Source: Patescibacteria group bacterium (GTDB lineage Bacteria > Patescibacteriota > WWE3 > 0-14-0-20-40-13). Taken from it: 64,000 bases of DNA. Positions 1 through 64,000 of this stretch are shown piece after piece (positions within the stretch are counted from its first letter, which is position 1; the number at the start of each line of letters is the position of its first letter). Location: the NCBI GenBank assembly GCA_018896215.1, contig JAHINB010000013.1:17946-81945 (forward strand), in the 5' to 3' direction. The notes beneath the pieces are model-generated. The model saw only the letters and a program-made list of their open reading frames with translations. It had not been told where the DNA came from and did not search any database. Both the position numbers and the translations under genes were made by a program.

Positions 1-1000
1 ATGCCCTGGTATGCCAAAAAAACGCTGGTACCACGCTCTGTTTTCTCCAAATTCTTGAGTCACAATGACATCTTCAATTGGCCAATCTAACTCATCTCCA
101 AGGTAGTTTCGCGGATTAACGGCAACGCCATTTTTGTAGACCCCAAAATGCAGATGGGGACCGGTGGAACACCCCGAGTTGCCTTCATAAGCGATAATAT
201 CTCCTTTTTTAACCTGCTTTCCTTCCTTGCCTACAATGTTGGCAAAGGCGGAACTTATAGAATCTAACTCCGATCTAATTTGCACCAGCAACCCTTGATA
301 TTTTTGCTCGTCGTTTTGGGTTTCTTCCAAAACCCATTGTTTAGTCTGTTTTTGATCTTCTAAGGTAGCTTTATACGAAGTTACCGCCTGTCTTTGCTTC
401 TCGATTTCAATTTTTAATAATTCAATTTTGTCCTTCTTATTAGTCAGCAAGTTTTTTTGCCCCTCAAAGCTACTCTTGGTCAAATTCATTTGAGACAAAA
501 TTATCTTATCCTGTTCTTCGATAGAGCGCAGATATTTAAGTTTTAAAACCATGTCGTTAAAATTGGTAGTCTCCAAAAGCGAGATTAAGGGAGATGTCTG
601 GTATCCAACTTCGCTTTTATATTTTTGCCTTAAATGCGCTTTAAGAACTTTTTCCTGATCACCAATTGCCCCCACAAGTTTTTCTAAGCGGTCGGATAGG
701 TTTGTTATATCATCCTCTAAAGAAGCTATTTCTTGAACCTTGACAGAAATTTGGGCGTTAGCTTGATCTATTTTTAACTGGGTATAATACACTTGGGTGC
801 TAATATATTCAATTTCGTTTTTAAGAGTTTTTTCGGAGTTTTGGAGGGAGGTGATTTTAGCTTCTAATTCTTTTATTTGATCTTGCAGATCGTTAACTCT
901 ATCCGTTGTATCGGAAGGGCTTTGAGAAAAGGCGAAATTATTGGCTACAACTAAACCAAACGAAAGGATAAAAATAAAAATAGGTGTCTTAAATAAGCGC
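1..1000 (-). CDS. coiled-coil M23 (LytM) peptidase, EnvC/NlpD-like; its C-terminal end lies beyond the window start
   Basis: Minus-strand ATG at 998-1000 opens an uninterrupted frame to position 1. The N-terminus is hydrophobic, followed by a long heptad-like K/E/Q-rich region. Then comes [31 protein letters not shown] (the M23 HxH motif), then [28 protein letters not shown]. It sits immediately downstream of ftsEX, the same synteny as FtsEX-EnvC. Confidence 0.6.
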
Positions 1001-1016
1001 ATTGCATCATTTAAAT

Positions 1017-1892
1017 CTAAATCTTCAGATATCTCTTAACCGCAAACATACTTCCTACAAATCCTAAAAGAGCGCCAAAAAGAAGCTGCGTCCCAAAAAC
1101 AATTAAGAGATAAACAAAGTTTAAGTTAACAACTGGAATACCTTTAAAAAGTAGAGCAATGTCTCCCCCTAACACACTTACAATAATCGTAAAAACTATC
1201 TGTGAGATAAAAGCTGCTACTACCCCATATATTAGACCTTGAATGATAAAAGGGCCTCTAATAAACCAGCTCGAACCACCAACCAGCCTCATGACCGCAA
1301 TCTCATCATTTCTAATATAAATTGACGAGCCGATGGTCAAAAGTACCGTAATAATTGAGGTTAAAAGTAAGAGCGTTACCATGGCAATTCCCCCGTATTT
1401 AATAATATCGCTAAATTTTTTAAAGGTGGTTATGGCATCTTTGTAATACACTACCTCCTCAACATTGGTGTTACCCTCAAACTTTCTAACAACTTCTGGC
1501 AAATATTTAATATCCCGCGCTCTAATATCTAAACTGGCAGGAAAGATGTCACGGGTTAAGGACTCCAAAAGCAACGGGTCGTTCTGATGTTCTCCAATGT
1601 AAGAATCTAGAGCTTCCTGCTTTGAGGTGTAGCCAACGCTTTGGATATCGGAATCTAGCTCCAGATCTGATTTAATCTTTAAAATATCATCTTCTAAAAA
1701 TGAGTCTTTAAAAAACACTGTAATTTGGGCTTGTGTTTCTAGATACTTTAAGACATCGCGAGAAATTACCCCCACAGAAATAAACGAACTTAGCATAAAG
1801 AAAGTAAAGGTCATGACCAAAACAGAGGCAACAGTAAACCACCTGCTCTTGACGATATTAGATATGGCAAACTTAAAAACTCTTTTATTCAT
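1017..1892 (-). CDS. ftsX: cell-division ABC transporter permease FtsX
   Basis: 291 aa with an N-terminal TM helix, a large extracytoplasmic loop and three C-terminal TM helices. It lies directly downstream of ftsE. Confidence 0.8.
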
Positions 1893-1898
1893 GCTTTA

Positions 1899-2582
1899 TC
1901 ACTCCTTTGAATAACTACCCTTACTTTGATCACGAACAATGCGACCTTGATCCAATTCTACCACTCTTTTTTTAAGCAAATTTACAATATTAAAATCGTG
2001 AGTTGCCATAATAACAGTTGTTCCCCAAGAATTTACTTTTTCTAACAATTTTACTATTTCCCAAGTGCTAGAGGGATCAACCATACCCGTTGGCTCATCT
2101 GCCAGAATTATTTTTGGCTCATGAACTAAGGCGCGAGCAATTGCCAACCTTTGTTTTTCGCCACCGCTTAACTGATAAGGAAAATTTTGCATTTTGGATG
2201 ATAACCCCACCAATTCAAGATATTTTGGCACAATTGTGGCAATTTCCTCATCAGTTTTTCCAACCACCTCAAGCGACAAAGAAACATTTTGGAACACTGT
2301 TCTGCTGTATAAAAGACGATAGTCCTGAAAGATATAGCCAATTTTTCGGCGAAGAGGCGGGATATCGCTGTTTTTTAAGGAGGCTAAATCCTGTCCATCA
2401 ACCATAATTTTGCCACTAGTGGGCAATTCTTCTTTGACAATGAGTCTTAGCATTGTAGTTTTTCCCGCTCCCGATGTACCAACCAAAAACACAAACTCTT
2501 TGGGGGCAACGGACAAACTTATATCGTCAAGCGCTAATGTTCCATCTTTATATTTTTTTGTTACATCCTCAAATATAATCAT
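1899..2582 (-). CDS. ftsE: cell-division ABC transporter ATPase FtsE
   Basis: Walker A GTSGAGKTT, ABC signature LSGGEKQRLAIARAL and Walker B ILADEPTG; 227 aa. Confidence 0.85.
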   Translation of the reverse strand: MIIFEDVTKKYKDGTLALDDISLSVAPKEFVFLVGTSGAGKTTMLRLIVKEELPTSGKIMVDGQDLASLKNSDIPPLRRKIGYIFQDYRLLYSRTVFQNVSLSLEVVGKTDEEIATIVPKYLELVGLSSKMQNFPYQLSGGEKQRLAIARALVHEPKIILADEPTGMVDPSSTWEIVKLLEKVNSWGTTVIMATHDFNIVNLLKKRVVELDQGRIVRDQSKGSYSKE

Positions 2583-2591
2583 ACTCGCCCG

Positions 2592-2987
2592 TCACTTGAA
2601 ACTTACCGCTTCTACATAAACTAACTGCACACCATCTGCATTTTTCCCTCGCGTTGTTCCAGTAATTGTAACAATTCCCTGACCCGAAGCAAAACTTAAT
2701 AACTCCCCCCTTGTCTCCATAAAAGCCAAAATCTCGTTTGATTCCGACATTAATTTATACTGATAAGTTTGATTTTCACCGTCATTTTTAGCAATCCTTC
2801 CCCGCAGTTCAATTGTTCCACCAACAAGTTTGGAAGGATCCATAAAGGCATCTCCTACGGTATTTTTCAGCTCGGCATCAGTTATAGGCGTCAGTTTTGA
2901 GGTAGCGAACAACTTTGTACCAACCAAAAAGATAATACCTAATACTACAAGAAATATTAACAACATAATCAATCTTTTTTTGATCAT
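2592..2987 (-). CDS. hypothetical membrane-anchored protein
   Basis: 131-aa ORF with one N-terminal TM helix (LIMLLIFLVVLGIIFLVG) and a soluble beta-rich domain. No recognisable motif. Confidence 0.4.
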   Translation of the reverse strand: MIKKRLIMLLIFLVVLGIIFLVGTKLFATSKLTPITDAELKNTVGDAFMDPSKLVGGTIELRGRIAKNDGENQTYQYKLMSESNEILAFMETRGELLSFASGQGIVTITGTTRGKNADGVQLVYVEAVSFK

Positions 2988-2999
2988 AGTTCCATGATA

Positions 3000-4004
3000 C
3001 TACAAATAAAGTTCCTTCTCTATGAATCCCCCCAACTCTCCATCCAACACTGCATCTGGATTAAAGCACTCCACCCCTGTTCGCAAATCTTTGACCAATT
3101 TATAAGGATGCAAAATATAATTACGGATTTGATTGCCCCATGAAGCCGTTTTAAAAACCCCCTTTATTTTATTTACTTCATTTACCTTTTCTTTTTCCAT
3201 GGCATCCAGCAATTTTGCTTTAAGCATATTTAAAGCAATTTCGCGATTTTTAAGCTGGAATCTTTCGGTTTGGCAGGAAACAACAATACCGGTAGGTTTG
3301 TGCTTGATACGAACCGCGGTTGAAACCTTGTTAACATTTTGACCTCCGTGCCCGCTGGCTCTAAAAAAATCTGTATCCAAGTCACTTTCTGCTATTTCTA
3401 AATCGGAACCCTTTTGCACTTGAGGTAAAACCTCGACTAAAGCAAAAGATGTCTGGCGAAGATTATCGGCATTAAAAGGGGACTGACGAACCAATCTGTG
3501 AGTCCCCGCCTCGCGTTTGAGCATGCCATAGGCAAAAGAACCATCTACTTGGTAGGTCACCGACTTTATTCCAGCTACATCCCCCACCGTTTCATCAACT
3601 TTAAAAAAACTCCATTTCTTGCGGTCAAAGTATCTCTCGTACATTCGAGCCAACATTCCCGCCCAATCCATGGCCTCGGTTCCACCTTGCCCCGCATGAA
3701 TTGCCAAATAGGCGCCTCCCGAATCAAATTTACCAGATAAAACCGCAAAGATTTCGGCTTCTTTAAGTTTTTGATTAAGCTCTTTCTCTTCGCCCATTTC
3801 GGCTAATAATTCCAGTTCTTCTACTTTCACCACAATTGATTTTAGATCCGAGAGTTCTTTGGCGCGTTTTGACGCCATATCGGGATTACTCCAAAAATTG
3901 GGGTTCTCCATTTCTTTTTCAATTGACGCAAGCTCCTGCTTTTTCTCGTCGTATTTAAGACTGCTTTTGATACTGGAGATTTTACTTAGAGTTGAGTCAT
4001 CCAT
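3000..4004 (-). CDS. prfB: peptide chain release factor 2
   Basis: GGQ motif ([11 protein letters not shown]) and the RF2-specific SPF motif (RQSPFNADN). A single 334-aa frame with no internal in-frame stop, so no programmed +1 frameshift site. Confidence 0.85.
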
Positions 4005-4006
4005 GA

Positions 4007-5077
4007 CTACTTTTGCAACGCCTCCATGACATAATAGGGATCAGACTCCACAACGCTTTGAGCATAAAGCTCCATCGAACCAATATCCGCGGTGCGGTTT
4101 GACAGGTTACCACGATCAACAATTCTTACAATGTACGGCATATGCGACCAGTTTTCTTGGGTTTTAACTAATGGTGGCATATAAATAACTAAATTAAAGC
4201 TTGCTACACCAAGTTCATTTTTAAAGGCGCTTAAAACTTTGTTAATTGATTTTGCAAGCTCCCAACCATAATCTCTCCCAACAATCATAACTTCATTATT
4301 TTTAATCGGGGTTAGCTTTGCCATAATTTTGGTTTTTCCATACTCCACACCAAGTCCCAACGCCTTATGAACACTAAAGACATCATCAAAATAGTTGGCA
4401 AGATAGTTATTTTCGTATTCCAAAACCTGTTTTCTTAGATCATCAACCCTAGCAAAAGAGACCCCTTCAGTTAAAACAACTTGAGCATGACCGTGTATAA
4501 CCGAAGCGCCTGCTTTCCACAAACAGTTCCATGAAAATAAAGGGTAAATGGCATCAGGGTTAACATTATTGGCTTTTTTAAAATATTGGCGAGCTACTTC
4601 TAGATAATCTGCTATTTTTTCTTCGTTAAAATTAAGAGGGTTATGCTCATTAAAAATGATCAGCCCATGAAAACCATCATATTTGGCGATGTTTGACGCG
4701 GTAATACAATATTTTCCTTTAATTCTTCCAAAAACATCTTCGGGAGTAGCGGTTAGTGGAGTACTAAAATGATCGCCTTGACATTGTTCTATTTCTTCTT
4801 TGTATCCTCCATAAGTTTCGTCTTTAATAACTGGTCGCTTGGTGCGCAATTCGTTAAATATTGCTCCTTCTCCAGTAACCCTATTGATAATTTTGACAAA
4901 AGTTTGTGTTTCCAGATCCTTTATTTCACCAAAAGTTTTTGTCGCCCATTCTTCCATTTCCGTTGGAATTAAAAGTTTACCAGTAGAAATAGTTATTTTA
5001 TAAATACGAGTAAATTTTTCGCGAGTTGCGGTATCGAGTTTTTCAATTTTTGACAACAATTGATCCTTAAATCCCAT
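4007..5077 (-). CDS. HIT-superfamily (GalT / Ap4A-phosphorylase-like) nucleotidyltransferase, putative
   Basis: 356 aa with an HxHxQ-type motif (VIHGHAQVV) near the middle. No stronger family signature seen by eye. Confidence 0.35.
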
Positions 5078-5129
5078 AATCTAATCATAAAGGTTTAAGA
5101 GAAAAGTTTAAAGGGGAAATAAAAAATCT

Positions 5130-5855
5130 CTAGAAGAAGTCTTCGGAAAGAATATTTTTTTTGGGTACGCCAGCTTGTAAAAATAGGGTGGTTGCGTCTT
5201 TCATCATCTCGGGATGACCACACAAAAATACAAAATTGGGCTTTTCTTTTTTTAACAATTCTTGAGCAATTTCCGTAACATAACCTTTATGCCAATACTC
5301 TCCCCATTCGGGTTTAAATCCAACTGTTGTTTGTGATAGAGCAACATAGTAATAAAAATGCTTTAATGTTTTTGCCAGGTTTTCGAAATTCTTTAAAAAA
5401 ACTATGTCCTCCTTAACTCTTGTTCCATATATCAACCTAATCTTCCCAATTCCACCTATCTCCCTTATTCTCTCTATCTGTGCTTTAAGCGGCGCGACTC
5501 CGCAACCCGTACCCAAAAACCAGACATTTCCATAAATCCCCTCGGGTACCACAAACTTTCCATACGATCCCCAAAACTCAACTGTTTCCCCAACCTTTAA
5601 GCTTTCCACAAATTTAGAGCCAATCCCCTGCGCTTTTGTGTCAATCAAAAGTTCTAACACATTGTTCTTGTCATCCCACCTGCATATAGAATAAGCTCTC
5701 CTAACATTAGGAGCAACCACAAGCGAAATGTACTGCCCCGCCGAATACGAGAAGTCTTGAGATTTTTGCAAAATCAAATGGACAAAGTGTGAGCTTAAAT
5801 TGTTTTTACGAGTTACTTTTGATGTGTATTTTTTAGGTAGATTGAGTAGAGTCAT
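5130..5855 (-). CDS. ferredoxin-NADP+ reductase-like FAD/NAD(P)-binding oxidoreductase
   Basis: RxYS FAD-binding motif (RRAYSIC), NAD(P)-binding GTGCGVAPL and a C-terminal CGHPEMM. Its start overlaps the ferredoxin stop (TAATG). Confidence 0.55.
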   Translation of the reverse strand: MTLLNLPKKYTSKVTRKNNLSSHFVHLILQKSQDFSYSAGQYISLVVAPNVRRAYSICRWDDKNNVLELLIDTKAQGIGSKFVESLKVGETVEFWGSYGKFVVPEGIYGNVWFLGTGCGVAPLKAQIERIREIGGIGKIRLIYGTRVKEDIVFLKNFENLAKTLKHFYYYVALSQTTVGFKPEWGEYWHKGYVTEIAQELLKKEKPNFVFLCGHPEMMKDATTLFLQAGVPKKNILSEDFF

Positions 5856-6073
5856 TACGGATAAAGCTGTTTTCCAGCTTCATCAAACAAATGAATAGCT
5901 AAAACCGGACAACTTTGAGATGCCTGCAAAATAACCTCATCTGTGTCGCCTGCCGGCTTTGCAATGGTTGATTTACCCTCCGAGTTTAGGGAAAATGTCT
6001 TACTGGCAATTACTCCGCAAGTTCCGCACCCAATACAATCCTGATTAATTTCTATTTTTGTTATCTTGGACAT
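5855..6073 (-). CDS. 4Fe-4S ferredoxin
   Basis: CIGCGTCGV...SCPV cluster-binding cysteines. Start taken at the internal ATG (MSKITKIEI), which avoids the 52-nt overlap with sufU that the longest ORF would create. Confidence 0.6.
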   Translation of the reverse strand: MSKITKIEINQDCIGCGTCGVIASKTFSLNSEGKSTIAKPAGDTDEVILQASQSCPVLAIHLFDEAGKQLYP

Positions 6074-6423
6074 AGTGCTTTTTTTAAAACTCCTAAACTT
6101 AAGATGGCACACTTTTTACGAGATGTTGTTAGATCCATTTCTAGTAATTGTAACATCTGCTCTTCGGACATGTCTTTGATTTCTCGTAGCGTTTTTCCCT
6201 TGACAAAATCCGCCAACATGTCGGCCGAAACTGTAGAAATTAAGCAACCGATACCATTAAATTTAATGTCAGTGATAACACCCTTTGAGGTTTTGAAAGA
6301 AACGGAGAGCGCGTCCCCGCACAAAGGGTTTTTTAATGATGCCTTATTTGTGGCATCAACAATCTCACCCATATTTTGCGGGTTTTTATAGCGATCTAAT
6401 AATTCTTCCCGATAAATATTCAT
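6061..6423 (-). CDS. sufU: Fe-S cluster scaffold SufU/IscU-like (NifU N-terminal domain)
   Basis: The three conserved Cys in the NPLCGD, GIGCLIS and KKALCP contexts; 120 aa. Confidence 0.7.
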   Translation of the reverse strand: MNIYREELLDRYKNPQNMGEIVDATNKASLKNPLCGDALSVSFKTSKGVITDIKFNGIGCLISTVSADMLADFVKGKTLREIKDMSEEQMLQLLEMDLTTSRKKCAILSLGVLKKALCPR

Positions 6424-6425
6424 AT

Positions 6426-7697
6426 CTAACTGTTTTTACGGGTGACACCCCTAAAGTGGTGTTTTGGGGTGTCACCCGAAAATCCAAATATCTTCTTTGC
6501 TTTATTAATCCCACTTATTAGTGCATCTATATCCTCTTTTGTATTATAGATATACAAACTTACCCTAACTGAACTTGGTATATCCAACGCCGTGTGTAGT
6601 GGCATAGCGCAGTGGTGACCCGACCTAACCGCAACCCCAACCGAGTCTAAAACACTGGCTAAATCATGGGAGTGCACCCCTGGCAGGTTAAACGCCACAA
6701 TTCCAACCCCGTTTTCTGCTTTTTGGTTCCCGTATAGTAATAGCCCTAATCGCCCTAACATTTCTAATAAGTATTCTGTATTCCCCCCCACCTTCCCCCT
6801 CAACTTCTCCAACCCATAGGAGTTTAGGTAATCCACTGCCACCCCAAGCCCAATCACTCCCGCGATATTTGGCGTTCCGGCTTCAAATTTATTGGGAACA
6901 ATATCCCAAACAGCGTGATCTTGATAAACTTCAGTAATCATACCCCCGCCAAATTTAACAGGCTCAAGTGTTTTTAGTAATTCTCGTTTTCCCCAAAGCA
7001 CTCCAACTCCAGTTGGCCCTAGCATTTTATGCGCCGAAAAAGCATAAAAGTCGCATCCTAAAGATTGCACATTAACTGGCAGGTGCCCCACCGCCTGCGC
7101 CCCATCGACTACTACTAAACAATTGGGATTTGTCGTTTTGACAAGTTTGACTAAATCTTTAATCTTAATAATTTCTCCAGTGACATTGGAAGCGTGGGTA
7201 ATTGCTAAAGCATCCACTTTTTGAGAGAGTATTTTTTTAGCTTCAGAATAATCTAGTAAACCGCCTTTAGTAACCGGAATATAGATCAGCTGACAATTTT
7301 TTTGTGTTGCCAACTGTTGCCAAGGTACAAGGTTGGAGTGATGTTCTAGTTCCGATAAAACAATTGTTGATTCTTCTTTTAATATTTGACCAACTAATTG
7401 AGAAGCCGTATTTAATGATTCTGTTGCTCCACTGGTAAAGATCACTTCTTCGGGAACAACTGCTCCAATTAAACCTGCAACCTTTTTTCTAGCTTCTTCA
7501 AACAATAAAGTTGATTCCTCGCTTAATGTATGAATTCCTCGATGGATATTGGAATTATGTTTTTGATAATAGTTAACAACGGCATCAATAACTTGCTGTG
7601 GCTTTTGCGTTGTAGCAGCATTGTCCAAATAAGCAAGTTTGTGACCGTTGATTTTGCGATTTAAAATTCTGAAATCCTTTTTGGTATTAATTAACAT
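6426..7697 (-). CDS. sufS: cysteine desulfurase SufS (class V aminotransferase)
   Basis: PLP-lysine SAHK motif and the group-II active-site loop RSGHHCA. The last ~17 codons (FSGDTPKHHFRGVTRKNS) and the stop codon are supplied by a palindromic repeat element (see repeats). Confidence 0.85.
   Translation of the reverse strand: MLINTKKDFRILNRKINGHKLAYLDNAATTQKPQQVIDAVVNYYQKHNSNIHRGIHTLSEESTLLFEEARKKVAGLIGAVVPEEVIFTSGATESLNTASQLVGQILKEESTIVLSELEHHSNLVPWQQLATQKNCQLIYIPVTKGGLLDYSEAKKILSQKVDALAITHASNVTGEIIKIKDLVKLVKTTNPNCLVVVDGAQAVGHLPVNVQSLGCDFYAFSAHKMLGPTGVGVLWGKRELLKTLEPVKFGGGMITEVYQDHAVWDIVPNKFEAGTPNIAGVIGLGVAVDYLNSYGLEKLRGKVGGNTEYLLEMLGRLGLLLYGNQKAENGVGIVAFNLPGVHSHDLASVLDSVGVAVRSGHHCAMPLHTALDIPSSVRVSLYIYNTKEDIDALISGINKAKKIFGFSGDTPKHHFRGVTRKNS
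6439..6478. repeat. IR-A palindromic element copy 1 (CGGGTGACACCCC ... GGGGTGTCACCCG)
   Basis: 13-nt inverted arms separated by 14 nt, at the sufS 3' end / sufU 5' junction. It translates to ..SGDTP..GVTRK.. Confidence 0.65.
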
Positions 7698-8191
7698 CAG
7701 TTTTCTAAAAACCCAGAGGTGATTAATTGTTCGGCGTCTATGTGAGATAAACCGCGAGATTCCATGTAGTAGATTTCGTCTTCGCTTACTTTTCCAATTG
7801 TAACCCCATGACTGGCTTTAACTTTAGCATTTTTAATTTCCAGCGATGGTATAGATTTAACAAACACTTCCTCTCCTACTAAAAGATTCTTTTGAGAAAG
7901 ATGGGTGTCGGTTCCAATTGCATTTGTGTTGACAATAAGACACCCATTAAAGTACAGCTTTGCCTTATCATGCAATACAACCTTGATATCAACTCGACCT
8001 TTGGTATTAATCCCTATGTGATTTAACACGATATTGATATTCCTTTCGGTATTTCCCGTTAAGAGAAATCTACCGGTGACACTGATCTCGGATTGATCTC
8101 CAATTAAATTTACCAACATGGAGGTATCCTCATTTTTTAGGACGAGTTCTTTACTCTCACTCATATTTAATTTTATTGTTTTTGTCTTCAT
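7697..8191 (-). CDS. sufD: SufD/SufB-like Fe-S assembly protein, short form
   Basis: 164 aa covering only the C-terminal beta-helix region, with the typical tail YYMESRGLS..AEQLITSGFL. Confidence 0.55.
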   Translation of the reverse strand: MKTKTIKLNMSESKELVLKNEDTSMLVNLIGDQSEISVTGRFLLTGNTERNINIVLNHIGINTKGRVDIKVVLHDKAKLYFNGCLIVNTNAIGTDTHLSQKNLLVGEEVFVKSIPSLEIKNAKVKASHGVTIGKVSEDEIYYMESRGLSHIDAEQLITSGFLEN

Positions 8192-8202
8192 TTTCGTCTT
8201 TT

Positions 8203-8252
8203 CGGGAGACTCCCCAAAAACAGTTTCTAATGCCTTTAAGGGGAGTCTCCCG
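8203..8252. repeat. IR-B palindromic element (CGGGAGACTCCCC ... GGGGAGTCTCCCG)
   Basis: 13-nt inverted arms separated by 24 nt, in the divergent sufD-ybaK intergenic region. The arm differs from IR-A at 2 positions. Confidence 0.6.
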
Positions 8253-8337
8253 GAAAAATTCTAAGATTTTGTTCCCCTTTTATCATAGATAACCGTCTAT
8301 ATATTAACATGAATTTTTACTATGGTAAACTTACACA

Positions 8338-8805
8338 ATGACACAAACACTTTTAGATAAAATTGTAAACTTTCTTGACCACGAGAAAATAAATTACCAA
8401 TTGACAATTCACGAACCGGTCAGAACTAGCGAAGAAGCAGCCAAGTTGCGGGGAGTTCCCCTATCATCTGGAGCCAAAGCCATGGTAGCCAAATGCAAAA
8501 GCAAATACTACCTTTTTGTTCTCCGCGCCAACACCAAGTTGGACTGGAAAAAAGTCAAGGTTATTCTTAACAATAGCGATGCCCATTTGGCACCGATTGA
8601 GGAAGCAGAAAAAATAACCGGAGTCCAAATTGGAGCAGTCGCTCCCTTTGGCAATCTGATGGGTTTACCAACTTACTTTGACAAAAAATTACTACAAAAT
8701 ATTGATGTTAATTTTAATGCCGGACTCCGAACTCACTCTATCAACATGAAAACCGTAGATCTCGTAACTCTCGTCAAACCAATCGTGGAAGATTTCTCCG
8801 GATGA
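8338..8805 (+). CDS. ybaK: YbaK/ProX-family aminoacyl-tRNA deacylase (Cys-tRNA(Pro) editing)
   Basis: 155 aa with a YbaK-like core (GAKAMVAKCKSKYYLFVLRANTKLDWKK...GAVAPFG). It is divergent from the suf genes around it. Confidence 0.65.
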   Translation: MTQTLLDKIVNFLDHEKINYQLTIHEPVRTSEEAAKLRGVPLSSGAKAMVAKCKSKYYLFVLRANTKLDWKKVKVILNNSDAHLAPIEEAEKITGVQIGAVAPFGNLMGLPTYFDKKLLQNIDVNFNAGLRTHSINMKTVDLVTLVKPIVEDFSG

Positions 8806-8810
8806 AATAT

Positions 8811-10178
8811 CTATCCGATACTCCCCCCCATTTCTAACTCCACTAATCTATTTAATTCCACCGCATATTCCATAGGAAGTTCTTTAGCTATAGGCTCAAT
8901 AAACCCCGATGCCACAAGGCTTTTGGCTTGTTCCTTGGATAAACCCCGTGACATTAAATAATAAAGTTTACTATCATCTATATTACTGACTGACGCTTCA
9001 TGTCCAATTTCTACATTTTTGCTTTCTATCTGCATTGTGGGATAGGTGTTGGTTTGCGAATTGGGCGAAAGCAGCAGGGCATCGCAAACTACATTTACTT
9101 TGGCATTTTTGATATGGGGAGGAACCTTTACCATTCCTCTATAAGTTGCAATTCCAGTTTCTTTTGAGATTGATTTTGAGATTATATTTGAGGAGGTATT
9201 ATTTGCTAGGTGATACACTTTACCCCCCGCATCTTGTGTTTGCCCTGCTTTCGCGTAGGCAAGCGAGAGTATTTCTCCTTTTGCCCCATCCCCTTTTAAG
9301 TAGATCGAGGGGTACTTCATAGTAACCTTTGATCCCAAATTGCAATCCACCCATTCCATTACACCGCCTTTCTCCACAAACGCTCTTTTAGTCACTAAAT
9401 TATAAACATCATTACTCCAATTTTGAATTGTGGTATAGCGAACCCTTGCGCCCTCCATAACAAATATCTCCACAACAGCAGCATGCAAAGAAGCCGAAGC
9501 ATAAACTGGAGCAGTACAACCTTCCACATAGCTTACAAAGGAATTTTTGTCCGCGATGATGAGAGTTCTCTCAAACTGCCCCATGTTGCGCTCGTTAATT
9601 CTAAAGTAAGTCTGAAGTGGAAGTTTCACTTTGACATTTGGCGGAATATAAATAAAAGAACCTCCGCTCCAAACAGCACTATTTAACGACGCGAATTTAT
9701 TATCGGCTGGGGGAACCGCTTTACCAAAATACTTCTTAAAAATCTCTGGGTGCTTTTGTAAAGCCGAGTCAGTGTCCAAAAAAATCACACCCTTTTGTTC
9801 TAGTTCTTTTTTAAGTGAGCCGTAAACTACCTCAGATTCAAATTGCGCTTTGACTCCCGAAAGATATTCTCTTTCGGCTTGGGGAATCCCCAACCGTTCA
9901 AAAGTATTTTTTATTTGTTCGGGGACTTCTTGCCAGGAGTGTTTTTGACTATCCTGCGGTTTAACATAATAGTAAAGTTCCTTAAAATTTATCGCCGATA
10001 AGTCCGGACCCCAAGCGGGCATTTTCTTTTGACAAAATAATTCGTATGCTCTAATCCTAAAGTCAAACATCCATTGAGGTTCTTTTTTTGTGGTTGAGAT
10101 ATAGCTAACAATCTCTCGTGACAATCCCCGTGGTGATTTGTAAATTGGAGTGGTTTTTGTCCTAAATGTGGTATCCAT
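8811..10178 (-). CDS. sufB: Fe-S cluster assembly protein SufB
   Basis: 455 aa with the conserved C-terminus [24 protein letters not shown]. Confidence 0.85.
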
Positions 10179-10899
10179 TGTTTTCTATCTCTTCTGCTAA
10201 CTTACTATTTCCACTTTGGACAATTGTTCCGTTTATCATTACATGGACAAAATCAGGTTTTAAAATTTTTAAGATTCGTGGGTAATGGGTAATTATAACA
10301 ACTCCAGTGTTCTTAAATGTTTTGATTTTCTCAAATATTGTTTTTTGTGCGCCAATATCTAAACCGCTGTCAATCTCATCCAAAATTGCATATTTAGGGT
10401 TCAAAACTGCCATTTGCAAAATTTCGCCTTTCTTTTTTTCGCCTCCGCTTGCACCCTCGTTTAAATTTCTTTCGGTAAATTCCTTTGCCATTCCCAACCT
10501 TTCCAGGTGACTCATTAATAATGTTCTAAATTTAATTGGGGGCAAATTGATACCAGCGATACTACCGTATGAGAGACGCAAAAATGATTCTAAGGAAACT
10601 CCGGGAACCTCGACTGGGTATTGAAAGGCTAAAAACAAGCCTAGCCTTGCTCGCGCGGTTGCATCAAGATTTAATAAACAAGTTTGTTTCTGACGAAATA
10701 GATCTTTCCCGTCAAGAGAAACTGATCCCTTTGTAACTGTAATTAGGGGATTACCAATAAGCGTTGTTGCCAAGGTGCTTTTTCCTGAACCATTTGGTCC
10801 CATAAGAGCATGAATTTCCCCACGGTTGATGTTGAGACTCACCCCTTTAAGGATTTCTTTTTCTCCAATTTTAGCGTACAGATTATTTATCTTTAGCAT
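10162..10899 (-). CDS. sufC: Fe-S cluster assembly ATPase SufC
   Basis: Walker [11 protein letters not shown], signature SGGEKK and Walker [11 protein letters not shown]. Confidence 0.85.
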
Positions 10900-10911
10900 A
10901 ATTCTTAATCT

Positions 10912-11175
10912 CTAATCAGCCACGGGACATTTGCACTCACCACAACCACAAGTACATTGAGCATCGTAATAGACTTCCCTTCCTTTTTTAATTCTTTTAA
11001 GTAAACCCGTTTTTGCAAGTTCCATTAAATGGTACGAAACCGTAGGTTGTGTCAATTTAAAATGGGACACAACCTCGGATACTGTTTTAGATTTTCCGCT
11101 TTGCACAAATTCGTAGATTTTAGATCTTGAATTATCCGAAATAGCTTTAAAGCAAGCCAAGCATTTTTTATTCAT
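10912..11175 (-). CDS. ArsR/SmtB-family winged-helix regulator with C-terminal Cys cluster (SufR-like)
   Basis: HTH SEVVSHFKLTQPTVSYHLMELAKTGLL plus a C-terminal CTCGCGECKC. It is the first gene of the suf cluster. Confidence 0.55.
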   Translation of the reverse strand: MNKKCLACFKAISDNSRSKIYEFVQSGKSKTVSEVVSHFKLTQPTVSYHLMELAKTGLLKRIKKGREVYYDAQCTCGCGECKCPVAD

Positions 11176-11270
11176 AACAAGATTAAAGAAAAATATTTCT
11201 ATTAATTTCCCCGACTAATGTCGGGGGCGTTACATATTTCCGAGCGCGGAAATCTATATTTTTTAAATAG
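11173..11270. repeat. copy of the dispersed structured leader repeat ('E-family')
   Basis: CATAACAAGATTAAAGAA.. then hairpin CCCCGAC-taat-GTCGGGG, then GCGTTACATA, then hairpin TTTCC-gagcgc-GGAAA, then TCTAT. It abuts the start codon of the ArsR-like gene and is near-identical in architecture to the copies inside the ribosomal operon. Confidence 0.6.
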
Positions 11271-11337
11271 AAACCCATCTATATATTAATCTGTTTGGAT
11301 AAAATAGTCAACAAGTGAGCGCTGTTGCAAATCTTCT

Positions 11338-11808
11338 TTACCTTTTGTTTTTGATGCCTTCAATCCGCCTAAAGATTTGCTGATCGGGATATTTTCCTAC
11401 AAGCATTCGGGAAAGCTGATTGTAGCTAGTAATGTCGTTATTCTTTTTAGCAAAGACCGTTCCGGCGTTTTTAATTTGCTCAATAGTCGAACGGTACGAG
11501 CTTTCGCTAAAAGAAAAAATTGGCAAAGGCAAATAGCTTATTCCCTGCCCTAGACATGCCTGCCTCTTTAAGGAATCTGCCCTAAGCTGATTTTGGAATT
11601 TTTCGGGAGTTTGCATTGCTTCTATCTGCTTGTAATGCTGCGGACCCTGAAATTCTATGGCAACTCCCAGTTGTGGGTAGTACCTGTCAATCTCAAGACC
11701 ATTAGTCCACAAGGGACGGGTATTATCTAGAGTCTTAAACCCTTTAAGGTAGTAGTCCAAAATTGTCTTGGCTAATTGTTCGAACAAGGAAACCGTAGTT
11801 ATTTGCAT
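11338..11808 (-). CDS. hypothetical protein, possible PD-(D/E)xK / DUF559-like nuclease fold
   Basis: 156 aa. LEIDRYYPQLGVAIEFQGPQHY resembles the D...(E/Q)xDG..H core of Vsr/DUF559-like endonucleases. Weak. Confidence 0.3.
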   Translation of the reverse strand: MQITTVSLFEQLAKTILDYYLKGFKTLDNTRPLWTNGLEIDRYYPQLGVAIEFQGPQHYKQIEAMQTPEKFQNQLRADSLKRQACLGQGISYLPLPIFSFSESSYRSTIEQIKNAGTVFAKKNNDITSYNQLSRMLVGKYPDQQIFRRIEGIKNKR

Positions 11809-11832
11809 AGTATTAATGGCTGTGCCACGTTT

Positions 11833-11943
11833 ATCTTAGCGATTTAGAATTGGTATCGTGTTCGCGTGATGCTCCGCCTTCGGCGGATCAAACGCGACCA
11901 TCGTAATCTCTAAGCTTCCCGATTAAATCGGGATCGCTAAGAT
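11833..11943 (-). ncRNA. candidate structured RNA element 3' of tRNA-Pro (function unknown)
   Basis: An 11-bp long-range stem (ATCTTAGCGAT at 11833-11843 pairs with ATCGCTAAGAT at 11933-11943). It encloses the hairpins CCGCC-UUCG-GGCGG and CCCGATT-AA-ATCGGG and a CGCGT...ACGCG stem. No ORF. Confidence 0.3.
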
Positions 11944-11949
11944 ATTACG

Positions 11950-12025
11950 TGGTCGGGGATGCCGGGCTCGAACCGGCGACCTCACGCACCCCATGCGTGC
12001 GCGCTACCAACTGCGCCAATCCCCG
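11950..12025 (-). tRNA. tRNA-Pro (anticodon GGG)
   Basis: Cloverleaf read by hand: acceptor CGGGGAT/ATCCCCG, U8, D-arm GCGC-AGTTGGTA-GCGC, anticodon stem CACGC/GCGTG with loop ATGGGGT, T-arm GCCGG-TTCGAGC-CCGGC, then A-CCA encoded. Confidence 0.75.
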
Positions 12026-12262
12026 CTACACTCTATCCTTTAAAAACCGTCTACCAAAACCAGTCTTAAAATACTGCTCTCTTTTTAAAGCCTTATACTT
12101 ATCTAAACAAGCCTCATAATATACTAGCGTTAAAGGTGCCCGAGACTTAGTCGCCTCAACCAAACCTTTGTTATGCATTTCTACTCTATTTTGCAAATCC
12201 TCTGTATATCCAACATAGTATTTCTCATCAATCTTGCTTTTTAAAACATAGGTGTAATGCAT
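12026..12262 (-). CDS. GIY-YIG nuclease-domain protein
   Basis: 78 aa with YTYVL...YYVGYTEDLQNRVEMHN (GIY-YIG core). Its stop codon abuts the tRNA-Pro 5' end. Confidence 0.65.
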   Translation of the reverse strand: MHYTYVLKSKIDEKYYVGYTEDLQNRVEMHNKGLVEATKSRAPLTLVYYEACLDKYKALKREQYFKTGFGRRFLKDRV

Positions 12263-12336
12263 ATGCTACCAACTGCCCTGCCCGCAACGCCTTCGCAAGC
12301 TTGGCTTGCGTGGCGGGCGTGGCGCCAATCCCCGCT
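12262..12336. repeat. partial direct duplication of the tRNA-Pro 5' half
   Basis: GCTACCAACTGC (12264-12275) and GCGCCAATCCCCGCTA (12321-12336) repeat tRNA segments 12003-12014 and 12013-12028. Together they bracket the GIY-YIG ORF. Confidence 0.7.
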
Positions 12337-12426
12337 AGAAAATGTTTCCTTGCGTCCTGAGCCTGTCGAAGGACAATTCCTATTCTATCCTTTTGCCTCC
12401 ACATTTTCCAGACCCGCTTTTCTTGT

Positions 12427-12450
12427 CATAGGGTCTGACCCTTAAACAAA
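12427..12450. repeat. GGGTC-N-GACCC boundary palindrome, inverted-orientation copy
   Basis: TTTGTTTAAGGGTCAGACCCTATG on the minus strand matches TTTGTCTAAGGGTCAGACCCTAAAACA at 15.86 and 18.76 kb. Confidence 0.55.
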
Positions 12451-12495
12451 ATATTCCTCATTTTAAAAAAGTCCTTCTGTTGTTATACTAAAAGT

Positions 12496-13002
12496 ATGTT
12501 AACAAACCAAATGCATCCCGATCAAAAAGTTGGAGTTTTTGTGGATGTCTCCAACATGTACTACAGCGCCAAAAATCTTCACAATTCAAAGGTAGACTTT
12601 GGGCAGGTTTTACAAATGGTACTGGGCAAGCGCAAACTCATCCGCGCCTTTGCCTATGTTATAAGAGCCAACATTGAACAGGAAAAGACTTTTTTTGAAG
12701 CGCTAGAAAAACGCGGCTTCGAAGTTCGTATTAAAGACTTGCAAGTTTTTTTGGGTGGCGAAAAAAAAGGTGATTGGGATGTAGGGCTTTGCATGGATGC
12801 TGTAAGACTCATCCCCAAAATAGACGCTCTAGTTTTAATTTCGGGAGATGGGGATTATACCGATTTGTTGGATTATGCCCGTTCGCAAGGAGTAAGGTGC
12901 GAAGTGGCTTCGTTTGGACGCAACACCTCTGGAAAATTAATCGAGCGCGCCGACAGTTTTTTTGATTTAGACTACTTTGCCAAAAATATCCTTTTAGCCT
13001 AG
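12496..13002 (+). CDS. NYN-domain (LabA-like, PIN-like) protein
   Basis: VGVFVDVSNMYYS...GDWDVGLCMDA...LISGDGDYTDL are the acidic-residue signature of NYN/DUF88. Confidence 0.65.
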   Translation: MLTNQMHPDQKVGVFVDVSNMYYSAKNLHNSKVDFGQVLQMVLGKRKLIRAFAYVIRANIEQEKTFFEALEKRGFEVRIKDLQVFLGGEKKGDWDVGLCMDAVRLIPKIDALVLISGDGDYTDLLDYARSQGVRCEVASFGRNTSGKLIERADSFFDLDYFAKNILLA

Positions 13003-13023
13003 AGTATTTTTTAAATAGCTAAG

Positions 13024-14778
13024 ATGAGAAGCTTTTACTTCCCAAAACAACTTATCATTCGGGCAGGGATTTTAGCTTTTGCCTTTACGGCAATTTCGTT
13101 TTTTGCTTACCACCTTTCGTTTTTAAACAGAGTAATTCCCAATGTTTACTTGGACGGTAAACGCATCAGCGGGATATCAATTGTTAAATTGCAACAAGAT
13201 CTTGGGTATCTTGATACTTATGATCCCGTAATTTCTTTTAGGGACGAGCCCTCAAAACAAGATTTTGTCGTTAAGGCATCGGATATTGGACTTTATTATA
13301 ATTCTCAAGAAACTATTAAAAAAGCGTTTTTACTTGGCAGAACCAGCAATTTTATTCAAGATAACTTAACAAAGTTTAACCTACTATTTAAGGGATATAA
13401 CCTGACCCCAGAGTATCTTGTAAATCAAGATCTTTTGGATTTAAAAATAAGCCAAATCCAAACTAAAGTAGAATCCCCTTTTTACAACGCTTACTTCTAC
13501 ATCTCTAATAACAAGCTCGAGATAGAGAAAGAAGTTTCGGGATTACGGCTTAACAAAAACAAATTAAAAGCTAGGATTTTAGAAAAATATTTAAGTTTTA
13601 ATTTTGTAAACGAGCCTCTTCCTATGGAACAATTTACTCCGGAGGTAACAACAGAAAACTTAACCCCTGTGAAAGAATTCGTCCAAAATATAGTTTTTAA
13701 TCCACCAGCGCTATTTTTTGAGAAAAAAGTTTATAAATTAACTCCCGAAAACATTTTAAAATCTGTTTTTCTAAAAATGGAATCGGGGGCAAACAAAGCC
13801 ACCGTTACCGTAAACACCGAAACGCTCTCCCCCATAATTGCAACAATTGCCGAAGAAATAAACACCCCACCTAAAGGAGAGATATTTTTAATGGAAAACG
13901 GCAAGGTAAGTAGCTTTAGACCAGCATCCAATGGCGTCGTAATTGATGAAGAAAAACTTTATAAAGATTTGGCAAGCGCGATTTTAGTAGATGACCCCAA
14001 GGCTAAAACTGTTACCATTCCGGTTCGCGAAACCAAAGTTTTAGCTAATAATGAATACGGTATAAAAGAATTGCTGGGAGAAGGCATATCTAAATTCGAA
14101 GGGTCTATAAGTGGCAGGGTTTTTAATATTGCTCTTGCTTCATCCAACCTCAACGGAACCTTAATTCCCCCTGGAGAGACATTCTCTTTTAATAAATCGG
14201 TAGGCGAAATTGATGCTACCCACGGGTTTACTTCTGCCTACATTATTTCCAAAGGGAGAACAGTACTGGGAGAAGGTGGCGGGGTTTGTCAAGTTTCTAC
14301 CACGCTTTTTCGCGCTGTCTTAAATTCGGGACTTCCAGTAGTTACTCGAGCCGCTCACGCCTATAGAGTTTCATATTACGAACAGGACGCTCCGGTAGGT
14401 CTTGATGCCACAATTTATCAGCCCACAGTGGATTTTAAATTTAAGAATGACACCGCAGGCTATATTTTGTTAACTGCTTCCGTTGACCAGAAAAACCTGA
14501 CTATGAATTTTAAGATTTATGGAACAAGTGATGGGAGAACCATAGAAATTACTAAGCCGATTATTACTTCCCAAACTCCGCCACCGCCAGCAGTTTATGA
14601 GGAAACTGATACATTACTTGTGGGACAAACTAAGCAGGTGGATTGGTCGGCTTGGGGAGCAAGTGTCAAATTTAGTCGTAAAGTGGTAAAAAATGAAAAA
14701 ATAATAATTGACGAAGAGTATATTAGCAATTATAGACCTTGGCGAGCTGTGTACTTGGTTGGTACCAAAGAACCTTAA
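13024..14778 (+). CDS. VanW-family protein (N-terminal TM anchor)
   Basis: 584 aa. C-terminal VanW core GFTSAYIISKGRTVLGEGGGVCQVSTTLFRAV...YYEQDAPVGLDATIY. Confidence 0.7.
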   Translation: MRSFYFPKQLIIRAGILAFAFTAISFFAYHLSFLNRVIPNVYLDGKRISGISIVKLQQDLGYLDTYDPVISFRDEPSKQDFVVKASDIGLYYNSQETIKKAFLLGRTSNFIQDNLTKFNLLFKGYNLTPEYLVNQDLLDLKISQIQTKVESPFYNAYFYISNNKLEIEKEVSGLRLNKNKLKARILEKYLSFNFVNEPLPMEQFTPEVTTENLTPVKEFVQNIVFNPPALFFEKKVYKLTPENILKSVFLKMESGANKATVTVNTETLSPIIATIAEEINTPPKGEIFLMENGKVSSFRPASNGVVIDEEKLYKDLASAILVDDPKAKTVTIPVRETKVLANNEYGIKELLGEGISKFEGSISGRVFNIALASSNLNGTLIPPGETFSFNKSVGEIDATHGFTSAYIISKGRTVLGEGGGVCQVSTTLFRAVLNSGLPVVTRAAHAYRVSYYEQDAPVGLDATIYQPTVDFKFKNDTAGYILLTASVDQKNLTMNFKIYGTSDGRTIEITKPIITSQTPPPPAVYEETDTLLVGQTKQVDWSAWGASVKFSRKVVKNEKIIIDEEYISNYRPWRAVYLVGTKEP

Positions 14779-14782
14779 TCCC

Positions 14783-15196
14783 TTATCTTTCTTCGTAAAT
14801 TACCTCAATAACTACAGATAACTCCCCTCCCCCACTAGTTAAAATAATCGACAAGGTTTTATTGTCTTTTTTGTATACAAGAGGTTTTTCTATTGTGTAT
14901 CCCAAATTTCTCGCCTGCGAAATATAATAATTGGCAATTTTGGATAAAGGATCGTAAGACTCAAACAAAAGATCGTAGCCTTGGAGTGTTTTGTTTTGGC
15001 TGATAAATAAGGCTCCGGGATAAACAATGAAATCTTTAGGCAATGAGCTTAAAAACCCAGTTGAAACCCCGGCAACTTTGCTGGTTCCCGGTGTAATAAC
15101 AGTTTCGATGTTGGTAAATTTTTGGTAAAGGATAAAAGAAAAAACAAAGACGATAAATCCTGCAATTAACTTTTTAAATGCTACTTTCATTGCCAC
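14783..15196 (-). CDS. hypothetical membrane-anchored protein
   Basis: 137 aa with one N-terminal TM helix (LIAGFIVFVFSFILY). Confidence 0.35.
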   Translation of the reverse strand: MAMKVAFKKLIAGFIVFVFSFILYQKFTNIETVITPGTSKVAGVSTGFLSSLPKDFIVYPGALFISQNKTLQGYDLLFESYDPLSKIANYYISQARNLGYTIEKPLVYKKDNKTLSIILTSGGGELSVVIEVIYEER

Positions 15197-15217
15197 TAGT
15201 ATATCACTTTTGCCTTT

Positions 15218-15240
15218 TTAGGATCCGACCCTAAAACAGG
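15218..15240. repeat. variant boundary palindrome TTAGGATCCGACCCTAAAACAGG
   Basis: Same TAAAACA tail and GACCC half-site as the GGGTCAGACCC copies. It supplies the stop codon (TTA on minus) of the 15218 gene. Confidence 0.45.
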
Positions 15241-15523
15241 AGTACAAATCTAGCAAATACTCTGCAATAACTTTGTCTTCGAATTTGCTATTGATGATTT
15301 CCCACGCTTTTTCATACAATTCCGGTGACACTGTTTTTACTTTCTCCACAAGAGAAGTTGCCAATCCCCTTTCGCCTTTCGCCATGTAATAGGCGCTACG
15401 ATAAATATTCCCCAACGCATCTGCTTGTAGATTTTTCTCACGGGAGACTCCTTTCTCACGGGTGACACCCCATAAAGCGTTTGTATTTTGTACCGGGGTG
15501 TCACCCGAATAGATTTCTTTCAT
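15218..15523 (-). CDS. hypothetical protein whose 5' coding region is built from palindromic repeat elements
   Basis: Start taken at the ATG that forms an ATGA overlap with the upstream gene stop (MKEIYSGDTP...). Codons 5-25 are encoded by the IR-A and IR-B repeats. Confidence 0.3.
   Translation of the reverse strand: MKEIYSGDTPVQNTNALWGVTREKGVSREKNLQADALGNIYRSAYYMAKGERGLATSLVEKVKTVSPELYEKAWEIINSKFEDKVIAEYLLDLYSCFRVGS
15441..15510. repeat. IR-A palindromic element copy 2, with adjacent partial IR-B arm
   Basis: CGGGAGACTCC (15441-15451) followed by CGGGTGACACCCC (15459-15471), a 23-nt spacer, then GGGGTGTCACCCG (15495-15507). Copy 1 is at 6439-6478. Confidence 0.65.
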
Positions 15524-15855
15524 TTTTGATTCCAAATGACTTCTTTGACAACTTTGATTAATTTCTCTCTTATCACTGGATCCAAAATATCCATTGAAGC
15601 GTTTCCTTGACTTGCACGCAGATTTAAAACAGCTAAAGTTTCTACAGATTTTACTTTGAGGTCAACCGCTCCACCCCAAATATCTCTGGGATGAGATCCT
15701 TCCCCCACCAAAATATCCTCCCCATCACTATGGAGTTCGCAACCTGCAACAAGCCATTTATTTTCTATATCAACAGTAACTTTAAAATAACTCCCAAACT
15801 CTTTCTCTAGCTCCAAAAGATCTTTGTTTGTAATTTTTTCTTTAAATAATTTCAT
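15520..15855 (-). CDS. hypothetical protein
   Basis: 111-aa ORF with no recognisable motif. Confidence 0.35.
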   Translation of the reverse strand: MKLFKEKITNKDLLELEKEFGSYFKVTVDIENKWLVAGCELHSDGEDILVGEGSHPRDIWGGAVDLKVKSVETLAVLNLRASQGNASMDILDPVIREKLIKVVKEVIWNQK

Positions 15856-15861
15856 TTTGTC

Positions 15862-15882
15862 TAAGGGTCAGACCCTAAAACA
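15862..15882. repeat. boundary palindrome TAAGGGTCAGACCCTAAAACA
   Basis: Identical 21-mer at 18764-18784. A 5-1-5 inverted repeat GGGTC-A-GACCC. Confidence 0.65.
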
Positions 15883-15888
15883 GATCGA

Positions 15889-15924
15889 AAAGTATCTGGC
15901 AATATCTGGCAACATCAGGCAATG
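15889..15924. repeat. phased 10-bp direct repeats (GTATCTGGCA / ATATCTGGCA / ACATCAGGCA) ending in ATG
   Basis: Three 10-nt units in register. A near-identical array at 17741-17785 ends in the Fic start codon. Confidence 0.6.
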
Positions 15925-15927
15925 TTG

Positions 15928-16347
15928 CTAAAACTCCAAAACTTCCGGTGGATTTGTGGCGTGATTGCTATACTTTGTCCAACTAGGAACGAACCTGAGA
16001 ATAGTTCCATCTGCAACATAATCTTTCCACTCGGGATGAACTTGCAACATATAATCTCTTTCTTTGGCGGCTCCTGAATCATCTACTACTTGTGTGATAT
16101 CCCCATCAATTTGTACCGTCGGATTGTCGTTTTCGCAGCCTACGACAACAGAAGCTTTTGAATTAACTTTTATATTAGCCATTTTTCTTGTTGTAGCATC
16201 GGTAGAAAACAAAAGAGAAAAGTCGTCTTTAGCAACATAAGCCATAGTTGCAGCCTGTGTCTTTCCGGACGCATCGGCGGTAGCTAAAACACACAACTCT
16301 CTGCTTTTTAAAAAAGCCAAAACTCCTTCTTTATCCATACTTCTCAC
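15928..16347 (-). CDS. pyridoxamine 5'-phosphate oxidase-like FMN-binding protein
   Basis: 139 aa, split-barrel PNPOx-like (LCVLATADASGKTQAATMAYV....VVVGCENDNPTVQIDGDI). Confidence 0.55.
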   Translation of the reverse strand: MRSMDKEGVLAFLKSRELCVLATADASGKTQAATMAYVAKDDFSLLFSTDATTRKMANIKVNSKASVVVGCENDNPTVQIDGDITQVVDDSGAAKERDYMLQVHPEWKDYVADGTILRFVPSWTKYSNHATNPPEVLEF

Positions 16348-16359
16348 CCCCTTAAATAG

Positions 16360-16410
16360 GTTCCCACGCGCAAGCGCGCGGTACTATATTCGTTACAAAA
16401 GTATCCGCAT
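16360..16410. repeat. partial E-family-like element (hairpin + GTTACAAAAG)
   Basis: CACGCGCAAGCGCGCGG hairpin followed by CGTTACAAAAG, the same grammar as TTTCGCGAAGCGAAAGCGTTACAAG in the ribosomal-operon spacers. Followed by two GC hairpins at 16429-16497. Confidence 0.3.
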
Positions 16411-16532
16411 TTGCTGGAGCAAATTAACGCCCCGCCGCAGGCGGGGAATTTATCGGAAGATTCATCCCCGCCCAGAACTGCGTAGCTGTTGGCGGGGTCT
16501 TCTCTAAATCTTGTTATAAAAAATATCTGTCC

Positions 16533-17510
16533 CTAAATCCTAATAAGCTTTTCTAACCAAGGAATGTGTTCGTTTTTCCTTTTCCACCAAAGATCTTCCC
16601 AAATATAATGTACCGCGAGCTGTTTATATTTTCCATACCTCTCAAAGTATTTGAGAAGTTTTTCTACAGGAACGGGATTTTCGGGATCTTTATTAAAAAA
16701 TAATTTGGAATAAATTTTTTGCTCCCAAGGTGATATATGGTTAAAAAAATCCCAACGATGAAAAACATCAAACAAAAGATACCAAACTGTAGCTGGTCCG
16801 ACTCCGTAAAGTCTCAACAACTCCTTCATTTGTGTATCTCGATCTTTTTTACGCAACTCCATTTCATCAATTTCATCAATGAGACCTTGGAAAAAGCAAT
16901 CATCTGTTCTTTTTATTGACTTAGCACGATAACCCACTTTTAAAGCTCGCAACTCATCTTCGGTGACATCCTTCAAATCCCCCGGCTCCCAAAAACACCA
17001 GAGTTTCTTGCCAGCGAATTCGAGGGATGTTCCGTATTTTTCAAATAAAACCTGCATCATTTGGATTGAACGACGGACGGTGCAATTTTGTAAAACAATG
17101 CTGATGATTAAGTATTCGTAAAGGGAATCTTGATGACCAGGGCGCATACCGTAAAGCCGCTTGATAACTGGTCCCACAAACCTGTCCTTTGAGAGGTGTT
17201 TATAAAAGTCAGTGAGGTTCAGATTTAGATTATACCTATATTTGACTTCATCGATAAATTGTTCAACAAATTCTCCAGACAGTCTTTCGGTGGAATAGAT
17301 CTCTACTTTTATTTTTGGTTTATCAATAGAACTAACACCTTTGAATACCACTCCTAAATTTTTTCCAAGATAACGAAAGGTTTGCCATCTAACATCAGGC
17401 TCCCAGTAATTATCACCTGATGAGAAATGGGCCGGCTTATGAAAAGTGGCATCAAAATTAAATGGGGCTGTCGGATCTATCTCAATTGTATATTTTTTGT
17501 CTAATATCAT
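16533..17510 (-). CDS. HhH-GPD superfamily DNA glycosylase (AlkA/Ogg-like)
   Basis: Helix-hairpin-helix LRLYGVGPATVWYLLF followed by a conserved Asp region. 325 aa. Confidence 0.55.
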   Translation of the reverse strand: MILDKKYTIEIDPTAPFNFDATFHKPAHFSSGDNYWEPDVRWQTFRYLGKNLGVVFKGVSSIDKPKIKVEIYSTERLSGEFVEQFIDEVKYRYNLNLNLTDFYKHLSKDRFVGPVIKRLYGMRPGHQDSLYEYLIISIVLQNCTVRRSIQMMQVLFEKYGTSLEFAGKKLWCFWEPGDLKDVTEDELRALKVGYRAKSIKRTDDCFFQGLIDEIDEMELRKKDRDTQMKELLRLYGVGPATVWYLLFDVFHRWDFFNHISPWEQKIYSKLFFNKDPENPVPVEKLLKYFERYGKYKQLAVHYIWEDLWWKRKNEHIPWLEKLIRI

Positions 17511-17740
17511 AATTGCTTGGGGTGTCCGAGGATCTGAATCCCTTTAAAATCCTTTAGTGTGATTATATACTATCCCATGGAACATATTGCAATAATGAAA
17601 AAACAATGGGGGCTAATACCAAAAATCTTATCTGGAGAAAAAACTGGGTACGGTGTGCAGTGCGCTTGGATAACAACAGAAAACACCTCGCGCCTTAGGA
17701 TCATTTAGAATTTAGATATTAGGATTTAGAATTTCTTCTA

Positions 17741-17785
17741 AAGTATCTGGCAATATCTGGCAACATCTGGTAACATTAGGCAATG
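17741..17785. repeat. phased 10-bp direct repeats (x4) ending in the Fic ATG
   Basis: GTATCTGGCA-ATATCTGGCA-ACATCTGGTA-ACATTAGGCA-ATG, 10-nt periodicity. Confidence 0.6.
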
Positions 17786-18766
17786 GAAATTCCTCCAAAA
17801 TTCGCGATTAATTCCAAAGTAGCTGACCTAATAGCGTTAATTGACTCCAACCGCCTCTTTATTAATTCCAAAAACATTCCCCCAATCGTACAACAGAATA
17901 TCGACCGCGTTAGTCTTTTAAAAAGTGCTTTATATTCCGCAAAAATTGAGGGCAACGAACTCCAAGAACACAACTTTAATTTTTATCCCAAAGATCAAAA
18001 GAAACTAGAAGTTTTAAACATCCAAAAAGCCATAAATTACATCAATAGCGAGATTACAGGTACAAAACCAGTGATTTTAGAAACTATTCTTACACTGCAA
18101 AAGATATCTATGGAAAACATAGTTCCAAATGCAGGAAAAATTAGAAGCGACAATTTGGCTATTTTTAATTCCGCTGGAGTTGCAGTTTATTTTGCCCCTC
18201 CCCCATCGGAACTTTCTATTTTTTTAGAGAAATTGATAAACTATATAAACTCATCAAGTGCAGAATCACCAATTATTGTTGCCTTAATAGCTCATCTAAT
18301 TCTAGAAAAAATCCACCCCTTTCAAGACGGCAATGGTAGGGTTGGAAGACTCTTAATTTATGCGGTTCTAAAAGCCAAAAGCTACAATTTTGGAGTCCCT
18401 GTTGTGTTAGAAGAAGAAATAAACAAAAGACGAGACGAATATTACTATCACCTAGACCAAGGATACAAAAATGTAGAGGACTATTTGTTTTTTATGCTCG
18501 AAATCTTTTATAACCAAACAGAAACTGTTAAAACCCAGCTAACTTATATTCCACAAGAAAACGATGTGGTTTTGTCTTTGGCGCCAAGGCAAGGAGAAAT
18601 TTACAACATTATTAAAGACCATCAACTGGTATCTCTTGATTTTATTCATAGGAGATTCGTAACAGTTCCAGCAAGAACCCTTCGTTACGATCTAAAGAAA
18701 TTACAAGAAAAGGGTTTGATCAACAAAACATCTTCCACTCGAGGAGCTTTCTACAGAGTTGTCTAA
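17783..18766 (+). CDS. Fic/Doc-family protein (Fido, adenylyltransferase-like)
   Basis: Canonical Fic motif HPFQDGNGRVGRLL. The C-terminus is winged-helix-like. Its stop TAA is the first 3 nt of the boundary palindrome. Confidence 0.8.
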   Translation: MEIPPKFAINSKVADLIALIDSNRLFINSKNIPPIVQQNIDRVSLLKSALYSAKIEGNELQEHNFNFYPKDQKKLEVLNIQKAINYINSEITGTKPVILETILTLQKISMENIVPNAGKIRSDNLAIFNSAGVAVYFAPPPSELSIFLEKLINYINSSSAESPIIVALIAHLILEKIHPFQDGNGRVGRLLIYAVLKAKSYNFGVPVVLEEEINKRRDEYYYHLDQGYKNVEDYLFFMLEIFYNQTETVKTQLTYIPQENDVVLSLAPRQGEIYNIIKDHQLVSLDFIHRRFVTVPARTLRYDLKKLQEKGLINKTSSTRGAFYRVV

Positions 18767-18784
18767 GGGTCAGACCCTAAAACA
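18764..18784. repeat. boundary palindrome TAAGGGTCAGACCCTAAAACA
   Basis: Exact copy of 15862-15882. Confidence 0.65.
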
Positions 18785-18858
18785 ACTACAACAAGATTCA
18801 TGAAATTCCCATCCAAAATTTTTTGCCAAAGGCAAAAGCGTTGCAAGAACTTTAGTTC

Positions 18859-19563
18859 TTATTTTCTCCCAGTTTTAAGTTTTCTTTCGGTTTCGCGGAT
18901 AGCGATTTTGGGCAATACTTCTCGATTTGTATTTATATATTCCACAACCTTTTCCCAATGATGCTTGATAAGACTTCTTAAAATCCACGAAACTGCCTTA
19001 GTAATTAAAATGTCTTTTTCCGATTTTAACTTTTCCAAATTCTCAAAAGCTAGTTTTGCCAGTCGTTCATCATTGCTTTCTCTAACTGACCTAGTAAGCA
19101 ACACCAAACTTGCTCTTCTTCTAGAAATATTTTTATCCCTCGCCATCTTTGTAATTGTCTTTTCCCAAACTGACCAGTCACCCAAAATATCCTCTGCTCC
19201 AAAAGTGCTTTGACACAAACTGTCCACCTCACACCATCCGCTAAGATTTGCAAGCCACTCAAAAACCCTTTTTGGAGTAAAGAGATCTTTAAATTCTTTT
19301 TTTCTGGAAATTAAAGTTGTACCAAATCTCCGTTCGTTGGAGGATTCCCCAACATTAAGAGCGTTCAATAACTCCAAAAATTCTTCTTTCGTGATGTTGG
19401 GATGCTTTTTTACAAATTCTTTAGCAATTTGCTTTTGAACCGCTGTTTTTAGGTGATAAAACTTATTATCGGTTCCGAGATACTTTGGCAAATCAAACTT
19501 TGACGACCCCCTATCCAACCTTTTAAATTCCTCGATGATTTCTTTTTGCAATTTGTTAATCAT
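18859..19563 (-). CDS. DNA alkylation repair protein (AlkD/AlkC-like HEAT-repeat)
   Basis: 234 aa with WCEVDSL, ISRRRASLVLL and KAVSWILRSL, as in the DNA_alkylation family. Confidence 0.5.
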   Translation of the reverse strand: MINKLQKEIIEEFKRLDRGSSKFDLPKYLGTDNKFYHLKTAVQKQIAKEFVKKHPNITKEEFLELLNALNVGESSNERRFGTTLISRKKEFKDLFTPKRVFEWLANLSGWCEVDSLCQSTFGAEDILGDWSVWEKTITKMARDKNISRRRASLVLLTRSVRESNDERLAKLAFENLEKLKSEKDILITKAVSWILRSLIKHHWEKVVEYINTNREVLPKIAIRETERKLKTGRK

Positions 19564-19652
19564 AATCTGTTAGTTTATGGGATTCTCTCCCCCACTTCAA
19601 ACTAACGAGGTAGGAGATAATAGAGTTACAAGGTTTTGGGAGATAGCAAATC

Positions 19653-20855
19653 CTATTTGATTAAACCACCCCAAAGATATTCTGTAAATCTCACTGACTT
19701 TTCCTTACCAATAATTCTACTTTTAGAAATCTCTAGGTTTCGAACTCTCCGCTTGAGAGTTTCGTTGTCTGCTTCGGTTGGTGTTTCTTTAACTTCAAAA
19801 GCTAAAGGTTTGTCTTTAAAGTCTAATATAAAATCCACCTCACCATCGCGATTGGAAAAGTAAGATAAATTTCCATAAAAAGATAATTGATGACATACGG
19901 TGTTTTCAAACTTACTTCCACTAGACAGATCCGCGTTTACATTAGCTATTCCCGTATCGACAAAATATGATTTCTGTAATAGTCTATTTTGTATGTCTGG
20001 GGAACGAGAGAAAGCAGAAACTGTGCGTATTAGATAGGTTTGCTTTAAAAATTCAATGTAATTATCGACGGTAATTCTACTTAAACCGGTAATGTTCGCT
20101 AGTTCACTCACATTTAATCTACTTCCAATTCGTGATGCCAATAATTTGATTACTTTTCTTAAATCATTAGTCGATTTAAAGTCAGATAAAGACTGCACAT
20201 CGAGATTAATATACGAGCTAAAAATTTCTTCCAGTAATTGTTTTTTTCGTTCTACATCTGCTGTTAAAACCACTTTTGGCAAACCTCCGTATTCAATATA
20301 CTGTTCGTAGTAATTTTGAAGCATTTTAAAAGTATCAGTTGGAAAATCCACATCAATTGAAAGTTTTTCGGGAAGTAGATATTCTACTCCCTGAAAATCC
20401 AGAAATTCCTGAAAACTTAAAGGAAACATTTCGTATATTATTTTTCGACCAGCCATAGATTCAGAGAACCTGTTTTTGATATAGAATGAGCTAGATCCTG
20501 TAAGAAAAAATTTAATTTGGTAATGATCATACAAATACTTAACTACACTGGGAAGATTTGGTAACAATTGAATTTCATCTAAAGCAATGTAAAGTTGCTC
20601 TTTGGTGGATAGTCCTCTAGTTTGAAACTCGTGGATCAAAGAATCATAGTTTGTCGCCTCGAATAATTCCCGATCAACAAGGTTTTCCAAATCAAAATAA
20701 TGTTTGTTTTTAGATGGAATATTGTCAAGTAGCCAATGGAGAGTTGTAGTTTTTCCTACCTGACGAGGACCTGTAATAACTACAATCTCTTGGGTAGCTA
20801 TCTCGGGCAACAATTTCTTCCAAATCTGTCTATTTTGCATACTATTACTATACAA
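19653..20855 (-). CDS. AAA+ ATPase (AAA_14 + DUF4143 architecture)
   Basis: Walker A ITGPRQVGKTT and Walker B-like LDEIQ. The C-terminal region matches the DUF4143-type layout. Confidence 0.6.
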   Translation of the reverse strand: MYSNSMQNRQIWKKLLPEIATQEIVVITGPRQVGKTTTLHWLLDNIPSKNKHYFDLENLVDRELFEATNYDSLIHEFQTRGLSTKEQLYIALDEIQLLPNLPSVVKYLYDHYQIKFFLTGSSSFYIKNRFSESMAGRKIIYEMFPLSFQEFLDFQGVEYLLPEKLSIDVDFPTDTFKMLQNYYEQYIEYGGLPKVVLTADVERKKQLLEEIFSSYINLDVQSLSDFKSTNDLRKVIKLLASRIGSRLNVSELANITGLSRITVDNYIEFLKQTYLIRTVSAFSRSPDIQNRLLQKSYFVDTGIANVNADLSSGSKFENTVCHQLSFYGNLSYFSNRDGEVDFILDFKDKPLAFEVKETPTEADNETLKRRVRNLEISKSRIIGKEKSVRFTEYLWGGLIK

Positions 20856-20998
20856 TAACCGCCTTTAATTGTAAAGTGGTTAGTCAAATTCGTAGAATAA
20901 GCCTGGGGCATAAAGTTTTGGAAAACATTAGACTCTCTTAGATAAGTAGCTAAGTCTCAGTGGTTCTCTAAAACTACACTCTCTCAATAAAAAATTAT

Positions 20999-21199
20999 CT
21001 AAGATTTAGAAGAATAGGCTAACATCAATACCCCATAGACAAAACAAATAGATCCAACGAAATAAAACATAGATTCTTTGCTTAAATAGCCAACCAGCAA
21101 AGAAATCACACCAAGACTAGCTATAAAATATGCGATTAATTTATAATTTCTTTTCATTAATATTTTTTGTTTTGGCGTAAGACCTTTTTGATCCTTCAT
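20999..21199 (-). CDS. small two-TM membrane protein, hypothetical
   Basis: 66 aa with two hydrophobic helices. Confidence 0.3.
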   Translation of the reverse strand: MKDQKGLTPKQKILMKRNYKLIAYFIASLGVISLLVGYLSKESMFYFVGSICFVYGVLMLAYSSKS

Positions 21200-21240
21200 A
21201 TCTTTTATACTAGCATATACAAATTACACGCACAATAACA

Positions 21241-21315
21241 TGGTGACCTCACGGGGGATCGAACCCCGATTGACGACTTGAGAAGCCGCCGTCCTAACCA
21301 TTAGACGATGAGGCC
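21241..21315 (-). tRNA. tRNA-Glu (anticodon CTC)
   Basis: Acceptor GGCCTCA/TGAGGTC (one G-U pair), D-arm GTCT-AATGGTTA-GGAC, anticodon stem GCGGC/GTCGT with loop TTCTCAA, T-arm CGGGG-TTCGATC-CCCCG, then A-CCA encoded. Confidence 0.65.
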
Positions 21316-21644
21316 ATAATTAAATTTCTAATTTCTAATTTCTAATTTATCTCGCTTCGCGAGACATACTTCGCATGTTAAACAAGCACCAAGTATCAAT
21401 TCCCAATTTGGTTCGCCGATTGGCGAATTGGTTATTGGGATTTATCTAGGTTAATTAGATAATTAGATCAATTAGAAATTCCAATCTTTGCCCATTCTAC
21501 AACATATTAAACAACTTGACGAGGGGGTTAGGGTATGCTAAATTAATTGAGCATTTTCATTGCATTATTGGTTATCCCAGATTCTATTTAAACACTGTGT
21601 ATCATCCAAAAACTGATGGTTGTGGTGTTTGTAGTAGTTACAAC

Positions 21645-22103
21645 ATGGACAAGGTTATCTTAACCCAAGAAGGGTTGGAAAGGCTTAAAAAAGAATACGA
21701 AGGCTTGGTAAATACAAAGCGTCAAGAAATTGTAGATCGCATTGCTAAAGCCCGCGCTGAAGGAGATCTCTCCGAAAACGGCGCCTATCATGCCGCCAAG
21801 GAAGAGCAGGCTTTTATCGAGGGAAGAATTGAGGAATTAGACGAAATCTTAAAAAATGCTCTAGTTGAGGTATCTTCTAAAAACGACGGGTTAATTCGTG
21901 TTGGGTGCTTAGTAAAAGTTAAAATAGAAGGTTCCGAGGAAGAATTTAACATTGTAGGAGCTCCCGAAGCCAATCCTTCGGAACGCAAAATTTCTCACGA
22001 ATCGCCTTTGGGAAGCGCCTTAATAGGAAAAAAGGTTGGGGATGTCGTAGAAGTAGAGGCGCCGGTGGGCAAAATAACCTACGAGATTCTCTCGGTAAGC
22101 TAA
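21645..22103 (+). CDS. greA: transcription elongation factor GreA
   Basis: ILTQEGLERLKKEYEGL...AKARAEGDLSENGAYHAAKEEQAFIEGRIEEL is the GreA coiled-coil with the acidic tip, followed by an FKBP-like C-terminal domain. Start placed at the internal ATG (MDKVIL). Confidence 0.8.
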   Translation: MDKVILTQEGLERLKKEYEGLVNTKRQEIVDRIAKARAEGDLSENGAYHAAKEEQAFIEGRIEELDEILKNALVEVSSKNDGLIRVGCLVKVKIEGSEEEFNIVGAPEANPSERKISHESPLGSALIGKKVGDVVEVEAPVGKITYEILSVS

Positions 22104-22121
22104 CTGTGCTATTATTCCATC

Positions 22122-23576
22122 ATGGAAGAATCTCTTAAAAGCATAAAAGCGAGCAGAGTAGAAAGACTTAATCAGCTCATAAAAATTGGTATTAACCCAT
22201 ATCCTTCAAAACTCGAATTTAAAAGAATCCCTATAGTAGAGGCTAGAGATAAAGGCGAAAATTCCACTGTTTCCGTTGCTGGAAGAATTACTTCACAAAG
22301 AAATTTTGGGGCGCTGGCGTTCTTTGATGTTACTGACGCTACAGGAAAAATCCAAATTATCCTTAAAAAAGACACTCTTGACACCAAAAAACTCCCTCTT
22401 TTGGAGCTTTTAGATACTGGGGATTTTATAGAATGTACTGGCTCTATTTTTACCACCAAATCTGGGGAGTTGACCATCCAGGTTAGCAACTTAAACCTGC
22501 TTTCTAAAGCTCTAAGACCACTGCCTTCTGCTCATTTTGGGCTGAAAGACGAAGAAGAAAGATACCGCCAAAGGTATGTGGATTTTGCGATAAATCCAGA
22601 ACTTAAAGAGCTGTTTGTTAAAAAAAGTATCTTTTGGAACACAATGAGAGCGTTCTTGTCTTCTCGTGGATTTTTAGAGGTTGAAACTCCAGTTTTGGAA
22701 AACACCGCTGGGGGCGCCGATGCCGAACCTTTTGTGACTCACCATAATGCCTTGGATGTGGACTTATATTTACGAATCTCTATGGGAGAACTTTGGCAAA
22801 AACGGCTTATGGTAGGTGGTTTTGAGAAAACCTTTGAAATCGGAAGACAATTTAGAAACGAAGGCATCAGCCGAGAACACCTGCAAGACTACACCCAAAT
22901 GGAGTTTTACTGGGCGTACGCCAACTACAAAGATGGCATGAAATTGGTCGAAGAGATGTACAAGGAGGTAGCAAAAAAAACCTTTGGGACGCTTAAATTT
23001 AAAATTAATGAGATGGAGATAGATTTGGAAAAACCGTGGAAAGAGATTAACTACACTACAATTATCCAAGAAAAATTTGGAGTTAACGCCCAAACTGCCA
23101 GTCGCGAAGATGTTCTTGCTAAGGTCAATTCCCTCAAACTCCTCAATCTCCCCAAGGCTCGTCTTTTGGACTTACTCTGGAAACAGGCCCGCAAAGAAAT
23201 TGTCGGTCCTGCTTTTTTAGTCGGACATCCGGTGGAGGTTTCTCCTTTAGCTAAACGCGATGATGCAAACCCAAAAACAGTTGAAAGATATCAAGTAATC
23301 ATCGCAGGAAGCGAAATGGGTAACGGCTACAGCGAGCTTAACGATCCGCAAGATCAAGAACAACGGTTTAAAGAGCAACAAAAAGCCCGCGATGCCGGAG
23401 ATGCCGAAGCCCAAATGTACGATGGCGACTTTGTCAGGGCGCTGGAGTATGGCATGCCACCCGTAACAGGTCTTGGAGTTTCGGAAAGGCTGTTTGCCTT
23501 TTTAGCCAACAAAACCGTAAGAGAGTGCGTTATGTTCCCTCTCCAAAGACCGGAGAAAGGTCTAAAGGAAAGTTAA
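22122..23576 (+). CDS. lysS: lysyl-tRNA synthetase (class II)
   Basis: N-terminal OB fold, then class-II motifs FLEVETPVL, FEIGRQFRNEG, GGADAEPF and the C-terminal GLGVSERL. Confidence 0.9.
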   Translation: MEESLKSIKASRVERLNQLIKIGINPYPSKLEFKRIPIVEARDKGENSTVSVAGRITSQRNFGALAFFDVTDATGKIQIILKKDTLDTKKLPLLELLDTGDFIECTGSIFTTKSGELTIQVSNLNLLSKALRPLPSAHFGLKDEEERYRQRYVDFAINPELKELFVKKSIFWNTMRAFLSSRGFLEVETPVLENTAGGADAEPFVTHHNALDVDLYLRISMGELWQKRLMVGGFEKTFEIGRQFRNEGISREHLQDYTQMEFYWAYANYKDGMKLVEEMYKEVAKKTFGTLKFKINEMEIDLEKPWKEINYTTIIQEKFGVNAQTASREDVLAKVNSLKLLNLPKARLLDLLWKQARKEIVGPAFLVGHPVEVSPLAKRDDANPKTVERYQVIIAGSEMGNGYSELNDPQDQEQRFKEQQKARDAGDAEAQMYDGDFVRALEYGMPPVTGLGVSERLFAFLANKTVRECVMFPLQRPEKGLKES

Positions 23577-23592
23577 AGTTAGATCTAAATCT

Positions 23593-24837
23593 ATGCTAGA
23601 CATAAATTTTATTAAACAAAATAAAGAGGCTGTTACCAAAAACTGCTTGAGGCGTGGATCTAAAGTTGATATTGACAAAATTTTAGAGCTCTCTAATGCC
23701 AAAAACACAAAGATAACTCAAAACGAAGCTCTAAAACACCAAATAAACTCTCTTTCCAAATCCAAACCAGAACCAAAGCAAATGGTTAAATTAAAGGAGT
23801 TAAAAGAACAAACAAAGACACTCCAAGAAGAAATAAACAAACTTGAGAAGGAACTTTTCTCTCTTTTAAGCTGGGTTCCCAATATGCTTTCCCCCGATGT
23901 TCCCGACGGCCAAAGTGATGCGGATAATGTAGAAATAAAAAAGTGGGGCGAGATTAAGGAATTCAATTTTACGCCCAAAGGTCACCAAGAATTGGGAGAA
24001 AATTTGGACATTTTAGACAAAGAAAGAGGCGCCAAGGTTGTCGAGTCAAAATATTACTTTTGGAAAGGTGACGGAGCACGGCTTGTTTGGGCGCTTTTTA
24101 GCTGGGCACAAAATTTTTTGCAGGAGAGGGGTTTTACTTTCTTTTTAACCCCAGATTTAGCGCAAGAAAAAACCCTTTTTGGAACTGGGTACTTGCCTTT
24201 TTTCTCGGAGGATATATACAAAATCGAGAGGTCCAACCTTTCTCTAATAGGAACCTCGGAACAAGTTTTAGTCGCCTATCACGCTGATGAGATATTAGAA
24301 GAAAAAAATCTTCCTCTTTTGTATTCTGGTTTCTCACCTTGTTTTAGAACCGAAGCCGGAAGCTACGGCAAAGATACCAAAGGGGTTTTTCGCGTTCATC
24401 AGTTTAACAAATTAGAGCAAATTGTTTTTTGCCAGCCTGAAGAATCGCAAAAAATGCACGAATTATGCCAAAAAAACGAAGAGGACATGGCAGAGGCTCT
24501 TAGAATTCCCCATCACAGAGTACTGGTTTGTGTTGGAGACTGCGGAGCTCCGGGATATAAAAAATACGACTTGGAGGCTTGGTTTCCCAGCCAAAACAAA
24601 TACAAAGAAATCACCTCCAACACCAATTTGACTGATTTTCAAACCCGAAGACTTGGAATTAGATACAAAACCAAAGACGGCAATAAAGTATTTCCTCACA
24701 CCATCTCCGCGACAGCAGTCACCGATCGCTGGGTTTTGACGATTTTGGAAAATTACCAACAAGCGGATGGGTCAGTTGTTGTACCAGAAGTATTAAGACC
24801 CTACATGGGCGGGTTGGAAATAATTAAAAAGAGATAA
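23593..24837 (+). CDS. serS: seryl-tRNA synthetase
   Basis: N-terminal coiled coil, then the class-II core (FRTEAGSYGKDTKGVFRVHQFNKLEQ). Confidence 0.9.
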   Translation: MLDINFIKQNKEAVTKNCLRRGSKVDIDKILELSNAKNTKITQNEALKHQINSLSKSKPEPKQMVKLKELKEQTKTLQEEINKLEKELFSLLSWVPNMLSPDVPDGQSDADNVEIKKWGEIKEFNFTPKGHQELGENLDILDKERGAKVVESKYYFWKGDGARLVWALFSWAQNFLQERGFTFFLTPDLAQEKTLFGTGYLPFFSEDIYKIERSNLSLIGTSEQVLVAYHADEILEEKNLPLLYSGFSPCFRTEAGSYGKDTKGVFRVHQFNKLEQIVFCQPEESQKMHELCQKNEEDMAEALRIPHHRVLVCVGDCGAPGYKKYDLEAWFPSQNKYKEITSNTNLTDFQTRRLGIRYKTKDGNKVFPHTISATAVTDRWVLTILENYQQADGSVVVPEVLRPYMGGLEIIKKR

Positions 24838-25523
24838 TGGCTATTTTTTCCCCATGGAAAACAATTTATACCACTGTTTCCCCTGTTTCTGGAGACATTA
24901 GAGTTGAGCAAAAAGACAATTACACCAGACTTGTTGTGACAGGCTATGTTCAATCCGTAAGCCTAAACTACCCTAATATCGAAAGCACTGTCTGGGGGAA
25001 TATTGTAACTTGTGCCAGAACAATTGTACCCAACGCCAAAACAGCTTTGATCTTGGGTATTGCCGGTGGCACAGTTCCTGCTTTACTTAAGCAAACCAAC
25101 CCCGCTCTTGAGATTACCGGTGTTGATTACGACGAGATTGTTACTAGCACCGGTTCCAAGTTCCTGCATTTTCCTAATCCCTCTCATCCCCCTAATTCCC
25201 CTTATCCCCCAAAGGTAGTGGTTATGGACGCCTACGAGTTTGTGCTTAAAACAACCAACTCGTACGATTTAGTGGTAGTGGATTTATACACTGGTGGTTC
25301 TTACGACCTCCGCTTTGCCAGTGACCAATTTTTAGGAGCGCTACCAAAACTTGTAGAGCTAAATGGTGCTGTTATAATAAACAGAATCTTTACAGGAAAC
25401 ATTGCTAACCAAACCAGCGAATTTTCTAACAACCTTAAAAAGTATTTTAAACAAGTTACCTGCAAAAGAGTCCGGACTAAATTTTACGAGACTAGTTTCA
25501 ATTTTCTCTTTATATGTCAATAG
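24837..25523 (+). CDS. class-I SAM-dependent methyltransferase / spermidine-synthase-like protein
   Basis: Gly-rich ILGIAGGTV and acidic VVVDLY motifs. Carries a Pro-rich insertion PNPSHPPNSPYPP. Confidence 0.4.
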   Translation: MAIFSPWKTIYTTVSPVSGDIRVEQKDNYTRLVVTGYVQSVSLNYPNIESTVWGNIVTCARTIVPNAKTALILGIAGGTVPALLKQTNPALEITGVDYDEIVTSTGSKFLHFPNPSHPPNSPYPPKVVVMDAYEFVLKTTNSYDLVVVDLYTGGSYDLRFASDQFLGALPKLVELNGAVIINRIFTGNIANQTSEFSNNLKKYFKQVTCKRVRTKFYETSFNFLFICQ

Positions 25524-26299
25524 TAACAGCCATTATACTTGGGATAATTCAAGGAACAACCGAATTTTTACCGGTTTCTTCCTCGGGTCATTTAATCGTT
25601 ATCCCAAAACTCTTAAATATAGATTCTGGAGGATTTTCTTTTGATGCTTTTTTACATTTGGCAACTGGGTTAGCTATAGTTAGCTATTTTTTTCCCGACT
25701 ACAAAAAACTCTTGACAAAAGCATTAGCAAAAGACAAATCAGCGCAAAAACAAGTAACCTATCTGATTATTGGATGTATTCCTGCTGGAATTATTGGGCT
25801 TATTTTTGGAGATTTCATAGAAAACAAAATGCGCGGAGAATTTGTAGTCGCTGGAGCGTTATTTATTGTGGCTCTTGCAATTATTCTAGTCGAAAAATAT
25901 CTAAAAAATCAAAAACGAGAGGTGGTAACAAAAAAGGATGGGGTAATTGTTGGACTATCTCAAGTATTAGCACTTATTCCAGGAGTTTCCCGATCGGGAA
26001 TTACCATAATTTCTGGCATGGCGGGTGGATTAACGCGCGAAGCATCCGCTAAATTTTCTTTTATGCTGGCAACACCAATAGTTCTACTGGTCGGAGCATA
26101 CTCTTTTTATCAAGCGCTACCTTACCTTGATTACAATCAATTATTAAGTTACGCCGTCGGATTTATCACTGCATTTTTTGCCGGAATTTTTTCGATTGAA
26201 TTTTTGCTTTCTTATGTAAAAACCAAGTCTCTGATGCCATTTGCTATTTATAGAATTGCTCTAGCCTCTATAGTAATTGTTACAGCAATATTTTTATGA
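25514..26299 (+). CDS. uppP: undecaprenyl-diphosphatase
   Basis: BacA/UppP signature GIIQGTTEFLPVSSSGHL, followed by multiple TM helices. Confidence 0.85.
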   Translation: MSIVTAIILGIIQGTTEFLPVSSSGHLIVIPKLLNIDSGGFSFDAFLHLATGLAIVSYFFPDYKKLLTKALAKDKSAQKQVTYLIIGCIPAGIIGLIFGDFIENKMRGEFVVAGALFIVALAIILVEKYLKNQKREVVTKKDGVIVGLSQVLALIPGVSRSGITIISGMAGGLTREASAKFSFMLATPIVLLVGAYSFYQALPYLDYNQLLSYAVGFITAFFAGIFSIEFLLSYVKTKSLMPFAIYRIALASIVIVTAIFL

Positions 26300-28860
26300 G
26301 CATCTTAAAATCGCTTTTTGATCTAAACAAAAAGAAAATTCAAAAACTTTACCCTTTGGTTCGTGAAATAAACCAGCAATGGGAAAATGTTAAAGATTGG
26401 AAAAATGAAGATTTTGCAAACCAGACAAGCAAGTTCCAAGACGACTTATTCAAGATTAAGGATTTAGCCCAAAAAGAAAAGTATCTCGAAAGCATTCTGC
26501 CTTTAGCTTTTGCTATGGTCAAGGAAGCAACTAAAAGAACCCAGGATAAAATTTTGCATGACGAGCAGTTGCTGGCGGGAATTGTCTTAAATAGCAAAGC
26601 TATAGCCGAACAAAAAACTGGTGAGGGAAAAACCAACACAGCAGTTCTAGCTTTGTATTTAAACTCACTTACAAAATTAGGCTGTCATTTGGTTACCCCA
26701 AACGACTATCTTTCCCGTCACGGCGCCGGATGGATGGGACCAATTTACAACCTGCTGGGCGTTTCGGTTTCGGTAATTATTCACGAAGCGTCTTATATCT
26801 ATGACCCAAGCTTTGAGAACGAAAAATTCTTAGACGAATACGCCAAAAACTTAAAACCTGTATCGCGAAAAGAGGCCTACGCCTGCAACATAACTTATGG
26901 AACCAACAACGAATTTGGTTTTGACTATTTGCGGGACAATATGGCAAATACATTATTAGGAATTGTACAAACTAATCCCCAAGGTGACGAAGGGTACCAC
27001 AATTTTGCCGTGGTGGATGAGGTTGACTCTTTGTTGATTGATGAAGCCAGAACTCCTCTTATTATCTCCGCCCCCGCCGAGGATTTAGCCTCCCGTTATA
27101 AGGAATTCTCTCAAATTGCCAACAAACTTGTCATTAAAACCGACTGCGAAATAGATGAAAAATTTAAAACTGCCACGCTTACCGATCTGGGAATTAGAAA
27201 AGTAGAAAGGTTTTTGGGTGTAGATAACTTGTACGAAAAGGATTTTGAAAGTATCCATCTAATCGAAAACGCCATTAGAGCAAACCATCTATATTTAAAA
27301 GACCGGGATTATGTAGTTCGCGAAGGCGAAATAATCATTGTAGATGAATTTACAGGAAGACTTATGCCGGGACGCCGATGGAGCGAGGGCTTGCACCAAG
27401 CAATTGAGGCAAAAGAAAGCGTTTCAATTCAAAAGGAGTCTAGAACGCTAGCTACTATTTCGTTTCAAAACTATTTTAGAATGTACCACAAGTTGGCTGG
27501 AATGACAGGAACCGCCGAAACCGAAGCCGAGGAATTTTACAAAATTTACGGGTTGGATGTTGTTGTTGTCCCCACTAATCTCCCAATTAAACGAGAGGAT
27601 TATCCCGACTTTGTTTATAAAACTAAAACCGCCAAATACCACGCTGTGGTGGCAGAAATTGAGGAGGCGACAAACCGTGGCCAACCAGTTTTGGTAGGTA
27701 CCACTTCCATCGAAAATAACGAGCTTTTATCTCGTTTGCTTTCTCATAAAGGGATAAAACACGAGGTGTTAAATGCCAAACAACACGAAAAAGAGGCCCA
27801 GATTATCTCTCAGGCGGGAAGAATTGGGGCGGTAACTCTTGCCACCAACATGGCAGGTCGTGGGGTGGACATTAAGCTTGGCGGAGATCCAACAACGACA
27901 GAGGAAAAACAGCAAGTCGAGACTCTTGGTGGACTCTTTGTAATTGGAACCGAACGACATGAAGCAAGACGGATTGACAACCAGCTCCGTGGGCGGGCGG
28001 GCAGGCAAGGAGAGTCGGGAGCTTCGCGATTTTTTGTTTCCTTGCAGGATGATTTAATGAGAATTTTTGGCGGGGCGCAAATTGAAGGTCTGATGACCCG
28101 TTTTAAAATGGACGAAAACACTCCGCTGGAATCGGGGATTGTTTCCAAAGCCATCGAAAACTCACAAAAAAAGGTCGAGGGTTTTAATTTTGACGCCCGA
28201 AAACGAGTTGTAGAATACGATGATGTGATGAATGTGCAAAGGAGTGCCATATACAAAATTCGCAAAAAGGTTCTCCTCCTAGAAAAATCCCTAACATCTC
28301 CAACAACCACTCTAGAGGAATTTGCTAACTGGTACACCAATAAAATTACCCCTTACTATGCAGAATTTACAACCATTTGGAGTAAGTACCAAAAACAATT
28401 CGGTCCGATGTGGCTAGAGGTGGTAAAACAAGAAACCTTGCGGGTAATTGATTTTTTGTGGATGGAACACTTGGATGGCATGGATGACCTGCGAGAAGGA
28501 ATTGGACTGCGCGGTTATGCTCAAATTGACCCTATTGTGGCATACAAAAAAGAGGGTCGGGAGATGTTCGAAAAGCTTTTGGCTAATATTTGGGGTACCC
28601 TGGGCGAGCGCTTTTCCAAAATTAATATCACATCAGAAGTCTCCCCCTCACCACAATCTACCCAATCCCCCCTATCTTCTCAAAGTTTAGTTTATCAACA
28701 CGCCTCTCCAGAACTCGGCGTTGCCGACGAAGCGCGCGAAATAGCCCAAGCTCAATCCCAAAAACCCAAAGACGAGGAAGGTCAAAAAATTGGGCGCAAT
28801 GACTTATGCCCCTGTGGAAGTGGCAAAAAATACAAACGCTGTCACGGCAAGCAGAAATAG
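26296..28860 (+). CDS. secA: preprotein translocase ATPase SecA
   Basis: 854 aa with DEAD-like motor motifs and the C-terminal zinc finger CPCGSGKKYKRCHG. Confidence 0.95.
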   Translation: MSILKSLFDLNKKKIQKLYPLVREINQQWENVKDWKNEDFANQTSKFQDDLFKIKDLAQKEKYLESILPLAFAMVKEATKRTQDKILHDEQLLAGIVLNSKAIAEQKTGEGKTNTAVLALYLNSLTKLGCHLVTPNDYLSRHGAGWMGPIYNLLGVSVSVIIHEASYIYDPSFENEKFLDEYAKNLKPVSRKEAYACNITYGTNNEFGFDYLRDNMANTLLGIVQTNPQGDEGYHNFAVVDEVDSLLIDEARTPLIISAPAEDLASRYKEFSQIANKLVIKTDCEIDEKFKTATLTDLGIRKVERFLGVDNLYEKDFESIHLIENAIRANHLYLKDRDYVVREGEIIIVDEFTGRLMPGRRWSEGLHQAIEAKESVSIQKESRTLATISFQNYFRMYHKLAGMTGTAETEAEEFYKIYGLDVVVVPTNLPIKREDYPDFVYKTKTAKYHAVVAEIEEATNRGQPVLVGTTSIENNELLSRLLSHKGIKHEVLNAKQHEKEAQIISQAGRIGAVTLATNMAGRGVDIKLGGDPTTTEEKQQVETLGGLFVIGTERHEARRIDNQLRGRAGRQGESGASRFFVSLQDDLMRIFGGAQIEGLMTRFKMDENTPLESGIVSKAIENSQKKVEGFNFDARKRVVEYDDVMNVQRSAIYKIRKKVLLLEKSLTSPTTTLEEFANWYTNKITPYYAEFTTIWSKYQKQFGPMWLEVVKQETLRVIDFLWMEHLDGMDDLREGIGLRGYAQIDPIVAYKKEGREMFEKLLANIWGTLGERFSKINITSEVSPSPQSTQSPLSSQSLVYQHASPELGVADEAREIAQAQSQKPKDEEGQKIGRNDLCPCGSGKKYKRCHGKQK

Positions 28861-28887
28861 GGATTATCCCAAATTTGGGATAATCCC
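28860..28887. terminator. perfect 28-nt palindrome between convergent secA and L,D-transpeptidase genes (bidirectional terminator candidate)
   Basis: GGGATTATCCCAAA|TTTGGGATAATCCC. Confidence 0.45.
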
Positions 28888-28898
28888 TAATCTTGTCT

Positions 28899-29567
28899 CT
28901 ATTCCGCAGGTGCCTCGCCGTAAATGATTACTTTTGTCCCAGGGTTTTCTGGGGTTGCTCTTGTTCCCCATTCTCCTTCTTTTAGTTCTGGGTTTGCCCA
29001 ATAAAACAATTGCTCTACTTCTTCTGTCTTCATATTAATACACCCATGACTCATAGGATGACCAAAGTTGCTATGCCAATAGGTTCCGTGAATTCCGTAT
29101 CCTCTCTCTTTTGGCACCTCATTATTGTAAAAATACATCGTGTAGGGAACATTCGGTAGATAGTAATAGGTATGCAAGGCCTTGGAGCCACCTGCCATAA
29201 GAGTATATCTAAGCTTAATCCAAATAGTAAATTCCCCAGTTGGGGTCCTTCCCCACTTTCCTGACGAAATTAAAAAATCGTAAACCTTCTCTTCTCCTTC
29301 GTAGGCATAAATCCTTTGATTCGTAAGATCTATTTCTAGTCTTTTATCGGAACTTGTCGCGCCAAGTACAGTTGTGGTGGGTTGGGATGTTGCTAGACGA
29401 GGCGTTGAGACTTTAACCCCATGAAAAACCCCCATTATTTGAGAGGTATCGTACATCCCAGTTAATTTTGTCAAGGAAAGAGGATTTTGCAAGTTTCTAG
29501 TAAGTTTAAAAAACGCCAAGAGGAGAGTAGCAACAATTAATAGAGAAAGTAAAAGTTTAAACCGCAT
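28899..29567 (-). CDS. L,D-transpeptidase (YkuD domain), N-terminal TM anchor
   Basis: Catalytic HGTYWHSNFGHPMSHGCINM (His and SHGC). Confidence 0.7.
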   Translation of the reverse strand: MRFKLLLSLLIVATLLLAFFKLTRNLQNPLSLTKLTGMYDTSQIMGVFHGVKVSTPRLATSQPTTTVLGATSSDKRLEIDLTNQRIYAYEGEEKVYDFLISSGKWGRTPTGEFTIWIKLRYTLMAGGSKALHTYYYLPNVPYTMYFYNNEVPKERGYGIHGTYWHSNFGHPMSHGCINMKTEEVEQLFYWANPELKEGEWGTRATPENPGTKVIIYGEAPAE

Positions 29568-29623
29568 AATGTTTCTATCATGGGTTAAACGAGCAATAAT
29601 TTCAAGAGCTTTTTTGGGGCTTG

Positions 29624-30187
29624 TTATCTCTTGGAGTATTGCGGAGCCTTTCGAGCCTTGCGTAAAAAAACCTTTTTGCTTTCGACTTCTCTGGAATCTC
29701 GGGTTAGTAAACCTGCAACTCGCAATTTTGCCCTAAATTCTTCGTTGTAGACCAGTAATGCCCGAGAAATTCCCAATACTACAGCGTCAATAAATCCAGT
29801 TTTTCCGCCACCTCTAACCTTTATTGACCCCGAAAATTTGGCTGCGGGGTGAGAAACTCCCACAATATGAAAAGGTTTTTGCCACAACAGCTTGTCGGCG
29901 TCTTTAGTAAAAAAATCGCCAATAGGTTTGTCATTAACCGTAATATCGCCTTTTTCATCATACAACCAAACCCTAGCAACGGATCTTTTTCTGCGACCCA
30001 ACCCCATAAATATTTTAGTTTTGCTTTTAGGTTGTTTTACTTCTTCTGTTTTTACAATATCTACCTTATCTACCTTATCGGATTTTGAAGATTTTAGAGG
30101 TTTTTTTGTTTTTTCCACAATCCCTTTATTTACCTTACTGATCTTCTTTTTCTTATTTATCTTATTTACCTTATTTGTTTTTTCCAT
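29624..30187 (-). CDS. rpsI: 30S ribosomal protein S9 with Lys-rich N-terminal extension
   Basis: The C-terminal ~125 aa are S9 (GGGKTGFIDAV...KKVFLRKARKAPQYSKR). The N-terminal ~60 aa are a K/V/N low-complexity region. Confidence 0.85.
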   Translation of the reverse strand: MEKTNKVNKINKKKKISKVNKGIVEKTKKPLKSSKSDKVDKVDIVKTEEVKQPKSKTKIFMGLGRRKRSVARVWLYDEKGDITVNDKPIGDFFTKDADKLLWQKPFHIVGVSHPAAKFSGSIKVRGGGKTGFIDAVVLGISRALLVYNEEFRAKLRVAGLLTRDSREVESKKVFLRKARKAPQYSKR

Positions 30188-30190
30188 AGA

Positions 30191-30625
30191 TTACTGTTTA
30201 ACTATTGCTTTTACCTGCCCTTCGTGCGGGTGCTTATCCCCAGCATAAATATATAAATTAGCCAACCACACTTTTCGCAGATTATTCCGCGGAAGCATTC
30301 CCGCCACCGCCCTTCTTAAAACCTCTCCGGGTCGGCGCTTTTGTAAATTTTTGTAAGTCTCCTCTTTTAGACCACCCATATAACCACTATGCCTAACATA
30401 GATTTTATCCTCTTCTTTGTTCCCGGTTACTTTTATTTTTAAAGCATTAACAACTACAATCTTGTCTCCCACAACCATATTTTTTACAAAATACGCCTTA
30501 TCCTTTCCCATAAGTATTTCTGCAATTTCGCAGGCTAATCTGCCCATAACCTTGTCTTTGGCATCTATTATCTGCCAATTGGTTTTTATGTCCGCTTTTT
30601 TTGTGGCGTAAGTCTTTTTGTTCAT
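30191..30625 (-). CDS. rplM: 50S ribosomal protein L13
   Basis: Full-length match to the L13 pattern (WQIIDAKDKVMGRLA...). Confidence 0.85.
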   Translation of the reverse strand: MNKKTYATKKADIKTNWQIIDAKDKVMGRLACEIAEILMGKDKAYFVKNMVVGDKIVVVNALKIKVTGNKEEDKIYVRHSGYMGGLKEETYKNLQKRRPGEVLRRAVAGMLPRNNLRKVWLANLYIYAGDKHPHEGQVKAIVKQ

Positions 30626-31074
30626 TTGGCTTTGGTTTTAACTTTCTTGGATTTTGTACTTGTCTTTTTTGCCTCTATATCTCCCTTATTCTCCACCGGT
30701 TTTACTTTAGGCAACTGTATAGTAAAACTAATTTTTGCCAGCTCTGCGGCATCTCCCGCTCTTATTCTGGTTCTTTTTATGCTTAAAAAACCGCTTGTTT
30801 TATCTTTAAACAACGGAGTAATTTCGTTAAAGAGCTTTTTTGCCGCCTTGGTATTATTCCCCAGTTTTGCAATTATATATCTGTAAGAGGCAAGGTTGTT
30901 TTTCTTTGCCATTGACACTAGTCTTTCGAGCAATGGTCGCACGCTCTTAGCCTTGGCAACGGTAGTTTCTATGCTACCTTTGTCAATTAGACTTATCATT
31001 AAGTCGCGGTGCAAAGCCTTTCTTGCCCCACCCGACCTTCCTAGTTTTTTAACCTTTTTAACTTGGTGCTTCAT
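30622..31074 (-). CDS. rplQ: 50S ribosomal protein L17 (Lys-rich C-terminal tail)
   Basis: LGRSGGARKALHRDLMISL..., the L17 core. Confidence 0.8.
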   Translation of the reverse strand: MKHQVKKVKKLGRSGGARKALHRDLMISLIDKGSIETTVAKAKSVRPLLERLVSMAKKNNLASYRYIIAKLGNNTKAAKKLFNEITPLFKDKTSGFLSIKRTRIRAGDAAELAKISFTIQLPKVKPVENKGDIEAKKTSTKSKKVKTKAK

Positions 31075-31083
31075 GGTACTTAC

Positions 31084-32013
31084 TTAGTCCTTTAACCCTT
31101 CCTTTTTAAGAAGTTTGGCTATTTCCTTAATGGATTTTTCTCCCAAATTTCTCACCTTTAGCAAATCTTCGTCGGTTAGTTTTCCTAAATCTTCCAAGGT
31201 CTTTACCTTTGCTTTCTTTAACGCGTTTATAGTGCGAGTTGGAAGCCTTAGCTCATCAACCAAAACATCACTCGGCTTGTATGATGGCGTAATTGTCTTA
31301 CCAGCATCCACAATAACTTCGTCTTTAAGAGACTGTTCTCCAGTTGCAACCCGCATAAAGAATTTTTGTAAAATGTCAGAAGCTTGCATTAAAGCCGTTT
31401 TTGGAGAAATTGTGCGATCTGTTTTTATGTCAATGGTTAGTCTATCTAATCCTGTTTTTTGCCCCATACGAGTTGGGGAAACAGAAAAGGCCACATTGGT
31501 AATAGGAGAAAAGATCGCGTCTAAAAGAATCACCCCAACCCGATTAGTCTTTTGCTCTTCCGACGGCACATAACCAAAACCCGACTCCACCAAAAGAGAC
31601 GCTTTAAACTTGGCATTTTTATCCGCAAGTGTTGCAATAACCAAATCGGGATTTGCTATAACAACTCCAGCGGGTAGCTTAATATCCGAAACTTTAACAA
31701 CCTTTGGTCCCGTCTCGTCTATTTCACAAACCGCAGATTCTTTGCCCGAAACTGCAATTTCTATCTTTTTAAAGTTAAGAGTAAGCTCGATTAAATCTTC
31801 TTTTACACCCTTTAGGTAGGAGAATTGATGAGACGCGCCGACAATTTCCGCTTGGGTAACCGCCCATCCTGGAAGAGAAGAGAGTAGCACCCTTCTTAAG
31901 GCATTTCCTAAAGTGTGACCGTACCCACTAGGCAAGGGCTCTATAGCGTAACTTCCCTTGTATTCGTTTTCTTGCAGGGTAATAATTTTTACATCTTCGG
32001 GTTCAAGTCTCAT
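31084..32013 (-). CDS. rpoA: DNA-directed RNA polymerase subunit alpha
   Basis: 309 aa with NTD dimerisation motifs and a CTD HhH (RTINALKKAKVKTLEDL). Confidence 0.9.
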   Translation of the reverse strand: MRLEPEDVKIITLQENEYKGSYAIEPLPSGYGHTLGNALRRVLLSSLPGWAVTQAEIVGASHQFSYLKGVKEDLIELTLNFKKIEIAVSGKESAVCEIDETGPKVVKVSDIKLPAGVVIANPDLVIATLADKNAKFKASLLVESGFGYVPSEEQKTNRVGVILLDAIFSPITNVAFSVSPTRMGQKTGLDRLTIDIKTDRTISPKTALMQASDILQKFFMRVATGEQSLKDEVIVDAGKTITPSYKPSDVLVDELRLPTRTINALKKAKVKTLEDLGKLTDEDLLKVRNLGEKSIKEIAKLLKKEGLKD

Positions 32014-32069
32014 AATAAAAGCTATAAAGCTAAGGGTTGGGGATATTAAAAAATATCAACCCCTTAGAT

Positions 32070-32666
32070 TTACCTGCTATAAAACTCCACAATTAATTGT
32101 TCATTAATATCTTCTTTAATATCTTCTCTTTTGGGAACACCCAAGACCGTTATTTTGTTGGCAGATACTTTAACCCAAACCGCAGGTTCCTTATCGGAGT
32201 TTAAATTAAATTTCCAACCAGAGGGCGTTATCACATCTTTAGCGCAAACAGCAATTGACGGAATATTGACCTTTTTTCCATTAAGCAAAAAACGGCCTTC
32301 GGTAATTAGTTTTCTGGCTTGCGCTCGCGAGACAGCAACTCCAGAACGATAGATTGCATTATCCAATCGCCGTTCCAGTGTTTCTAAAAGATATTCTCCC
32401 GTAACCCCAACCTTTTTAGAAGCTGCTGTGTAATATCTTCTAAATTGGCGTTCTAAAATTCCATAGATCCTTTTTGTTTTTTGCTTTTCTCTAAGCTGGA
32501 TACCATATTCACTGGGCTTTCGCCTATATGCCATTCCATGAACCCCTGGAGCGCTAACCCTGCGGGTTAAGCCGCACTTTTCGGATTCACAACGGACACC
32601 TTTTAAAAAAAGTTTGCTTCCTTCTCTTCTACACAATCTGCATTTGGGACCGGTATATCTTGCCAT
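32070..32666 (-). CDS. rpsD: 30S ribosomal protein S4
   Basis: MARYTGPKCRLCRREG zinc-ribbon-like N-terminus followed by an S4 domain. Confidence 0.9.
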   Translation of the reverse strand: MARYTGPKCRLCRREGSKLFLKGVRCESEKCGLTRRVSAPGVHGMAYRRKPSEYGIQLREKQKTKRIYGILERQFRRYYTAASKKVGVTGEYLLETLERRLDNAIYRSGVAVSRAQARKLITEGRFLLNGKKVNIPSIAVCAKDVITPSGWKFNLNSDKEPAVWVKVSANKITVLGVPKREDIKEDINEQLIVEFYSR

Positions 32667-32678
32667 AAATTTATCTAG

Positions 32679-33047
32679 TTAAACTCTTCGGCGCTTTCTA
32701 GGTCTGCATCCATTATGAGGAATGGGAGTCATATCAGAAATTGAACTTACATTAATACCTGCGCTTCTAATAGATTTTATAGCGGAAATTCTACCCATTC
32801 CGGGACCTTTTACGGTTATAGCAACGCTTCTAACCCCCATATCGTAAGCCTTTTTACCTATATCAAAACCAACAACACCCGCTGCGTAGGGTGTGGATTT
32901 TCGAGCCCCTTTAAATTTGGATGTGCCGCCGGATCCCCAACAAATAACATTACCTTCGAGGCTAGAAACGGTAATTATGACATTATTGAATCCCGCAAAA
33001 ATACTAACCCGAGCTTTTTCCGAAATTACTTTTTTTGATTCTGCCAT
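32679..33047 (-). CDS. rpsK: 30S ribosomal protein S11
   Basis: S11 core (GSGGTSKFKGARKSTPYAAG). Confidence 0.9.
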   Translation of the reverse strand: MAESKKVISEKARVSIFAGFNNVIITVSSLEGNVICWGSGGTSKFKGARKSTPYAAGVVGFDIGKKAYDMGVRSVAITVKGPGMGRISAIKSIRSAGINVSSISDMTPIPHNGCRPRKRRRV

Positions 33048-33433
33048 TATGTTTTGGTGAGAACTTTTTTCATGCCTCCAATAGTCTGCCTTTTTCCTCG
33101 TTTAGTTCTGGCGTTGGTTTTTGTACGCTGACCTCGCGCTGGGAGCTTTTTAAAATGCCTAATTCCTCTGTAACACTTAATGTCTGTTAATCTTTTTATA
33201 TTAGAGTAGACCACTCTCTTAAGCTCCCCTTCGAGCATAATCTTCATTCTTTCTATAGTGTCCCTAAGTCGCACAGTCTCATCTTCGGTTAAAGCGCTGA
33301 CCCGAGTATCGGGATTAATCTTTGCCATTTCGAGAATTTTTTTAGCTCGGGAGGCTCCCACACCATAAATATACGGCAACGCCGCTTCGATTCTTTTTTT
33401 ATTTGGAAGTTCTATTCCTACAATTCTCGCCAT
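33047..33433 (-). CDS. rpsM: 30S ribosomal protein S13
   Basis: MARIVGIELPNKKRIEAALPYIYGVG. Confidence 0.9.
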   Translation of the reverse strand: MARIVGIELPNKKRIEAALPYIYGVGASRAKKILEMAKINPDTRVSALTEDETVRLRDTIERMKIMLEGELKRVVYSNIKRLTDIKCYRGIRHFKKLPARGQRTKTNARTKRGKRQTIGGMKKVLTKT

Positions 33434-33435
33434 AA

Positions 33436-33552
33436 TTATCCCTGCCTTTGCTTATGCTTGGGATTTGCCTTGCAAATAACCCGCAAAACATTCTCCCTTT
33501 TAATAATTTTGCACTTATTGCAAATTTTTTTGATTGATGATCTAACTTTCAT
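33436..33552 (-). CDS. rpmJ: 50S ribosomal protein L36
   Basis: 38-aa ORF below the ORF-track threshold: [38 protein letters not shown] (C..C..C..H zinc ribbon), in the expected infA-rpmJ-rpsM position. Confidence 0.75.
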
Positions 33553-33617
33553 AACAAGATTCAAGAAAAAATACTAAAATATTTCGCGAAGCGAAAGCGT
33601 TACAAGCTTCGCTTATA
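33553..33617. repeat. E-family structured intercistronic repeat (infA-rpmJ spacer)
   Basis: AACAAGATTCAAGAAAAAATACTAAAATATTTCGCG-AAGCGAAA-GCGTTACAAGCTTCGCTTATATC. Near-identical to the rplF-rplR spacer copy. Confidence 0.65.
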
Positions 33618-33839
33618 TCATTTGATCCTAAAGACTATCCTCCCCTTGGTAGTATCGTATTTAGTCATTTCTACCCTAACCGTATCACCAGGTAAAATCC
33701 TAATATGATGCAGTCGCATCTTTCCCGAGACATGCGCCAAAATTGGCAACTCGTCCGTTTCAAATTTTACCTTAAACATGGTATTAGGTAGGGATTCCAA
33801 AACCACGCCTTCTCGAACTTCTATATCCTCTTTTTGCAT
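33618..33839 (-). CDS. infA: translation initiation factor IF-1
   Basis: S1-like OB fold ([28 protein letters not shown]). Start at the internal Met (MQKEDIEV). Confidence 0.85.
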
Positions 33840-33888
33840 AAATAAATACAACCCCATAAAGGGCTCTGGGTATTAAAACAAAAAAAAC

Positions 33889-34668
33889 CTATCTAGTCAA
33901 TATCCTATAACCGTTCTCCGTTACTGCAACCATATCCTCTAACATTGCTGACAACTTACCGTCCTTTGTTTTAACTGTCCAGCCGTCACGAGAAACGGCA
34001 AGCTCTGGAGAGCCTGCTACATACATTACTTCTACACACAAAACCATTCCGCAAACAAGCGATACTCCAGAACTACATCTGCCAAAGCAAGGAATTTGTG
34101 GGTCTTCATGAAGCTCTTTTCCAATAGCGTGACCAGTAAGATCGCGAATAACATTATAGCCTGCTCTTTCGATAGTATTTTGGATTGTACAAGAAATATC
34201 TCCTACAAAATTTCCGGGTACAATAGCATTTATTGCTCTATCTAAAGCCAGCTGACCTATCTGCAAAAACTTTTTAGTTGCGGGATTTGGTTCCTGCCCT
34301 ACTACAATAGTCCGACACATGTCCGATTTCCAACCGCCAAATAAGGCGCCCATATCTAAAGATAATAGATCGCCTTTTTTAACCTTTCTTCCGCCCGGCA
34401 TTCCATGAACAACTTCATCGTTGATGCTAATGCAGGTAGAAAACTTGTAACCACCTTCACCAAGGAACGATGATTTGGCATGAAGCGATTTAAGTTGCGA
34501 AGAAACAAACTTGTCAATATTGGCTGTTTTAAGACCAGGGTGAATCCAACCTAAGGTTCTTTCCATCACCTTCTTGGCAATTTGGGCAGTAAGATAGATT
34601 TCTTCGATTTCTTGAGGGGTTTTAATGATTACCATAAGATTTAATTTTGTCGGATATTTGACGGGCAA
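33889..34668 (-). CDS. map: methionine aminopeptidase type I
   Basis: Metal-binding D/H/E pattern of pita-bread fold (HGMPG, DMGALFGGWKSDMCRT, HEDP). Confidence 0.85.
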   Translation of the reverse strand: MPVKYPTKLNLMVIIKTPQEIEEIYLTAQIAKKVMERTLGWIHPGLKTANIDKFVSSQLKSLHAKSSFLGEGGYKFSTCISINDEVVHGMPGGRKVKKGDLLSLDMGALFGGWKSDMCRTIVVGQEPNPATKKFLQIGQLALDRAINAIVPGNFVGDISCTIQNTIERAGYNVIRDLTGHAIGKELHEDPQIPCFGRCSSGVSLVCGMVLCVEVMYVAGSPELAVSRDGWTVKTKDGKLSAMLEDMVAVTENGYRILTR

Positions 34669-35161
34669 TTTCTTCTACGCTGGGACTTCCATCAACCTCA
34701 AGTAATTTGTTTTGCTTTCTAAAAAAATCCAACACTGGTTCGGTTAGTTGGTGATAAACCAAAAGCCGTTCTTTGATGATCTCCGGCGTGTCGTCACCTC
34801 GTCCCCGTTCGTTTAACCTTTTGATGCATTCTTCGTCGGTTAATTTGATATAAATAGCAAGATCAATGGGAGTTGAGGAATGTTCGGCTTGATACAAATC
34901 TCTTGGGGCGCCGTCCAAGGCAAAACCTTTGTCTTTTAGCTTAGAAAGATGTAAATCTATAATCTCAACCGCATCTTGATTATTTACTAAATGACCCCGA
35001 TCCATGGCGGTTTCGACTCGCGCACCAAGCGGGGTGTTATCTTGCTTTAGTTTTCTAAAAATATCACCAGTAGAAAGGTGCAAAACTCCAAGACTTTTGG
35101 CTAAAATCTCGGCTTGAGTAGACTTACCACTCCCCGGCATTCCCATAATAACTATATTCAT
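34622..35161 (-). CDS. adk: adenylate kinase (short form)
   Basis: P-loop GMPGSGKSTQAE and an NMP-binding region. 179 aa. Confidence 0.8.
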   Translation of the reverse strand: MNIVIMGMPGSGKSTQAEILAKSLGVLHLSTGDIFRKLKQDNTPLGARVETAMDRGHLVNNQDAVEIIDLHLSKLKDKGFALDGAPRDLYQAEHSSTPIDLAIYIKLTDEECIKRLNERGRGDDTPEIIKERLLVYHQLTEPVLDFFRKQNKLLEVDGSPSVEEIARQISDKIKSYGNH

Positions 35162-35220
35162 GAGTTGATTTTACCTCACAAACCGCTATTTACGAAACGG
35201 TATTTGCGCACCTATCAATT

Positions 35221-35249
35221 CGGGTACTACCCGAATCGGGTAGTACCCG
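35221..35249. repeat. perfect 29-nt palindrome
   Basis: CGGGTACTACCCGA-A-TCGGGTAGTACCCG, within the GC-rich insert between adk and the ybaB-like gene. Confidence 0.6.
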
Positions 35250-35454
35250 ATAATATCTTGCCACTAAAGGGTTCTTTTGAATACAGTGTTTCGTGTTGTT
35301 ATAGCAAGGAAAATTTACTATCAATTGCAACTGGATGCAGATGGAGTGGGGCACCTCTTAAACAACAAAAAGAAAAAGAAAAGGCGCTGGAGTCTCTCAT
35401 GATACATCAAGAGAAAATACCCCCAGCACCTTCCGCAACTTCCCCCCCACCGCA

Positions 35455-35818
35455 TCACTTGTTGGCATCGATACAATCGGAGAGGCTCTGCAAGAATGCC
35501 TTGGCGGATACATCGCCATATGGAAAACCCACGACATCGTATACGATGCGATGCCCCCCCCCCGATTTCAGCACGAAACACGGTACGCCACTCGTTAAGA
35601 CTCCCCATTCCTACCCGCAGAAAGATCACTCTGCGCCGTTTATCTTGTACAGCATGAGAGTAAGCTTCCACAGCCAAATGCAAGTGTCTGGGGTACAACA
35701 TAACGAGAACGATGTCGGCAGGTTCACCAATCTCATAATCATGAGCAAGGAGCAATTGCTCAATGATCCTGCGACCCTCGGGAACAAAGTCCTCGAACAG
35801 AAACAGTTTCTGCTTCAT
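35455..35818 (-). pseudogene. small GC-rich gene with strong Shine-Dalgarno, interrupted at a C10/G10 homopolymer (frameshift or phase-variable tract)
   Basis: AAAGGAGGAATCC then ATG at 35816-35818 (minus) opens a clean 85-codon frame (MKQKLFLFEDFVPEGRRIIEQLLLAHDYEIGEPADIVLVMLYPRHLHLAVEAY...RAEIGGG). It reaches ten consecutive C (35554-35563). The actual frame continues as R/C-rich low-plausibility sequence, whereas the -1 frame reads HRIVYDVVGFPYGDVSAKAFLQSLSDCIDANK then a stop. Confidence 0.4.
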
Positions 35819-35899
35819 GGATTCCTCCTTTGTGAGATTCCTCACTGATTTGTAGAGATTCGAGGGGGTAAGTGAGGTTATTATAACACAAAAAGCGAT

Positions 35900-36166
35900 T
35901 TAAAACCCAAAATCTCCCATTTGACCTTGCATTTTGTGGGCGACCTTTTTTTGGGCTTCTTTAACCGCTTTATTAAAAGCCTCCTTGAGACGCACATCCA
36001 ACTCGCCATCTACCCAAACCTCTTGCACATGATTATCTCCCTGCATCACGACTTTGATTCCTTTCTCCTCCACCTCAACAACAATCGCTTCCATTTGCTT
36101 CTTCATCTCATCAGCCTTCTTTTTCATCTCATAAAGTTTTTTTACATTGCCAAATGGTAGTGCCAT
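35900..36166 (-). CDS. YbaB/EbfC-family nucleoid-associated protein
   Basis: 88 aa, KE-rich helical protein with a C-terminal MQGQMGDFGF tail. Confidence 0.6.
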   Translation of the reverse strand: MALPFGNVKKLYEMKKKADEMKKQMEAIVVEVEEKGIKVVMQGDNHVQEVWVDGELDVRLKEAFNKAVKEAQKKVAHKMQGQMGDFGF

Positions 36167-36187
36167 GTTTTAATAATTAAAAACTCA

Positions 36188-37474
36188 CTAAATAATCTTA
36201 GCATCGTAATCGCGCATGATAAGTTGCGATTGGAGTGATTTTACCGTTTCTAATACCACAGATACAACAATTAAAATTCCTGCCCCCCCAACGGTAAGAG
36301 TGGCAATACCCGTGATGCTTTGAGCTACATTCGGCAGTACCGCAACTAACCCTAAAAACAATGCCCCAACCAAAGTGATTCTGGTTACCACCCGATTTAG
36401 ATAATCGGATGTTGGCTTTCCGGGCCTAATTCCTGGGATAAACCCACCCTGTTTTTTTAAGTTGTCTGCCACATCTTCGGGGTTAAAAGCTACCGCAGTG
36501 TAAAAATAGGTAAACGCAAAAACCAAAATAAAATAAAAAGCATTATATATCCAGCCCCCCATTTTAAAATAAACCGTAAGCACTCTGCCGATTTCCGCCA
36601 ATTGCGGACTCTTTGCCGAAACGAGAACATTGCCAAGAAAAGAAGGCAGTAACACTAAAGAGACCGCAAAGATGATGGGAATCATTCCCGCCATATTAAC
36701 TCGCAAAGGCAAAAAATTACTCCCCCCGCCATAAATTCGTCCCCCGCGCAACCTTTTGGCATATTGAACTTGAACATTTCGCGTCGCCTCATTGACAAAA
36801 ACCACGGCAGCAACAACGCCGATTGCCAAAGTAAAAATAATCGCAATATTTGTTATACCTTGTGAGCTTACTGTGGCAAGAGTTTGCCCAAAGGATCGCG
36901 GAAGCTTGGCCACAATTCCCGAGAAAATTATGATCGAAATGCCATTGCCAATCCCATATTCCGAAATTAATTCTCCCAACCACATTAAAAGGACACTCCC
37001 CCCTGTCATGGCAACAACCAAACGCAAAACATCGGCAGGTGACAAATTTCCAATAATCCCCTGTTTAGAAAGCAAAATAAACATTCCGTAAGATTGCATA
37101 GCGCACATGGGAATAGCAATAATTCTGGTGTACTGATTTATTTTTATTCTGCCAAATTCGCCCTCTTTGCTCATTTCTTCCAATTTTGGAAAAACCTTAG
37201 TAAAAAGTTGCATAATAATAGAGGCGTTAATATAGGGACCAAGACCTAAAGTAACCAACGAAAAGTTTTCCATACCACCACCAGTAAAGACATTTAAAAA
37301 GCCTAAAATTTGGCTAGAATTAAATAAATTTTGCAAGGCGGTAATATTTGCCCCCGGAATTGGAATATGAGCTAAAAAACGAAATACAAAAAGAATTCCA
37401 AAAGTAAAAAGGATTTTTCTTTTAAGATCTTTTTCACTAAATAAATCGCTAAATATCTTTAAGACCGAATTCAT
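36188..37474 (-). CDS. secY: preprotein translocase subunit SecY
   Basis: 428 aa with 10 TM helices and conserved SecY plug/hinge motifs. Confidence 0.95.
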   Translation of the reverse strand: MNSVLKIFSDLFSEKDLKRKILFTFGILFVFRFLAHIPIPGANITALQNLFNSSQILGFLNVFTGGGMENFSLVTLGLGPYINASIIMQLFTKVFPKLEEMSKEGEFGRIKINQYTRIIAIPMCAMQSYGMFILLSKQGIIGNLSPADVLRLVVAMTGGSVLLMWLGELISEYGIGNGISIIIFSGIVAKLPRSFGQTLATVSSQGITNIAIIFTLAIGVVAAVVFVNEATRNVQVQYAKRLRGGRIYGGGSNFLPLRVNMAGMIPIIFAVSLVLLPSFLGNVLVSAKSPQLAEIGRVLTVYFKMGGWIYNAFYFILVFAFTYFYTAVAFNPEDVADNLKKQGGFIPGIRPGKPTSDYLNRVVTRITLVGALFLGLVAVLPNVAQSITGIATLTVGGAGILIVVSVVLETVKSLQSQLIMRDYDAKII

Positions 37475-37917
37475 GTGGCAGTTCCTCCAGCTTTAGTAAT
37501 TTTAGCAAGTGCCGATTTAGAATACAAAAACCCCCTAAAGTTAAGCTTTTCGGAAAATTCCCCATCTCCTAAAATCTTGGGCTTAAAGTATTTATTAGCC
37601 CGAATAACACTTTTTTTTACCAGCGTACTGGGAGTTATGGTTTCTCCCGCCTTAAAGCCTTTTAAACTTTTGAGATTTATTGTGGTAACTTTTTTAGATA
37701 CCGGAGAGTTGCCTTTTCCTCTTTTTTGGGGCATGCGCTTAATAATTGCTATTTGCCCACCTTCGAAAAAAGACGGGATATTATGCCCCGATCTTGCCTT
37801 TTGTCCTTTGTTTCCCCGTCCCGATGTATGTCCCCCCTTTCCTGAACCAATTCCCCTCCCCACCCTTTTAGCACTTCTCCTGCTACCTTTTAATTTTGGT
37901 AAGTTGCTTAAATTCAT
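37471..37917 (-). CDS. rplO: 50S ribosomal protein L15
   Basis: Gly/Arg-rich N-terminus RGIGSGKGGHTSGRGNKGQKARSG. Directly follows rpsE with no rpmD (L30) gene between them. Confidence 0.85.
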   Translation of the reverse strand: MNLSNLPKLKGSRRSAKRVGRGIGSGKGGHTSGRGNKGQKARSGHNIPSFFEGGQIAIIKRMPQKRGKGNSPVSKKVTTINLKSLKGFKAGETITPSTLVKKSVIRANKYFKPKILGDGEFSEKLNFRGFLYSKSALAKITKAGGTAT

Positions 37918-38405
37918 ACTCTTTGTGATTTAAGGCTTTTTAAAGCCTTAATAACGGCATAAACATTGTTTAACTTGTTGTTTGAGCCAAGCATTTTTGA
38001 CGAAACATTTTTAATACCCGCAACCTCCAACACTTTGCGTACAGCTCCCCCAGCAATAATTCCCGCGCCGTCTGGAGCCGGCTTAATAAATACCTGACAG
38101 GCGCTGTATTTTGCCCAAACTTCATGAGGAATTGTTCCTTGACGAACCGGCACTGTAAACATTTTTCTTCTAGCACCACTGGTAGCTTTGGCAATAGCAG
38201 ACGCGGTATCACCCGCTTTTCCCAAAGAAATCCCAATTGATCCTTCTTTGTTCCCTACAACTGCTAAAACCGAAAAGGCAATTTTATTACCACCCTTGGT
38301 TTTTTTAGCTACCCTTTTTATTTCGATAATTTTTTCTTCAAAACTGTCCTTTGGGGTTCTTGCGCCATAAGCGTTTTTTCTTGTTCTTTCGTTTTGTTTT
38401 TGCAT
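37914..38405 (-). CDS. rpsE: 30S ribosomal protein S5
   Basis: S5 dsRBD-like core. Confidence 0.9.
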   Translation of the reverse strand: MQKQNERTRKNAYGARTPKDSFEEKIIEIKRVAKKTKGGNKIAFSVLAVVGNKEGSIGISLGKAGDTASAIAKATSGARRKMFTVPVRQGTIPHEVWAKYSACQVFIKPAPDGAGIIAGGAVRKVLEVAGIKNVSSKMLGSNNKLNNVYAVIKALKSLKSQRV

Positions 38406-38409
38406 AATA

Positions 38410-38757
38410 CTAGAAAACTAATTTATTTTCCCTCGCCCCTTCGGCAACCGCTTTTACTCTACCATGATACTTATAACCCGAACGATCAAAAACCACTTTC
38501 TTAATCTTGGCATCAAGCGCTTTTTTTGCTACAGCTTTACCTACTTCGTAAGCCCTTTTGGTCTTTTTAGTTTTTGCATCCATCTTTAGATCGGAGCTTG
38601 CAACCAAAGTTACACCTTTTTCATCGTTTACTATTTGAGCATAAATATGCTTATGGGACCTAAAAACGCTTAGTCTAGGTCGTTCTTTGGTTCCTACTAC
38701 TTTTGCTCTAATTTTAGCTTTTATCCTCTCGCGAGGGCTTTTGTGTGTCACTTTCAT
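38410..38757 (-). CDS. rplR: 50S ribosomal protein L18
   Basis: [21 protein letters not shown]. Confidence 0.85.
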
Positions 38758-38909
38758 ATATTTATATACAAGCTTCGCTTATAACAAGATTTAAGAACAA
38801 ATACTAAAATGTTTCGCGTCAGCGAAAGCGTTACAAGCTCTGCTTATAGCGAAAGCGTTACAAGCTCTGCTTATAGCGAAAGCGTTACAAGCTCTGCTTA
38901 TAATGATCT
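38758..38909. repeat. E-family intercistronic repeat region (rplF-rplR spacer) including the tandem array
   Basis: CAAGCTTCGCTTATAACAAGATTTAAGAACAAATACTAAAATGTTTCGCGTC, then 3x27-bp units, then AATGATCTC. Confidence 0.7.
38821..38901. repeat. perfect tandem repeat, 3 x 27 bp (AGCGAAAGCGTTACAAGCTCTGCTTAT)
   Basis: Three identical contiguous units read directly from the sequence. Non-coding, between rplF stop and rplR start. Confidence 0.9.
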
Positions 38910-39464
38910 CTAAGTTTTACCGGACGCCCCGGCTTTTCCGGCTTTACCAGCTTTTCTTCTGATAATTTCTCCTTGGTACTTAATTCCTTTGCCTTTGTAA
39001 GGCTCTGGCTTTCTAACTTTTCTAATTAACGCGCTAAACTGCCCTACTTGTTGCTTATCACAACCGCTAACTTTAATCTTAACATCGTCAGAAACTTCTA
39101 CCTTTAACCCTTGGGGAATTTCCATTTTTACCGGATGAGAATACCCAACTGTTAAAACAAGTGTGTTGCCTTCTATTTTTGACCTAAAGCCAACTCCCGA
39201 GAGCTCTAACTTACGAAAAAACCCGTTAGAGACCCCCGTAACCATATTGGCAATTAATGCCCGCTCCAACCCCCAGTAGGCATTTTCCGTTTCTCCATCC
39301 TTTAGATAAACCTCAATTTCATTTTTATTGATCTTTAAACCCACCTCGGGTCGAACAACCCTTGTTAGGGTACCACTAGATCCCACAACTGTCACTAAAT
39401 CGCCAACGCAGGTTACTGTTACCCCCGCAGGAATATCAATTGGCATTTTGCCTATTTTACTCAT
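38910..39464 (-). CDS. rplF: 50S ribosomal protein L6
   Basis: Two-domain L6 (SKIGKMPIDIPAGVTV...). Confidence 0.9.
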   Translation of the reverse strand: MSKIGKMPIDIPAGVTVTCVGDLVTVVGSSGTLTRVVRPEVGLKINKNEIEVYLKDGETENAYWGLERALIANMVTGVSNGFFRKLELSGVGFRSKIEGNTLVLTVGYSHPVKMEIPQGLKVEVSDDVKIKVSGCDKQQVGQFSALIRKVRKPEPYKGKGIKYQGEIIRRKAGKAGKAGASGKT

Positions 39465-39469
39465 AGTAA

Positions 39470-39877
39470 TTAGTAAACCTCACAAATAACTTCTCCACCC
39501 AAAGCCTTTTTTCGAGATTCCTGACCTGTTAATACTCCTCTAGGTGTTGATATAATTTGAACACCCATACCATTTCTAATCTTTTTAATATCCTTAGATT
39601 TAATATATTTCCTTAAGCTAGGCTTAGAAATAATTTTTAAATGCGACATAATTGGCTCTCCACTCTCCCCAAACGCCACTTCTATATGCAACCTTTTAAA
39701 AGATTCTCCAGAATTCTTAAATGACTTAACAGAAGCTACAAAACCACAAGTTTTTAAGGCCTGCGCTACCGACTCCGCTAACTTTGAATAGGGAGCCTCA
39801 AAAGACTCGTTTTTTGCCATAACAGTGTTTTTAAGTTGGGACAAAAAATCTACAATCATATTAGTTTCGTTTAGCAA
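39470..39877 (-). CDS. rpsH: 30S ribosomal protein S8
   Basis: S8 pattern with C-terminal GGEVICEVY. Confidence 0.85.
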
Positions 39878-40043
39878 CTCCTGGTAATTCTCCTGCCATT
39901 GCCATTTCTCTAAAACAAATTCGGCAAATTCCGTATTTTCTAATAAACCCGTTCACTCTGCCACAAAACTGACATCTATTGTAAGCTCTTACGGCAAATT
40001 TAGGTGTTTTTTTGTGTTTTAAAATTAGCGCTTTTTTAGGCAT
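39861..40043 (-). CDS. rpsZ: 30S ribosomal protein S14 type Z (zinc-binding)
   Basis: 60 aa, [10 protein letters not shown]...CRICFRE Cys4. Confidence 0.85.
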
Positions 40044-40620
40044 TTTTTATGGGTTTTAACTCTTTTTTAAACGGCATACCCAAAGCCTTAAGCAATAAGT
40101 AACCGTCGGAATCGTTAGAAGCCGTTGTTGTTATAACAACCTGAAGGCTTTTTATCTTTTCGATTTTATTAGAGTCTATAGTTGGAAAAACCAAATGCTC
40201 TCTAAAACCTATAGAACAATTTCCGTGACCATCAAAAGACTTTTTAGAAATTCCTCTAAAATCGCGAACCCGTGGCAACACTACACAGACTAAATTCTGG
40301 AAAAAATCCCACATTTTGACTCCTCGTAGTGTAACACATACCCCAACATCCTCCCCCTTCCTCAATTTAAAACTGGCAATAGACTTTTTGCTTTTTGTAA
40401 CTTGCGGTTTTTGCCCTGTTATCTGCTCCAAATCACGAATGCAAGACTCTTTATATTGTTTATCGTCCTTAAACCTTCCAATTCCCATATTTACAGTGAT
40501 CTTTCCCAAAGTTGGAACAGCGTGAACATTACCTTTTTCAAGCTTTTTAAGTAAATCTTTTTTTATTTCTTTTTCAAATTTTTCTTGTAATGTATTCATG
40601 GCATTATAACTTCCTTGCAT
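40036..40620 (-). CDS. rplE: 50S ribosomal protein L5
   Basis: L5 core. Confidence 0.9.
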
Positions 40621-40907
40621 TTACCACACTTGCGGTATTTTTTTCCCGCCACAATCGAAAATCCAACTCGCGTGGGCTTTTTACATTTGGGACAAACTAA
40701 CATAACTTTAGACACTGCTATAGGCATTTCTTTGGAAATGATCCCTCCTTTAACATTTCTCCCCGAACTTTTTGTATGTCTCTTTACCACATGAACTCCT
40801 TTGACTACAATTTTAGAACTTGCCGTAATCACTCTTTCGACAACAGATTCCTTGCCTTTTTCTTTTCCTGATAAAATTTTAACCGTATCTCCTTTTCGTA
40901 TTTTCAT
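40596..40907 (-). CDS. rplX: 50S ribosomal protein L24 (KOW) with C-terminal CxxC...CxxC
   Basis: N-terminal KOW (KIRKGDTVKILSGKEKGK) and a C-terminal CPKCKKPTRV...CGKCKEV. Confidence 0.85.
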   Translation of the reverse strand: MKIRKGDTVKILSGKEKGKESVVERVITASSKIVVKGVHVVKRHTKSSGRNVKGGIISKEMPIAVSKVMLVCPKCKKPTRVGFSIVAGKKYRKCGKCKEVIMP

Positions 40908-40917
40908 GCTATGTTAA

Positions 40918-41286
40918 CTACCAAACTTCTGTTGCTAATGACACGATTTTGGAAAATCCGGCATCTCTTAATTCTCTTGCTACAGGACCAAAAACTCTTG
41001 TACCCAACGGCAGTTTGTCCGCGCCAACAACACAAGCCGCGTTATCATCAAATCTAATATGTGACCCATCTTTACGTCGCTGTTCCTTTCTACACCTCAC
41101 GACTACAGCCTTTACAACCGAGTGGTCCTTTACAATACCTGTTGACGAAGCCCCCTTTACAACACAGGTTACAATGTTTCCCAATAGAGCAAACCTTCTT
41201 CTGGAATTCCCAGGAATACCAATAATAAGCAACCCCTGTGCCCCACTGTTATCCGCAAGTTTTAGTCTTGATCCAACTTGAACCAT
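40918..41286 (-). CDS. rplN: 50S ribosomal protein L14
   Basis: [17 protein letters not shown]. Confidence 0.9.
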
Positions 41287-41290
41287 AGAA

Positions 41291-41521
41291 TTAATTTATC
41301 TTAGTAACTACCCAATTCTTAAAGCAACTTAGCGGTCTTGATTCTTCTATAGTCACAAAATCTCCTAACTTGGCGCCAACTTCGTTATGCGCTTTAAACC
41401 TTCGGGTATTGCGGATCTCTTTGCCATACATGGGATCTTTTCTTGGCATCTCTACAGCTACAATTGCAGTTTTCTGCATCTTGTCCGAAACTATTTTTCC
41501 TACAAATGTCTTTTTAGGCAT
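41291..41521 (-). CDS. rpsQ: 30S ribosomal protein S17
   Basis: OB fold ([19 protein letters not shown]). Confidence 0.85.
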
Positions 41522-41532
41522 AATGACAAATC

Positions 41533-41733
41533 CTAACTTTGAATAATCTCTTTTTCTCTTAAAATTGTCTTAATTCGCGCTATTTGCTTTCTAATTTTGG
41601 CAATTTTTGCGACCTCTTTAAGCTTTCCCAAAGAGTGGCTCAATTTAGCATCTATTATTTCTTTCTGCAACAACTTAAAGTCTGCGAGCAACAATTCTTT
41701 GGTTTTATCACGAAGCTTTGATATTGATTCCAT
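41533..41733 (-). CDS. rpmC: 50S ribosomal protein L29
   Basis: 66-aa helical hairpin in the expected rplP-rpmC-rpsQ order. Confidence 0.8.
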   Translation of the reverse strand: MESISKLRDKTKELLLADFKLLQKEIIDAKLSHSLGKLKEVAKIAKIRKQIARIKTILREKEIIQS

Positions 41734-41738
41734 GGTAT

Positions 41739-42146
41739 TTAATCTGCTTGAACAAACCCTGTTTTAATCGGTAATTTATGCGAGGCGCGATCAAACGCTT
41801 CTCGAGCTACTGCCTCGGTAACACCAGACAGCTCAAACATTATTTTTCCCGGTCGAGTTCTGCAGGAAAAATGGTCTGCCAAGCCTTTCCCGCCACCCAT
41901 TCTTGTTTCGGCAGGCTTTTTTGTTACAGGATTATCGGGAAATACTCTAATCCAAAGCTTTCCGCTTCTTTTAGTAAAATGCGTAATGGCTTTTCTGGCA
42001 GCCTCTATTTGCCGCGATGTAATATAGCCACGATCCATGGCTTTAAGACCAAACTCTCCAAAATCAACATTAGAACCGCGATTACTCAATCCCGCGATTG
42101 TGCCTCTTTGGGTCCTTCTAAATTTCATTCTCTTTGGCATTAACAT
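41739..42146 (-). CDS. rplP: 50S ribosomal protein L16
   Basis: [15 protein letters not shown]. Confidence 0.9.
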
Positions 42147-42153
42147 AAAAAAA

Positions 42154-42795
42154 TTACTTGATGTTTTCGTACTCGCCTCGATAAATCCAAACTTTTATTC
42201 CAATGCTTCCATATGCTGGCATTGCTTCTACCCGGGCAAAATCTATATCAGCTCGCAAGGTTTGGGTGGGAACTGTTCCACGAGAAAATTTCTCGTTGCG
42301 TCCAATACTGGAAGCGCCACTTAAAAGACCCGAGACTTCTATTTTAATACCCAAAACCCTTGCCTCCTGCGCTTTTTGCAAAGCCGAGTTTACCGCTCTT
42401 TTATAAGGAATTCGTTTTTCTATTTGATCCGCAATAGCTCGGGCTGTAAGATAAGCGGATTTTTCGATCTCTTTAATTTCCTCAACCACCAAATCTACTT
42501 TTTCCGGCGTTAATTTTTTTAACTCCTCTCGTAAAAGCGCGATTCCCGCCCCACCTTTTCCAATAACTACCCCAGGACGAGAAATAGCCACAACTATTTT
42601 AATGTTTCCAAAGGAGCGCTCAATGACAACTTGAGAAATTCCTGCCCCAGAAAGCCTTTTCATTAAAAACCTTCTAATTTTTTGATCTTCTAAAACATAC
42701 GCAGGCAACACTTTTTTGTCTTGAGTAAACCAAATAGATTGCCAATTTTTGTAGACCCCGTAACGGAAACCGTTAGGATTTGTTTTTTGTCCCAT
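42154..42795 (-). CDS. rpsC: 30S ribosomal protein S3
   Basis: [16 protein letters not shown] domain. Confidence 0.9.
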
Positions 42796-43141
42796 TTTCG
42801 TCAGAAACTGAAAGAGATAATTTAATATTTGTGGTTCTTTTTAAAATTGGGCGGGCGGTTCCCTTGGAACCAGCTCTAATTCTTTTAAGCGTTGTCCCTT
42901 TTCCCACCATAATTTCGGATAAAAACATCTCATCGCTTTCAAGACCTCTGCTCTTTGCTGACGCTACTGCCGATTTGATTAGATTAGCAACCGGTCTGGC
43001 TGATCTTTTGACCGTAAAAGCAAGCCGTCTTCGCGCCTCCATGACTGTGCACCCCCTCACAAGATCGCAAACCAAAGCGACTTTTCTTGGCGTTATTCTT
43101 AAATTATTTAATTTTGCAACAACCTGTTGTTTTTTTTCCAT
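42773..43141 (-). CDS. rplV: 50S ribosomal protein L22
   Basis: L22 core. Confidence 0.85.
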   Translation of the reverse strand: MEKKQQVVAKLNNLRITPRKVALVCDLVRGCTVMEARRRLAFTVKRSARPVANLIKSAVASAKSRGLESDEMFLSEIMVGKGTTLKRIRAGSKGTARPILKRTTNIKLSLSVSDENGTKNKS

Positions 43142-43167
43142 AATCCTTAGACGCTTTCTATAGCTAT

Positions 43168-43515
43168 CTATTTTGCTCCCGCTTTAGGTGACGGCTTTGG
43201 CGCAGTTGGAGAAATACCCTCCGGTGCTCTCTTGGCAGAACTTTCTTTTTTAAGACCTTTTCTGCTGTGAGTTCTAAAGGTCCTGGTTAAAGAAAACTCC
43301 CCTAACTTGTGCCCAACCATAGACTCGGTGACAAACACCCCAATAAAGGTTTTTCCGTTATGTACTTCGAAATTTAACCCCACCATCTCGGGACTTATGG
43401 TAGATCTTCTACTCCATGTTTTTATAGCCCCACGATTTAATGTAGCTTTCGCTTTTTTTACTTTTTCTTGCAATTTTGGGTCAATGTAGGGACCCTTTTT
43501 TTGTGATCTGCTCAT
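43168..43515 (-). CDS. rpsS: 30S ribosomal protein S19
   Basis: Start taken at the ATG ([15 protein letters not shown], cf. the canonical S19 N-terminus). The longer TTG-initiated ORF runs into the upstream repeat element. Confidence 0.85.
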
Positions 43516-43604
43516 ATCTATAACAAGATTCAAGAAAACTTCCTATTAATATCCCCGATGGATATCGGGGGCGTTACATATTTCCACGCTTCCCGCGTGG
43601 AAAT
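43516..43604. repeat. E-family structured intercistronic repeat (rplB-rpsS spacer)
   Basis: ATCTATAACAAGATTCAAGAAAACTTCCTATTAATA, then hairpin CCCCGAT-gga-TATCGGGG, then GCGTTACATA, then hairpin TTTCCACGC-ttcc-GCGTGGAAA, then TCTATTTCC. Confidence 0.7.
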
Positions 43605-44426
43605 CTATTTCCTTTCAACAATAAATTTATCGGTATGAGTTCTTTTTCTAGTTTTAAACCCTTTAGCAGGTTGTCCCCAAGGACTTACCGGAGACGCTCT
43701 TCCAACCCCCGATGTTTTGTAACTGCCCCCATGTGGATGAGATCTAGGACTACCATAGGCTACACCTCTTACCTTAGAGCGCCGTCCCAAGTATTTCTTT
43801 ATTCCCGCTTTACCTAGGCTAATATTTTTAACATCTTCGTTGTCCAAAACACCAAAAGATCCGCTACAGTTTCCAAAAATCTTTTTTACCTCACCACTCG
43901 GAAGCTTGATATTAACATATTTCCCCTCTTTTGCGGTAATGGTTGCAAAATTCCCTGCTCCTCTAGCCATTTCTCCACCTTTTCCAACATGTAGCTCTAC
44001 GCAATTAATATACGATCCAACCGGCATTAAATTTAAGGGGCAGGAATTTCCAGGGTTTTGATCAACAGCCTGCTTCGACGAAACAACGGTATCCCCAACT
44101 TTAAGTTCTTTGGGTCTTAAAATATAGCGCCGTTCACCATCAGCATATAAAATTAAAGCTATAGAACTGCCTCTATTGGGATCGTACTCTATTTGCTCAA
44201 CTTTAGCCAAAATGTCGTATTTATCCCTTTTAAAATCTATCTTGCGATAGGCCTTTTTAGCACCCGCAGATCTGTGGCGCATTGAAACCCTACCACGAGA
44301 TCTAGCAGTAGATCCACGACTGCCAACAACCAAAGACTTTACTCTTGCAAGCTTTTGGTTTTTTCGCCTTAAACTAATTTTTCCCCTTTGACCTGGGGTT
44401 GTGGGTTTGTATCTTTTTAATGCCAT
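43605..44426 (-). CDS. rplB: 50S ribosomal protein L2
   Basis: 273-aa L2 (GRNNRGRITVRHRGGGHKR-like motifs). Confidence 0.95.
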   Translation of the reverse strand: MALKRYKPTTPGQRGKISLRRKNQKLARVKSLVVGSRGSTARSRGRVSMRHRSAGAKKAYRKIDFKRDKYDILAKVEQIEYDPNRGSSIALILYADGERRYILRPKELKVGDTVVSSKQAVDQNPGNSCPLNLMPVGSYINCVELHVGKGGEMARGAGNFATITAKEGKYVNIKLPSGEVKKIFGNCSGSFGVLDNEDVKNISLGKAGIKKYLGRRSKVRGVAYGSPRSHPHGGSYKTSGVGRASPVSPWGQPAKGFKTRKRTHTDKFIVERK

Positions 44427-44428
44427 AG

Positions 44429-44758
44429 TTAACTTGTCTTCTTAACCTTCTTAGCCTTTCCTAATTTCTTCTCCACAACTTCAAATAAATCGATTTTCTG
44501 ACCCGTTGCTAATTTAGCGAAGGCTTTTTTATACTCTTTGGTTTTATAAGACATTCTAGCCTTTGTTAAACTTCTTTTTGTTTTGCTCTTTGTTTTTAAA
44601 GTATTCAACCTCGTAACCTTAACCTTAAAGTGCTGCTCTATTTGATCAATAATCGCCCCTTTTGACGCCTCTTTAACAACTGCAAAGGAATAAATGCCTT
44701 TTTTTACCAAGTGGGTAGTTTTTTCTGTGATTATAGGTCTAATTATTATTTGTTGCAT
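44429..44758 (-). CDS. rplW: 50S ribosomal protein L23
   Basis: L23 core, position between rplD and rplB. Confidence 0.8.
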   Translation of the reverse strand: MQQIIIRPIITEKTTHLVKKGIYSFAVVKEASKGAIIDQIEQHFKVKVTRLNTLKTKSKTKRSLTKARMSYKTKEYKKAFAKLATGQKIDLFEVVEKKLGKAKKVKKTS

Positions 44759-45381
44759 AGTTCTGAAATAACCTCTTTTTCTAAAACAGTCAGCGCCACG
44801 GAAGATAACTCAAAAGCGTTAATTGCTCTGGAGTCGCAAACACTAACCTGCGAAAGATTTCTAAACGATCTTAAAACTTTAAATCTTTCGGCAACTTCCT
44901 TTTTGGCAGAAATTACTAAAAGAGCTTTTTTATCTATTTTTAAATTGTTTAAAATACCTATGGCATCTTTTGTTTTTAGCTTGTCCATATCTAATCTATC
45001 CAAAACTAAAATACTTTTAGTCTGCAAGGCGCAAGAAAGGGCTGATACAAGCGCTCCCCTCTTTTGAGCTTTATTTAAAGAGAGTCTTTTTGTGTAAGGA
45101 ACAGGTCCGTGAGATATTCCACCGCCTACCCAAACTGGAGACCTAGATGACCCAGCCCGCGCCCTACCCGTATGTTTTTGGTTCCAAGGCTTTTTTCCGC
45201 CACCAGAGACTTGAGACCTTGTTTTGGTCTTGTGTGTTCCTTGGCTTTGATTAGCTTGATACATTCTAATGTACTGCGCTATTAGATCCAGATTTGGAGT
45301 AACACCAAAAACCTCTTTGGGAAGAGTTATTTTTTCAACTTCTTGGCCTTCTTTATTTAAGACGCTTACCTTTAAACTCAT
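44746..45381 (-). CDS. rplD: 50S ribosomal protein L4
   Basis: L4 core. Confidence 0.85.
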   Translation of the reverse strand: MSLKVSVLNKEGQEVEKITLPKEVFGVTPNLDLIAQYIRMYQANQSQGTHKTKTRSQVSGGGKKPWNQKHTGRARAGSSRSPVWVGGGISHGPVPYTKRLSLNKAQKRGALVSALSCALQTKSILVLDRLDMDKLKTKDAIGILNNLKIDKKALLVISAKKEVAERFKVLRSFRNLSQVSVCDSRAINAFELSSVALTVLEKEVISELCNK

Positions 45382-45809
45382 GTTAGTATTTCAACTTGCA
45401 CCTTTGACCGCCTTGCTCCTGGCACCCCACCTAAAACTTTGATTTCGAGTTTTTCTTTTTCTAGACCAACAATCTTGGATCCCGGTACTGTAATGCTAGC
45501 ATTTCCAAAGTGCCCCGGCATTTTGAGACCTTTAAAAACTCTTCCAGGGGTGGAAGGACCAGTAGAACCAATTGCCCTTTGCCTGTCCGACTGACCATGG
45601 GTAGCAGGACCTCCCTTATGCCCCCACCTCTTCATCACACCAGAAAAACCACGCCCTTTTGAAACTCCTTTTAGCTTTATTTTTTGACCAATGGCAAGCT
45701 CTTTTTCCGGCCAGACAGAAAGTACCACTGTTGTAAAAGGAACGACATCTCCATTTTCTAAATATAATAAACCCATGTCTTTTTTTGTTCCTAAAAGTTT
45801 TGTTTCCAT
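45378..45809 (-). CDS. rplC: 50S ribosomal protein L3 (short form, ~143 aa)
   Basis: The N-terminus aligns with canonical L3 (METKLLGTKKDMGLLY vs MIGLVGKKVGMTRIF). The C-terminal half GFSGVMKRWGHKGGPATHGQS...GGVPGARRSKVQVE is present, but ~60 residues of the canonical internal region are missing. Confidence 0.8.
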   Translation of the reverse strand: METKLLGTKKDMGLLYLENGDVVPFTTVVLSVWPEKELAIGQKIKLKGVSKGRGFSGVMKRWGHKGGPATHGQSDRQRAIGSTGPSTPGRVFKGLKMPGHFGNASITVPGSKIVGLEKEKLEIKVLGGVPGARRSKVQVEILT

Positions 45810-45905
45810 ATCTTATAACAAGATTCAAGAATAATTCCTATTAATTTCCTCGCCCACGGCGAGGGCGTTACATAGTTGCACGAGCTTGCTCGTGGAAATC
45901 TATGT
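45810..45905. repeat. E-family structured intercistronic repeat (rpsJ-rplC spacer)
   Basis: ATCTTATAACAAGATTCAAGAATAATTCCTATTAATTTCC, then hairpin CTCGCC-cacg-GGCGAGG, then GCGTTACATAG, then hairpin CACGAGC-tt-GCTCGTG, then GAAATCTATG. Confidence 0.7.
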
Positions 45906-45924
45906 TTGGTGCAGGGTGGGATAG

Positions 45925-46233
45925 TTAGGCCTTTATTTCTATTCCTACTCCCGAGGGCAAATTTAAATGTGACAACTGATCCATGGTACTTGGAGTTGGA
46001 TTGTCAATATCAATAATTCTTACATGCGTTCTGACTTCAAAGTGCTCGCGAGATCTAGAATCAATATGCGGACCGCGCAGAACCGTAATGACTTCTTTTT
46101 TGCAAGGAAGCGGAACGGGACCCGAGACTCTAGCGCCAGTCCTTATGGCGCAATCTACAATTTTTGCAGCGCTTTGATCAACCACTCTGCTATCATATGA
46201 CTTTAATTTTACCCTAATCCTTCCTTTAGACAT
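45925..46233 (-). CDS. rpsJ: 30S ribosomal protein S10
   Basis: [14 protein letters not shown]. Confidence 0.9.
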
Positions 46234-46328
46234 ACGACATCACAACAAGATTTAAGAAAACATCCAAATAATTTCCCCCGACGAATGTCGGGGGCGTTGC
46301 AAGCTTTTTCGCGTAATCGCGAAAAGGG
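46234..46328. repeat. E-family structured intercistronic repeat (tuf-rpsJ spacer)
   Basis: ACGACATCACAACAAGATTTAAGAAAACATCCAAATAATTTCC, then hairpin CCCGAC-gaat-GTCGGGG, then GCGTTGCAAG, then hairpin TTTTTCGCG-taat-CGCGAAAAG. Confidence 0.7.
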
Positions 46329-47522
46329 TTATTTAATTACCTTCGAGACAACTCCTGCTCCAACCGTTTGACCACCTTCGCGAATAGCAAATCGCATTCC
46401 CTCTTCCATAGCAACTGGAGTAATCAGCTTAATGCTTAATTTTACATCATCACCTGGCATTGCCATCTCTGTCCCTGCGGGCAAATCGGCTTCTCCAGTA
46501 ACATCTGTGGTTCTAATATAGAATTGTGGCTTGTATCCGCTAAAAAACGGGGTGTGTCTGCCACCCTCTTCTTTAGAAAGAACATAGACGCTGGCCTCAA
46601 ACTCGGTGTGAGGGGTAATTGATCCTGGCTTTGCCAAGACCTGACCTCTTTCTACTCCATCTCGCTCAATTCCTCTTAAAAGGATCCCTACATTATCCCC
46701 GGCCTGCCCCTCGGGAAGAGATTTCTTAAACATCTCAATTCCAGTAACAACCGTCTTGGAGGTTGGTTTAATTCCAATTATTTCTACTTCCTCGTTAATT
46801 TTAACAACACCCCTGTCGATTTTTCCTGTAACCACTGTTCCACGACCCTTGATGCTAAACACATCCTCTATCGGCATTAAAAAGGGCTTGTCCAAATCTC
46901 TCTTTGGAGTTGGAATAAACTCATCAACCGCTTTCATTAAGTCTTCGATAGCTTTAATGGACGCGGGATCGCCTTCCAACGCTTTTAGAGCGGAACCTCT
47001 GATAATTGGAGTAGTGTCCCCCGGATACTCAAACTTTTTGAGCATATCTCTAAGCTCCATTTCGACTAAATCGCACATTTCATTCTTTTCGGCGTCGGTT
47101 CCAGGCAGAGCGTCGACTTTATTTAAAAATACGACCAGGGATGGAACATTAACTTGACGCGCTAAAAGAACATGTTCTCTTGTTTGAGGCATAGCTCCAT
47201 CGGTTGCCGCAACAACAAGAATAGCGCCGTCCATTTGGGCAGCTCCGGTAATCATGTTTTTAATGTAATCTCGATGCCCCGGAGCATCTATGTGGGCATA
47301 GTGACGAGCTTCGGTTTCGTACTCAACATGAGTAATGTTGATTGTAATACCACGAGCCTTCTCTTCTGGGGCTTTGTCAATTTGATCGTAAGCATAAAAT
47401 TGAGACAAACCCTTAGAAGCGAGTACCTTAGTAATTGCCGCAGTAAGTGTGGTTTTACCATGGTCTACATGACCTATGGTTCCAATATTTACATGAGGCT
47501 TAGTTCTGATGAATTCTGCCAT
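46329..47522 (-). CDS. tuf: elongation factor Tu
   Basis: [19 protein letters not shown] motifs. 397 aa. Confidence 0.95.
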
Positions 47523-47617
47523 AGAAAAAATCTAAATTTAAAAACTAGTGTGTACGCGCGTCTTGCGAACACTAACCTTTAAATGCTAGATATAAAAACA
47601 AGTAAACTTTTAAAGAA

Positions 47618-49726
47618 TTATACTTTTCTTCCTTCGGCAATTTTTGTTGCCACCGATGCCGGAACCTCCTGATAATGACTGGGCTCAATATTAAAACTTC
47701 CTCTTCCTTGAGTAATGCTTCGCAGGGTTGTGGAATAACCAAACAACTCGGCAAGCGGAACCAACGTTTTTATAATCGCCAAGTTTCCTTTGCTTTCGGT
47801 ACCCTCTATTCTACCACGCTTTGAGCTAATGTCACCTATGACATCTCCCATGAAGTTTTCGGGTACCGAAACCTCTACCTTCATGATAGGCTCTAAAAGT
47901 GCTGGGCTGGCTTTTCTCGCGGCATCTTTAAATGCCTCTATGGCTGCTATTTTAAACGCAATTTCCGAAGAGTCAACCTCGTGAAAAGATCCGTCATATA
48001 ACGCCACCAACACATCAACTACCGGATACCCGGCAACAACGCCACTTTCTAAAGCTTCTTTGACTCCTTTTTCCACCGCTGGAATATACTCTTTGGGAAT
48101 TGAGCCACCTACAATCTCGTTCACAAATTTAAAACCTTCTCCAGCTTCTCGCGGTTCCAAACGCAACCAAACATGACCATATTGACCCCGCCCACCTGAC
48201 TGCCTAATATACTTACCTTCTTGCTCCACAATTTTTTTGATGGTCTCTTTAAAGGCAACTTGCGGAGCACCCGTTTCTGCCCCCACCTTAAATTCTCGCT
48301 TCATCCGATCAACAAGAATTTCCAAATGCAATTCGCCCATTCCAGCAATTAAAGTTTGTCCGGTTTCGGGGTTGGATTTTATTTTAAAAGTTGGATCCTC
48401 TTCGGAGAGTTTTTTTAGAGCCATTCCCATTTTTTCTTGGTCTTGCTTTGTTTTTGGCTCGATAGACATAGAAATAACCGGTTCGGGAAAACTAATTGCC
48501 TCAAGTAAAATTGGATTTTCCTCTGAACACAGCGAATCTCCCGTAAAAGTGTTTTTAAGTCCCACAACCGCGGCAATTTCACCAGCTTTGACCTCTTTGA
48601 CATCTTCACGATCGTTGGCATGCATTAAGACAATTCTACTAAATCGTTCTTTTTCGCCACGGGTGGCGTTTAAAACATACGACCCAGCTGTAAGTTTTCC
48701 CGAGTAAGCTCTAAAATAGGTCAGTCTTCCAACATAAGGGTCGGTTTGAACTTTAAAAGCCAATCCCGAAAAATGCTCCGTAATATCAGGTCTTCTTTCT
48801 TCTTCGGCTCCTGTTTTAGGATTCTTGCCTTTAACGGGAGGAAGTTCTAATGGAGATGGGAGAAGATTAATTACCTGATCTAACAAGCTTTTTACAATTA
48901 CGCCTCGTCCATCTCCTCCAAAAACCGGAAAAACCTCGCCACTTAGAGTAGCTTTTCTAACCGCTCGCATAAGCTCGCTTTCTGATATCTCTTTACCGTT
49001 GAGATACTTATCCATAACTTCGTCATCAAAGTCAGCAACTCTTTCCAACATTTCTCCTCTCCATTTTTTTGCTTCTTCGATTAAATTTGCGGGAATTTCT
49101 TCTTCCACTAAATCTTCTTGCAAATAGTCAGTATAGGTATAAGTCTTCATCCGAATTAAATCGATAACACCATGGAGGTCTTTTTCAAATCCCAGGGGCA
49201 AAACAATAGGAAACGCTTTAGAGCTTAGCCTTTCCCTAATTGATTCCAAACTCCTGTAAAAATCTCCGCCAATTTGGTTAATTTTATTAATAAAACAGAT
49301 TCGGGGAACATGGTATTTGCTGGCTTGTCGCCAAACAGTTTCCGATTGTGGCTCCACTCCCATCTTTCCGTCAAAAACAACTATTGCTCCATCAAGAACC
49401 CTTAGAGAGCGTTCCACCTCGGCGGTAAAATCCACATGCCCTGGAGTATCAATAATGTTGATTCGGTAAACAGCACTTTTTTCTCCAAAATACCTGCGCC
49501 AAAAACAGGTAGTAGCGGCAGAGGTGATAGTGATTCCCCTTTCTCGTTCTTGTTCCATCCAATCCATTTGGGTGTCACCTAAATCGATCTTGCCAATTTT
49601 GTGAGTTTTTCCGGTATGAAACAAAACCGCCTCGGTAGTGGTTGTTTTGCCCGCGTCAATGTGGGCAATTATTCCAATATTTCTAATTCTATCTAGGGGT
49701 ATTTCCCCAAATTCTTTGTCTTGCAT
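47618..49726 (-). CDS. fusA: elongation factor G
   Basis: [21 protein letters not shown] and the EF-G domains IV/V. Start at the ATG for [19 protein letters not shown] (the longer ORF prefix looks non-coding). Confidence 0.95.
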
Positions 49727-50055
49727 GATCTTACAACAAAAAACTCCTATACGGAGTTTCCTCTTTTTAGCAAATTTTGCAACTAATAGCAACGGGTAAT
49801 CACAATCGGTTTGACACCGCACAATTTCCCCTTGACAAGAGTCGTATCTTATAGTAAAAACTGCTCACCTGTCAACTACTTGGAGAGAGCCTGTAAAAAG
49901 GGCTTCCCCTGCGCCTTTTGCGTCTTATCCCTGTCATAAAAATCAGTAAACGAAAAATGAATCGTGTTTCCCTCACTCTGTGGGGGAGATTCAGGCACCT
50001 TAAAAACTGAATAGCGAATTTCATCTTTTATCAAAGAAAGGAAAGGAGGTGTCCC

Positions 50056-50700
50056 TTGTTTGATTTAATAAAGGGAGCACTATGGGCGATGGCAGGAGCT
50101 TTCGGGGACATCTTCCTGCTGGTATTCAATGTCTTGTCCCCATTGTTATTTGACCCGCTAAAAGCGGGAGCGCTGGAGCTCCGTGGCAATGAGTCTGAAA
50201 AAGAGGCTCTAGAAAAGATTGCCACGGCGTTCAAGAGGAACAGGCGCCTTCGCTGGAAAGCTCTGGATCCCGAAAGGGATCCTGCTATGGTTGGTCTGTA
50301 TGTACTGACCAACAATCTCCGTTTCCTCTTTGAGCTCCTAGCAACACAGGTCTTGCTAGAGAGCTCCGCAGGAGGAGAAAGTATAACGCTGATCAAGCAT
50401 GTACGGTTCGGCTGGCTCCTGCGCCTTTTTAGTTTTGAAGGCTACGCGGAGCCAACCCCACTGACTGACATCACTCCCGCGAGAGGTGGCGATGTCACTT
50501 ATCTGCCGTGGAAGATCATCCATGGATCCTCCGGAGAGGTTGTGGAGACCGGTCTTCTCGTAAGGCTGGTCAATTTCCTGACCCAAAAGAGGGTAGTTCA
50601 ATTCTTGACCGCGTCGGGGGAAGCCGACATGTGGCAATTCCCAAACGCGGAGAGATCATGGCGCAAGCTGATGTGGTTGGTCGAAGTCACTACTCAATAA
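50056..50700 (+). CDS. island gene 1: hypothetical protein with N-terminal hydrophobic segment
   Basis: TTG start 6 nt after AAGGAGG. 214 aa. G+C-rich codons. No recognisable motif. Confidence 0.45.
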   Translation: MFDLIKGALWAMAGAFGDIFLLVFNVLSPLLFDPLKAGALELRGNESEKEALEKIATAFKRNRRLRWKALDPERDPAMVGLYVLTNNLRFLFELLATQVLLESSAGGESITLIKHVRFGWLLRLFSFEGYAEPTPLTDITPARGGDVTYLPWKIIHGSSGEVVETGLLVRLVNFLTQKRVVQFLTASGEADMWQFPNAERSWRKLMWLVEVTTQ

Positions 50701-50717
50701 AGGAAAGGAGAAATATC

Positions 50718-50993
50718 GTGTTTAGCAACAGTGTTCTTGCGGTTGCTGGGGTCGGCGCTGTGGCTTTGGCCGTCGCTGCGATCATCATCCTCTGGTCCTC
50801 GAAAGGCGAGGGGATCGGAGGGGTCGCGGGGGCGGTGGTGGCTGCTATGGCGCTGTTGTTGGGGCTTGGGGTTGTGGCGGCGACTGCCTTCGGCATTGCC
50901 TCCCATTCCTCAAGCTATTTCAGTATGTTTGATGGACTGGCGCAGTCATTCGGCCAGTTCGTCAGTAGAGTTGTCCAAATCTTCACCCCCTAA
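50718..50993 (+). CDS. island gene 2: 91-aa Gly/Ala-rich two-TM-helix protein (pilin/VirB2-TrbC-like or holin-like)
   Basis: GTG start 8 nt after AGGAG. Two hydrophobic helices (LAVAGVGAVALAVAAIIIL and VAAMALLLGLGVVAATAFGIA) separated by SSKGEGIGG. Confidence 0.45.
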   Translation: MFSNSVLAVAGVGAVALAVAAIIILWSSKGEGIGGVAGAVVAAMALLLGLGVVAATAFGIASHSSSYFSMFDGLAQSFGQFVSRVVQIFTP

Positions 50994-51003
50994 CGGGGCA
51001 GGA

Positions 51004-52044
51004 GGGAACGAGATGAAAATGAAACGGTTTCTGAAAACCGTCGCTCCCCTCGCTTCCCTCCTGCTTCTGGCGGGATGTACAGGAGGTGAGGGGGACGGTG
51101 TAGGAAAGATGGTCGCAGGAGTGATAGGGGAGCTTAAGGGGATCAGTGATCTGATTAAGTTCGGGATCATCGGTCCTCGAGTTGAGTTACCCCTTTCAGT
51201 TTGGGCAGGGATTGGCGGTCTCGCCTCCCTACTCATCTTAATCGGTTTCATTTTCACCGCGTGGATGTCCGCAAGGGCCTACGCGCGGCGCCAGCCTGTA
51301 GAGGACTGGGGAATCGGTTGGTTTCTGCTTCTGATGATGACCGGAATCTGGATTTTCTTATCCGGTTATCTGTTATCGGGGGCGTACCTAGAGTTCCCTG
51401 ATCTTGGGTTGGCGGATTTCGTTGTGAGGGGGATGGGGCTGATGGATCTTGCCGGGGGAGTATTGCTTCTCATGGCGGGTTTGGTCCTATTTTCCCTACG
51501 GATGATCATGTGGTCAATGTTGCTCGTGGCCGCCCTGTTTGTTCCAATCATTGCGGTAATCGCGCAATGGACAAACAGGCGTGGATTGATTGCGTACGCT
51601 TCAGTGCTGTTTTCTTACATCGTGTACGCGATGTACCCGTTCATCCTGGCGTTCGTCCTCAACACAGATCTTGGTCTACCCACCATTCCCCTGTTGGGAG
51701 GAGGCGGACTGATAAAAGCGGCAGTTCTAGTAATTACTGCCGGAGCGCTTCTCTTCTTCTTCCTGTTTGGTCCTTTGCTTCTGCGAAAAGTGTTCACGGC
51801 GATCGCGCCGAAAGAAACCGTTCTGCAAAGGGAGCCAAACAGGCTAGAGCCGGAGGAGATCGTTGCTTTGGTAATGTCCGCCCTTGCCCTCTTAACCGGG
51901 GGCGGACTGGAAGCGGCTCTAGCGCACATCTTCGGGCCTCTCTCCAAGAGGCTTGGAGTTGATGTTGGTGGAGTTGTCGATGGAGTGAAAAACGCCACCC
52001 GCAGTGGCAACACCGCAGCGGCAAATCCAGAACCCCCGGCGTAG
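51004..52044 (+). CDS. island gene 3: polytopic membrane lipoprotein (VirB6/TrbL-like topology)
   Basis: GGAGG RBS. Signal peptide with lipobox LLLAGC. About seven further hydrophobic helices and a hydrophilic C-terminal tail. Confidence 0.5.
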   Translation, partial: GNEMKMKRFLKTVAPLASLLLLAGCTGGEGDGVGKMVAGVIGELKGISDLIKFGIIGPRVELPLSVWAGIGGLASLLILIGFIFTAWMSARAYARRQPVEDWGIGWFLLLMMTGIWIFLSGYLLSGAYLEFPDLGLADFVVRGMGLMDLAGGVLLLMAGLVLFSLRMIMWSMLLVAALFVPIIAVIAQWTNRRGLIAYASVLFSYIVYAMYPFILAFVLNTDLGLPTIPLLGGGGLIKAAVLVITAGALLFFFLFGPLLLRKVFTAIAPKETVLQREPNRLEPEEIVALVMSALALLTGGGLEAALAHIFGPLSKRLGVDVGGVVDGVKNATRSGNTAAANPEPPA

Positions 52045-52063
52045 CGCGGGGAGGGAGGAAACC

Positions 52064-54010
52064 ATGTTGAGTATTTTGGCTCGAGTAGGAGAGCCCTTAG
52101 GGGATCTGATGTATACAATCCTCCTGTGGGCTTTGGATACGCGGTGGAGCCGCAAGCTCCGCCCGTATCTGCTGGTCTTTCTCTTCCTCCCCGCGTCTCT
52201 TTTTCTCTCTCAACTGCTTCACCCAGCGGGACCCGTCGTGGTTCTGGGCGGTTTGGGAGCGATTTTCGCGATTGGTATCGCCTACAAGTCTTGGGCGATG
52301 CTTCCGCGGAGATTTGGGAGAGAAAAGAGAAAGAGGGGTTGGATTGAGGAAGTCGTTGGAGAGGCAATGAGACTCTTGGGATTTGCCTCTCCGTTGGAAT
52401 CGCTGTTTTCGGTCAACGGATATCCAGTGTGGGAGATTACCTATCCGCCCGAGCAACCGGGGGAAACAATCCTCGGAAACTCCGGTAGAGTCCGGTTGAT
52501 TTCCACACCTGTAGGGTTGGAAGTTCCGGGGTTCCTCGCGGCAACGCGGGCGGACTCGAAAGATCCACCATTCGTGGCGGAAGCTCTAAAGAGTATCGGA
52601 GATTTCGCCCTTCCTGGGAGTGGATCCCTATGGCCTCGTCGGCTAGTCCGCCAAATCTTGCTCACGGCAGATATGCCATCAGAGCAAGCGCCGGATGTGC
52701 CTCTTGGTAGATTGCTGGAGCCGAGGGCTGTTCGTCTTAAGACGGAAGCGCTTTTAGCAAGTTCCGGAGCGACCGAAAGTACCCCAAGGGTTGAGGAGGT
52801 TTTGACCTACGGGGGAACCGCGGTTGCTAAGTTTGGCAAAGCGGGAACGCGGAAGTGCGCTTTCGTGGAGCTTAGACCTCGCTGTTTGGGTTTCGGCAAG
52901 AACCTTCCGCTTTCGGAGGCGCTAAATCGGCTTCTGTCTAAAGGCTATCCTATTTCCTTTGAAGCCGAAAGGATCGCCTCCGGCACCGTCTTTGGACGGC
53001 TGACGGCAATGGTTCTTCTCAAGAACGGCCGAGGGTCGTTGAAGCGGGCGTTGGGCGAGTTCCGCTCTGCAGGATTCGAAATCCCGTTGCTGGGGAGCTC
53101 CAAGACTGGAGCGTCCGGACTCTTCCGTCGCTTCCTTCCGGAAACGGAAATTGAAGCTAGCGGAGGATTCTCTTTGACGGCAGAAGAGTTTTGCCTAGTC
53201 TCCGATGCCCTTTGTTCTAGTGTCGGTTCGGCATCACGCGATCCCGACGAGGCACTGTTCGTCGGGTTGCGGGGCAGAACCCCGTGTTTTCTCGAACCCC
53301 GACCCCACGAACTCCGCACCGGGGTCCAGGGATCGGGCAAGACCACTGGCGTGAACTCGAGTCTCCTCCAAAGAACTGGTGGGAGATTTGTGGGAATCAT
53401 CAGTGGCACTGATCCCAAGGCAAGCACTCTGGCAATGGTGTGTGATGCGGGGGGTAAGGTTGTTGATGTTTGTGGAAACGACAGTGAAAAAACTGGACGG
53501 GCATGTGTGGCGGAAGCAATCGGGTTCCTTCAACAGGGAAAACCGTTCACCATCCGCCCTATCGGTGTGGAGTTCACACCACAACTCGTCCAGTTCGCAA
53601 TCGGCTTCGTTGACGAGTTCACCAAGGAGGTTCCCAAGGCCGACTGGTCCGCGGTTCTTCCTGCAGGTCGGCATCTGGGACTTTTGGTGGATGACCTCTT
53701 CCGTCTCCTCGCCGCTAGGGCAACCTATAGCATGGAGGCAGAGGTTGACAGACTTCTCGCTATCTTAGAAACAGCAATGTCGGAGCTGTGGAAGCCAATT
53801 CCCGGTGGGTACCCAGGATGCATTGTCGCAGTGACGACACAGGCTCCAGGAGATCCACCTCAAACGATGTATGACAAGTTTGGTATCGTTATACATCATC
53901 AAGGTCCGAAATCCGCCGTGATTTCTAGGTATTTGGATTGGGAACCAACATCAATCAACACCTGGATCTCCAACAAGGATCTGCACAACCTCGTTTCGGC
54001 TCGGCGGTAA
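52064..54010 (+). CDS. island gene 4: membrane-anchored ASCE P-loop ATPase (FtsK/TraB/VirD4/VirB4-like)
   Basis: GGAGGGAGG RBS. Two or three N-terminal TM helices. Walker A GVQGSGKTTGV (aa ~419-429) and Walker B AIGFVDEF (~aa 512-519) about 95 aa apart. About 130 aa follow the Walker B. Confidence 0.55.
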   Translation: MLSILARVGEPLGDLMYTILLWALDTRWSRKLRPYLLVFLFLPASLFLSQLLHPAGPVVVLGGLGAIFAIGIAYKSWAMLPRRFGREKRKRGWIEEVVGEAMRLLGFASPLESLFSVNGYPVWEITYPPEQPGETILGNSGRVRLISTPVGLEVPGFLAATRADSKDPPFVAEALKSIGDFALPGSGSLWPRRLVRQILLTADMPSEQAPDVPLGRLLEPRAVRLKTEALLASSGATESTPRVEEVLTYGGTAVAKFGKAGTRKCAFVELRPRCLGFGKNLPLSEALNRLLSKGYPISFEAERIASGTVFGRLTAMVLLKNGRGSLKRALGEFRSAGFEIPLLGSSKTGASGLFRRFLPETEIEASGGFSLTAEEFCLVSDALCSSVGSASRDPDEALFVGLRGRTPCFLEPRPHELRTGVQGSGKTTGVNSSLLQRTGGRFVGIISGTDPKASTLAMVCDAGGKVVDVCGNDSEKTGRACVAEAIGFLQQGKPFTIRPIGVEFTPQLVQFAIGFVDEFTKEVPKADWSAVLPAGRHLGLLVDDLFRLLAARATYSMEAEVDRLLAILETAMSELWKPIPGGYPGCIVAVTTQAPGDPPQTMYDKFGIVIHHQGPKSAVISRYLDWEPTSINTWISNKDLHNLVSARR

Positions 54011-54045
54011 TCGGTCCATCAAGCAAACCCCCAAAGGAGGGCGGA

Positions 54046-55395
54046 ATGGACGACTGGGAAGAGATCTTAAGCCTTAAGTGGCTCCTGTCCACCGCCCTCC
54101 AATCATTTGCTATCGTTGCGACAGTTTGCGCGATGGCATTGGTTGCGGGGGCGGTTTTAGTTTTCGCCTTCCTATTTGACAAAACTGGGGGGGCGATTTG
54201 GGATGTACTGCTAAAGGAAGCGGGAATTTTTGTCCCGCGTGTTGTCTGCACGGAAGTAGAAACGCTGACGGCAGTGGGAGAATCCTCATATGAATTTCAA
54301 CAGAACTACGATGGTGGTAGTGAGGATAGCGCATGGGCGCTTCTTCCCGCTGGAGTTCAACGCTGGCGCGGTCTTCTGGAAGAAACGGCTCTGCGCCACG
54401 GCTTTGACCCTCTGATGTTCGGGGTCATTGCCACAATTGAGAATCCTGCCGGTAACCCCACCGCGGGATCCTGGGCGGGCGCCCAAGGGTTGGTTCAAGT
54501 GATGCCGTTCAACTTTACGGCTAACGAAACCGACCACTTTGATCCCGCGACAAATCTGGAGGCGGGAGCGAGAGTCTTTGCTTCCTGTCTCCGTCTGGCG
54601 GGGGGAGATTTCCGCTTGGCGGGCGCCTGTTACAATGCAGGACCCCGCATCCTGCGGATGAACCTTGCCAACTGGTTTGCCGAAACTCTGTTATATTATC
54701 GCCGCTCGGCGATATATGACGAGATTCGGCAAGGTAGGACTAACACGCTAGATTCATGGCTGGGAGGTCATGGGGGCGCTGTCATGGCGTCAGGAGCGGA
54801 AGCTCCGAGCGCGACAGGCGCTACTACCCAAACCTCCCAAGTATGCAAAATTTGTCTTGTTCCCAACCCCAATGACGGACTGCTGGGGTTTTTGGGAACA
54901 GCGTTGGAGCTTCTGGGGTTGGGACCTTCCAGTCCCTGCTCCGAAGTCTCGGCTTCAACATATCAATCCTCTGCCACAGTGGTGGCGGGGGGGAATGGCA
55001 GTTGGCGCTATCCGGTGGAGGGCGCCACGGTATCGGACGGTCCGTGGCACAAAATCCCAGCGCTGGATTTTATGGTCTCGCTGGGAACACCGGTGGTGAG
55101 CGCCCACACGGTTCCAGCAACCGTGGAATACTCTGGATGCAACAATGCCGGAGGATACGGATGCTGGGTTCTGCTGATGCACGACGACGGTAAGTCAACC
55201 GTCTATGTGCATTTGGACGAGAGTCTTCCTGTCAAGACCGGCGATCGGGTGGATGCGTCCACTTTGCTTGGCCGGGTCGGTTTGACGGGAAAAACCTCTG
55301 GACCCCACCTGCACTTCGAGGTGCGGGAAGGGTTGTATAACCATATAGATCCCGCAGAAGTGTTCGGGGAGATTGGAAAAGGAGGTCTAAAATGA
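54046..55395 (+). CDS. island gene 5: membrane-anchored bifunctional peptidoglycan hydrolase, SLT lytic transglycosylase + M23 peptidase
   Basis: AAAGGAGG RBS. N-terminal TM helix. SLT motifs ATIENPAGN, GAQGLVQVMP, ACYNAGP. M23 motifs H..D (HKIPALD) and TGKTSGPHLHFEVREG. Confidence 0.65.
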   Translation: MDDWEEILSLKWLLSTALQSFAIVATVCAMALVAGAVLVFAFLFDKTGGAIWDVLLKEAGIFVPRVVCTEVETLTAVGESSYEFQQNYDGGSEDSAWALLPAGVQRWRGLLEETALRHGFDPLMFGVIATIENPAGNPTAGSWAGAQGLVQVMPFNFTANETDHFDPATNLEAGARVFASCLRLAGGDFRLAGACYNAGPRILRMNLANWFAETLLYYRRSAIYDEIRQGRTNTLDSWLGGHGGAVMASGAEAPSATGATTQTSQVCKICLVPNPNDGLLGFLGTALELLGLGPSSPCSEVSASTYQSSATVVAGGNGSWRYPVEGATVSDGPWHKIPALDFMVSLGTPVVSAHTVPATVEYSGCNNAGGYGCWVLLMHDDGKSTVYVHLDESLPVKTGDRVDASTLLGRVGLTGKTSGPHLHFEVREGLYNHIDPAEVFGEIGKGGLK

Positions 55396-56609
55396 TGGTA
55401 GAGAAAGGTCAAAATCCTCCTCTTGAAGAGGATGAGAAGGAGGAGCAGACTGGGTCGCGCAAGCGAGGGATTATTGGGTGTCTTGTTGCTCTAGGCATCC
55501 TTATCCTACTCTTCGCCTGCGTAGCGGGGGTGATCGTTGCCGTGGGGAGGCGAGCTGTGGATGAGATAAAGCCTCAACCCACACCCGCACCTACCCCTCA
55601 ACCCCTCCTTGTCTTTGGGCAATGCGAGGGGAACAGCCCCCGATGCGCCCAAGGCGGAAGCGGGGTATTCTTCCCGGGAAACCCCAAAAGGGTCAACTCC
55701 TGGGACGCGCCCCTCCAGTTCTGGGCCGAAACATCGGCTCCAAACGGCGGGACACAACAACGTCCAGTGGGAAAGCTTGTCAAAAATACGGAAGTATATG
55801 AGACAGGGGATCCTGTGAACGGGATGCAACCGGTTGAATGGGTAGTCAAGATTCCCGAGGGGCTGATGGCAAAGCCCCAAAGAGATTGGGAAGTCCGCTA
55901 TGAGGAAGTGGCAGATTTTCCCACAGAGGATCAGCTCGACGAGGTTAGGGATTGGTTGCTTGAGGGAATCAGTTCCTACGAAGTTTTGGACAAATCCCTG
56001 ATCGACCCACCCTACAAGTACGGTTCAGAGGGAGATGTGATGGCGGTTGGAAGTTGGAAGTCCAGCCGAAATTGGTGGCTCGTCTCCTTCCGGGGCTGGG
56101 TGGCGGTTGGTTTGGGAGCAGTGATCGTACCAACCCCCGAACCTACCCCAACGACAGTCCCGGTTCCAACGGAATTGACTCCGGCACCTACTCAAGCCCC
56201 TGACTGCCCGGTCTGTACTGGAGGAGCGCGAAGGGATCCGACAAATCCTTGCGGGCAGGTGTGTGACAACACCTACTACCCACCCGCCCCAGCGCCAACG
56301 ACAAGTGTCTGCACCCCGGGACACTTGGAGTGGATCAAGAGCCTTGACGAGGTCTGGATTTATGAGACCTCAACGGGGCAAAAACTTTGGAGTTTGTCGG
56401 AGTTTCGGATTCAGATGTTCAGCGTCGGTCTCATCTCGGAGGATGAGACCCTTACCCCCGTCCCCACAGGCTCGAAAGAGGCTCTGCGGATAGACAAGGG
56501 TGGATTGCCCGTGGACAGGACGAACGGATATATCGAAATATCCGGATCGGTTCTATCACGGAGAACGAATGAAAGACGAACCTGGTGCCATGAGGGATAC
56601 TGGAAGTGA
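55392..56609 (+). CDS. island gene 6: membrane-anchored Pro/Thr-linker, Cys-rich surface protein
   Basis: ATGA overlap with gene 5. TM helix at aa ~25-50. Linkers PQPTPAPTPQP and PTPEPTPTTVPVPTELTPAPTQAP. Cys cluster CPVCTGG...CGQVCDN...CTPGH. Confidence 0.5.
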   Translation: MMVEKGQNPPLEEDEKEEQTGSRKRGIIGCLVALGILILLFACVAGVIVAVGRRAVDEIKPQPTPAPTPQPLLVFGQCEGNSPRCAQGGSGVFFPGNPKRVNSWDAPLQFWAETSAPNGGTQQRPVGKLVKNTEVYETGDPVNGMQPVEWVVKIPEGLMAKPQRDWEVRYEEVADFPTEDQLDEVRDWLLEGISSYEVLDKSLIDPPYKYGSEGDVMAVGSWKSSRNWWLVSFRGWVAVGLGAVIVPTPEPTPTTVPVPTELTPAPTQAPDCPVCTGGARRDPTNPCGQVCDNTYYPPAPAPTTSVCTPGHLEWIKSLDEVWIYETSTGQKLWSLSEFRIQMFSVGLISEDETLTPVPTGSKEALRIDKGGLPVDRTNGYIEISGSVLSRRTNERRTWCHEGYWK

Positions 56610-56636
56610 CCTTCCAACTTCCCATGGCGCCACTGG

Positions 56637-56688
56637 AAGCGGAGGAAATCTTGGGCTAGCACAGCCAAGGTCTTCTCCGCTTTTTTTA
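56637..56688 (+). terminator. intrinsic terminator candidate at the island 3' end
   Basis: AAGCGGAG ... CTCCGCTT stem enclosing an internal hairpin, followed by TTTTTTT. Confidence 0.45.
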
Positions 56689-56697
56689 TAACAAAAT

Positions 56698-57540
56698 TTA
56701 ATAAATCCCAAGTTCTATTGCAGTTTTAATTTGGGGAATGTCGGTGGGGATTTTAATGTGAGAAAGACTATTACCTTTAAAGCTTTGGATAATTTTTACC
56801 CCGGCGCAATCAATTGCCACCCTTCCAGTTGATGCCAAAAGCAAATTTGGTTCCCTTATTTCCCCCTCTGTAGGTCCTCGGGTGATAAAACATTTTCGAG
56901 CGTCCATAATTACCAAGTCTGGCTTGATAACAGTATTGATTAAAGCGACTTTTTCTTGCAAGTTTTTAAGATGCATTCTAATGCGCTCTATTGGTTTAAC
57001 AAAACCAACTGTTAGCTTTAACGCCCCAGTGTACTGCGCCTGTTTGTGAGTTTTTAAACAGGGAACATAAATTATCTTATCGGCTTTAGTTACAATTTCT
57101 GGAATAGAAACGCTTTTTAGAATTGGGGAGGAGATTGCGGATTTAACCCATCTCCCTTCCTCAAAAACATACATTCTTGGAGGAGTATCCGAATTTAATA
57201 ACTCGAATACCCCCTTCTTTTCCATAATCTTTCGCGTGTTTAAAGTAACTGTAGAGGAATCGCCAATGGCAACAAGTTTTGCCCCATGCTGATACAATAG
57301 TTCGGTAAGACATTTTAAAAATTCCACATCGGAGGAGGCGGGAAAGGGGTCAGCGGTATTAAAATTGGGTTTAACAAAGACTACATCTCCTGTGCTGATA
57401 AATCTCTTAAACCCACCAAGCTCTTCAACCAAGTTGTGGATGGATTCTTTTAAATTAGCTTTGGGAGTGATTTTTACAACTTTTATCAACAGACAATCAA
57501 TGAATCGGTCTAACCTGCATGACACTCGCGGAAACAGCAT
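56698..57540 (-). CDS. DUF362-family protein
   Basis: DVVFVKPNFNTADPFP ... TVGFVKP pattern of DUF362. Low-GC host-like composition. The exact start is uncertain (non-ATG start in the ORF track). Confidence 0.45.
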   Translation of the reverse strand: MLFPRVSCRLDRFIDCLLIKVVKITPKANLKESIHNLVEELGGFKRFISTGDVVFVKPNFNTADPFPASSDVEFLKCLTELLYQHGAKLVAIGDSSTVTLNTRKIMEKKGVFELLNSDTPPRMYVFEEGRWVKSAISSPILKSVSIPEIVTKADKIIYVPCLKTHKQAQYTGALKLTVGFVKPIERIRMHLKNLQEKVALINTVIKPDLVIMDARKCFITRGPTEGEIREPNLLLASTGRVAIDCAGVKIIQSFKGNSLSHIKIPTDIPQIKTAIELGIY

Positions 57541-57745
57541 CCTGCGTACTTAACCATTGGGATTTAATACCAACTACCCAAGCTAAAAGGGCAAAAAACA
57601 AAAAAAGCAAGCTTGTGACCAGAATTAATGGCACTAACTTACGACTGTTAAACGGCACCATACTTTTAGCCTCGCGACTTGCAACAGCACGCCTTTTTAC
57701 CGTTGCCCGTTTGGTTTTTTTAGTTTTCATATATTTTGGGGGCAA
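57497..57745 (-). CDS. hypothetical small basic membrane protein
   Basis: 82 aa with a K/R-rich N-terminus then one TM helix. It overlaps the DUF362 ORF 5' end, so one of the two starts is likely shorter. Confidence 0.25.
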   Translation of the reverse strand: MPPKYMKTKKTKRATVKRRAVASREAKSMVPFNSRKLVPLILVTSLLFLFFALLAWVVGIKSQWLSTQDAVSASVMQVRPIH

Positions 57746-57953
57746 AAATACTGATAATTACTAATGGGTAGATATTCCCACTGGAGTATTTATGCTGTCA
57801 AGCACTTCTTTTTTAGTTGGTAAATTTATCCTCCGTCGCCTACGGCTATAGTTGTTGATTACTAACATTATTCTAATTCCCTTTGAAGTCAACGGCAAAT
57901 TCAGAAATTAATCGCATTCTTGGGTAAATATATAAATAATGGGAGTTGTGTCA

Positions 57954-58421
57954 TTACCATTTAAAATGTGCAAAGGCTTTGTTGGCTTCTGCCATTCTGA
58001 TAGTATCTTCTTTCTTTTTAAAGGCGGCGCCTTCTTTTTTAAAAGCCAACTGAATTTCATCGAGCAATCTTTGAGCCATAGGCTTGCCTTTTTTATTACG
58101 AGAAATCTCCACCAACCATCTAATTGCCAACGCCTCGGATCTGTCGTGGCGCAAAGGAGCTGGAACCTGATAAGTTGCTCCTCCAACCCTACGACTTCTG
58201 ACTTCTTGAGCAGGCATTAAATTTTTGATCGCCTCTTCAAATTTTGCCAGCGCCTCCTTTTTGTCTTCAGACAAGCCTGCGATTGCGATGTAAGCAATTT
58301 CTTGGGCAAGGCTTTTTTTACCCCCTAACATCATCCGAGTGATAAGTCTTGTGACTACCTTGGATTTATAAACGGTGTCTGTTTCTAAAATCTTTTTTAT
58401 TGGTTTAGACGATCTTGACAT
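57954..58421 (-). CDS. rpsG: 30S ribosomal protein S7
   Basis: MSRSSKPIKKILETDTVYKSKVVTRLI. Confidence 0.9.
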   Translation of the reverse strand: MSRSSKPIKKILETDTVYKSKVVTRLITRMMLGGKKSLAQEIAYIAIAGLSEDKKEALAKFEEAIKNLMPAQEVRSRRVGGATYQVPAPLRHDRSEALAIRWLVEISRNKKGKPMAQRLLDEIQLAFKKEGAAFKKKEDTIRMAEANKAFAHFKW

Positions 58422-58423
58422 GA

Positions 58424-58849
58424 TTAAACTTTCTTAACTCCCGCATCTTTTTTGGTTCCGTAATGACTTCGAGAAGTCTTGCGACCAGAAACTCCTGCTA
58501 AATCAAATTTGCCTCTAACAATTGTGTACTTTACACCCGGCAAATCCTTAACCCTACCACCACGAACCAATACTACGGAATGTTCTTGAAGCGCGTGACC
58601 TTCCCCCGGAATGTAGGCAGTTACCTCCTCACCATTAGATAAACGCACTCTGGCAACTTTGCGCAGTGCCGAGTTCGGTTTTTTAGGAGTCATTGTCTTA
58701 ACAATAAGACATACCCCTCGTTTAAAGGGACTGGCTATTTTTTTCTTTTTGCGATGCAAAGATGAATAAATAACCTTCAACGCTGGTGTTGCCTTTCGAA
58801 CCTTAATGTTTTTTCTTCTTTTTTTGACTAACTGGTTTATTGTCGGCAT
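58424..58849 (-). CDS. rpsL: 30S ribosomal protein S12
   Basis: [13 protein letters not shown] ... [28 protein letters not shown]. Confidence 0.9.
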
Positions 58850-58868
58850 AATCGTATATTATAACTCA

Positions 58869-61800
58869 TTATTCCAGTCGTGCACGCTCTCCCACTGGAA
58901 TTAATCTACCGATTATTACATTTTCTTTGAGACCGAGCAACTTATCAACCGCGCCAACCGAAGCGGCATCGGTTAGTACTCTACTAGTGTTCATAAAGCT
59001 CGCAGCCGCCAAAAAGCTATCGGTCTCCAGTGACGATCTTGTAATACCAAGCAATATTAAATGCCCCTCTGCCATTTCCCCACCCTCTGCTGCAACTTTA
59101 GAATTTTCTTCTTCAAACCTATCTTTGGTAATAACTTCACCCTGCAAAAAAATTGTGTCGCCAACTTTATCCACCTCTACCTTATTAAACATCTGCCTTA
59201 CAATTACCTCTAAATGCTTATCGTTTAGCTTAACACCTTGCGATGTATAAACTTTTTGCAAGTCTTTTACAATATAATTTTGCGTTTGCATTACCCCAAC
59301 AGCGTTTAGAAGCTCCCCCAAATCTAAACTCCCTAGTGTTAAGGGCTGTCCTGCCGTGACTAAATCGCCTTTTGCCACAATAATTTCCGAAACGGGATCT
59401 ACATTGTAGCAAACTTCGGAAATATCAACATTCTTTGTCGTCACCTTTACTGTAAGAGTCCTTTTTCCATTCTTATCCTCCTCTAGCGATACCCGACCAG
59501 AAATTTCGCTCATGATAGAAAGTGATTTGGGCAAACGAGCCTCTAAAATTTCTTCTACTCGGGGAAGCCCTTGTGTAATATCCTTTCCTGCAACACCACC
59601 TGTATGGAATGTTCTCATAGTAAGCTGGGTTCCCGGCTCGCCAATAGACTGCGCCGCCAAAATTCCAACAGGAACGCCTATCTTTACCACCGCCAAATTA
59701 GTTAAATCCTCTCCATAGCACTTTTGACAAATCCCATGACTGTACTCACAAGTTAAGGGAGAGTAAATTCTAATGTTGTCAATCTCCAGCAAATCTATTT
59801 GCTTGGCGATACTTGCCGTTATAAGCTCTCCTTTTTTAATGAGCGTTTTTCCTTTATGCTTAACAGTCTTGGCAACAAACCGACCCTTTAATTTATCTGC
59901 CATGGAGGCGAGTGGCACGCAATCGGCTCGCGAAATTTCTCTGTACTTTTCGGTTCCGCAAAATTCGGTTCTTATAATTACATCTTGCGCCACATCGACA
60001 AGTCGGCGAGTAAGATACCCCGCATCGGCGGTCCTTAATGATTTATCGGTAATTCCCTTGCGAGAACCTCGGGATCCCGCAAAATATTCAAACCCCGAAA
60101 GACCTTCTTTGTAATTTCCTTTAATTGGCATTTCAATAATTCGTCCCGTAGGATCAGCGATAAGCCCTCTCATTCCAGCAATCTGTCTAATTTGCACTCG
60201 TGAGGCTTTTCCAGCACCGCCCGATTTAAGCATATATTTAACCACATTCTTATCGTCCAACATTTTCCAGGTAGCATCGTCAATTTTTTCGGTAGTCTCT
60301 TGCCAAAGAGCTTGTAGCAAACTCTTTTGTTCTTGTCTTGTAATAAGACCTCTTTTGTAGTTCAAGTCAATTTCCTCCGCTTTCTTATTAGCAACATTAA
60401 GCATTAAATCCTTATCTGGAGAGGCTTTAAAATCAAACAGCGAAACTGACAAACCCGACTTTGTAGCGTATTCGTATCCTAAATTCTTGACCGCATCAAT
60501 AAATTCCACAGTAATCCTAGAATCTTCAGATTTTAATACTTTATCAAATAAGTCGCTTAGCGAAAGCGTGTCTTCCGAGGCGCTTTTTCCAACGCTACTA
60601 TTAATATATCCCAAAGATTGAGGAATCTGCTCGTTAAAAATTACCCTTCCCGCAGTGGTTTCTAGAGTCTTCCCATTTATGTAAACATTTATGAGTTGTT
60701 TAAGAGTTATTTTTTTATTATCCAAAGCCAGCAACACCTCATCTACACTCCCGAATGTTCCAGAGTGTTTTTTAGCCTCGGTATCTATTGTTGTTAGGTA
60801 ATAGACACCTAAAATCATATCTTTTGCTGGCATGGCAATAAATTGACCATTAGAAGGTTTGAGCAAGTTTTTATCTGCCAACATTAAATCTTTTGCCTCA
60901 TCAATAGCTTCTTTAGATAACGGCAAATGCACAGCCATCTGATCCCCGTCAAAATCGGCATTGTAACCATCACAAACGCAAGGGTGAATTTGAATCGCGT
61001 TGCCATCAATTAGCTTGGGATAAAAGGCTTGAATTCCCAATCGATGCAGTGTTGGAGCGCGATTTAAAAGTACGGGTCTTGTTTTGGCAAGGGACTCTAC
61101 AATATCCCAAACCTCGCCACCTCTTTCTTCTAAAATATATTTGGCGCTCTTTACATTGGGAGCAAGCCCGCGAAGCAAAATTTCGCGAAGAACTAAAGGC
61201 TTTAAAAGCTCAATTGCCATTTCTCTTGGAATACCGCATTCGGTTAGGGCAAGTTCGGGACCCACAACTATAACCGATCTTCCCGAATAATCTACCCTCT
61301 TTCCCAGTAAATTCTGCCTAAATCTTCCCTGCTTTCCCTTTAACATATCAGAGATTGAACGCAAGGGTTTTCGGGTAGTCCTTAGAACCCTAGATGTGGA
61401 TCTTTGCTTGGAAGAATCAATCAAAGCGTCCACCGCCTCTTGCAACATTCTTTTCTCGTTGCGGACTATAATTTCTGGCGCCCCCAAATTTAGTAACCTT
61501 TTCAGTCTACTATTACGGTTGATAATTCTTCGATAAAGATCATTGAGATCGCTTGTGGCGAACCTACCACCCTCCAGCTGAACCATAGGACGCAAATCTG
61601 GGGGGATAACAGGTAAATGTTGTAACACAACCCAAGTTGGGCTAATACCAGCGTGTCTAAAACCCTCCAACACCTTTAATCTTTTGGTGAGTTTAAGTTG
61701 CGCTTGACCCTTTGTCCGTGTAATTTTGGCTTTAAGCTTTTTAATATCCTCCACCAAATCTATTGCATCCAAAATATTTTTTATTGCTTCGGCCCCAATT

Positions 61801-62579
61801 TCTACAGTACAAAACTGATCCATGTAGTATGCCATATCTAAATATTCCATGTCGGTTAATACCGTAAATCGCTTGATGGAGGAGAGTTTTTTATCTAAAA
61901 TCGAAAACTTATCTTTTACTTCGTCTTGACGAGCAACAACTTTCTCGCGAATTTGGGCTACCTTTTGATTAGCTTTTAAGGTAATCGCCTCAATTAAAAG
62001 CGCTTTTTTCTGTTTATCTTTCTCTTTAACTTCTTTTGCCACCTCTGCTTTAAGCAATGCAATTTGGGCCTCGGAATCTTCTAAAACCTTGCTCTTTTCT
62101 AGCTCTAAATCTTTGCTAAGAGTAGAAATTATGGACATCTTTTTATCGCTGTCTAATGAAATTACAATGTATGACGAAAAGTAAATTACCGCTTCTAAAC
62201 TTCTAGGCGAAATATCTAAAAGCAATGCCAGTTTTGAAGGTATCCCTTTAAAAAACCAAACGTGGGCAACGGGAGAGGCAAGGGTTATATGCCCCATCCG
62301 TTCTCTTCTAACTCGGGAATGAGTTACCTCCACGCCACATTTGTCGCAAATTACCCCCTTGTAGCGAATTCTTTTATATTTTCCGCAATAGCATTCATAA
62401 TCTTTTGTCGGTCCAAATATTTTCTCGTCAAAAAGACCGCCCTTTTCGGCTTTAAAAGTTCGGTAATTTATTGTTTCAGGCTTTGTAATCTCACCAAAAG
62501 ACCAGTTCTGAATATCATCGGGCGAAGCAACCGATATTTTTAGGGAATGAAAATCTTTTAGTCTAGATAATTTATTCAT
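58869..62579 (-). CDS. rpoC: DNA-directed RNA polymerase subunit beta'
   Basis: 1236 aa with zinc-binding CxxC motifs, NADFDGD catalytic loop, bridge helix and trigger loop. Confidence 0.95.
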
Positions 62580-64000
62580 GAGATTTGTCTTCTAAAACTA
62601 CTTCTAATTCCACAACTTTTGGTTTTTTGCCGCTTTTTTCGGATTCTACAACAGCCTCTCCCGGAACAATGCCCGCAAGTTCTACTTCTTCTACTTCCTC
62701 TTGGCTTTCTCCAACTGTTTCAATATTTAGACATAACCCATTAAGCTCACGAACTAAAAGTTTAAACGATTCGGGAATTGCCGCTGGTGGGATTTTTTCT
62801 CCTTGTAACATCGCCCTATAAGCAAGTGTTCTTCCTAACATATCGTCCGATTTGATGGTGAGCATTTCCTGAAGAACATGCGCTGCGCTGTAGGCTTCGA
62901 GAGCCCAAACTTCCATTTCTCCGAACCTTTGACCTCCAAATTGAGCCTTTCCACCCAATGGTTGCTGGGTAATTAAAGAATAAGGACCTGTGCTCCTGGC
63001 ATGCATTTTGTCTTCCGCAAGGTGATGAAGTTTTAGAACATATAAACTACCAACTACAATACGAGTGTCAAAAGGCTCGCCTGTGCGACCGTCGTAGAGT
63101 ACAGTTTTTCCATCGGTGGGAAGATTGGCATCTTTTAAAGCTTTAATTAGATAACTTTCGTTAAATTTACTAAACACGGGAACTTTATAGTAATTACCAG
63201 TCTTTTGAGAAACCCACCCCAAATGGGTCTCTGGAAGCTGGCCAATATTCATTCTTCCAAGAAGAGATGCTGGGTGTAAAATGATGTCTGCAGCAACCCC
63301 TTCTTGAGTAAAAGGCATATCTTCTTCTCGGGCGATTAGAGCAATAACCCCTTTTTGACCCTGCCTTCCAGTAAGTTTATCCCCCACCACAATTTTTCTT
63401 CTTTGGGCAACAAAAACCCTAATCTCGCGAACAACTCCAGTGGGCAACTCGTCGCCTCTTTCTTTGCTTAACTCGGTTACACTAATGACTGTTCCGTATT
63501 CGCCGTGAGGCAAAACCAAGGAATTATCTTTAACATCGCGAGATTTTTCTCCAAAAATCGCCCGCAATAGCCTTTCTTCGGCAGAAAGTTCGGTCTCCCC
63601 TTTGGGAGCAATTTTTCCAACTAAAATATCGCCCGACTTAACCTCGGAACCAACCGCAACAATACCATTTTCATCCAAATTCCTAAGCGCCTCCTCCGAA
63701 ACATTGGGAATATCGCGGGTAATTTCTTCGGGACCAAGTTTAGTTTCCAAAACTTGCACCGAGTGATCTTTAATGTGAATAGAGGTTAAAATGTCATCTT
63801 TTACCAAACGATCCGAAATAATTATGGCGTCCTCGTAGTTGTACCCATGCCAAATCATAAAAGCAACTGTAAGATTTGCCCCAATTGCCATTTCTCCATT
63901 ACTAACCGCTGGACCCTCGGCAAGAATAGCACCTTGTTTAACTTTTTGACCTGTAACTACATTAACCTTTTGGTTGTAGCAGGTATCCATATTAGATTGC
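62572..64000 (-). CDS. rpoB: DNA-directed RNA polymerase subunit beta, C-terminal part (5' end beyond window)
   Basis: Conserved beta C-terminal blocks ([27 protein letters not shown]-like). The frame is open to the window edge. 8-nt overlap with rpoC. Confidence 0.9.

Follow-up and report, generated by a model that had tools for sequence, protein, structure and literature searches.

How do the C-terminus of the cysteine desulfurase SufS and the N-terminus of an unrelated hypothetical protein come to contain the same peptide, SGDTP..GVTR? The window analysed here, a stretch of 64,000 nucleotides in which both genes lie, stems from a tiny-genome groundwater bacterium, a member of the Patescibacteria near WWE3, and is 100% identical to the Patescibacteria MAG GCA_022012835.1. 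Genomes of Patescibacteria (CPR) are considered streamlined, with little mobile DNA; CPR proteins often contain lineage-specific insertions whose origin is unknown. A first-pass annotation had attributed the shared peptide to a MITE- or REP-like palindrome that inserts at gene boundaries and is read through in frame. Repeats of this kind, roughly 50 nt in length, would provide a concrete source of such insertions.

A family of hairpin repeats

Perfect 13-bp inverted repeats are present at three loci of the window, and a partial arm precedes the third, all at the positions reported by the first-pass annotation (Table 1). The pattern CGGGWGACWCCCC matches six times in the window, compared with 0.10 matches expected, and six or more matches were reached in none of 100 shuffles. 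IR-A and IR-B had been described as sister elements. Their relationship is borne out, and the loops join them more closely: those of all three copies are homologous to each other and share the non-palindromic sequence ~TAAAGGCATTnGAAnnCTGTTTT, and IR-B is inverted relative to both IR-A copies. The repeats thus form a single family with a defined orientation.

The core of the element, 46-50 nt in length (about 56-60 nt when the flanks are counted), consists of two fully complementary 13-nt arms of the form C/G-GGG-NNNNN-CCC-C/G around a shared loop of 20-24 nt; the inverted repeats account for more than half of the element. A T-rich flank, usually TTTTn, precedes the core and an A-rich flank, usually nAAAA, follows it. 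The hairpins are GC-rich and reside in an AT-rich genome of about 39% GC.

Table 1. Hairpin copies in the window and the genes that they enter
Feature	Position	Strand	Remarks
sufS (cysteine desulfurase), host of copy 1	6426..7697	-	PF00266; source name 'SufS family cysteine desulfurase'
Added codons and stop of sufS	6426..6479	-	17 codons SGDTPKHHFRGVTRKNS, then TAG 6426-6428
Copy 1 (IR-A)	6439..6478	+	A-type arms CGGGTGACACCCC 6439-6451 / GGGGTGTCACCCG 6466-6478; 14-nt loop
Copy 2 (IR-B)	8203..8252	-	B-type arms CGGGAGACTCCCC 8203-8215 / GGGGAGTCTCCCG 8240-8252; 24-nt loop
Hypothetical 101-aa gene, copy 3 in its 5' end	15218..15523	-	ATG overlaps the upstream DUF5674 stop (ATGA)
Solo B-type arm with leader	15434..15451	+	TTTCTCA, then CGGGAGACTCC (15441-15451); read directly from the sequence
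Copy 3 (IR-A)	15459..15507	+	A-type arms CGGGTGACACCCC 15459-15471 / GGGGTGTCACCCG 15495-15507; 23-nt loop

In copy 1, whose strand was assigned from the loop, the T-rich and A-rich flanks lengthen the stem to about 6434-6483, and the predicted RNA fold is -29.6 to -30 kcal/mol (z -4.6 to -5.6). Its loop exists in two alleles, 14 nt in the window and 23 nt in conspecific strains, and the 9-nt difference preserves the reading frame. Copy 2 (predicted fold -32 to -34 kcal/mol) is intergenic and separates two divergent genes, a short SufBD-core gene (7697-8191, minus strand) and a tRNA-editing-domain gene (8338-8805, plus strand); one C>T change occurs in its left arm in strains L021 and L025. 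The short SufBD gene was considered as a recent duplicate of sufB, which was rejected; it is a diverged paralogue. Copy 3 (predicted fold -29.5 kcal/mol) is preceded by the solo arm with its leader, which forms an 18-nt direct repeat with 15452-15469 (TTTCTCA followed by CGGGTGACACC), translated as GVTREK-GVSREK. All three copies are fixed in at least eight independent assemblies of the species, which excludes an assembly artefact.

Covariation of the arms

Arms and non-palindromic loop could be aligned across copies, namely those of sufS, upstream of sufD', the hypothetical gene, upstream of ybeY, pth, dnaX (two), yqeY and contig L005. Four arm types occur, each perfectly complementary to its partner. 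A- and B-type arms are near-palindromes of the form GGGxy-N-y'x'CCC; C- and D-type arms have no internal symmetry, and the C-type arm, GGGGAGACACCCC, is not self-palindromic yet is the perfect complement of its partner. The symmetry of the arms bears on the proposal that they serve as operators of a dimeric DNA-binding regulator, such as the ArsR/HTH_5 protein whose gene (10912-11175) heads the suf operon. Two of the three window copies lie within this operon, the A- and B-type arms display internal dyad symmetry, and 15 of the 25 GGGN5CCC sites of the window are palindromic. The idea that self-palindromic arms are protein half-sites was nevertheless dropped once the non-symmetric C- and D-type arms had been found. 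Moreover, copies occur in the context of pth, dnaX, yqeY and ybeY, none of which has a part in Fe-S metabolism; such sites are missing from relatives that share the regulator and the operon; and the addition of 17 codons to a gene is atypical of operators, all of which makes this function very improbable.

In the nine-copy alignment 100% of the cells of the 13-bp stem are paired, with compensatory double changes at six of the 13 pairs (12 cells). The covariation score was reached in none of 500 shuffles, and in slid controls pairing drops to 32-58%. The predicted RNA folds of the family are very stable (-28 to -34 kcal/mol, z -4.6 to -6.3). Such stems could be functional cis-elements under selection, mRNA or ssDNA stem-loops at gene junctions, and the translation of some copies would then be a side effect. 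They might, for example, block 3'-5' decay, mark a processing site, modulate translational coupling or bind a protein. Besides the stability and the compensatory changes, this explanation accommodates the precise coincidence of several copies with cistron junctions (sufS/sufU, DUF5674/hypothetical gene, upstream of ybeY and upstream of sufD'), the fixation of all window copies in eight strains, and an orthologous hairpin that a relative has kept with two compensatory changes (see below). However, the interiors of pth and dnaX also hold copies, and the suf operons of the relatives L016 and L017, syntenic and with sufB directly followed by sufS, work without the elements. The orientation of the loop relative to transcription of the host gene is mixed, which argues against one strand-specific RNA motif. 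On either strand a T-run precedes the stem and an A-run comes after it; hence there is no terminator U-run and the hairpins are not intrinsic terminators. A stem of 13 bp is short for an RNase III substrate, and Rfam at the gathering threshold yielded a single tRNA in the window and no family matching the hairpins. On balance, a cis-acting role as the primary explanation appears unlikely.

The SufS tail and the hypothetical protein

SufS ends with ..KIFGF-SGDTPKHHFRGVTRKNS*. The first-pass annotation had assigned both the last ~17 codons and the stop of sufS to copy 1. This holds for the codons; the stop sits 10 nt past the repeat core, in the flank and outside the palindrome, and is followed 2 nt later by the ATG of sufU (6423). 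Among 118 SufS homologues from other species, 115 end within two residues of F406, where the element starts, and none shares the element-derived tail; the counter-case named in the first-pass annotation, the same tail in SufS orthologues of unrelated lineages, was thus looked for and not found. By this comparison the tail is an addition and not ancestral sequence, as had been proposed. In the AlphaFold2 model of SufS (mean pLDDT 92.5) the last helix comprises residues 387-403, residues 411-423 score below 50, and the tail is predicted to be disordered. Insertion of the element would have destroyed the former stop codon, probably in the context ..GGA TTT TAA, and translation would then have continued through 17 codons to the TAG that adjoins the start of sufU. 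A 9-residue tail of another SufS protein, P0006, was examined as palindrome-derived and rejected; it arises from an overlap with sufU. The SufS region of P0002/L016 contains only a degenerate GC-rich hairpin, the homology of which to the family is uncertain.

The hypothetical protein begins with MKEIY-SGDTPVQNTNALWGVTREKGVSREK, in which residues 6-22 are encoded by copy 3, and the translations confirm that its start and the end of SufS have the peptide in common. In a distant homologue of 80 residues (P0129) the N-terminal segment is absent altogether. Another homologue (P0122, 56% identical) has a diverged hairpin at the orthologous site, with two compensatory pair changes. Comparison of the two sites points to long retention of this hairpin, for which selection on structure would be no worse an explanation than selfish spread.

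Copies elsewhere in the species

The sequence sampled from the species of the window amounts to about 93 kb of a genome of roughly 1 Mb. It contains eight fixed loci, one strain-polymorphic copy and one long-loop composite, or about one copy per 10 kb. Contigs L012, L034 and L035 belong to the same species, and the Pth protein P0130 originates from GCA_043812435.1 and GCA_043825695.1, the assemblies of L026 and L022, which are 99.4% identical to the window. Six of the about ten loci lie in annotated ORFs, those of sufS, the hypothetical gene, pth (two) and dnaX (two). The peptide SGDTPK..AFRGVTRK is common to SufS, the hypothetical protein and Pth, and related peptides are found in DnaX. In Pth the inserts total more than 40 residues; they are absent from nine CPR homologues and have a low pLDDT within a predicted structure whose core is confident. 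In DnaX the element supplies 17 residues in the loop of the zinc module, at the exact spot where E. coli DnaX is without 20 residues. In-frame read-through of a dispersed palindrome family is therefore supported by annotated ORFs. Insertion at gene boundaries, as first suggested, applies to the copies at termini and junctions but not to those inside pth and dnaX.

All copies within ORFs are free of stops in the frame used and preserve the downstream frame; none of the six is out of frame. This observation is relevant to the idea that the elements are not translated at all. In phage T4 gene 60 a gap of 50 nt is bypassed by ribosomes, and yeast mitochondria contain GC-rich 'byp' inserts. By analogy, ribosomes could hop over the hairpins, which resemble these systems in size (46-50 nt), in being GC-rich hairpins of an AT-rich genome and in their location inside essential genes. 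Were bypass possible, some of the six should be out of frame. The two loop alleles of sufS differ by 9 nt, possible take-off codons are not followed by a stop, and take-off and landing codons that match were not seen. Bypass is thus extremely improbable, and plain translation of the copies is favoured.

The strain-polymorphic copy, L012a, stands in place of 244 nt of yqeY; L034 and L035 (99.5% identity) have this gene intact. This gain within the species, the only case of presence versus absence, is a replacement and not a simple insertion, and its source is a single 1.2-kb metagenome contig. No more copies turned up in a further 9 kb and 2.6 kb of flanking sequence from the source contig.

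Distribution and signs of mobility

A pattern scan of the GTDB genomes gave three chance matches only, all in high-GC actinobacteria. Among 12 matches in the JGI metagenomes, only L005, L007 and L012 were members of the family, and IMG/VR yielded none. As far as these three collections reveal with a pattern that is too narrow for C- and D-type arms, the family is confined to the species of the window and contig L005. A profile of the element peptide (42 columns) shared words with 59 candidates, none with E<=10.

No transposase, RAYT, IS200/IS605 or related autonomous IS was found among the Pfam-annotated genes of the about 93 kb. In the nine aligned copies, for which there was no empty site to compare, no target-site duplication was visible; the flanks are inverted, TTTTn ... 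nAAAA, and have no direct repeat in common. A clean empty site was not encountered among the loci compared, nor was a REP tag, GTAG or CGTC, beside the stem in the aligned flanks. The support for the suggested MITE- or REP-like mobility is only indirect: it comes from the unrelated contexts of the copies, the one strain polymorphism and the absence of elements at orthologous sites, and not from a target-site duplication, a parent transposon or a transposase.

A model for the spread of the hairpins

The explanation that we consider rather probable from these sequence comparisons is that the hairpins are a palindromic element of REP/RPE-like character, dispersed and probably mobile, whose presence in coding DNA is tolerated. 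Since neither transposase, target duplication, REP tag nor U-run was found, we infer the mechanism of mobilisation, including the act of transposition, its enzyme and a T/A-rich target. According to this model the family would have spread as a non-autonomous element, recognized, like REP/REPIN or IS200/IS605-type elements, as a folded single-strand hairpin and not by the sequence of its arms. It would land in T/A-rich sites across the chromosome and persist where it does little harm, between genes, in first or last codons and in protein surface loops. Its survival inside coding DNA would be due to the reading frames, four of the six being open in most copies. The frame in most frequent use encodes a hydrophilic, Gly/Pro/Thr-rich peptide (F-SGDTP-K..-AFRGVTR-K) predicted to be disordered.

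A further possibility, which we regard as doubtful, is that the hairpin structure is selected while it is also translated. The perfect complementarity maintained through six compensatory pair changes and the orthologous copy retained in the gene of a 56%-identical protein suggest this reading, in which the hairpins would be dual-use elements, provided that selection and not repeated insertion or hairpin-templated repair accounts for them. A minimal CPR genome would then have a structural DNA or RNA signal at its cistron junctions that is at the same time a steady source of new segments in essential proteins, handled perhaps by an unknown structure-specific enzyme; a gene for a small GIY-YIG nuclease is situated nearby. 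The family makes it possible to ask whether hairpins are kept by selection or by a copying mechanism. Annotators should not take such tails and loops as native protein sequence.

Comparison with known systems

GC clusters and byps of yeast mitochondria are GC-rich palindromic elements. Repetitive hairpin-forming elements of sponges and coding palindromes of nematomorphs have been reported from mitochondrial genomes (PMC2800124, PMC6649704). The hairpins of the window resemble these elements in being GC-rich, in spreading in an AT-rich compact genome and in their occasional location within coding sequence, but the mitochondrial elements are organellar and some are bypassed or far longer, whereas those described here are bacterial.

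REPs are imperfect palindromes of 20-40 nt with an unpaired GTAG/CGTC tag; they are mainly extragenic, with intragenic REPs on record notably in replication and repair genes (PMC3733652). REPs/REPINs and the present family have in common small hairpin repeats, several co-existing sequence types and the maintenance of stem complementarity. The present family differs in having no tag, a perfect stem and a long conserved loop, about half of its copies are intragenic, and no RAYT, the Y1 transposase that mobilises REPs/REPINs, was seen in the sampled part of the genome.

MITEs can fuse in frame with host ORFs (PMC10969869). Like the Correia/NEMIS, ERIC and BOX elements, the hairpins appear non-autonomous and non-coding, have terminal inverted repeats (perfect 13-nt arms in every copy) and occur in multiple dispersed copies with presence/absence variation. 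They are, however, much shorter, and neither a visible target-site duplication nor a related full-length IS was present in the sampled part.

The Rickettsia palindromic elements (RPEs) are repeats of about 100-150 bp, RPE-1 being reported in 44 copies; many copies lie in frame in unrelated, often essential genes and add a conserved peptide at fold-compatible sites (PMC10969869). In the bacterium of the window, too, a short palindromic family in a reduced genome encodes a conserved peptide in frame in unrelated, often essential ORFs, at sites that suit the protein fold. The two families have no sequence similarity, their hosts are Patescibacteria and Alphaproteobacteria, respectively, and the core here is only 46-50 nt with a perfect 13-bp stem. 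The family, for all its resemblance to RPEs, appears to be hitherto undescribed in Patescibacteria, and it offers a bacterial system outside Rickettsia in which to study how selfish palindromes remodel essential proteins.

Architecture of the elements

The two IR-A copies, the IR-B copy and a solo arm lie exactly where the first-pass annotation had placed them (see table). A degenerate arm pattern matched six sites in the window, compared with 0.10 expected, and no shuffle equalled six. The loops of the three copies are homologous (consensus approximately TAAAGGCATTnGAAnnCTGTTTT), and as judged by this homology IR-B is inverted relative to both IR-A copies. Most copies are flanked by TTTTn at the left and nAAAA at the right, which lengthens the stem, and the RNA of each copy folds with -28 to -34 kcal/mol (z-scores -4.6 to -6.3). 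The elements have no U-run, and the order T-run, stem, A-run is found on both strands, which excludes intrinsic terminators.

Four arm types were distinguished, A (CGGGTGACACCCC), B (CGGGAGACTCCCC), C (GGGGAGACACCCC) and D (GGGGTCGAACCCC), each with a perfectly complementary partner. In a covariation analysis of nine distinct copies, 100% of the cells of the 13-bp stem were paired and 6 of the 13 pairs had changed on both sides (12 cells); the covariation score was matched by none of 500 shuffles, and when the partners were slid by 1-3 columns, only 32-58% of the cells paired. It was considered that each arm might be a protein-binding palindrome of its own (GGGxy-N-y'x'CCC). Since arms C and D show no such symmetry, the conserved feature is the pairing of one arm with the other. 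The possibility that the arms are operators for the ArsR-type suf regulator was rejected as well, because some arms are not symmetric and copies also occur in pth, dnaX, yqeY and ybeY.

Species range and further copies

Contig JAKLRK010000007.1 of the Patescibacteria MAG GCA_022012835.1 is 100% identical to the window, and the same three copies occur in at least eight other conspecific assemblies (99.4-99.8% identical; NCBI, ENA, Logan, JGI). Judged by SufS, the closest named relatives belong to candidate division WWE3. Strains differ in the three copies only by the length of the sufS loop (14 or 23 nt, yielding SufS of 423 or 426 residues) and by a single C>T change in an IR-B arm (contigs L021 and L025).

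Scanning of metagenomes with the arm pattern yielded the window locus of another strain (L007) and contigs L012 and L005. L012 belongs to the window species: its Pth (P0130) is encoded in GCA_043812435.1 and GCA_043825695.1, and both assemblies include window-like contigs; their contigs L034 and L035 supplied extra copies. In total, ~93.5 kb of the species contain eight fixed loci, one polymorphic copy and a long-loop composite, approximately one per 10 kb, in a clustered distribution. A model built from the A and B copies only did not recover the D-arm copies, the membership of which is less certain as it is based on architecture and ~65% loop similarity.

Copies of the family and other features (window positions unless a contig is named)
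Feature	Sequence	Position	Loop	Source
IR-A copy 1	CGGGTGACACCCC / reverse complement GGGGTGTCACCCG	6439-6478	14 nt	sequence reading
IR-A copy 2	CGGGTGACACCCC / GGGGTGTCACCCG	15459-15507	23 nt	sequence reading
IR-B	CGGGAGACTCCCC / GGGGAGTCTCCCG	8203-8252	24 nt	sequence reading
Solo arm	CGGGAGACTCC	15441-15451		sequence reading
Copy directly upstream of ybeY				L034/L035 set
Copy within pth				L034/L035 set
Two copies within dnaX				L034/L035 set
Composite with the same kind of arms, in pth			63 nt	L034/L035 set
Small GC-rich hairpins in frame within pth	CGGGACGA..TCGTCCCG	L034 584-620		
Small GC-rich hairpin in frame within ychF	CGGGTTCGTCCCA-AA-TGGGACGAACCCG	L034 5789-5816		
tRNA-Pro, first 13 nt (- strand)	CGGGGATTGGCGC	12013-12025		
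Exact recurrence of these 13 nt	CGGGGATTGGCGC	12322-12334		
GIY-YIG nuclease gene, 78 aa (- strand)		12026-12262		
GC-rich hairpin, second repeat type	..CTGCCCGCAACGC(C)TTCGC..GCG.GGCGGGC..	~12275-12320		
16-nt palindromic motif	TAAGGGTCAGACCCTA	12429-12444, 15862-15877, 18764-18779		
Perfect GC-cored hairpins without family loop		28858-28889, 35220-35250, L017 5932-5959		
fusA		47618-49822		
GC-rich island		~50000-56650		
SLT + M23 peptidase		53938-55395		
DUF362		56698-57540		

Coding additions

Most copies are open in four of the six frames, TGA shutting one frame per strand. All six copies within ORFs can be read without a stop in their respective frames and leave the frame behind them intact, which contradicts ribosomal bypass; the lengths of the two sufS loop alleles are 9 nt apart. 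Orientation and frame are shared by the sufS copy, the hypothetical-gene copy and the first pth copy, resulting in F-SGDTP-K..-AF(R/W)GVTR-(K/E); the peptides quoted in the first-pass annotation were correct. The dnaX copies are read in other frames or in the opposite orientation.

The proposal that the SufS tail is an addition was borne out: of the 118 homologues compared, all from other species, 112 have their last residue aligned exactly with F406, the point at which the element begins, another three end within two residues of it, and none shares the tail, which the same tail in other lineages would have marked as ancestral. The element was also said to provide both the last codons and the stop of sufS; it provides the codons, but the stop (6426-6428) is 10 nt away from the palindrome core. 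AlphaFold2 modelled SufS with a pLDDT of 92.5, the last helix spanning residues 387-403 and residues 411-423 scoring below 50. In the relative L017, sufS ends with MFRV* and the sufU ATG follows 2 nt further on. When the core and one further base are deleted in silico, the window sequence reads GGA TTT TAA; the ancestral gene may plausibly have ended in ..GF*.

Pth has 216 residues in the window species versus ~160-175 in CPR homologues, and its extra segments coincide with hairpins and have low pLDDT. Compared with E. coli gamma/tau (1xxi_B), the zinc module of DnaX is longer by 20 residues between LNCE and PCGxC, and 17 of these residues (RGRTPKKAPDLSLGFDP) are element sequence. P0129, an 80-residue distant homologue of the hypothetical protein, lacks the N-terminal segment. 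The coding additions in SufS, Pth, DnaX and the hypothetical protein are thus real additions.

The SufS of the relative L016 (65% identical) has its own 9-residue tail, PQAPVFENL, past the point aligned with F406. This tail is encoded (L016 11205-11250) by a GC-rich imperfect hairpin, GGGGCACCTCAAGCGCCCG, then TTTTTGAAAA, and the hairpin may represent an element that has decayed at this junction. Given the small hairpins in pth and ychF, several hairpin families appear to colonise the coding DNA of the window species.

Mobility

Mobility is favoured by the unrelated contexts of the copies and by their absence from orthologous sites of relatives, the syntenic suf operons of L016 and L017 being devoid of elements. 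It is also favoured by a single within-species difference: in L012 (1-185), a C-type copy, which has a loop variant of its own, stands in place of 244 nt of yqeY, a GatB/YqeY-domain gene that is intact in the 99.5% identical L034 (990-1350) and L035. Three ~10-nt tandem repeats, GGAATTTAGA / GGAATTTATG / GGGATTTAGG, adjoin this copy. Less in keeping with mobility are the fixation of the three window copies in all strains compared and the failure to find a clean empty site among the compared loci, a target duplication at the copies, or a transposase in the annotated parts of the sampled DNA.

In the WWE3-like L030 (host protein 56% identical), CGGGTTCCACCCC..36 nt..GGAACCCG occupies the junction of the window copy, between the DUF5674 stop and the start of the small gene. 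Its 9-bp stem differs from that of the window copy by two compensatory pair changes; this may reflect either an old insertion that has kept its stem or a second hit there. Such retention, together with fold stability and arm covariation, would also suit a hairpin that functions at cistron junctions as RNA or DNA, a reading that we consider unlikely because copies reside within genes, orientation is mixed and the same operon in relatives lacks them. The earlier interpretation, a MITE/REP-like palindrome that would insert at gene boundaries and be read through in frame, was essentially right, and the phenomenon is broader than stated there.

Other repeats and a GC-rich island

The two tRNA-Pro repeats (region 11950-12445; 0.07 expected) enclose the GIY-YIG gene and the hairpin upstream of it, an arrangement that looks like the insertion of a ~300-nt GIY-YIG cassette at the tRNA gene's 5' end; a GIY-YIG gene of 78 aa is present in the syntenic region of L016 too. 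In pth (L034 641-729), the second repeat type lies within the 63-nt loop belonging to the D-arm element and is translated as ..PPPASLREALRAG.., and L030 has a similar GC-rich hairpin (7027-7082). The 16-nt motif, with three sites versus 0.04 expected, all intergenic and two with the same 22-nt surroundings (GTCTAAGGGTCAGACCCTAAAAC), may be bound by a protein or be associated with promoters. Among the GC-cored hairpins, TAGGGATTATCCCAAA/TTTGGGATAATCCCTA is located after a gene for a product with a SecA-like motif at its C-terminal end, and TCGGGTACTACCCGA is present in two copies; the latter type recurs in a WWE3 relative, as GGGGTACTACCC-TATC-GGGTAGTACCCC, downstream of the FNR-like gene.

IR-B lies in the divergent gap of a lineage-specific insertion between sufB and sufS (7697-8805) that comprises a YbaK-like gene with a tRNA-editing domain, on the opposite strand, and a short, 164-aa SufBD-core gene (profile positions 96-232 only); in L016 and L017 sufS directly follows sufB. 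The GC-rich island (48-56% versus ~39% GC), located between DUF362 and fusA, breaks the rpsL-rpsG / fusA-tuf order. It carries genes on the opposite strand, among them the SLT + M23 peptidase, and its other ORFs have no Pfam match; it is probably acquired DNA.

Relation to known systems

In behaviour, the closest elements are the Rickettsia palindromic elements, which occur as in-frame insertions in numerous unrelated genes, likewise of a reduced genome (PMC10969869); the family shares this in-frame insertion but differs in size and sequence. In structure, the closest are REP/REPINs, intragenic copies of which are on record in replication and repair genes (PMC3733652), but the family lacks the defining REP tag, as it lacks the target duplication typical of MITEs. 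A full-text literature search retrieved no account of such elements in Patescibacteria/CPR. The family is real and new; as an intragenic palindromic repeat it represents a known kind of element, in a lineage in which none had been noted.

What the first reader, a model, noticed from the sequence alone, without database searches (positions are those of the whole stretch)
11950..12336. GIY-YIG ORF inserted at the 5' end of tRNA-Pro(GGG), bracketed by a duplicated tRNA 5' half
A 78-aa GIY-YIG nuclease-domain ORF (12026-12262) ends exactly at the tRNA 5' boundary. Fifty-eight to seventy-five nt beyond its start codon, segments of the tRNA 5' half recur (GCTACCAACTGC at 12264; GCGCCAATCCCCGCTA at 12321, a 16/16 match to 12013-12028). 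This is the footprint expected when a small selfish element carrying a homing-endonuclease-like gene inserts into or next to a tRNA gene and regenerates the tRNA end. The solo GIY-YIG domain lacks a DNA-binding extension, so it may be decaying or may act with a partner.
Basis: seen in the sequence. Interest (0 to 1): 0.65.

Follow-up and report, generated by a model that had tools for sequence, protein, structure and literature searches.

The report
tRNA-gene-homing mini GIY-YIG nuclease cassette
A 78-amino-acid nuclease gene sits directly in front of a proline tRNA gene, behind a displaced, hairpin-interrupted copy of that tRNA's first 23 bases; the same layout recurs at dozens of different tRNA genes in uncultured (CPR) and some cultured bacteria, so it looks like an undescribed family of selfish elements that colonise tRNA genes without destroying them.

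Summary
A 78-aa GIY-YIG ORF (12026-12262, minus strand) ends exactly at base +1 of tRNA-Pro(GGG). tRNA bases 1-13 and 12-23 recur upstream of its ATG.

The layout is general. In 36 of 51 CPR loci encoding homologs, a same-strand tRNA follows the ORF (1.7% expected by chance), covering 16 anticodons. In 23 of 36, that tRNA's own 5' end recurs upstream (control 10/1186).

Close relatives carry the same tRNA-Pro with no ORF, hairpin or repeat. A second copy, inferred to be in the same genome, sits at tRNA-Pro(CGG).

The ORF is under purifying selection (dN/dS 0.04-0.15). In two other pairs it is far younger than its flanking host genes, which indicates horizontal transfer.

The protein is a minimal Slx1/UPF0213-type GIY-YIG domain and is not decaying. 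The palindrome belongs to a dispersed repeat family, about 70% of it solo, and hairpin type co-varies with ORF clade.

Best reading: a free-standing homing-endonuclease-like cassette that targets tRNA genes and keeps one intact copy. It resembles phage SegB and mitochondrial "mobile ORF" gene hybrids. I found no published description. The cleavage target and the hairpin's role remain untested.

The parts
11950..12025 (-). Intact tRNA-Pro(GGG) with encoded CCA. This is the functional copy lying immediately 3' of the ORF.
   Evidence: ARAGORN. Rfam RF00005 at 59.9 bits, E = 8.6e-12. Nearly identical tRNAs occur at the empty sites L083 and L084.
12026..12262 (-). 78-aa minimal GIY-YIG nuclease ORF of the Slx1/UPF0213 type. 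The TAG stop at 12026-12028 abuts tRNA +1.
   Evidence: ORF list. Pfam PF01541, E = 2e-15. 810 homologs, mostly 78 aa and from CPR bacteria. Conserved Y3, Y5, Y16, G18, R26, H30, E50, R61, E62. AF2 pLDDT 95.4. Foldseek finds 1zg2 and the Slx1 nuclease domain at TMq about 0.7. dN/dS is 0.065 against the paralog in L011.
12265..12276 (-). Distal piece of the displaced tRNA 5' fragment (tRNA nt 12-23, GCAGTTGGTAGC). It is followed by AT and then the ATG.
   Evidence: 12/12 exact repeat of 12003-12014. The same arrangement is seen in L011 and L088.
12277..12321 (-). 45-nt GC-rich imperfect palindrome ('HP'): CACGCCCGCCACGCAAGCCAAGCTTGCGAAGGCGTTGCGGGCAGG. It interrupts the displaced fragment in the D-arm and belongs to a dispersed repeat family.
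   Evidence: DNA fold of -15.9 kcal/mol, z = -3.0. It is 43-44/45 identical in L011 and L088 although the ORFs are saturated at synonymous sites. More than 120 metagenome loci carry the family motif. It is the only copy in the 64-kb window.
12322..12337 (-). Proximal piece of the displaced tRNA 5' fragment. tRNA nt 1-13 occupy 12322-12334, preceded by TAG at 12335-12337, as in the functional copy.
   Evidence: 16/16 exact repeat of 12013-12028.
12382..12410 (-). Weak promoter-like site (TGGAAA-17-TAGAAT). It overlaps AAAGGATAGA (12384-12393), which repeats the ORF's last codons, so it may be a relic of an earlier ORF 3' end. This assignment is tentative.
   Evidence: Promoter scan, 9/12 match, not above the shuffle expectation. 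10-nt repeat D6. Clearer ORF-3'-end relics lie upstream of the fragment in L013 and L018.

Best explanation
The segment 12026-12337 is one copy of a widespread, apparently undescribed family of free-standing, homing-endonuclease-like cassettes that live in tRNA genes. Each cassette encodes a minimal (78 aa) Slx1/UPF0213-type GIY-YIG nuclease. It sits between an intact tRNA gene on its 3' side and a displaced fragment of the same tRNA on its 5' side (here nt 1-23).

Proposed mechanism (inferred, not shown):
1. The nuclease breaks an unoccupied tRNA gene somewhere between the D-loop and the anticodon loop.
2. The break is repaired from an occupied allele.
3. The displaced 5' fragment and the 3' part of the intact tRNA act as the two homology arms.
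4. The ORF is therefore copied in while an intact tRNA is always regenerated.
5. Because tRNA sequences are conserved between species, the cassette can cross species boundaries.
6. When the resident tRNA is too diverged, repair is one-sided and leaves resident 5' and 3' fragments on both sides of 'ORF + tRNA'.

The direct repeats also explain precise loss, which gives clean empty sites, and the tandem arrays seen in other loci.

The GC-rich palindrome inside the dead fragment belongs to a dispersed repeat family whose type co-varies with the ORF clade. It is probably a cis-acting partner or substrate of this structure-specific-type nuclease, but its role is unresolved.

The ORF is most simply expressed from the promoter upstream of the displaced fragment. 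RNase P cleavage at tRNA +1 would then define the mRNA 3' end (inferred).
For: What is shown:
- Anatomy.
- The window ORF is intact and its motif residues are conserved.
- 36/51 CPR-type homolog loci have a same-strand tRNA starting -60 to +300 nt after the ORF, most within 20 nt. Chance expectation is 1.7%. Sixteen anticodons are represented, and more appear.
- 23/36 loci carry that tRNA's own first 9-34 nt upstream of the ATG, against 10/1186 in cross-locus controls.
- Presence/absence: L083 (neighbouring protein 82% identical) and L084/85 have the same tRNA-Pro(GGG) with no ORF, hairpin or repeat. L088 is occupied.
- A second copy, 83% identical at the protein level, sits at tRNA-Pro(CGG). 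Adjacent protein accessions suggest it is in the same MAGs.
- Purifying selection, dN/dS 0.04-0.15.
- Pseudogenised copies exist elsewhere.
- Horizontal transfer: ORF pS is 0.30-0.45 against 0.70-0.74 for the flanking host genes in L014/L023 and L051/L055. In L051/L055 the conserved block runs exactly from fragment +1 to the tRNA 3' end.
- Foreign versus resident copies: in L022 an ORF plus intact tRNA-Val(CAC) lies between the 5' and 3' pieces of another tRNA whose acceptor strands match each other. In L120, L100 and L146 the upstream fragments differ from the resident tRNA.
- About 12/43 loci also carry a 3' fragment of the tRNA downstream.
- The fold is closest to UPF0213 and to Slx1 structure-specific nucleases.
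- Published analogues: SegB cleaves tRNA gene regions, is enriched next to tRNAs, and drives tandem amplification (PMC2330249, PMC13096335). Mitochondrial mORFs create 'core / inserted end / endonuclease / native end' gene hybrids (PMC3630166).
Against: - No nuclease activity or target site has been demonstrated.
- The intact tRNA next to the ORF has the same sequence as empty-site tRNAs over nt 1-50. How the occupied allele escapes cutting is therefore unexplained.
- The junction position in the tRNA varies (nt 18-38 across loci). That fits imprecise break repair better than a single precise cleavage or insertion site.
- The protein has no DNA-binding domain, unlike every characterised free-standing GIY-YIG homing enzyme.
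- For the window copy itself there is no transfer signature, because only one species carries this copy and the comparison with L088 is saturated. There is also no downstream 3' fragment in the window (z = -0.4).
- The element-plus-tRNA block is inverted relative to its flanks in W compared with L083/84/88, and in L051 compared with L055. The simple homing model does not predict this.
- The hairpin splits the putative left homology arm, which should lower homing efficiency.
Confidence: 0.62

Rival explanations
1. REPtron-like system. The GIY-YIG protein's real job is to mobilise or process the dispersed GC-rich palindromes, as RAYT transposases do for REP elements. Under this reading the ORF plus hairpin is the autonomous unit. 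tRNA genes and their dead fragments are simply the preferred landing sites for hairpins, and the tRNA duplications are collateral damage. This overlaps with the best explanation rather than excluding it.
For: - Almost every tRNA-linked ORF has a hairpin within about 100 nt, yet about 70% of hairpins found by motif scan are solo.
- Hairpins nest inside hairpins, and up to two sit in one tRNA fragment.
- Hairpin family co-varies with ORF clade. The main clade has CCCGCCCGC...; the Gly clade has TCCGCC..GGCGGA plus CCCGCC..GGCGGG; the Ser clade has CCGCTCA..TGAGCGG; Bacteroidota have TCCCG..CGGGA.
- In L054 and L056 the Gly-clade hairpins accompany the ORF without a detectable tRNA fragment.
- The hairpin is 43-44/45 conserved between copies whose ORFs are saturated at synonymous sites.
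- The fold is closest to Slx1, which cuts branched and hairpin DNA.
- The hairpin occurs in both orientations, and on either side of the ORF, which favours a DNA-level role.
Against: - Solo hairpins show no consistent target-site duplication and no preference for sitting in larger stem-loops.
- There is no test of whether hairpin copy number tracks ORF presence across genomes.
- The window has only one hairpin in 64 kb.
- This reading does not by itself explain why the ORF ends at tRNA +1, or why ORF plus tRNA blocks move between hosts.
Confidence: 0.3
2. Purely local rearrangement. The ORF is a resident gene that happens to lie upstream of tRNA-Pro. The upstream fragment then arose by an in-situ tandem duplication (slippage or break repair, comparable to SegB-type segmental amplification) that a repeat later invaded. 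No inter-genomic mobility is involved.
For: - Tandem arrays of tRNA 5' parts occur without an ORF in each unit (L088, L149, L012).
- Relics of the ORF 3' end lie upstream of the fragment in L013 and L018, and weakly in the window.
- SegB produces such amplifications through tRNA-5'/segB-3' microhomology (PMC13096335).
Against: - It does not explain how homologous ORFs came to lie in front of at least 16-25 different tRNAs.
- It does not explain the empty sites in close relatives, the xenologous fragments (L022, L120), or ORFs that are much younger than their flanks.
Confidence: 0.12
3. RNA-level or housekeeping function. The small protein and the tRNA form a conserved operon, for example a tRNA-related factor. 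In this reading the upstream tRNA-like leader with its hairpin regulates processing or translation of the transcript.
For: - The stop codon abuts tRNA +1, so co-transcription and RNase P processing are plausible.
- Prokaryotic Slx1-like GIY-YIG domains are sometimes fused to a TrmH-like tRNA (Gm18) methyltransferase domain and to a COG4123 methyltransferase (PMC1564403).
- The hairpin lies 14-35 nt before the ATG in most loci.
Against: - Distribution among relatives is patchy, and there are pseudogenes and horizontal-transfer signatures.
- The hairpin occurs in either orientation, and sometimes 3' of the ORF.
- The partner tRNA differs from locus to locus.
- No Rfam family matches the leader.
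Confidence: 0.05
4. Scar of an integrase-mediated island or prophage integration at the tRNA (attL/attR repeats), or a chance repeat.
For: tRNA genes are classic integration sites, and direct repeats of tRNA sequence flank integrated elements (general knowledge).
Against: - There is no integrase. The whole insert is about 310 nt and encodes only a 78-aa nuclease domain.
- The repeat is the 5' part of the tRNA, not the 3' part.
- Chance is excluded by the collinear 16-mer and 12-mer and by recurrence in 23/36 loci.
Confidence: 0.02

Closest known systems
Phage T4/T6 SegB, a free-standing GIY-YIG homing endonuclease in the tRNA gene cluster
   Same: - It is a GIY-YIG nuclease gene that lies outside any intron and next to tRNA genes.
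- SegB cleaves within tRNA gene sequence and is preferentially inherited together with the tRNA region (PMC2330249).
- SegB homologs are statistically enriched next to tRNAs of many isotypes.
- SegB breaks generate tandem amplifications through microhomology between the tRNA 5' region and the segB 3' end (PMC13096335). This parallels the tRNA-5' arrays and ORF-3' relics seen here.
   Different: - SegB belongs to the larger I-TevI/Seg-type free-standing homing endonucleases, which carry extra DNA-binding elements (own knowledge; cf. PMC1564403), and lives in phage genomes. The protein here is a bare 78-aa Slx1/UPF0213-type domain in bacterial chromosomes. Foldseek gives TMq of about 0.7 to Slx1 but 0.51 to I-TevI. 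PHROG homing-endonuclease matches are only marginal (E about 1e-3).
- I know of no report that SegB is accompanied by a displaced tRNA fragment or a dedicated palindromic repeat.
Mobile endonuclease ORFs (mORFs) of fungal mitochondria that create gene hybrids (Allomyces atp6; Glomus atp6/atp9/cox2/nad3)
   Same: The architecture is a free-standing endonuclease ORF lying between a functional gene end and a displaced, duplicated end of the same gene. One copy can be foreign and the other native, so the host gene stays functional after invasion (PMC3630166). L022, L120 and L038 show the same logic for tRNAs.
   Different: - The target here is a 76-nt RNA gene, not a protein gene.
- The duplicated part is usually the 5' end.
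- The endonuclease is a minimal domain.
- The displaced fragment carries GC-rich palindromes.
- The hosts are bacteria.
UPF0213 / prokaryotic Slx1-like standalone GIY-YIG proteins (BH0048 1zg2, EF2693 1ywl; COG2827-type)
   Same: These are the best sequence and structure matches. 1zg2 matches at E = 9e-6 by sequence and is the top Foldseek hit, followed by Slx1 nuclease domains. They share the same minimal single-domain build, which has been described as the ancestral GIY-YIG form (PMC1564403).
   Different: - I found no published function, and no reported tRNA-gene linkage, for these proteins.
- Identity is only about 32% in the Foldseek alignment.
- No NCBIfam model matches the window protein.
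- Within the hits there is also a sister clade that lacks both tRNA and hairpin.
REP elements with their RAYT transposase (REPtrons)
   Same: A dispersed short GC-rich palindrome family is mostly solo, while the gene copies are flanked by cognate palindromes. Palindrome type co-varies with protein clade. The REPtron comparison itself rests on my own knowledge.
   Different: RAYTs are HUH/Y1 enzymes, not GIY-YIG. REPtrons are not tied to tRNA genes and do not duplicate host genes.
GIY-YIG ORFs in non-intron insertion sequences of CPR rRNA genes
   Same: CPR genomes carry GIY-YIG ORFs inserted in structural RNA genes, outside group I/II introns, often at the tops or bases of stem-loops (PMC11270868).
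   Different: [quoted passage not shown]

Membership tests
GIY-YIG nuclease superfamily (Pfam PF01541) | Profile match above the curated threshold | tested here: met
   57.2 bits against a cut-off of 22.6, E = 2.1e-15, covering residues 1-69.
GIY-YIG nuclease superfamily (Pfam PF01541) | Conserved motif residues: the Tyr of 'GIY', the Tyr-x-Gly of 'YIG', the catalytic Arg, and the metal-binding Glu | tested here: met
   Y5, Y16, G18, R61 and E62 are invariant. Y3, R26, H30 and E50 are at least 90% conserved across 45 homologs. Assigning these residues to catalytic roles is by homology only.
GIY-YIG nuclease superfamily (Pfam PF01541) | The alpha/beta GIY-YIG fold | tested here: met
   The AF2 model has pLDDT 95.4 with order beta-beta-alpha-beta-alpha-alpha. 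Foldseek matches 1zg2, Slx1 (rmsd 2-3 A) and the I-TevI catalytic domain.
GIY-YIG nuclease superfamily (Pfam PF01541) | Endonuclease activity | not testable with these tools
   This needs biochemistry.
UPF0213 / prokaryotic Slx1-like standalone GIY-YIG | A single minimal domain with no accessory domain, and nearest relatives among UPF0213/Slx1 | tested here: met
   78 aa with no other Pfam domain. The best PDB sequence hits are 1zg2 and 1ywl. The best structural hits are 1zg2 and then Slx1.
Free-standing homing endonuclease genes (Seg / mORF type) | The nuclease ORF is not inside an intron or intein | tested here: met
   Rfam finds no group I/II intron at E <= 1 in 10500-13500 or in 8 related loci. 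The ORF lies between a tRNA fragment and a complete tRNA.
Free-standing homing endonuclease genes (Seg / mORF type) | Occupied and empty alleles of the same site exist among relatives | tested here: met
   W and L088 are occupied. L083 and L084/L085 are empty, with a near-identical tRNA-Pro(GGG).
Free-standing homing endonuclease genes (Seg / mORF type) | Horizontal spread: the element is younger than the host flanks | tested here: inconclusive
   This is met for other family members (L014/L023 and L051/L055: ORF pS 0.30-0.45 against flanks 0.70-0.74). It cannot be assessed for the window copy, because only one species carries it and W-L088 is saturated.
Free-standing homing endonuclease genes (Seg / mORF type) | Site-specific cleavage of the empty allele, with the occupied allele resistant | not testable with these tools
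The intact tRNA beside the ORF is identical to empty-site tRNAs over nt 1-50, so how resistance would arise is unexplained.
Free-standing homing endonuclease genes (Seg / mORF type) | A separate DNA-binding module attached to the catalytic domain, as in I-TevI and SegA-G | tested here: not met
   The protein is the bare 78-aa catalytic domain, and this length is conserved across the family.
Integrase-type genomic island at a tRNA attB | A tyrosine or serine recombinase gene, with flanking repeats made of the tRNA 3' end | tested here: not met
   There is no recombinase. The insert is about 310 nt, and the repeat is the tRNA 5' part.
Group I intron in a tRNA gene | An intron ribozyme structure between two non-overlapping exons | tested here: not met
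   No RF00028-type match. tRNA nt 1-23 are present twice rather than split once.
REPtron (REP + RAYT) | A dispersed palindromic repeat family with cognate copies next to the gene | tested here: met
   More than 120 loci carry the hairpin motif. 18 of 81 hairpins lie within 50 nt of a GIY-YIG ORF and about 56 are solo.
REPtron (REP + RAYT) | An HUH/Y1 (IS200/IS605-like) transposase | tested here: not met
   The protein is GIY-YIG, not HUH.
MITE | Terminal inverted repeats plus a target-site duplication of fixed length | tested here: inconclusive
   The element is itself a palindrome. Direct repeats of 5 nt or more flank 5/56 solo copies against 2.7% in controls, and their length is not consistent.

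The most novel reading that the evidence does not exclude
The 78-aa Slx1-like nuclease and its clade-specific GC-rich palindrome form a two-part mobile system that recognises DNA structure rather than sequence. The structures would be hairpin or cruciform DNA, and the stem-loops that tRNA genes can extrude. The system uses universally conserved tRNA genes both as targets and as portable homology arms, and it carries a replacement tRNA. In effect it would be a cross-phylum gene drive on tRNA genes, run by the smallest known homing-type nuclease. The solo palindromes scattered through CPR genomes would be its non-autonomous derivatives.
Probability: 0.3. Interest if true: 0.88.

Novelty: new variant of a known kind. 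Interest (0 to 1): 0.72.

Why it matters
- It would add a common but overlooked class of mobile element to bacterial chromosomes. There are hundreds of loci in a small sample, and 5,820 protein clusters at 50% identity match the broader GIY-YIG family at E <= 1e-3.
- It would give a first biological context to the 'UPF0213 / standalone Slx1-like' GIY-YIG proteins, which have no assigned function.
- It would explain many tRNA gene fragments, pseudo-tRNAs and assembly breaks in CPR genomes.
- It shows how a selfish gene can invade an essential single-copy RNA gene in a streamlined genome without killing the host.
- tRNA sequence is shared between species, so the strategy offers a ready route for horizontal spread.
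- A 78-aa nuclease that finds tRNA genes or hairpins would also be of practical interest.
- Related copies occur in cultured Bacteroidota (Pedobacter, Lacibacter), which makes the mechanism experimentally testable.

Tried and rejected
- **Other copies in the window.** tblastn and blastn-short found no second ORF and no second hairpin. The second tRNA (Glu-CTC, 21241-21315) is unoccupied.
- **Known RNA families.** Rfam at E <= 1 across 10500-13500 and across 8 related loci found only tRNAs, with no intron, ribozyme or leader family.
- **Protein family libraries.** NCBIfam gave no hit. PHROGs and PADLOC gave only marginal 'homing endonuclease' N-terminal matches.
- **A 3' tRNA fragment downstream of the window tRNA.** Smith-Waterman against shuffles gave z = -0.4, so none is present, although about 12/43 other loci have one.
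- **Target-site duplications, or insertion into larger stem-loops, for solo hairpins.** Neither was significantly above shuffled-flank controls.
- **Strict ORF-clade to tRNA-identity correspondence.** This holds only partly. The Pro, Gly, Asn and some Phe/Gln copies cluster, but the 78-aa tree is poorly resolved.
- **Promoter scan.** The matches are no better than shuffles. The idea that the ORF 3' end (TAGAAT) supplies the tRNA promoter remains untested.
- **Viral contigs.** Only 7 weak-to-moderate hits, 2 of them with a tRNA downstream. I see no evidence that phages are the main vehicle.
- **Literature.** Searches combined GIY-YIG with tRNA gene, CPR, Patescibacteria, YhbQ, pseudo-tRNA and adjacency phrases. 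None returned a description of this arrangement.
- **Rejected explanations.** An integrase island scar, a group I intron and a chance repeat were all considered and rejected (see the membership tests).
Full report
**1. What is in the window**

All features are on the minus strand. tRNA-Pro(GGG) occupies 11950-12025 (ARAGORN; Rfam 59.9 bits). A 78-aa ORF runs from 12262 to 12026, and its TAG stop directly abuts tRNA base +1. It matches Pfam GIY-YIG at 57.2 bits.

Read 5' to 3', the sequence upstream of the ATG is:
- TAG plus tRNA nt 1-13 (12337-12322)
- a 45-nt GC-rich imperfect palindrome (12321-12277)
- tRNA nt 12-23 (12276-12265)
- AT, then the ATG

Both tRNA pieces are exact repeats of the functional copy, 16/16 and 12/12. 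So the 'two segments' are a single displaced tRNA 5' fragment (nt 1-23) interrupted in the D-arm by a palindrome. As single-stranded DNA the palindrome folds at -15.9 kcal/mol, z = -3.0.

The 700-nt region is 99.7% identical or better in 10 independent assemblies of this Candidatus Parcubacteria species. The 64-kb window has no second ORF copy and no second hairpin. Its other tRNA (Glu-CTC) is unoccupied.

**2. The protein**

A word-indexed search returned 810 homologs. Almost all are 78-82 aa and come from CPR/Patescibacteria. An exhaustive search found 5,820 clusters at 50% identity with E <= 1e-3.

- Residues Y5, Y16, G18, P43, R61, E62, K66 and G70 are invariant. Y3, R26, H30 and E50 are at least 90% conserved.
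- The AlphaFold model is confident (pLDDT 95.4).
- Its best structural matches are the UPF0213 protein 1zg2 and the nuclease domain of Slx1 (TMq 0.67-0.71, rmsd 2-3 A). The I-TevI catalytic domain scores lower, at TMq 0.51.
- By sequence, the only solved relatives are UPF0213 proteins BH0048 and EF2693.
- Pairwise dN/dS between family members is 0.04-0.15.

The ORF is therefore an intact, selected, minimal Slx1/UPF0213-type GIY-YIG domain. It is not a decaying remnant.

**3. The architecture is a family trait**

A scan of one genome per species returned 71 loci encoding relatives. I separated out the 51 CPR-type loci.

- In 36 of them a same-strand tRNA starts between -60 and +300 nt from the ORF end, most within 20 nt. 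The tRNA density of the same loci predicts 1.7%. Sixteen anticodons are represented.
- In 23 of those 36, the first 9-34 nt of that same tRNA recur within 250 nt upstream of the ATG. Cross-locus controls give 10/1186.
- In the main clade, the upstream fragment is interrupted at tRNA nt 5-22, mostly in the D-stem or D-loop. The interrupting element is a palindrome with conserved arms CCCGCC(C/T)GC...GC(G/A)GGC(G/A)GG. After it the tRNA sequence resumes up to nt 18-38, followed by 2-20 nt and the ATG.

Variants exist:
- A hairpin-bearing fragment copy between the ORF and the tRNA (L017, L020, L034).
- Hairpin-bearing pseudo-tRNAs downstream of the intact tRNA (L012, L093).
- A mirror arrangement of tRNA, ORF, then a 3' fragment with a hairpin at position 37/38 (L038).
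- A hairpin at the very 5' edge of an intact tRNA-Lys with no duplication (L015, L026, L153).
- Tandem arrays of tRNA 5' parts (L088, L149).

Some copies are pseudogenes (L024/25, L059, L064). A sister clade of ORFs ending in GKRYLKNRL has neither a tRNA nor a hairpin nearby.

Related ORFs in Bacteroidota, including the cultured Pedobacter zeae and Lacibacter cauensis, lie between an intact tRNA and a pseudo-copy. In that pseudo-copy the anticodon arm carries, or is replaced by, a TCCCG...CGGGA hairpin.

**4. Evidence for mobility**

(a) *Empty sites.* Homologs of the neighbouring 156-aa protein led to syntenic loci. L083 (82% identity) and L084/85 (65%) have a near-identical tRNA-Pro(GGG) with no ORF, hairpin or repeat. 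L088 (60%) is occupied by a homologous hairpin plus ORF.

(b) *A second copy.* P0002 (83% identity) sits in the same architecture at tRNA-Pro(CGG). Its hairpin is 44/45 identical to the window's. Its protein accessions fall within about 120 of those of the window protein in two different MAGs, so I infer that both copies are in one genome.

(c) *Horizontal transfer.* These signatures come from other family members, not from the window copy.
- For L014/L023 (tRNA-Asn), ORF pS is 0.30 while the adjacent host gene has pS 0.70.
- For L051/L055 (tRNA-Gly), the ORF region has pS 0.32-0.45. Four flanking genes have pS 0.70-0.74 and only 42-54% protein identity.
- In L051/L055 the conserved block runs exactly from fragment +1 to the tRNA 3' end.

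(d) *Foreign versus resident copies.*
- In L022, an ORF plus an intact tRNA-Val(CAC) lies between the 5' piece (nt 1-27) and the 3' piece (nt 38-76) of a different tRNA. The acceptor strands of those two pieces pair with each other, not with the intact tRNA.
- In L120, L100 and L146, the upstream fragment has the same tRNA identity as the functional copy (same anticodon in L120) but differs from it in stem sequences.
- About 12 of 43 loci also keep a 3' fragment downstream of the intact tRNA. The window does not.

**5. The palindrome**

I scanned metagenomes with an exact-pattern motif for the window-type hairpin.

- 18 lie within 50 nt of a GIY-YIG ORF that has a tRNA on its other side.
- 7 sit in or next to tRNA fragments without an ORF.
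- About 56 are solo and intergenic.

Other properties:
- Hairpins nest within hairpins (L027, L037, L104, L112, L139), and two can occupy one tRNA fragment (L092, L147).
- They occur in both orientations.
- Solo copies show no consistent target-site duplication and no preference for larger stem-loops.
- The three tRNA-Pro elements share a hairpin that is 43-44/45 identical, although their ORFs are saturated at synonymous sites.
- Hairpin family co-varies with ORF clade. The Gly clade carries two different conserved hairpins after tRNA nt 34. The Ser clade carries CCGCTCA...TGAGCGG hairpins. Bacteroidota carry TCCCG...CGGGA. In L054 and L056, the Gly-clade hairpins accompany the ORF without a detectable tRNA fragment.

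This points to a specific ORF-hairpin relationship. Given the orientation independence and the Slx1-like fold, it most likely operates at the DNA level. Its nature is not established.

**6. Most likely mechanism**

This section is inference. The cassette behaves like a free-standing homing-endonuclease gene of the SegB or mitochondrial-mORF kind.

1. A break in an unoccupied tRNA gene is repaired from an occupied allele.
2. The displaced 5' fragment and the 3' part of the intact tRNA provide the homology.
3. The ORF is gained and a whole tRNA is always restored.
4. With a diverged resident tRNA, one-sided invasion plus end joining leaves resident fragments on both sides, as in L022.
5. Recombination between the direct repeats explains clean loss and tandem arrays.

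Several observations remain unexplained:
- How the intact tRNA beside the ORF avoids being cut.
- Why the junction varies between nt 18 and 38.
- Why the block is inverted relative to its flanks in W compared with L083/84/88, and in L051 compared with L055.
- What the hairpin does.

The main alternative overlaps with this model. In it, the nuclease's primary substrate is the palindrome family, in a REPtron-like arrangement.

**7. Comparison with what is known**

- SegB is the closest functional analogue. It is a GIY-YIG enzyme that cleaves tRNA gene regions, is enriched beside tRNAs, and causes tandem amplification by microhomology (PMC2330249, PMC13096335). However, it is a larger Seg-type phage enzyme of the I-TevI lineage.
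- Fungal mitochondrial mORFs give the closest architectural analogue, namely gene hybrids with a displaced native end (PMC3630166).
- The protein itself belongs with the UPF0213 / prokaryotic Slx1-like proteins, which have no assigned function. Their occasional fusions to a TrmH-like tRNA methyltransferase domain and to a COG4123 methyltransferase have been noted (PMC1564403).
- Work on CPR rRNA insertions mentions sparse non-intron GIY-YIG ORFs (PMC11270868).
- A 2025 preprint on Patescibacteria tRNA genes covers only group I introns.
- None of my searches returned a description of this arrangement. Absence from the searchable library is not proof of absence.

**8. Verdict**

I rate the feature a new variant of a known kind: a free-standing homing-endonuclease-type element that targets tRNA genes in bacterial chromosomes, has a minimal nuclease, and is associated with a palindromic repeat family. 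My confidence in the general reading is about 0.6. The cleavage target and the hairpin's role need experiments.

Noticed in passing
window 12431-12447 (+), 15859-15875 (-), 18761-18777 (-): A palindromic motif, TTAGGGTCTGACCCTTA(A/G)AC, occurs three times in the window, with none expected by chance. It looks like an operator or other protein-binding site and is unrelated to the element.
   Followed up: partly
window 11832-11944: Directly 3' of tRNA-Pro lies a perfect 12-nt inverted repeat (TATCTTAGCGAT / ATCGCTAAGATA). It encloses two small GC hairpins, TCCCGATTTAATCGGGA and TCCGCCGAAGGCGGA. Their arm types match the hairpins seen beside GIY-YIG ORFs in Bacteroidota and in the Gly clade.
   Followed up: no
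window 12354-12374: A small palindrome, GTCCTTCGACAGGCTCAGGAC, lies between the promoter-like site and the displaced tRNA fragment. A similar GTCCTGAGC...GTCGAAGGAC element occurs downstream of the tRNA in L026. It may be a second short repeat family.
   Followed up: no
window 11338-11808 (-): The 156-aa ORF next to the tRNA has only weak restriction-endonuclease-like (PD-(D/E)xK-type) hits and just 7 homologs in 5.8 billion proteins. All of the homologs I looked up lie in the same ArsR-SufC neighbourhood.
   Followed up: partly
L083 1311-1841: The empty-site relative carries a 23S_rRNA_IVP-family ORF between the NYN gene and tRNA-Pro, the position where the window has the GIY-YIG cassette. 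This intergenic spot may be a hotspot for small accessory ORFs.
   Followed up: no
window 11950-12337 compared with L083/L084/L088; L051 compared with L055 (2886-3340): The block from displaced fragment to tRNA 3' end is inverted relative to the flanking host genes between related genomes. This was so in both comparisons I examined. The simple homing model does not explain it.
   Followed up: partly
L088 1405-2120 (minus strand): There are three tandem copies of a unit made of 103 nt of tRNA-upstream sequence plus tRNA nt 1-18, with the breakpoint at D-loop G18/G19. The ORF and hairpin sit in the first unit. This suggests a recurrent break site in the D-loop.
   Followed up: partly
ORF 3' ends in many loci, e.g. 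L020, L022 and L035; window 12029-12045: The conserved last codons K-D-R-I-stop (AAAGATAGAATAtaa) contain a -10-like TAGAAT 4-10 nt before tRNA +1. The element might therefore supply a promoter for the tRNA. This is untested and is confounded by codon usage.
   Followed up: no
L062-L080 (Bacteroidota: Pedobacter, Lacibacter, Ferruginibacter, Chitinophaga): Related GIY-YIG ORFs in cultured Bacteroidota lie between an intact tRNA and a hairpin-bearing pseudo-copy of it. These organisms offer experimentally tractable systems.
   Followed up: partly
L036, L040-L043, L045, L048, L050, L052: A sister clade of small GIY-YIG ORFs (C-terminus ...GKRYLKNRL) has no adjacent tRNA and no hairpin. It would be a useful natural control for what confers tRNA linkage.
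   Followed up: no

Follow-up and report, generated by a model that had tools for sequence, protein, structure and literature searches.

The phased array and the palindrome, which the first-pass annotation had combined in the 64,000-nucleotide stretch of DNA analysed here (the window), are two unrelated elements, a candidate operator array of a Fic gene and a REP-like palindrome, and do not form one system. Neither of them marks a mobile gene cassette. The motifs themselves exist as they had been described, and the counts of both are far above chance expectation. As for the interpretation that had been attached to them, the idea that the array acts like a protein-binding operator is supported, while the Fic cassette and the single shared regulator are not. 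Taken as a whole, the explanation in which the array is the Fic promoter-operator and the palindrome is a REP-like, static repeat is moderately favoured.

The Fic array and its conservation

The features of the Fic locus and of the second array copy are as follows.

17577..17708, plus strand: ASCH-like gene remnant of 43 codons, whose intact counterpart precedes Fic in the relative L010
17740..17785, plus strand: putative Fic promoter/operator array, AAAGT + ATCTGGCAAT ATCTGGCAAC ATCTGGTAAC ATTAGGCA + ATG
17783..18766, plus strand: Fic gene, encoding a class II Fic AMP-transferase of the SoFic/CccR type (327 aa) with the catalytic motif HPFQDGNGRVGR and the inhibitory motif SAKIEG
15889..15924, plus strand: orphan array copy, AAAGT + units 1, 2 and 4 + ATG (3 units)

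The array has the consensus (ATCTGGYAAY)n, and its direct repeats, phased at 10 bp, run up to the Fic start codon: the four units are followed directly by the ATG at 17783, and GGYAA occurs at −34, −24, −14 and −4 relative to the start codon. The promoter-proximal GGTAA unit (at −14) supplies an extended −10 element of the form TGGTAAYAT (TGGTAACAT, 17768-17776). Since this element lies only 6 nt ahead of the ATG, the Fic mRNA is expected to be leaderless. The same geometry, TGnTAnnnT ending 6-7 nt before an ATG, is found in 5 of the 71 window ORFs against about 0.16 expected. The window has 3 matches to the triplet GGYAA-N5-GGYAA-N5-GGYAA where 0.09 are expected, all of them in these two arrays. 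The orphan copy is located in the 72-nt gap between the PNPOx and DUF5674 genes (both on the minus strand) and is not followed by a wHTH gene. The GGTAA unit with the −10 element is missing from it (the sequence there is TGGCAACAT), and the copy is probably inactive as a promoter; it is an orphan operator that either arose by duplication or was left behind by a gene since lost.

The Fic protein matches Pfam Fic and HTH_DeoR as well as the PADLOC SoFic profile (2.5e-45, residues 35-324); its NCBIfam SoFic equivalog score, 49.9, is so far under the cut-off of 550 that it is not regarded as a SoFic orthologue. The predicted structure (pLDDT 89.9) matches the full-length folds of 7cb8, 7xux, 4rgl, 3eqx and 8cil, of which 7xux, an entry titled 'FIC domain containing protein' whose release fell within days of that paper on CccR, is presumably CccR. 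The C-terminal winged helix (wHTH) comprises about residues 262-327, where R290, R291, F292, R298, T299, R301, Y302, D303 and further residues do not vary among 34 homologues. This domain is presumed to be the binder of the array.

A phased GGYAA array ending at the ATG was found in all five Fic orthologues fetched by protein (47-55% identity; L009, L010, L104, L105 and L106), and the 22-mer ATCTGGCAATATCTGGCAACAT is identical in both window copies, L009 and L010. The best conserved part of the array is the units upstream of the −10 element. Among 17 start-codon-aligned Patescibacteria-type Fic loci, 16 have GGTAA as the last complete unit before the ATG; in Microgenomates this unit is at −14, and the extended −10 TGGTAAYAT lies 6 nt before the ATG. 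Microgenomates is the Patescibacteria/CPR group that holds the relatives of this MAG's Fic.

A DNA-first metagenome scan yielded 80 loci, 26 of which have wHTH-sharing genes or gene remnants behind the array. In 22 of the 80, the gene that starts at most about 200 nt downstream encodes the wHTH or is an AlbA_2 gene of the same type that the contig end truncates; another 4 loci are deletion remnants, with the array joined to the 3′ part of the wHTH. The genes are of several types: Fic with 40-55% identity, Fic with 24% identity (including a human-gut contig), AlbA_2+HATPase_c_4+wHTH proteins, and stand-alone wHTH proteins of 71 aa. The wHTH is their sole common part. No wHTH gene was found at about 54 of the 80 matches, many of which are microsatellite-like, GC-richer or at contig ends. 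At the loci outside Patescibacteria, the array overlaps a canonical −35/−10 promoter with a Shine-Dalgarno leader; at L060 it forms the spacer and the −10 of a TTGACT-N17-TAATAT promoter. At the level of sequence, it is thus shown that the array travels with the wHTH domain over very distant genomes and various N-terminal domains, and that it overlaps the core promoter.

Autoregulation as the probable function of the array

Judging from sequence comparison and from analogy with known systems, the array is likely a promoter-operator for self-repression of the Fic-wHTH protein. In this mechanism, several wHTH domains would bind successive GGYAA units on one helix face and would occlude RNA polymerase, and the negative autoregulation would restrain a potentially toxic Fic enzyme. 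The earlier suggestion that the 10-nt phasing reflects operator-like protein binding is supported by the array sequence and register, which are kept upstream of Fic-wHTH genes whose proteins are 24-55% identical.

Two proteins of this kind have been described. [quoted passage not shown] For SoFic, binding to the first 100 bp ahead of the gene itself has been described, and autoregulation is suggested only (bioRxiv 10.64898/2026.07.09.737422). [quoted passage not shown] However, the CccR boxes are inverted, whereas the window array consists of 3-5 direct repeats at 10-bp spacing that abut a leaderless start codon; moreover, the two proteins share only 17-20% identity, and there is no T6SS context here. 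With SoFic (Shewanella oneidensis SO_4266, a PADLOC anti-phage defence gene), the window Fic shares a nearly full-length profile match and a fold that also matches 3eqx, 3zcn and 3zec. SoFic binds just upstream of its own start codon, as the window Fic would, the exact site there not being defined; by contrast, the window Fic is a syntenic Microgenomates backbone gene and not an obvious island gene. Iterons and OmpR/PhoB-type operators are also direct repeats phased at one helical turn, to which winged-helix proteins bind. The window array resembles them in this phasing but, unlike iterons, is accompanied by neither a replication initiator gene nor origin features and sits in the promoter of a winged-helix gene.

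It is improbable that the Fic wHTH does not bind the array and that the latter is only a promoter (−10-like units in tandem, or an upstream element with phasing) or serves some other factor. Every unit does resemble the extended −10 TGGYAAYAT, and in the promoter-proximal one the leaderless geometry of other genes in this genome is matched exactly. Nevertheless, no array of this kind accompanies the remaining leaderless promoters of the window, and the array follows the wHTH to proteins other than Fic and to genomes outside Patescibacteria, in which it overlaps a canonical −35/−10 promoter with a Shine-Dalgarno leader; its conservation is best in the units upstream of the −10.

Palindrome copies and sister families

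The 21-mer TAAGGGTCAGACCCTAAAACA occurs exactly at 15862-15882 and 18764-18784 (plus strand), reverse-complemented with 2 mismatches at 12424-12444, and as a variant with 3 mismatches at 15218-15238 (4 matches against 0.01 expected). The sites had thus been located correctly, except that the inverted copy, which is not identical, starts at 12424 and not at 12427. The full repeat is an imperfect dyad of 26-29 nt, TTGTyWWAGGGTCWGACCCTWWrACAA, with the core AGGGTC-W-GACCCT. Its copies and the doublets of the sister families are listed below, without strand.

12423..12449: palindrome copy A, TTGTCATAGGGTCTGACCCTTAAACAA, central base of opposite polarity
15213..15238: palindrome copy B, TTAGGATCCGACCCTAAAACA, a degenerate form
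15857..15883: palindrome copy C, the same as copy D over 26 nt
18759..18785: palindrome copy D, TTGTCTAAGGGTCAGACCCTAAAACAA, in the space where the Fic and DNA_alkylation genes converge
6435..6482: doublet GGGTGACACCC / GGGTGTCACCC, at the SufS-SufU junction
8199..8256: doublet GGGAGACTCCC / GGGAGTCTCCC, divergent intergenic region
15436..15508: doublet CGGGTGACACCCC...GGGGTGTCACCCG plus partial CGGGAGACTCC, inside a 105-aa ORFan (−16.1 kcal/mol, z −5.2)
28858..28889: doublet GGGATTATCCC / GGGATAATCCC, between convergent genes, its TAG being the SecA stop
35220..35250: doublet GGGTACTACCC / GGGTAGTACCC, perfect 31-bp palindrome, divergent promoter region

Copies A-D all lie inside 6.4 kb, three of the four within 75 nt upstream of a start codon, and are singlets with weak folding (−3.5 to −7.2 kcal/mol). 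Copy A is in the divergent GIY-YIG/NYN intergenic region, 52 nt upstream of the NYN gene and just upstream of its promoter (TGTTATACT, 12481-12489). Copy B covers the −35 region of the promoter of a 135/137-aa gene (TGATATACT; ATG 15190, minus strand), about 27 nt upstream of the start, and copy C, at a distance of 8 nt from the orphan array, precedes the minus-strand start codon of DUF5674 by 6 nt. Copy D encodes the last two Fic codons and the stop codon (TAA, 18764-18766; TGA in strains L002 and L004). The palindrome had been said to lie always at a gene end and to supply the stop codon twice. This holds for Fic, a credible gene, only: copy A ends a dubious 62-aa ORF, copy B ends the 105-aa ORFan, for which no homologue was found outside the species, and copy C is near the DUF5674 start.

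The 27-bp dyad was shown to be one of at least five families of GC-core palindromes with a single central base, which are strongly over-represented in this genome. Palindromes of the form GGGxyNy′x′CCC number 15 in the window against 0.84 expected (maximum 4 in 300 simulations), and 15 of the 25 GGGN5CCC sites there are palindromic, while only 2 were found in 135 kb of other Patescibacteria loci. They occupy any intergenic context, extend into the 3′ ends of reading frames, and are mostly hairpin doublets (−14 to −19 kcal/mol, z −5 to −7). The doublet at 6435, for example, encodes the last ~18 residues of the SufS ORF, past the conserved C-terminus of solved homologues. The families recur at distant sites, that of the 35220 doublet having a second copy 1.6 kb past the left end of the window (L115), and members are also found far from any array.

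Origin of the palindromes and the cassette model

On sequence grounds, we give about an even chance to the reading that the palindromes are REP-like repeats, that is, hairpins of single-stranded DNA that an HUH/Y1 (RAYT/IS200-family) transposase would recognise, now static. A near-identical core lies next to Y1/RAYT transposase genes in two Roizmanbacteria MAGs. In one (L012, the sole Microgenomates match of a genome-collection scan), the doublet TAGGGTCAGACCCT-gtgt-TAGGGTCTGACCCTA directly follows a Y1_Tnp-type gene, whose homologues belong to PF01797 (Y1_Tnp) and are in several cases titled 'REP-associated tyrosine transposase'. In the other (L107), which holds the nearest homologue of that gene, TATAAGGTCAGACCTTA is present on both sides; this arrangement recurs, with other cores, in L108, L109 and L110. 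The L107 hairpins share one direct orientation and have no additional copy in 11.8 kb, and so look nearer to IS200-type ends than to dispersed REPs. In this species the palindromes appear fixed and immobile: 120 queries revealed no Y1 transposase in 73 kb of the genome, and no copy differs in presence or absence among strains of ~99.4% identity over ~41 kb.

The REPs of P. fluorescens, GGGGGCTTGCCCCC and GGGAGCTTGCTCCC, are short imperfect palindromes with a GC core (Bertels and Rainey, PMC3337134, PMC3116915). The window palindromes share with REP/REPIN-RAYT systems this form, the extragenic location, several families per genome, singlets, inverted doublets that give long hairpins with variable spacers, and Y1 genes flanked by the palindrome in relatives. 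They differ in that the units are much shorter (cores of 11-15 nt with a single-base centre) and few in 73 kb, no RAYT was found in the available genome part, excision/insertion polymorphism is not seen, and the 27-bp dyad family consists of singlets. IS200/IS605 elements carry similar hairpins in the same orientation at both ends, as do the Y1 genes of L107 and L110. The window copies differ from these elements and their miniature derivatives, being isolated 27-bp dyads without a transposase or paired left and right ends.

That the palindrome is instead the operator of a dimeric regulator, controlling a local regulon of the NYN-VanW operon, the 135-aa gene and the DUF5674 operon without any transposon origin, is unlikely. 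A dyad of 27 bp is what HTH dimers typically bind, a −35 element lies under copy B and just downstream of copy A, and the copies are unchanged between strains; the clustering of four copies in 6.4 kb of the 73 kb examined, three of them close upstream of start codons at the distances given above, would also fit a local operator. Copy D, however, lies between convergent genes with nothing downstream to control, the only candidate regulator nearby is Fic-wHTH, which pairs with the array, and the L010 orthologue of the 135-aa gene lacks such a site. Four sister families of the same architecture at unrelated places, including the SufS 3′ end, and the same core beside Y1 genes in relatives also speak against such an operator. 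Still less likely are selected RNA or DNA hairpins (such as factor-independent terminators or mRNA-end stabilisers) that arose in place, a reading directed above all at the doublets. The doublets fold strongly, several palindromes are at gene 3′ ends or between convergent genes (28858, 18759), and the differences between families are compensatory, suggesting selection on pairing. On the other hand, copies A-D fold weakly, have no U-tract and gave no hit at any of the four sites in a terminator scan; copies A and B, like the doublets at 8199 and 35220, occupy regions of divergent promoters; a terminator would not need arms that are palindromes in themselves, as each arm is here; and such palindromes are nearly absent from other Patescibacteria loci.

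The model of the first-pass annotation, in which array and palindrome are recombination sites bounding mobile cassettes such as Fic, is very improbable. The order array-Fic-palindrome, together with the palindrome-array junction at 15862-15924, does resemble a cassette and an empty or circular junction, and the window and L010 have different genes in the intervals of the conserved backbone. Against this, Fic has the same neighbours, ASCH upstream and DNA_alkylation downstream, in relatives where the array is present and the palindrome absent, and the ASCH-like remnant ahead of the window Fic indicates that the ASCH-array-Fic segment is ancestral. The cassette idea fails because Fic is a syntenic backbone gene. 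In every lineage, the array goes with a wHTH gene and its promoter and not with a junction; the region was found to contain no integrase, recombinase or transposase, the strains show no cassette-level variation, and neither genomes with different cargo between the same array and palindrome nor circular array-gene-palindrome molecules in read data were found. The alternative proposal that both motifs are sites of one regulator is not supported: the palindrome is missing at every other array-bearing locus and belongs to a separate genome-wide family. The order palindrome-GATCGAAA-array at 15862-15924 was itself described correctly; under the explanation preferred here, this adjacency is that of two small elements in one short permissive spacer.

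The phased array and its Fic gene

The 10-bp phased repeat (ATCTGGYAAY)n is found in the window at 15889-15924 and 17740-17785 and at no other site, and the pattern GGYAA-N5-GGYAA-N5-GGYAA gives 3 matches in the window as compared with 0.09 expected. The observation of the first-pass annotation that this array and a palindrome both occur here was confirmed: the two repeats are real, lie where they had been placed, and exceed chance, while the claim that the palindrome always marks a gene end needs correction. The array copies are neighbored by the PNPOx, OGG-like glycosylase, ASCH remnant, and Fic genes, which lie between two tRNA genes as follows.

Genes of the tRNA-bounded region, from left to right, with strand
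tRNA-Pro, minus
GIY-YIG, minus
NYN, plus
VanW, plus
135/137-aa gene, minus
105-aa ORFan, 15218-15535, minus
DUF5674, minus
PNPOx-like, minus
OGG-like HhH-GPD glycosylase, minus
43-codon ASCH remnant, 17577-17708, plus
Fic, plus
DNA_alkylation, minus
AAA_14/DUF4143 (PADLOC PDC-S01), 19653-20855, minus
tRNA-Glu, minus

The contig JAKLRK010000007.1 (MAG GCA_022012835.1) is identical to the window, and strains of ~99.4% identity are present in several other assemblies. An Rfam search of the window (gathering and E-value thresholds) returned nothing except the two tRNAs. The ASCH-like remnant is an internal deletion pseudogene: it retains the N- and C-terminal parts of a 157-aa protein of L010, the locus of a relative, and still has its own TATACT promoter 5 nt 5′ of the ATG. 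The AAA_14/DUF4143 ATPase matches the candidate defence family PDC-S01 (3.2e-66) and is two genes away from the SoFic-type gene, which gives the region a "defence-island flavour".

The array was found in all five Fic orthologues that were fetched by protein. In L010 and L009, which carry five and four units, respectively, each array ends in the Fic ATG, and the 22-mer ATCTGGCAATATCTGGCAACAT is identical in these two loci and in both window copies, while the proteins are merely 52-55% identical. Phased GGYAA arrays also occur in the other three loci (L104, L105, and L106; 47-49% protein identity). The array thus belongs to the Fic gene. Two other readings of the array were rejected. Judged from sequence alone, the spacing and the -12 element of TGGCA-N5-TGGCA do not match a sigma-54 promoter, and no replication initiator gene or origin adjoins the array, as plasmid or phage iterons would have it. 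A scan of a viral collection gave 3 array matches, none with a Fic homologue 3′ of the array (tblastn).

The copy at 15889-15924, lying between the PNPOx and DUF5674 genes, is an orphan. It consists of AAAGT, units 1, 2, and 4 of the Fic array, and ATG; the absent unit is the one bearing GGTAA, and the orphan therefore has TGGCAACAT, in which the most conserved -10 position is occupied by C. Nothing but a 51-codon ORF antisense to PNPOx is found downstream. This copy is either a short duplicate or what is left of a wHTH gene that has been lost. Genes reduced by deletion are common 3′ of the array at other loci, although it is their 3′ end that persists. The idea that the orphan retains a part of the Fic 5′ coding region was discarded: the shared CTCCAAAA is probably due to chance, because it lies in the C-terminal codons of PNPOx on the other strand.

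Winged helix, promoter, and presumed autoregulation

The protein is a class II Fic protein with a C-terminal winged helix (wHTH), of the SoFic/CccR type. It carries the catalytic motif HxFx(D/E)GNGRxxR (HPFQDGNGRVGR, residues 178-189; Pfam Fic match, 7.7e-17) and, in an N-terminal helix, the inhibitory motif (S/T)xxxE(G/N) as S52-A-K-I-E56-G57 (SAKIEG). Among 34 homologues, H178, F180, G183, N184, G185, R186, and R189 of the former and S52, E56, G57, and N58 in and next to the latter are invariant, and residues of the wHTH are invariant as well. HTH_DeoR and HTH_12 match residues 269-318, where the predicted model (overall pLDDT 89.9) has helices at 268-280, 285-291, and 297-309 and strands at 313-315 and 323-326 (pLDDT 84-90). 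Foldseek aligned the full length with 3eqx, 7xux, 7cb8, 4rgl, and 8cil, and PADLOC gave a SoFic match (2.5e-45).

Is it the Fic domain or the winged helix that the array follows? Metagenome contigs were scanned DNA-first with ATCTGGYAAYATCTGGYAAYAT as the query; of the 80 loci obtained, 19 have a Fic homologue directly downstream of the array (tblastn). A profile of the C-terminal domain added further loci: Fic proteins of just 24% identity, including one encoded on a human-gut contig; AlbA_2+HATPase_c_4 proteins that share the C-terminal winged helix of Fic; and stand-alone wHTH proteins of 71 aa. In four loci, representing three distinct cases (L025/L033, L096, and L051), the array is joined to no more of the gene than the final 20-40 wHTH codons; these three independent cases indicate that the Fic or effector part has been lost repeatedly by internal deletion. 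Overall, the array is linked to this wHTH in 26 of the 80 loci, and the remaining ones are mostly GC-richer microsatellite-like repeats or contig ends. The common denominator of the array-linked genes is the winged helix rather than the Fic domain. One scan locus, L090, has within positions 1-200 at least 10 ATCTGGCAAT units at the contig end, followed by two tandem GAAAGGGGTCAGACGT units; the GGGTCAGAC in the latter resembles a half-site of the palindrome, which is probably a coincidence.

The position of the array relative to the start codon is regular. In most Patescibacteria loci, GGYAA is located at -14, -24, and -34, and in 16 of 17 such loci GGTAA is the complete unit closest to the ATG, which yields TGGTAAYAT, then 6-10 nt, and then the ATG. 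An extended -10 element of this kind, TGnTAnnnT ending 6-7 nt 5′ of the ATG, was found for 5 of the 71 window ORFs against ~0.16 expected (start codons at 8338, 12496, 15190, 17783, and 22122; NYN and the 135-aa gene are among them). Therefore, leaderless mRNAs from such promoters would be normal in this genome, implying that they are frequent in this organism. In gut-type loci, which have a Shine-Dalgarno leader, the promoter is TTGACT-N17-TAATAT, and the array makes up its spacer and -10. Thus, the array overlaps the predicted core promoter.

Members of the Fic-wHTH group include toxins, translation regulators acting by EF-Tu AMPylation, and anti-phage genes. To our knowledge, the DNA targets have been defined for one such protein only, CccR. 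The architecture is widespread: the SoFic preprint (bioRxiv 10.64898/2026.07.09.737422) counts 1,807 InterPro entries, and SoFic binds the first 100 bp 5′ of the gene encoding it. CccR acts via the C-terminal HTH as a repressor of its own promoter, where the operator AGATAATCAT-N26-ATGATAATCT lies close to the -35 and -10 boxes (PMC9755527). Autoregulation by Fic-wHTH proteins is thus already known. On these precedents, we infer that the array is a candidate autorepression operator of Fic-wHTH; the predicted self-binding and repression are based on its co-occurrence with the wHTH domain and its overlap with the core promoter. The CccR operator consists of widely spaced inverted repeats, whereas the array at Fic comprises 3-5 direct repeats of 10 bp. 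A likeness of the CccR box AGATAATCAT to the reverse-complemented unit AGATATTGCC was considered and set aside as too weak (6/10).

A bolder reading, which we regard as rather doubtful, is that the GGYAA array and the winged helix form a portable, self-contained autoregulatory module, whose operator-only copies make Fic a local transcription factor. Such a module would recognise tandem direct repeats, in contrast to the characterised CccR operator, and would have been joined to differing dangerous effectors (Fic AMP-transferases and AlbA_2/HATPase_c_4 proteins) in Patescibacteria and beyond. By occupying the orphan array, Fic could then control neighboring genes, namely the DUF5674 operon, or transcription antisense to PNPOx/OGG; if so, Fic would be both an enzyme and a local transcription factor. 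Our literature search turned up no description of an operator built of direct repeats, of its being merged with a leaderless promoter, or of its portability together with the winged helix. The analysis offers a precise and testable candidate operator, GGYAA units at 10-bp spacing over the -10, which spans a large clade of uncultured bacteria and tracks the winged helix, not the Fic domain.

Palindrome families at gene ends and between genes

The 21-mer TAAGGGTCAGACCCTAAAACA occurs exactly at 15862 (copy C) and 18764 (copy D), reverse-complemented with 2 mismatches at 12424 (copy A), and with 3 mismatches at 15218 (copy B): 4 matches in the window against 0.01 expected. The true repeat is an imperfect dyad of 26-29 nt, TTGTyWWAGGGTCWGACCCTWWrACAA, with the GC-rich core AGGGTCWGACCCT. 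It is one of several families. Palindromes of the form GGGxyNy′x′CCC number 15 in the window as compared with 0.84 expected and a maximum of 4 in 300 simulations, and 15 of the 25 GGGN5CCC sites in the window are palindromic. Including the ~9 kb beyond its left end (73 kb in total), 17 are found over all families, while 135 kb of other Patescibacteria loci contain merely 2. The GGGTCWGACCC family has 4 copies in the 73 kb, all inside 6.4 kb. In the window it occurs as singlets, and its four sister families as doublets.

Inverted doublets of the sister families
6440/6467 and 15460/15496, GGGTGWCACCC
8204/8241, GGGAGWCTCCC
28860/28877, GGGATWATCCC
35222/35238, GGGTASTACCC (another copy 1.6 kb outside the window)

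All copies of the GGGTCWGACCC dyad lie between genes or over the last codons of ORFs only. It had been claimed that the palindrome is always at a gene end and twice supplies the stop codon. This holds for the credible Fic gene, whose stop is the TAA of copy D, but not for the other copies: one "gene end" is that of a species-restricted 105-aa ORF, another that of a dubious 62-aa ORF, and the third is actually where the DUF5674 gene starts. No long ORF ends at copies B, C, and A save the ORFan lacking homologues, and a coding role (C-F-R-V-stop in one frame at these three) was rejected. Among the doublets, the one at 28858 supplies the TAG stop of SecA, and the one at 6435-6482 codes for the final ~18 residues of SufS as read from the ORF, past the C-terminus of solved homologues; here, the repeat has reshaped the end of a housekeeping gene. 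The SufS ORF (3′ end, 6426-6482) stops 2 nt 5′ of the SufU start. The 105-aa ORF on the minus strand is a gene in public records and has a hairpin doublet inside; a search of 5.8 billion proteins gave no homologue from any other species, and the ~320 nt downstream of DUF5674 are probably non-coding. Thus, an ultra-small, streamlined genome has several REP-like palindrome families that reshape gene ends (the SufS, Fic, and SecA stop codons), which matters for gene calling in MAGs of this kind.

The palindrome belongs to a repeat family separate from the array; we consider it an even question whether this family is REP-like. Like REPs, the 27-bp dyad is a short imperfect palindrome with a GC-rich core and is mostly extragenic. 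A genome collection, whose representatives do not include the window's own species, was scanned with the 23-mer GTNWWAGGGTCWGACCCTWWNAC and gave seven matches, mostly in unrelated phyla with fully symmetric flanks; the latter were dismissed as ordinary hairpins sharing the core by chance. Two different contigs of a Desulfovibrio MAG share an identical perfect 27-bp palindrome, AAGTTAAAGGGTC(A/T)GACCCTTTAACTT; an unrelated phylum thus has a dispersed repeat with this core as well. The sole Microgenomates match, L012 (Roizmanbacteria), is a doublet, TAGGGTCAGACCCT-gtgt-TAGGGTCTGACCCTA, directly 3′ of a gene with PF01797 (Y1_Tnp) homologues, several of which are named REP-associated tyrosine transposase. 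Its nearest homologue, L107 of another Roizmanbacteria MAG, which was picked by protein homology independently of the DNA pattern, has ...TATAAGGTCAGACCTTA... on both flanks, and a near-identical core thus flanks Y1 genes in two MAGs; the same flanked design with other cores was found in L108, L109, and L110. These flanked genes match the defining arrangement of REP/RAYT systems (PMC3337134). They also match IS200/IS605-type ends, because the two flanking hairpins are directly oriented. The inverted doublets of REPINs are formed by the sister families and the L012 core, but not by GGGTCWGACCC in the window. No Y1 transposase was found in the 73 kb with 120 Y1 queries, and no insertion or excision (indel) was found at any copy among 4-5 strains over window positions 7783-28766 and ~24.6-45.2 kb. 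A viral-collection scan for the palindrome gave 4 matches. Neither REP-like repeats nor flanked Y1 transposases in Patescibacteria were found in our literature search.

The clustering of the four singlets, with three of them just 5′ of start codons, keeps alive the explanation by a separate local operator, which we think improbable; taken over all families, the palindromes are spread over convergent, co-directional, and divergent spacers alike. That palindrome and array are sites of one regulator, as had been proposed, is not supported, since the two are associated at no other locus: in ~580 kb of fetched loci, none of the arrays adjoins a palindrome copy, with up to 2 mismatches allowed. Still less probable are selected hairpins or terminators. 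Folding energies are -14 to -19 kcal/mol for the doublets (z from -5 to -7) and just -3.5 to -7.2 kcal/mol for the singlets. An intrinsic terminator would have a U-tract behind a GC-rich stem of 5 or more pairs with a loop of 3 nt or more, a form that the palindrome lacks; a terminator/promoter scan found no terminator-like site at any of the four copies, and they have no T-run. The least credible, to the point of being hardly tenable, is the cassette model, by which Fic, with the array at its start and copy D at its stop, is mobilised between the two. The gene tables contain no integrase or recombinase, and relatives keep Fic without the palindrome. Moreover, L010 (Fic 55% identical) has the order NYN-VanW-139aa-tRNA_edit-2′,5′-ligase-ASCH-Fic-bPH_2-DNA_alkylation-66aa, and L009 has Fic-DNA_alkylation-...-GreA; the neighbors of Fic are retained, which makes it a backbone gene within a variable region and not a cassette. 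In the DNA_alkylation gene, ~40 SNPs are densely clustered at 18868-19328 between the window strain and three other strains, in surroundings that are ~99.4% identical; this cluster looks like a recombination tract beginning just past copy D.

Repeats in the ribosomal-protein cluster

An intergenic module of ~90 nt was found in six copies, in the ribosomal-protein/EF-Tu cluster and 5′ of an ArsR-like gene.

Copies of the ~90-nt module
11150-11260, minus
33527-33640, minus
38757-38870, minus
43496-43610, minus
45791-45905, minus
46218-46330, minus

It begins with a variable hairpin, which is followed by TATGTAACGC and by a second hairpin (CCCCGAC-loop-GTCGGGG), in which the copies differ by compensatory changes; next come AAATTAATAGGA and, adjoining the gene start, TTTTCTTGAATCTTGTTAT(A/G). 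The module has no Rfam match and looks like a unit of a terminator and a conserved promoter/leader. In addition, a 27-nt tandem repeat, AGCGAAAGCGTTACAAGCTCTGCTTATA, is present in 3 copies in the window at 38821-38902, between the L6 and L18 genes. Other strains are one or two 27-nt units shorter there, with strain-dependent indel boundaries, and this is the sole large inter-strain indel in ~41 kb.
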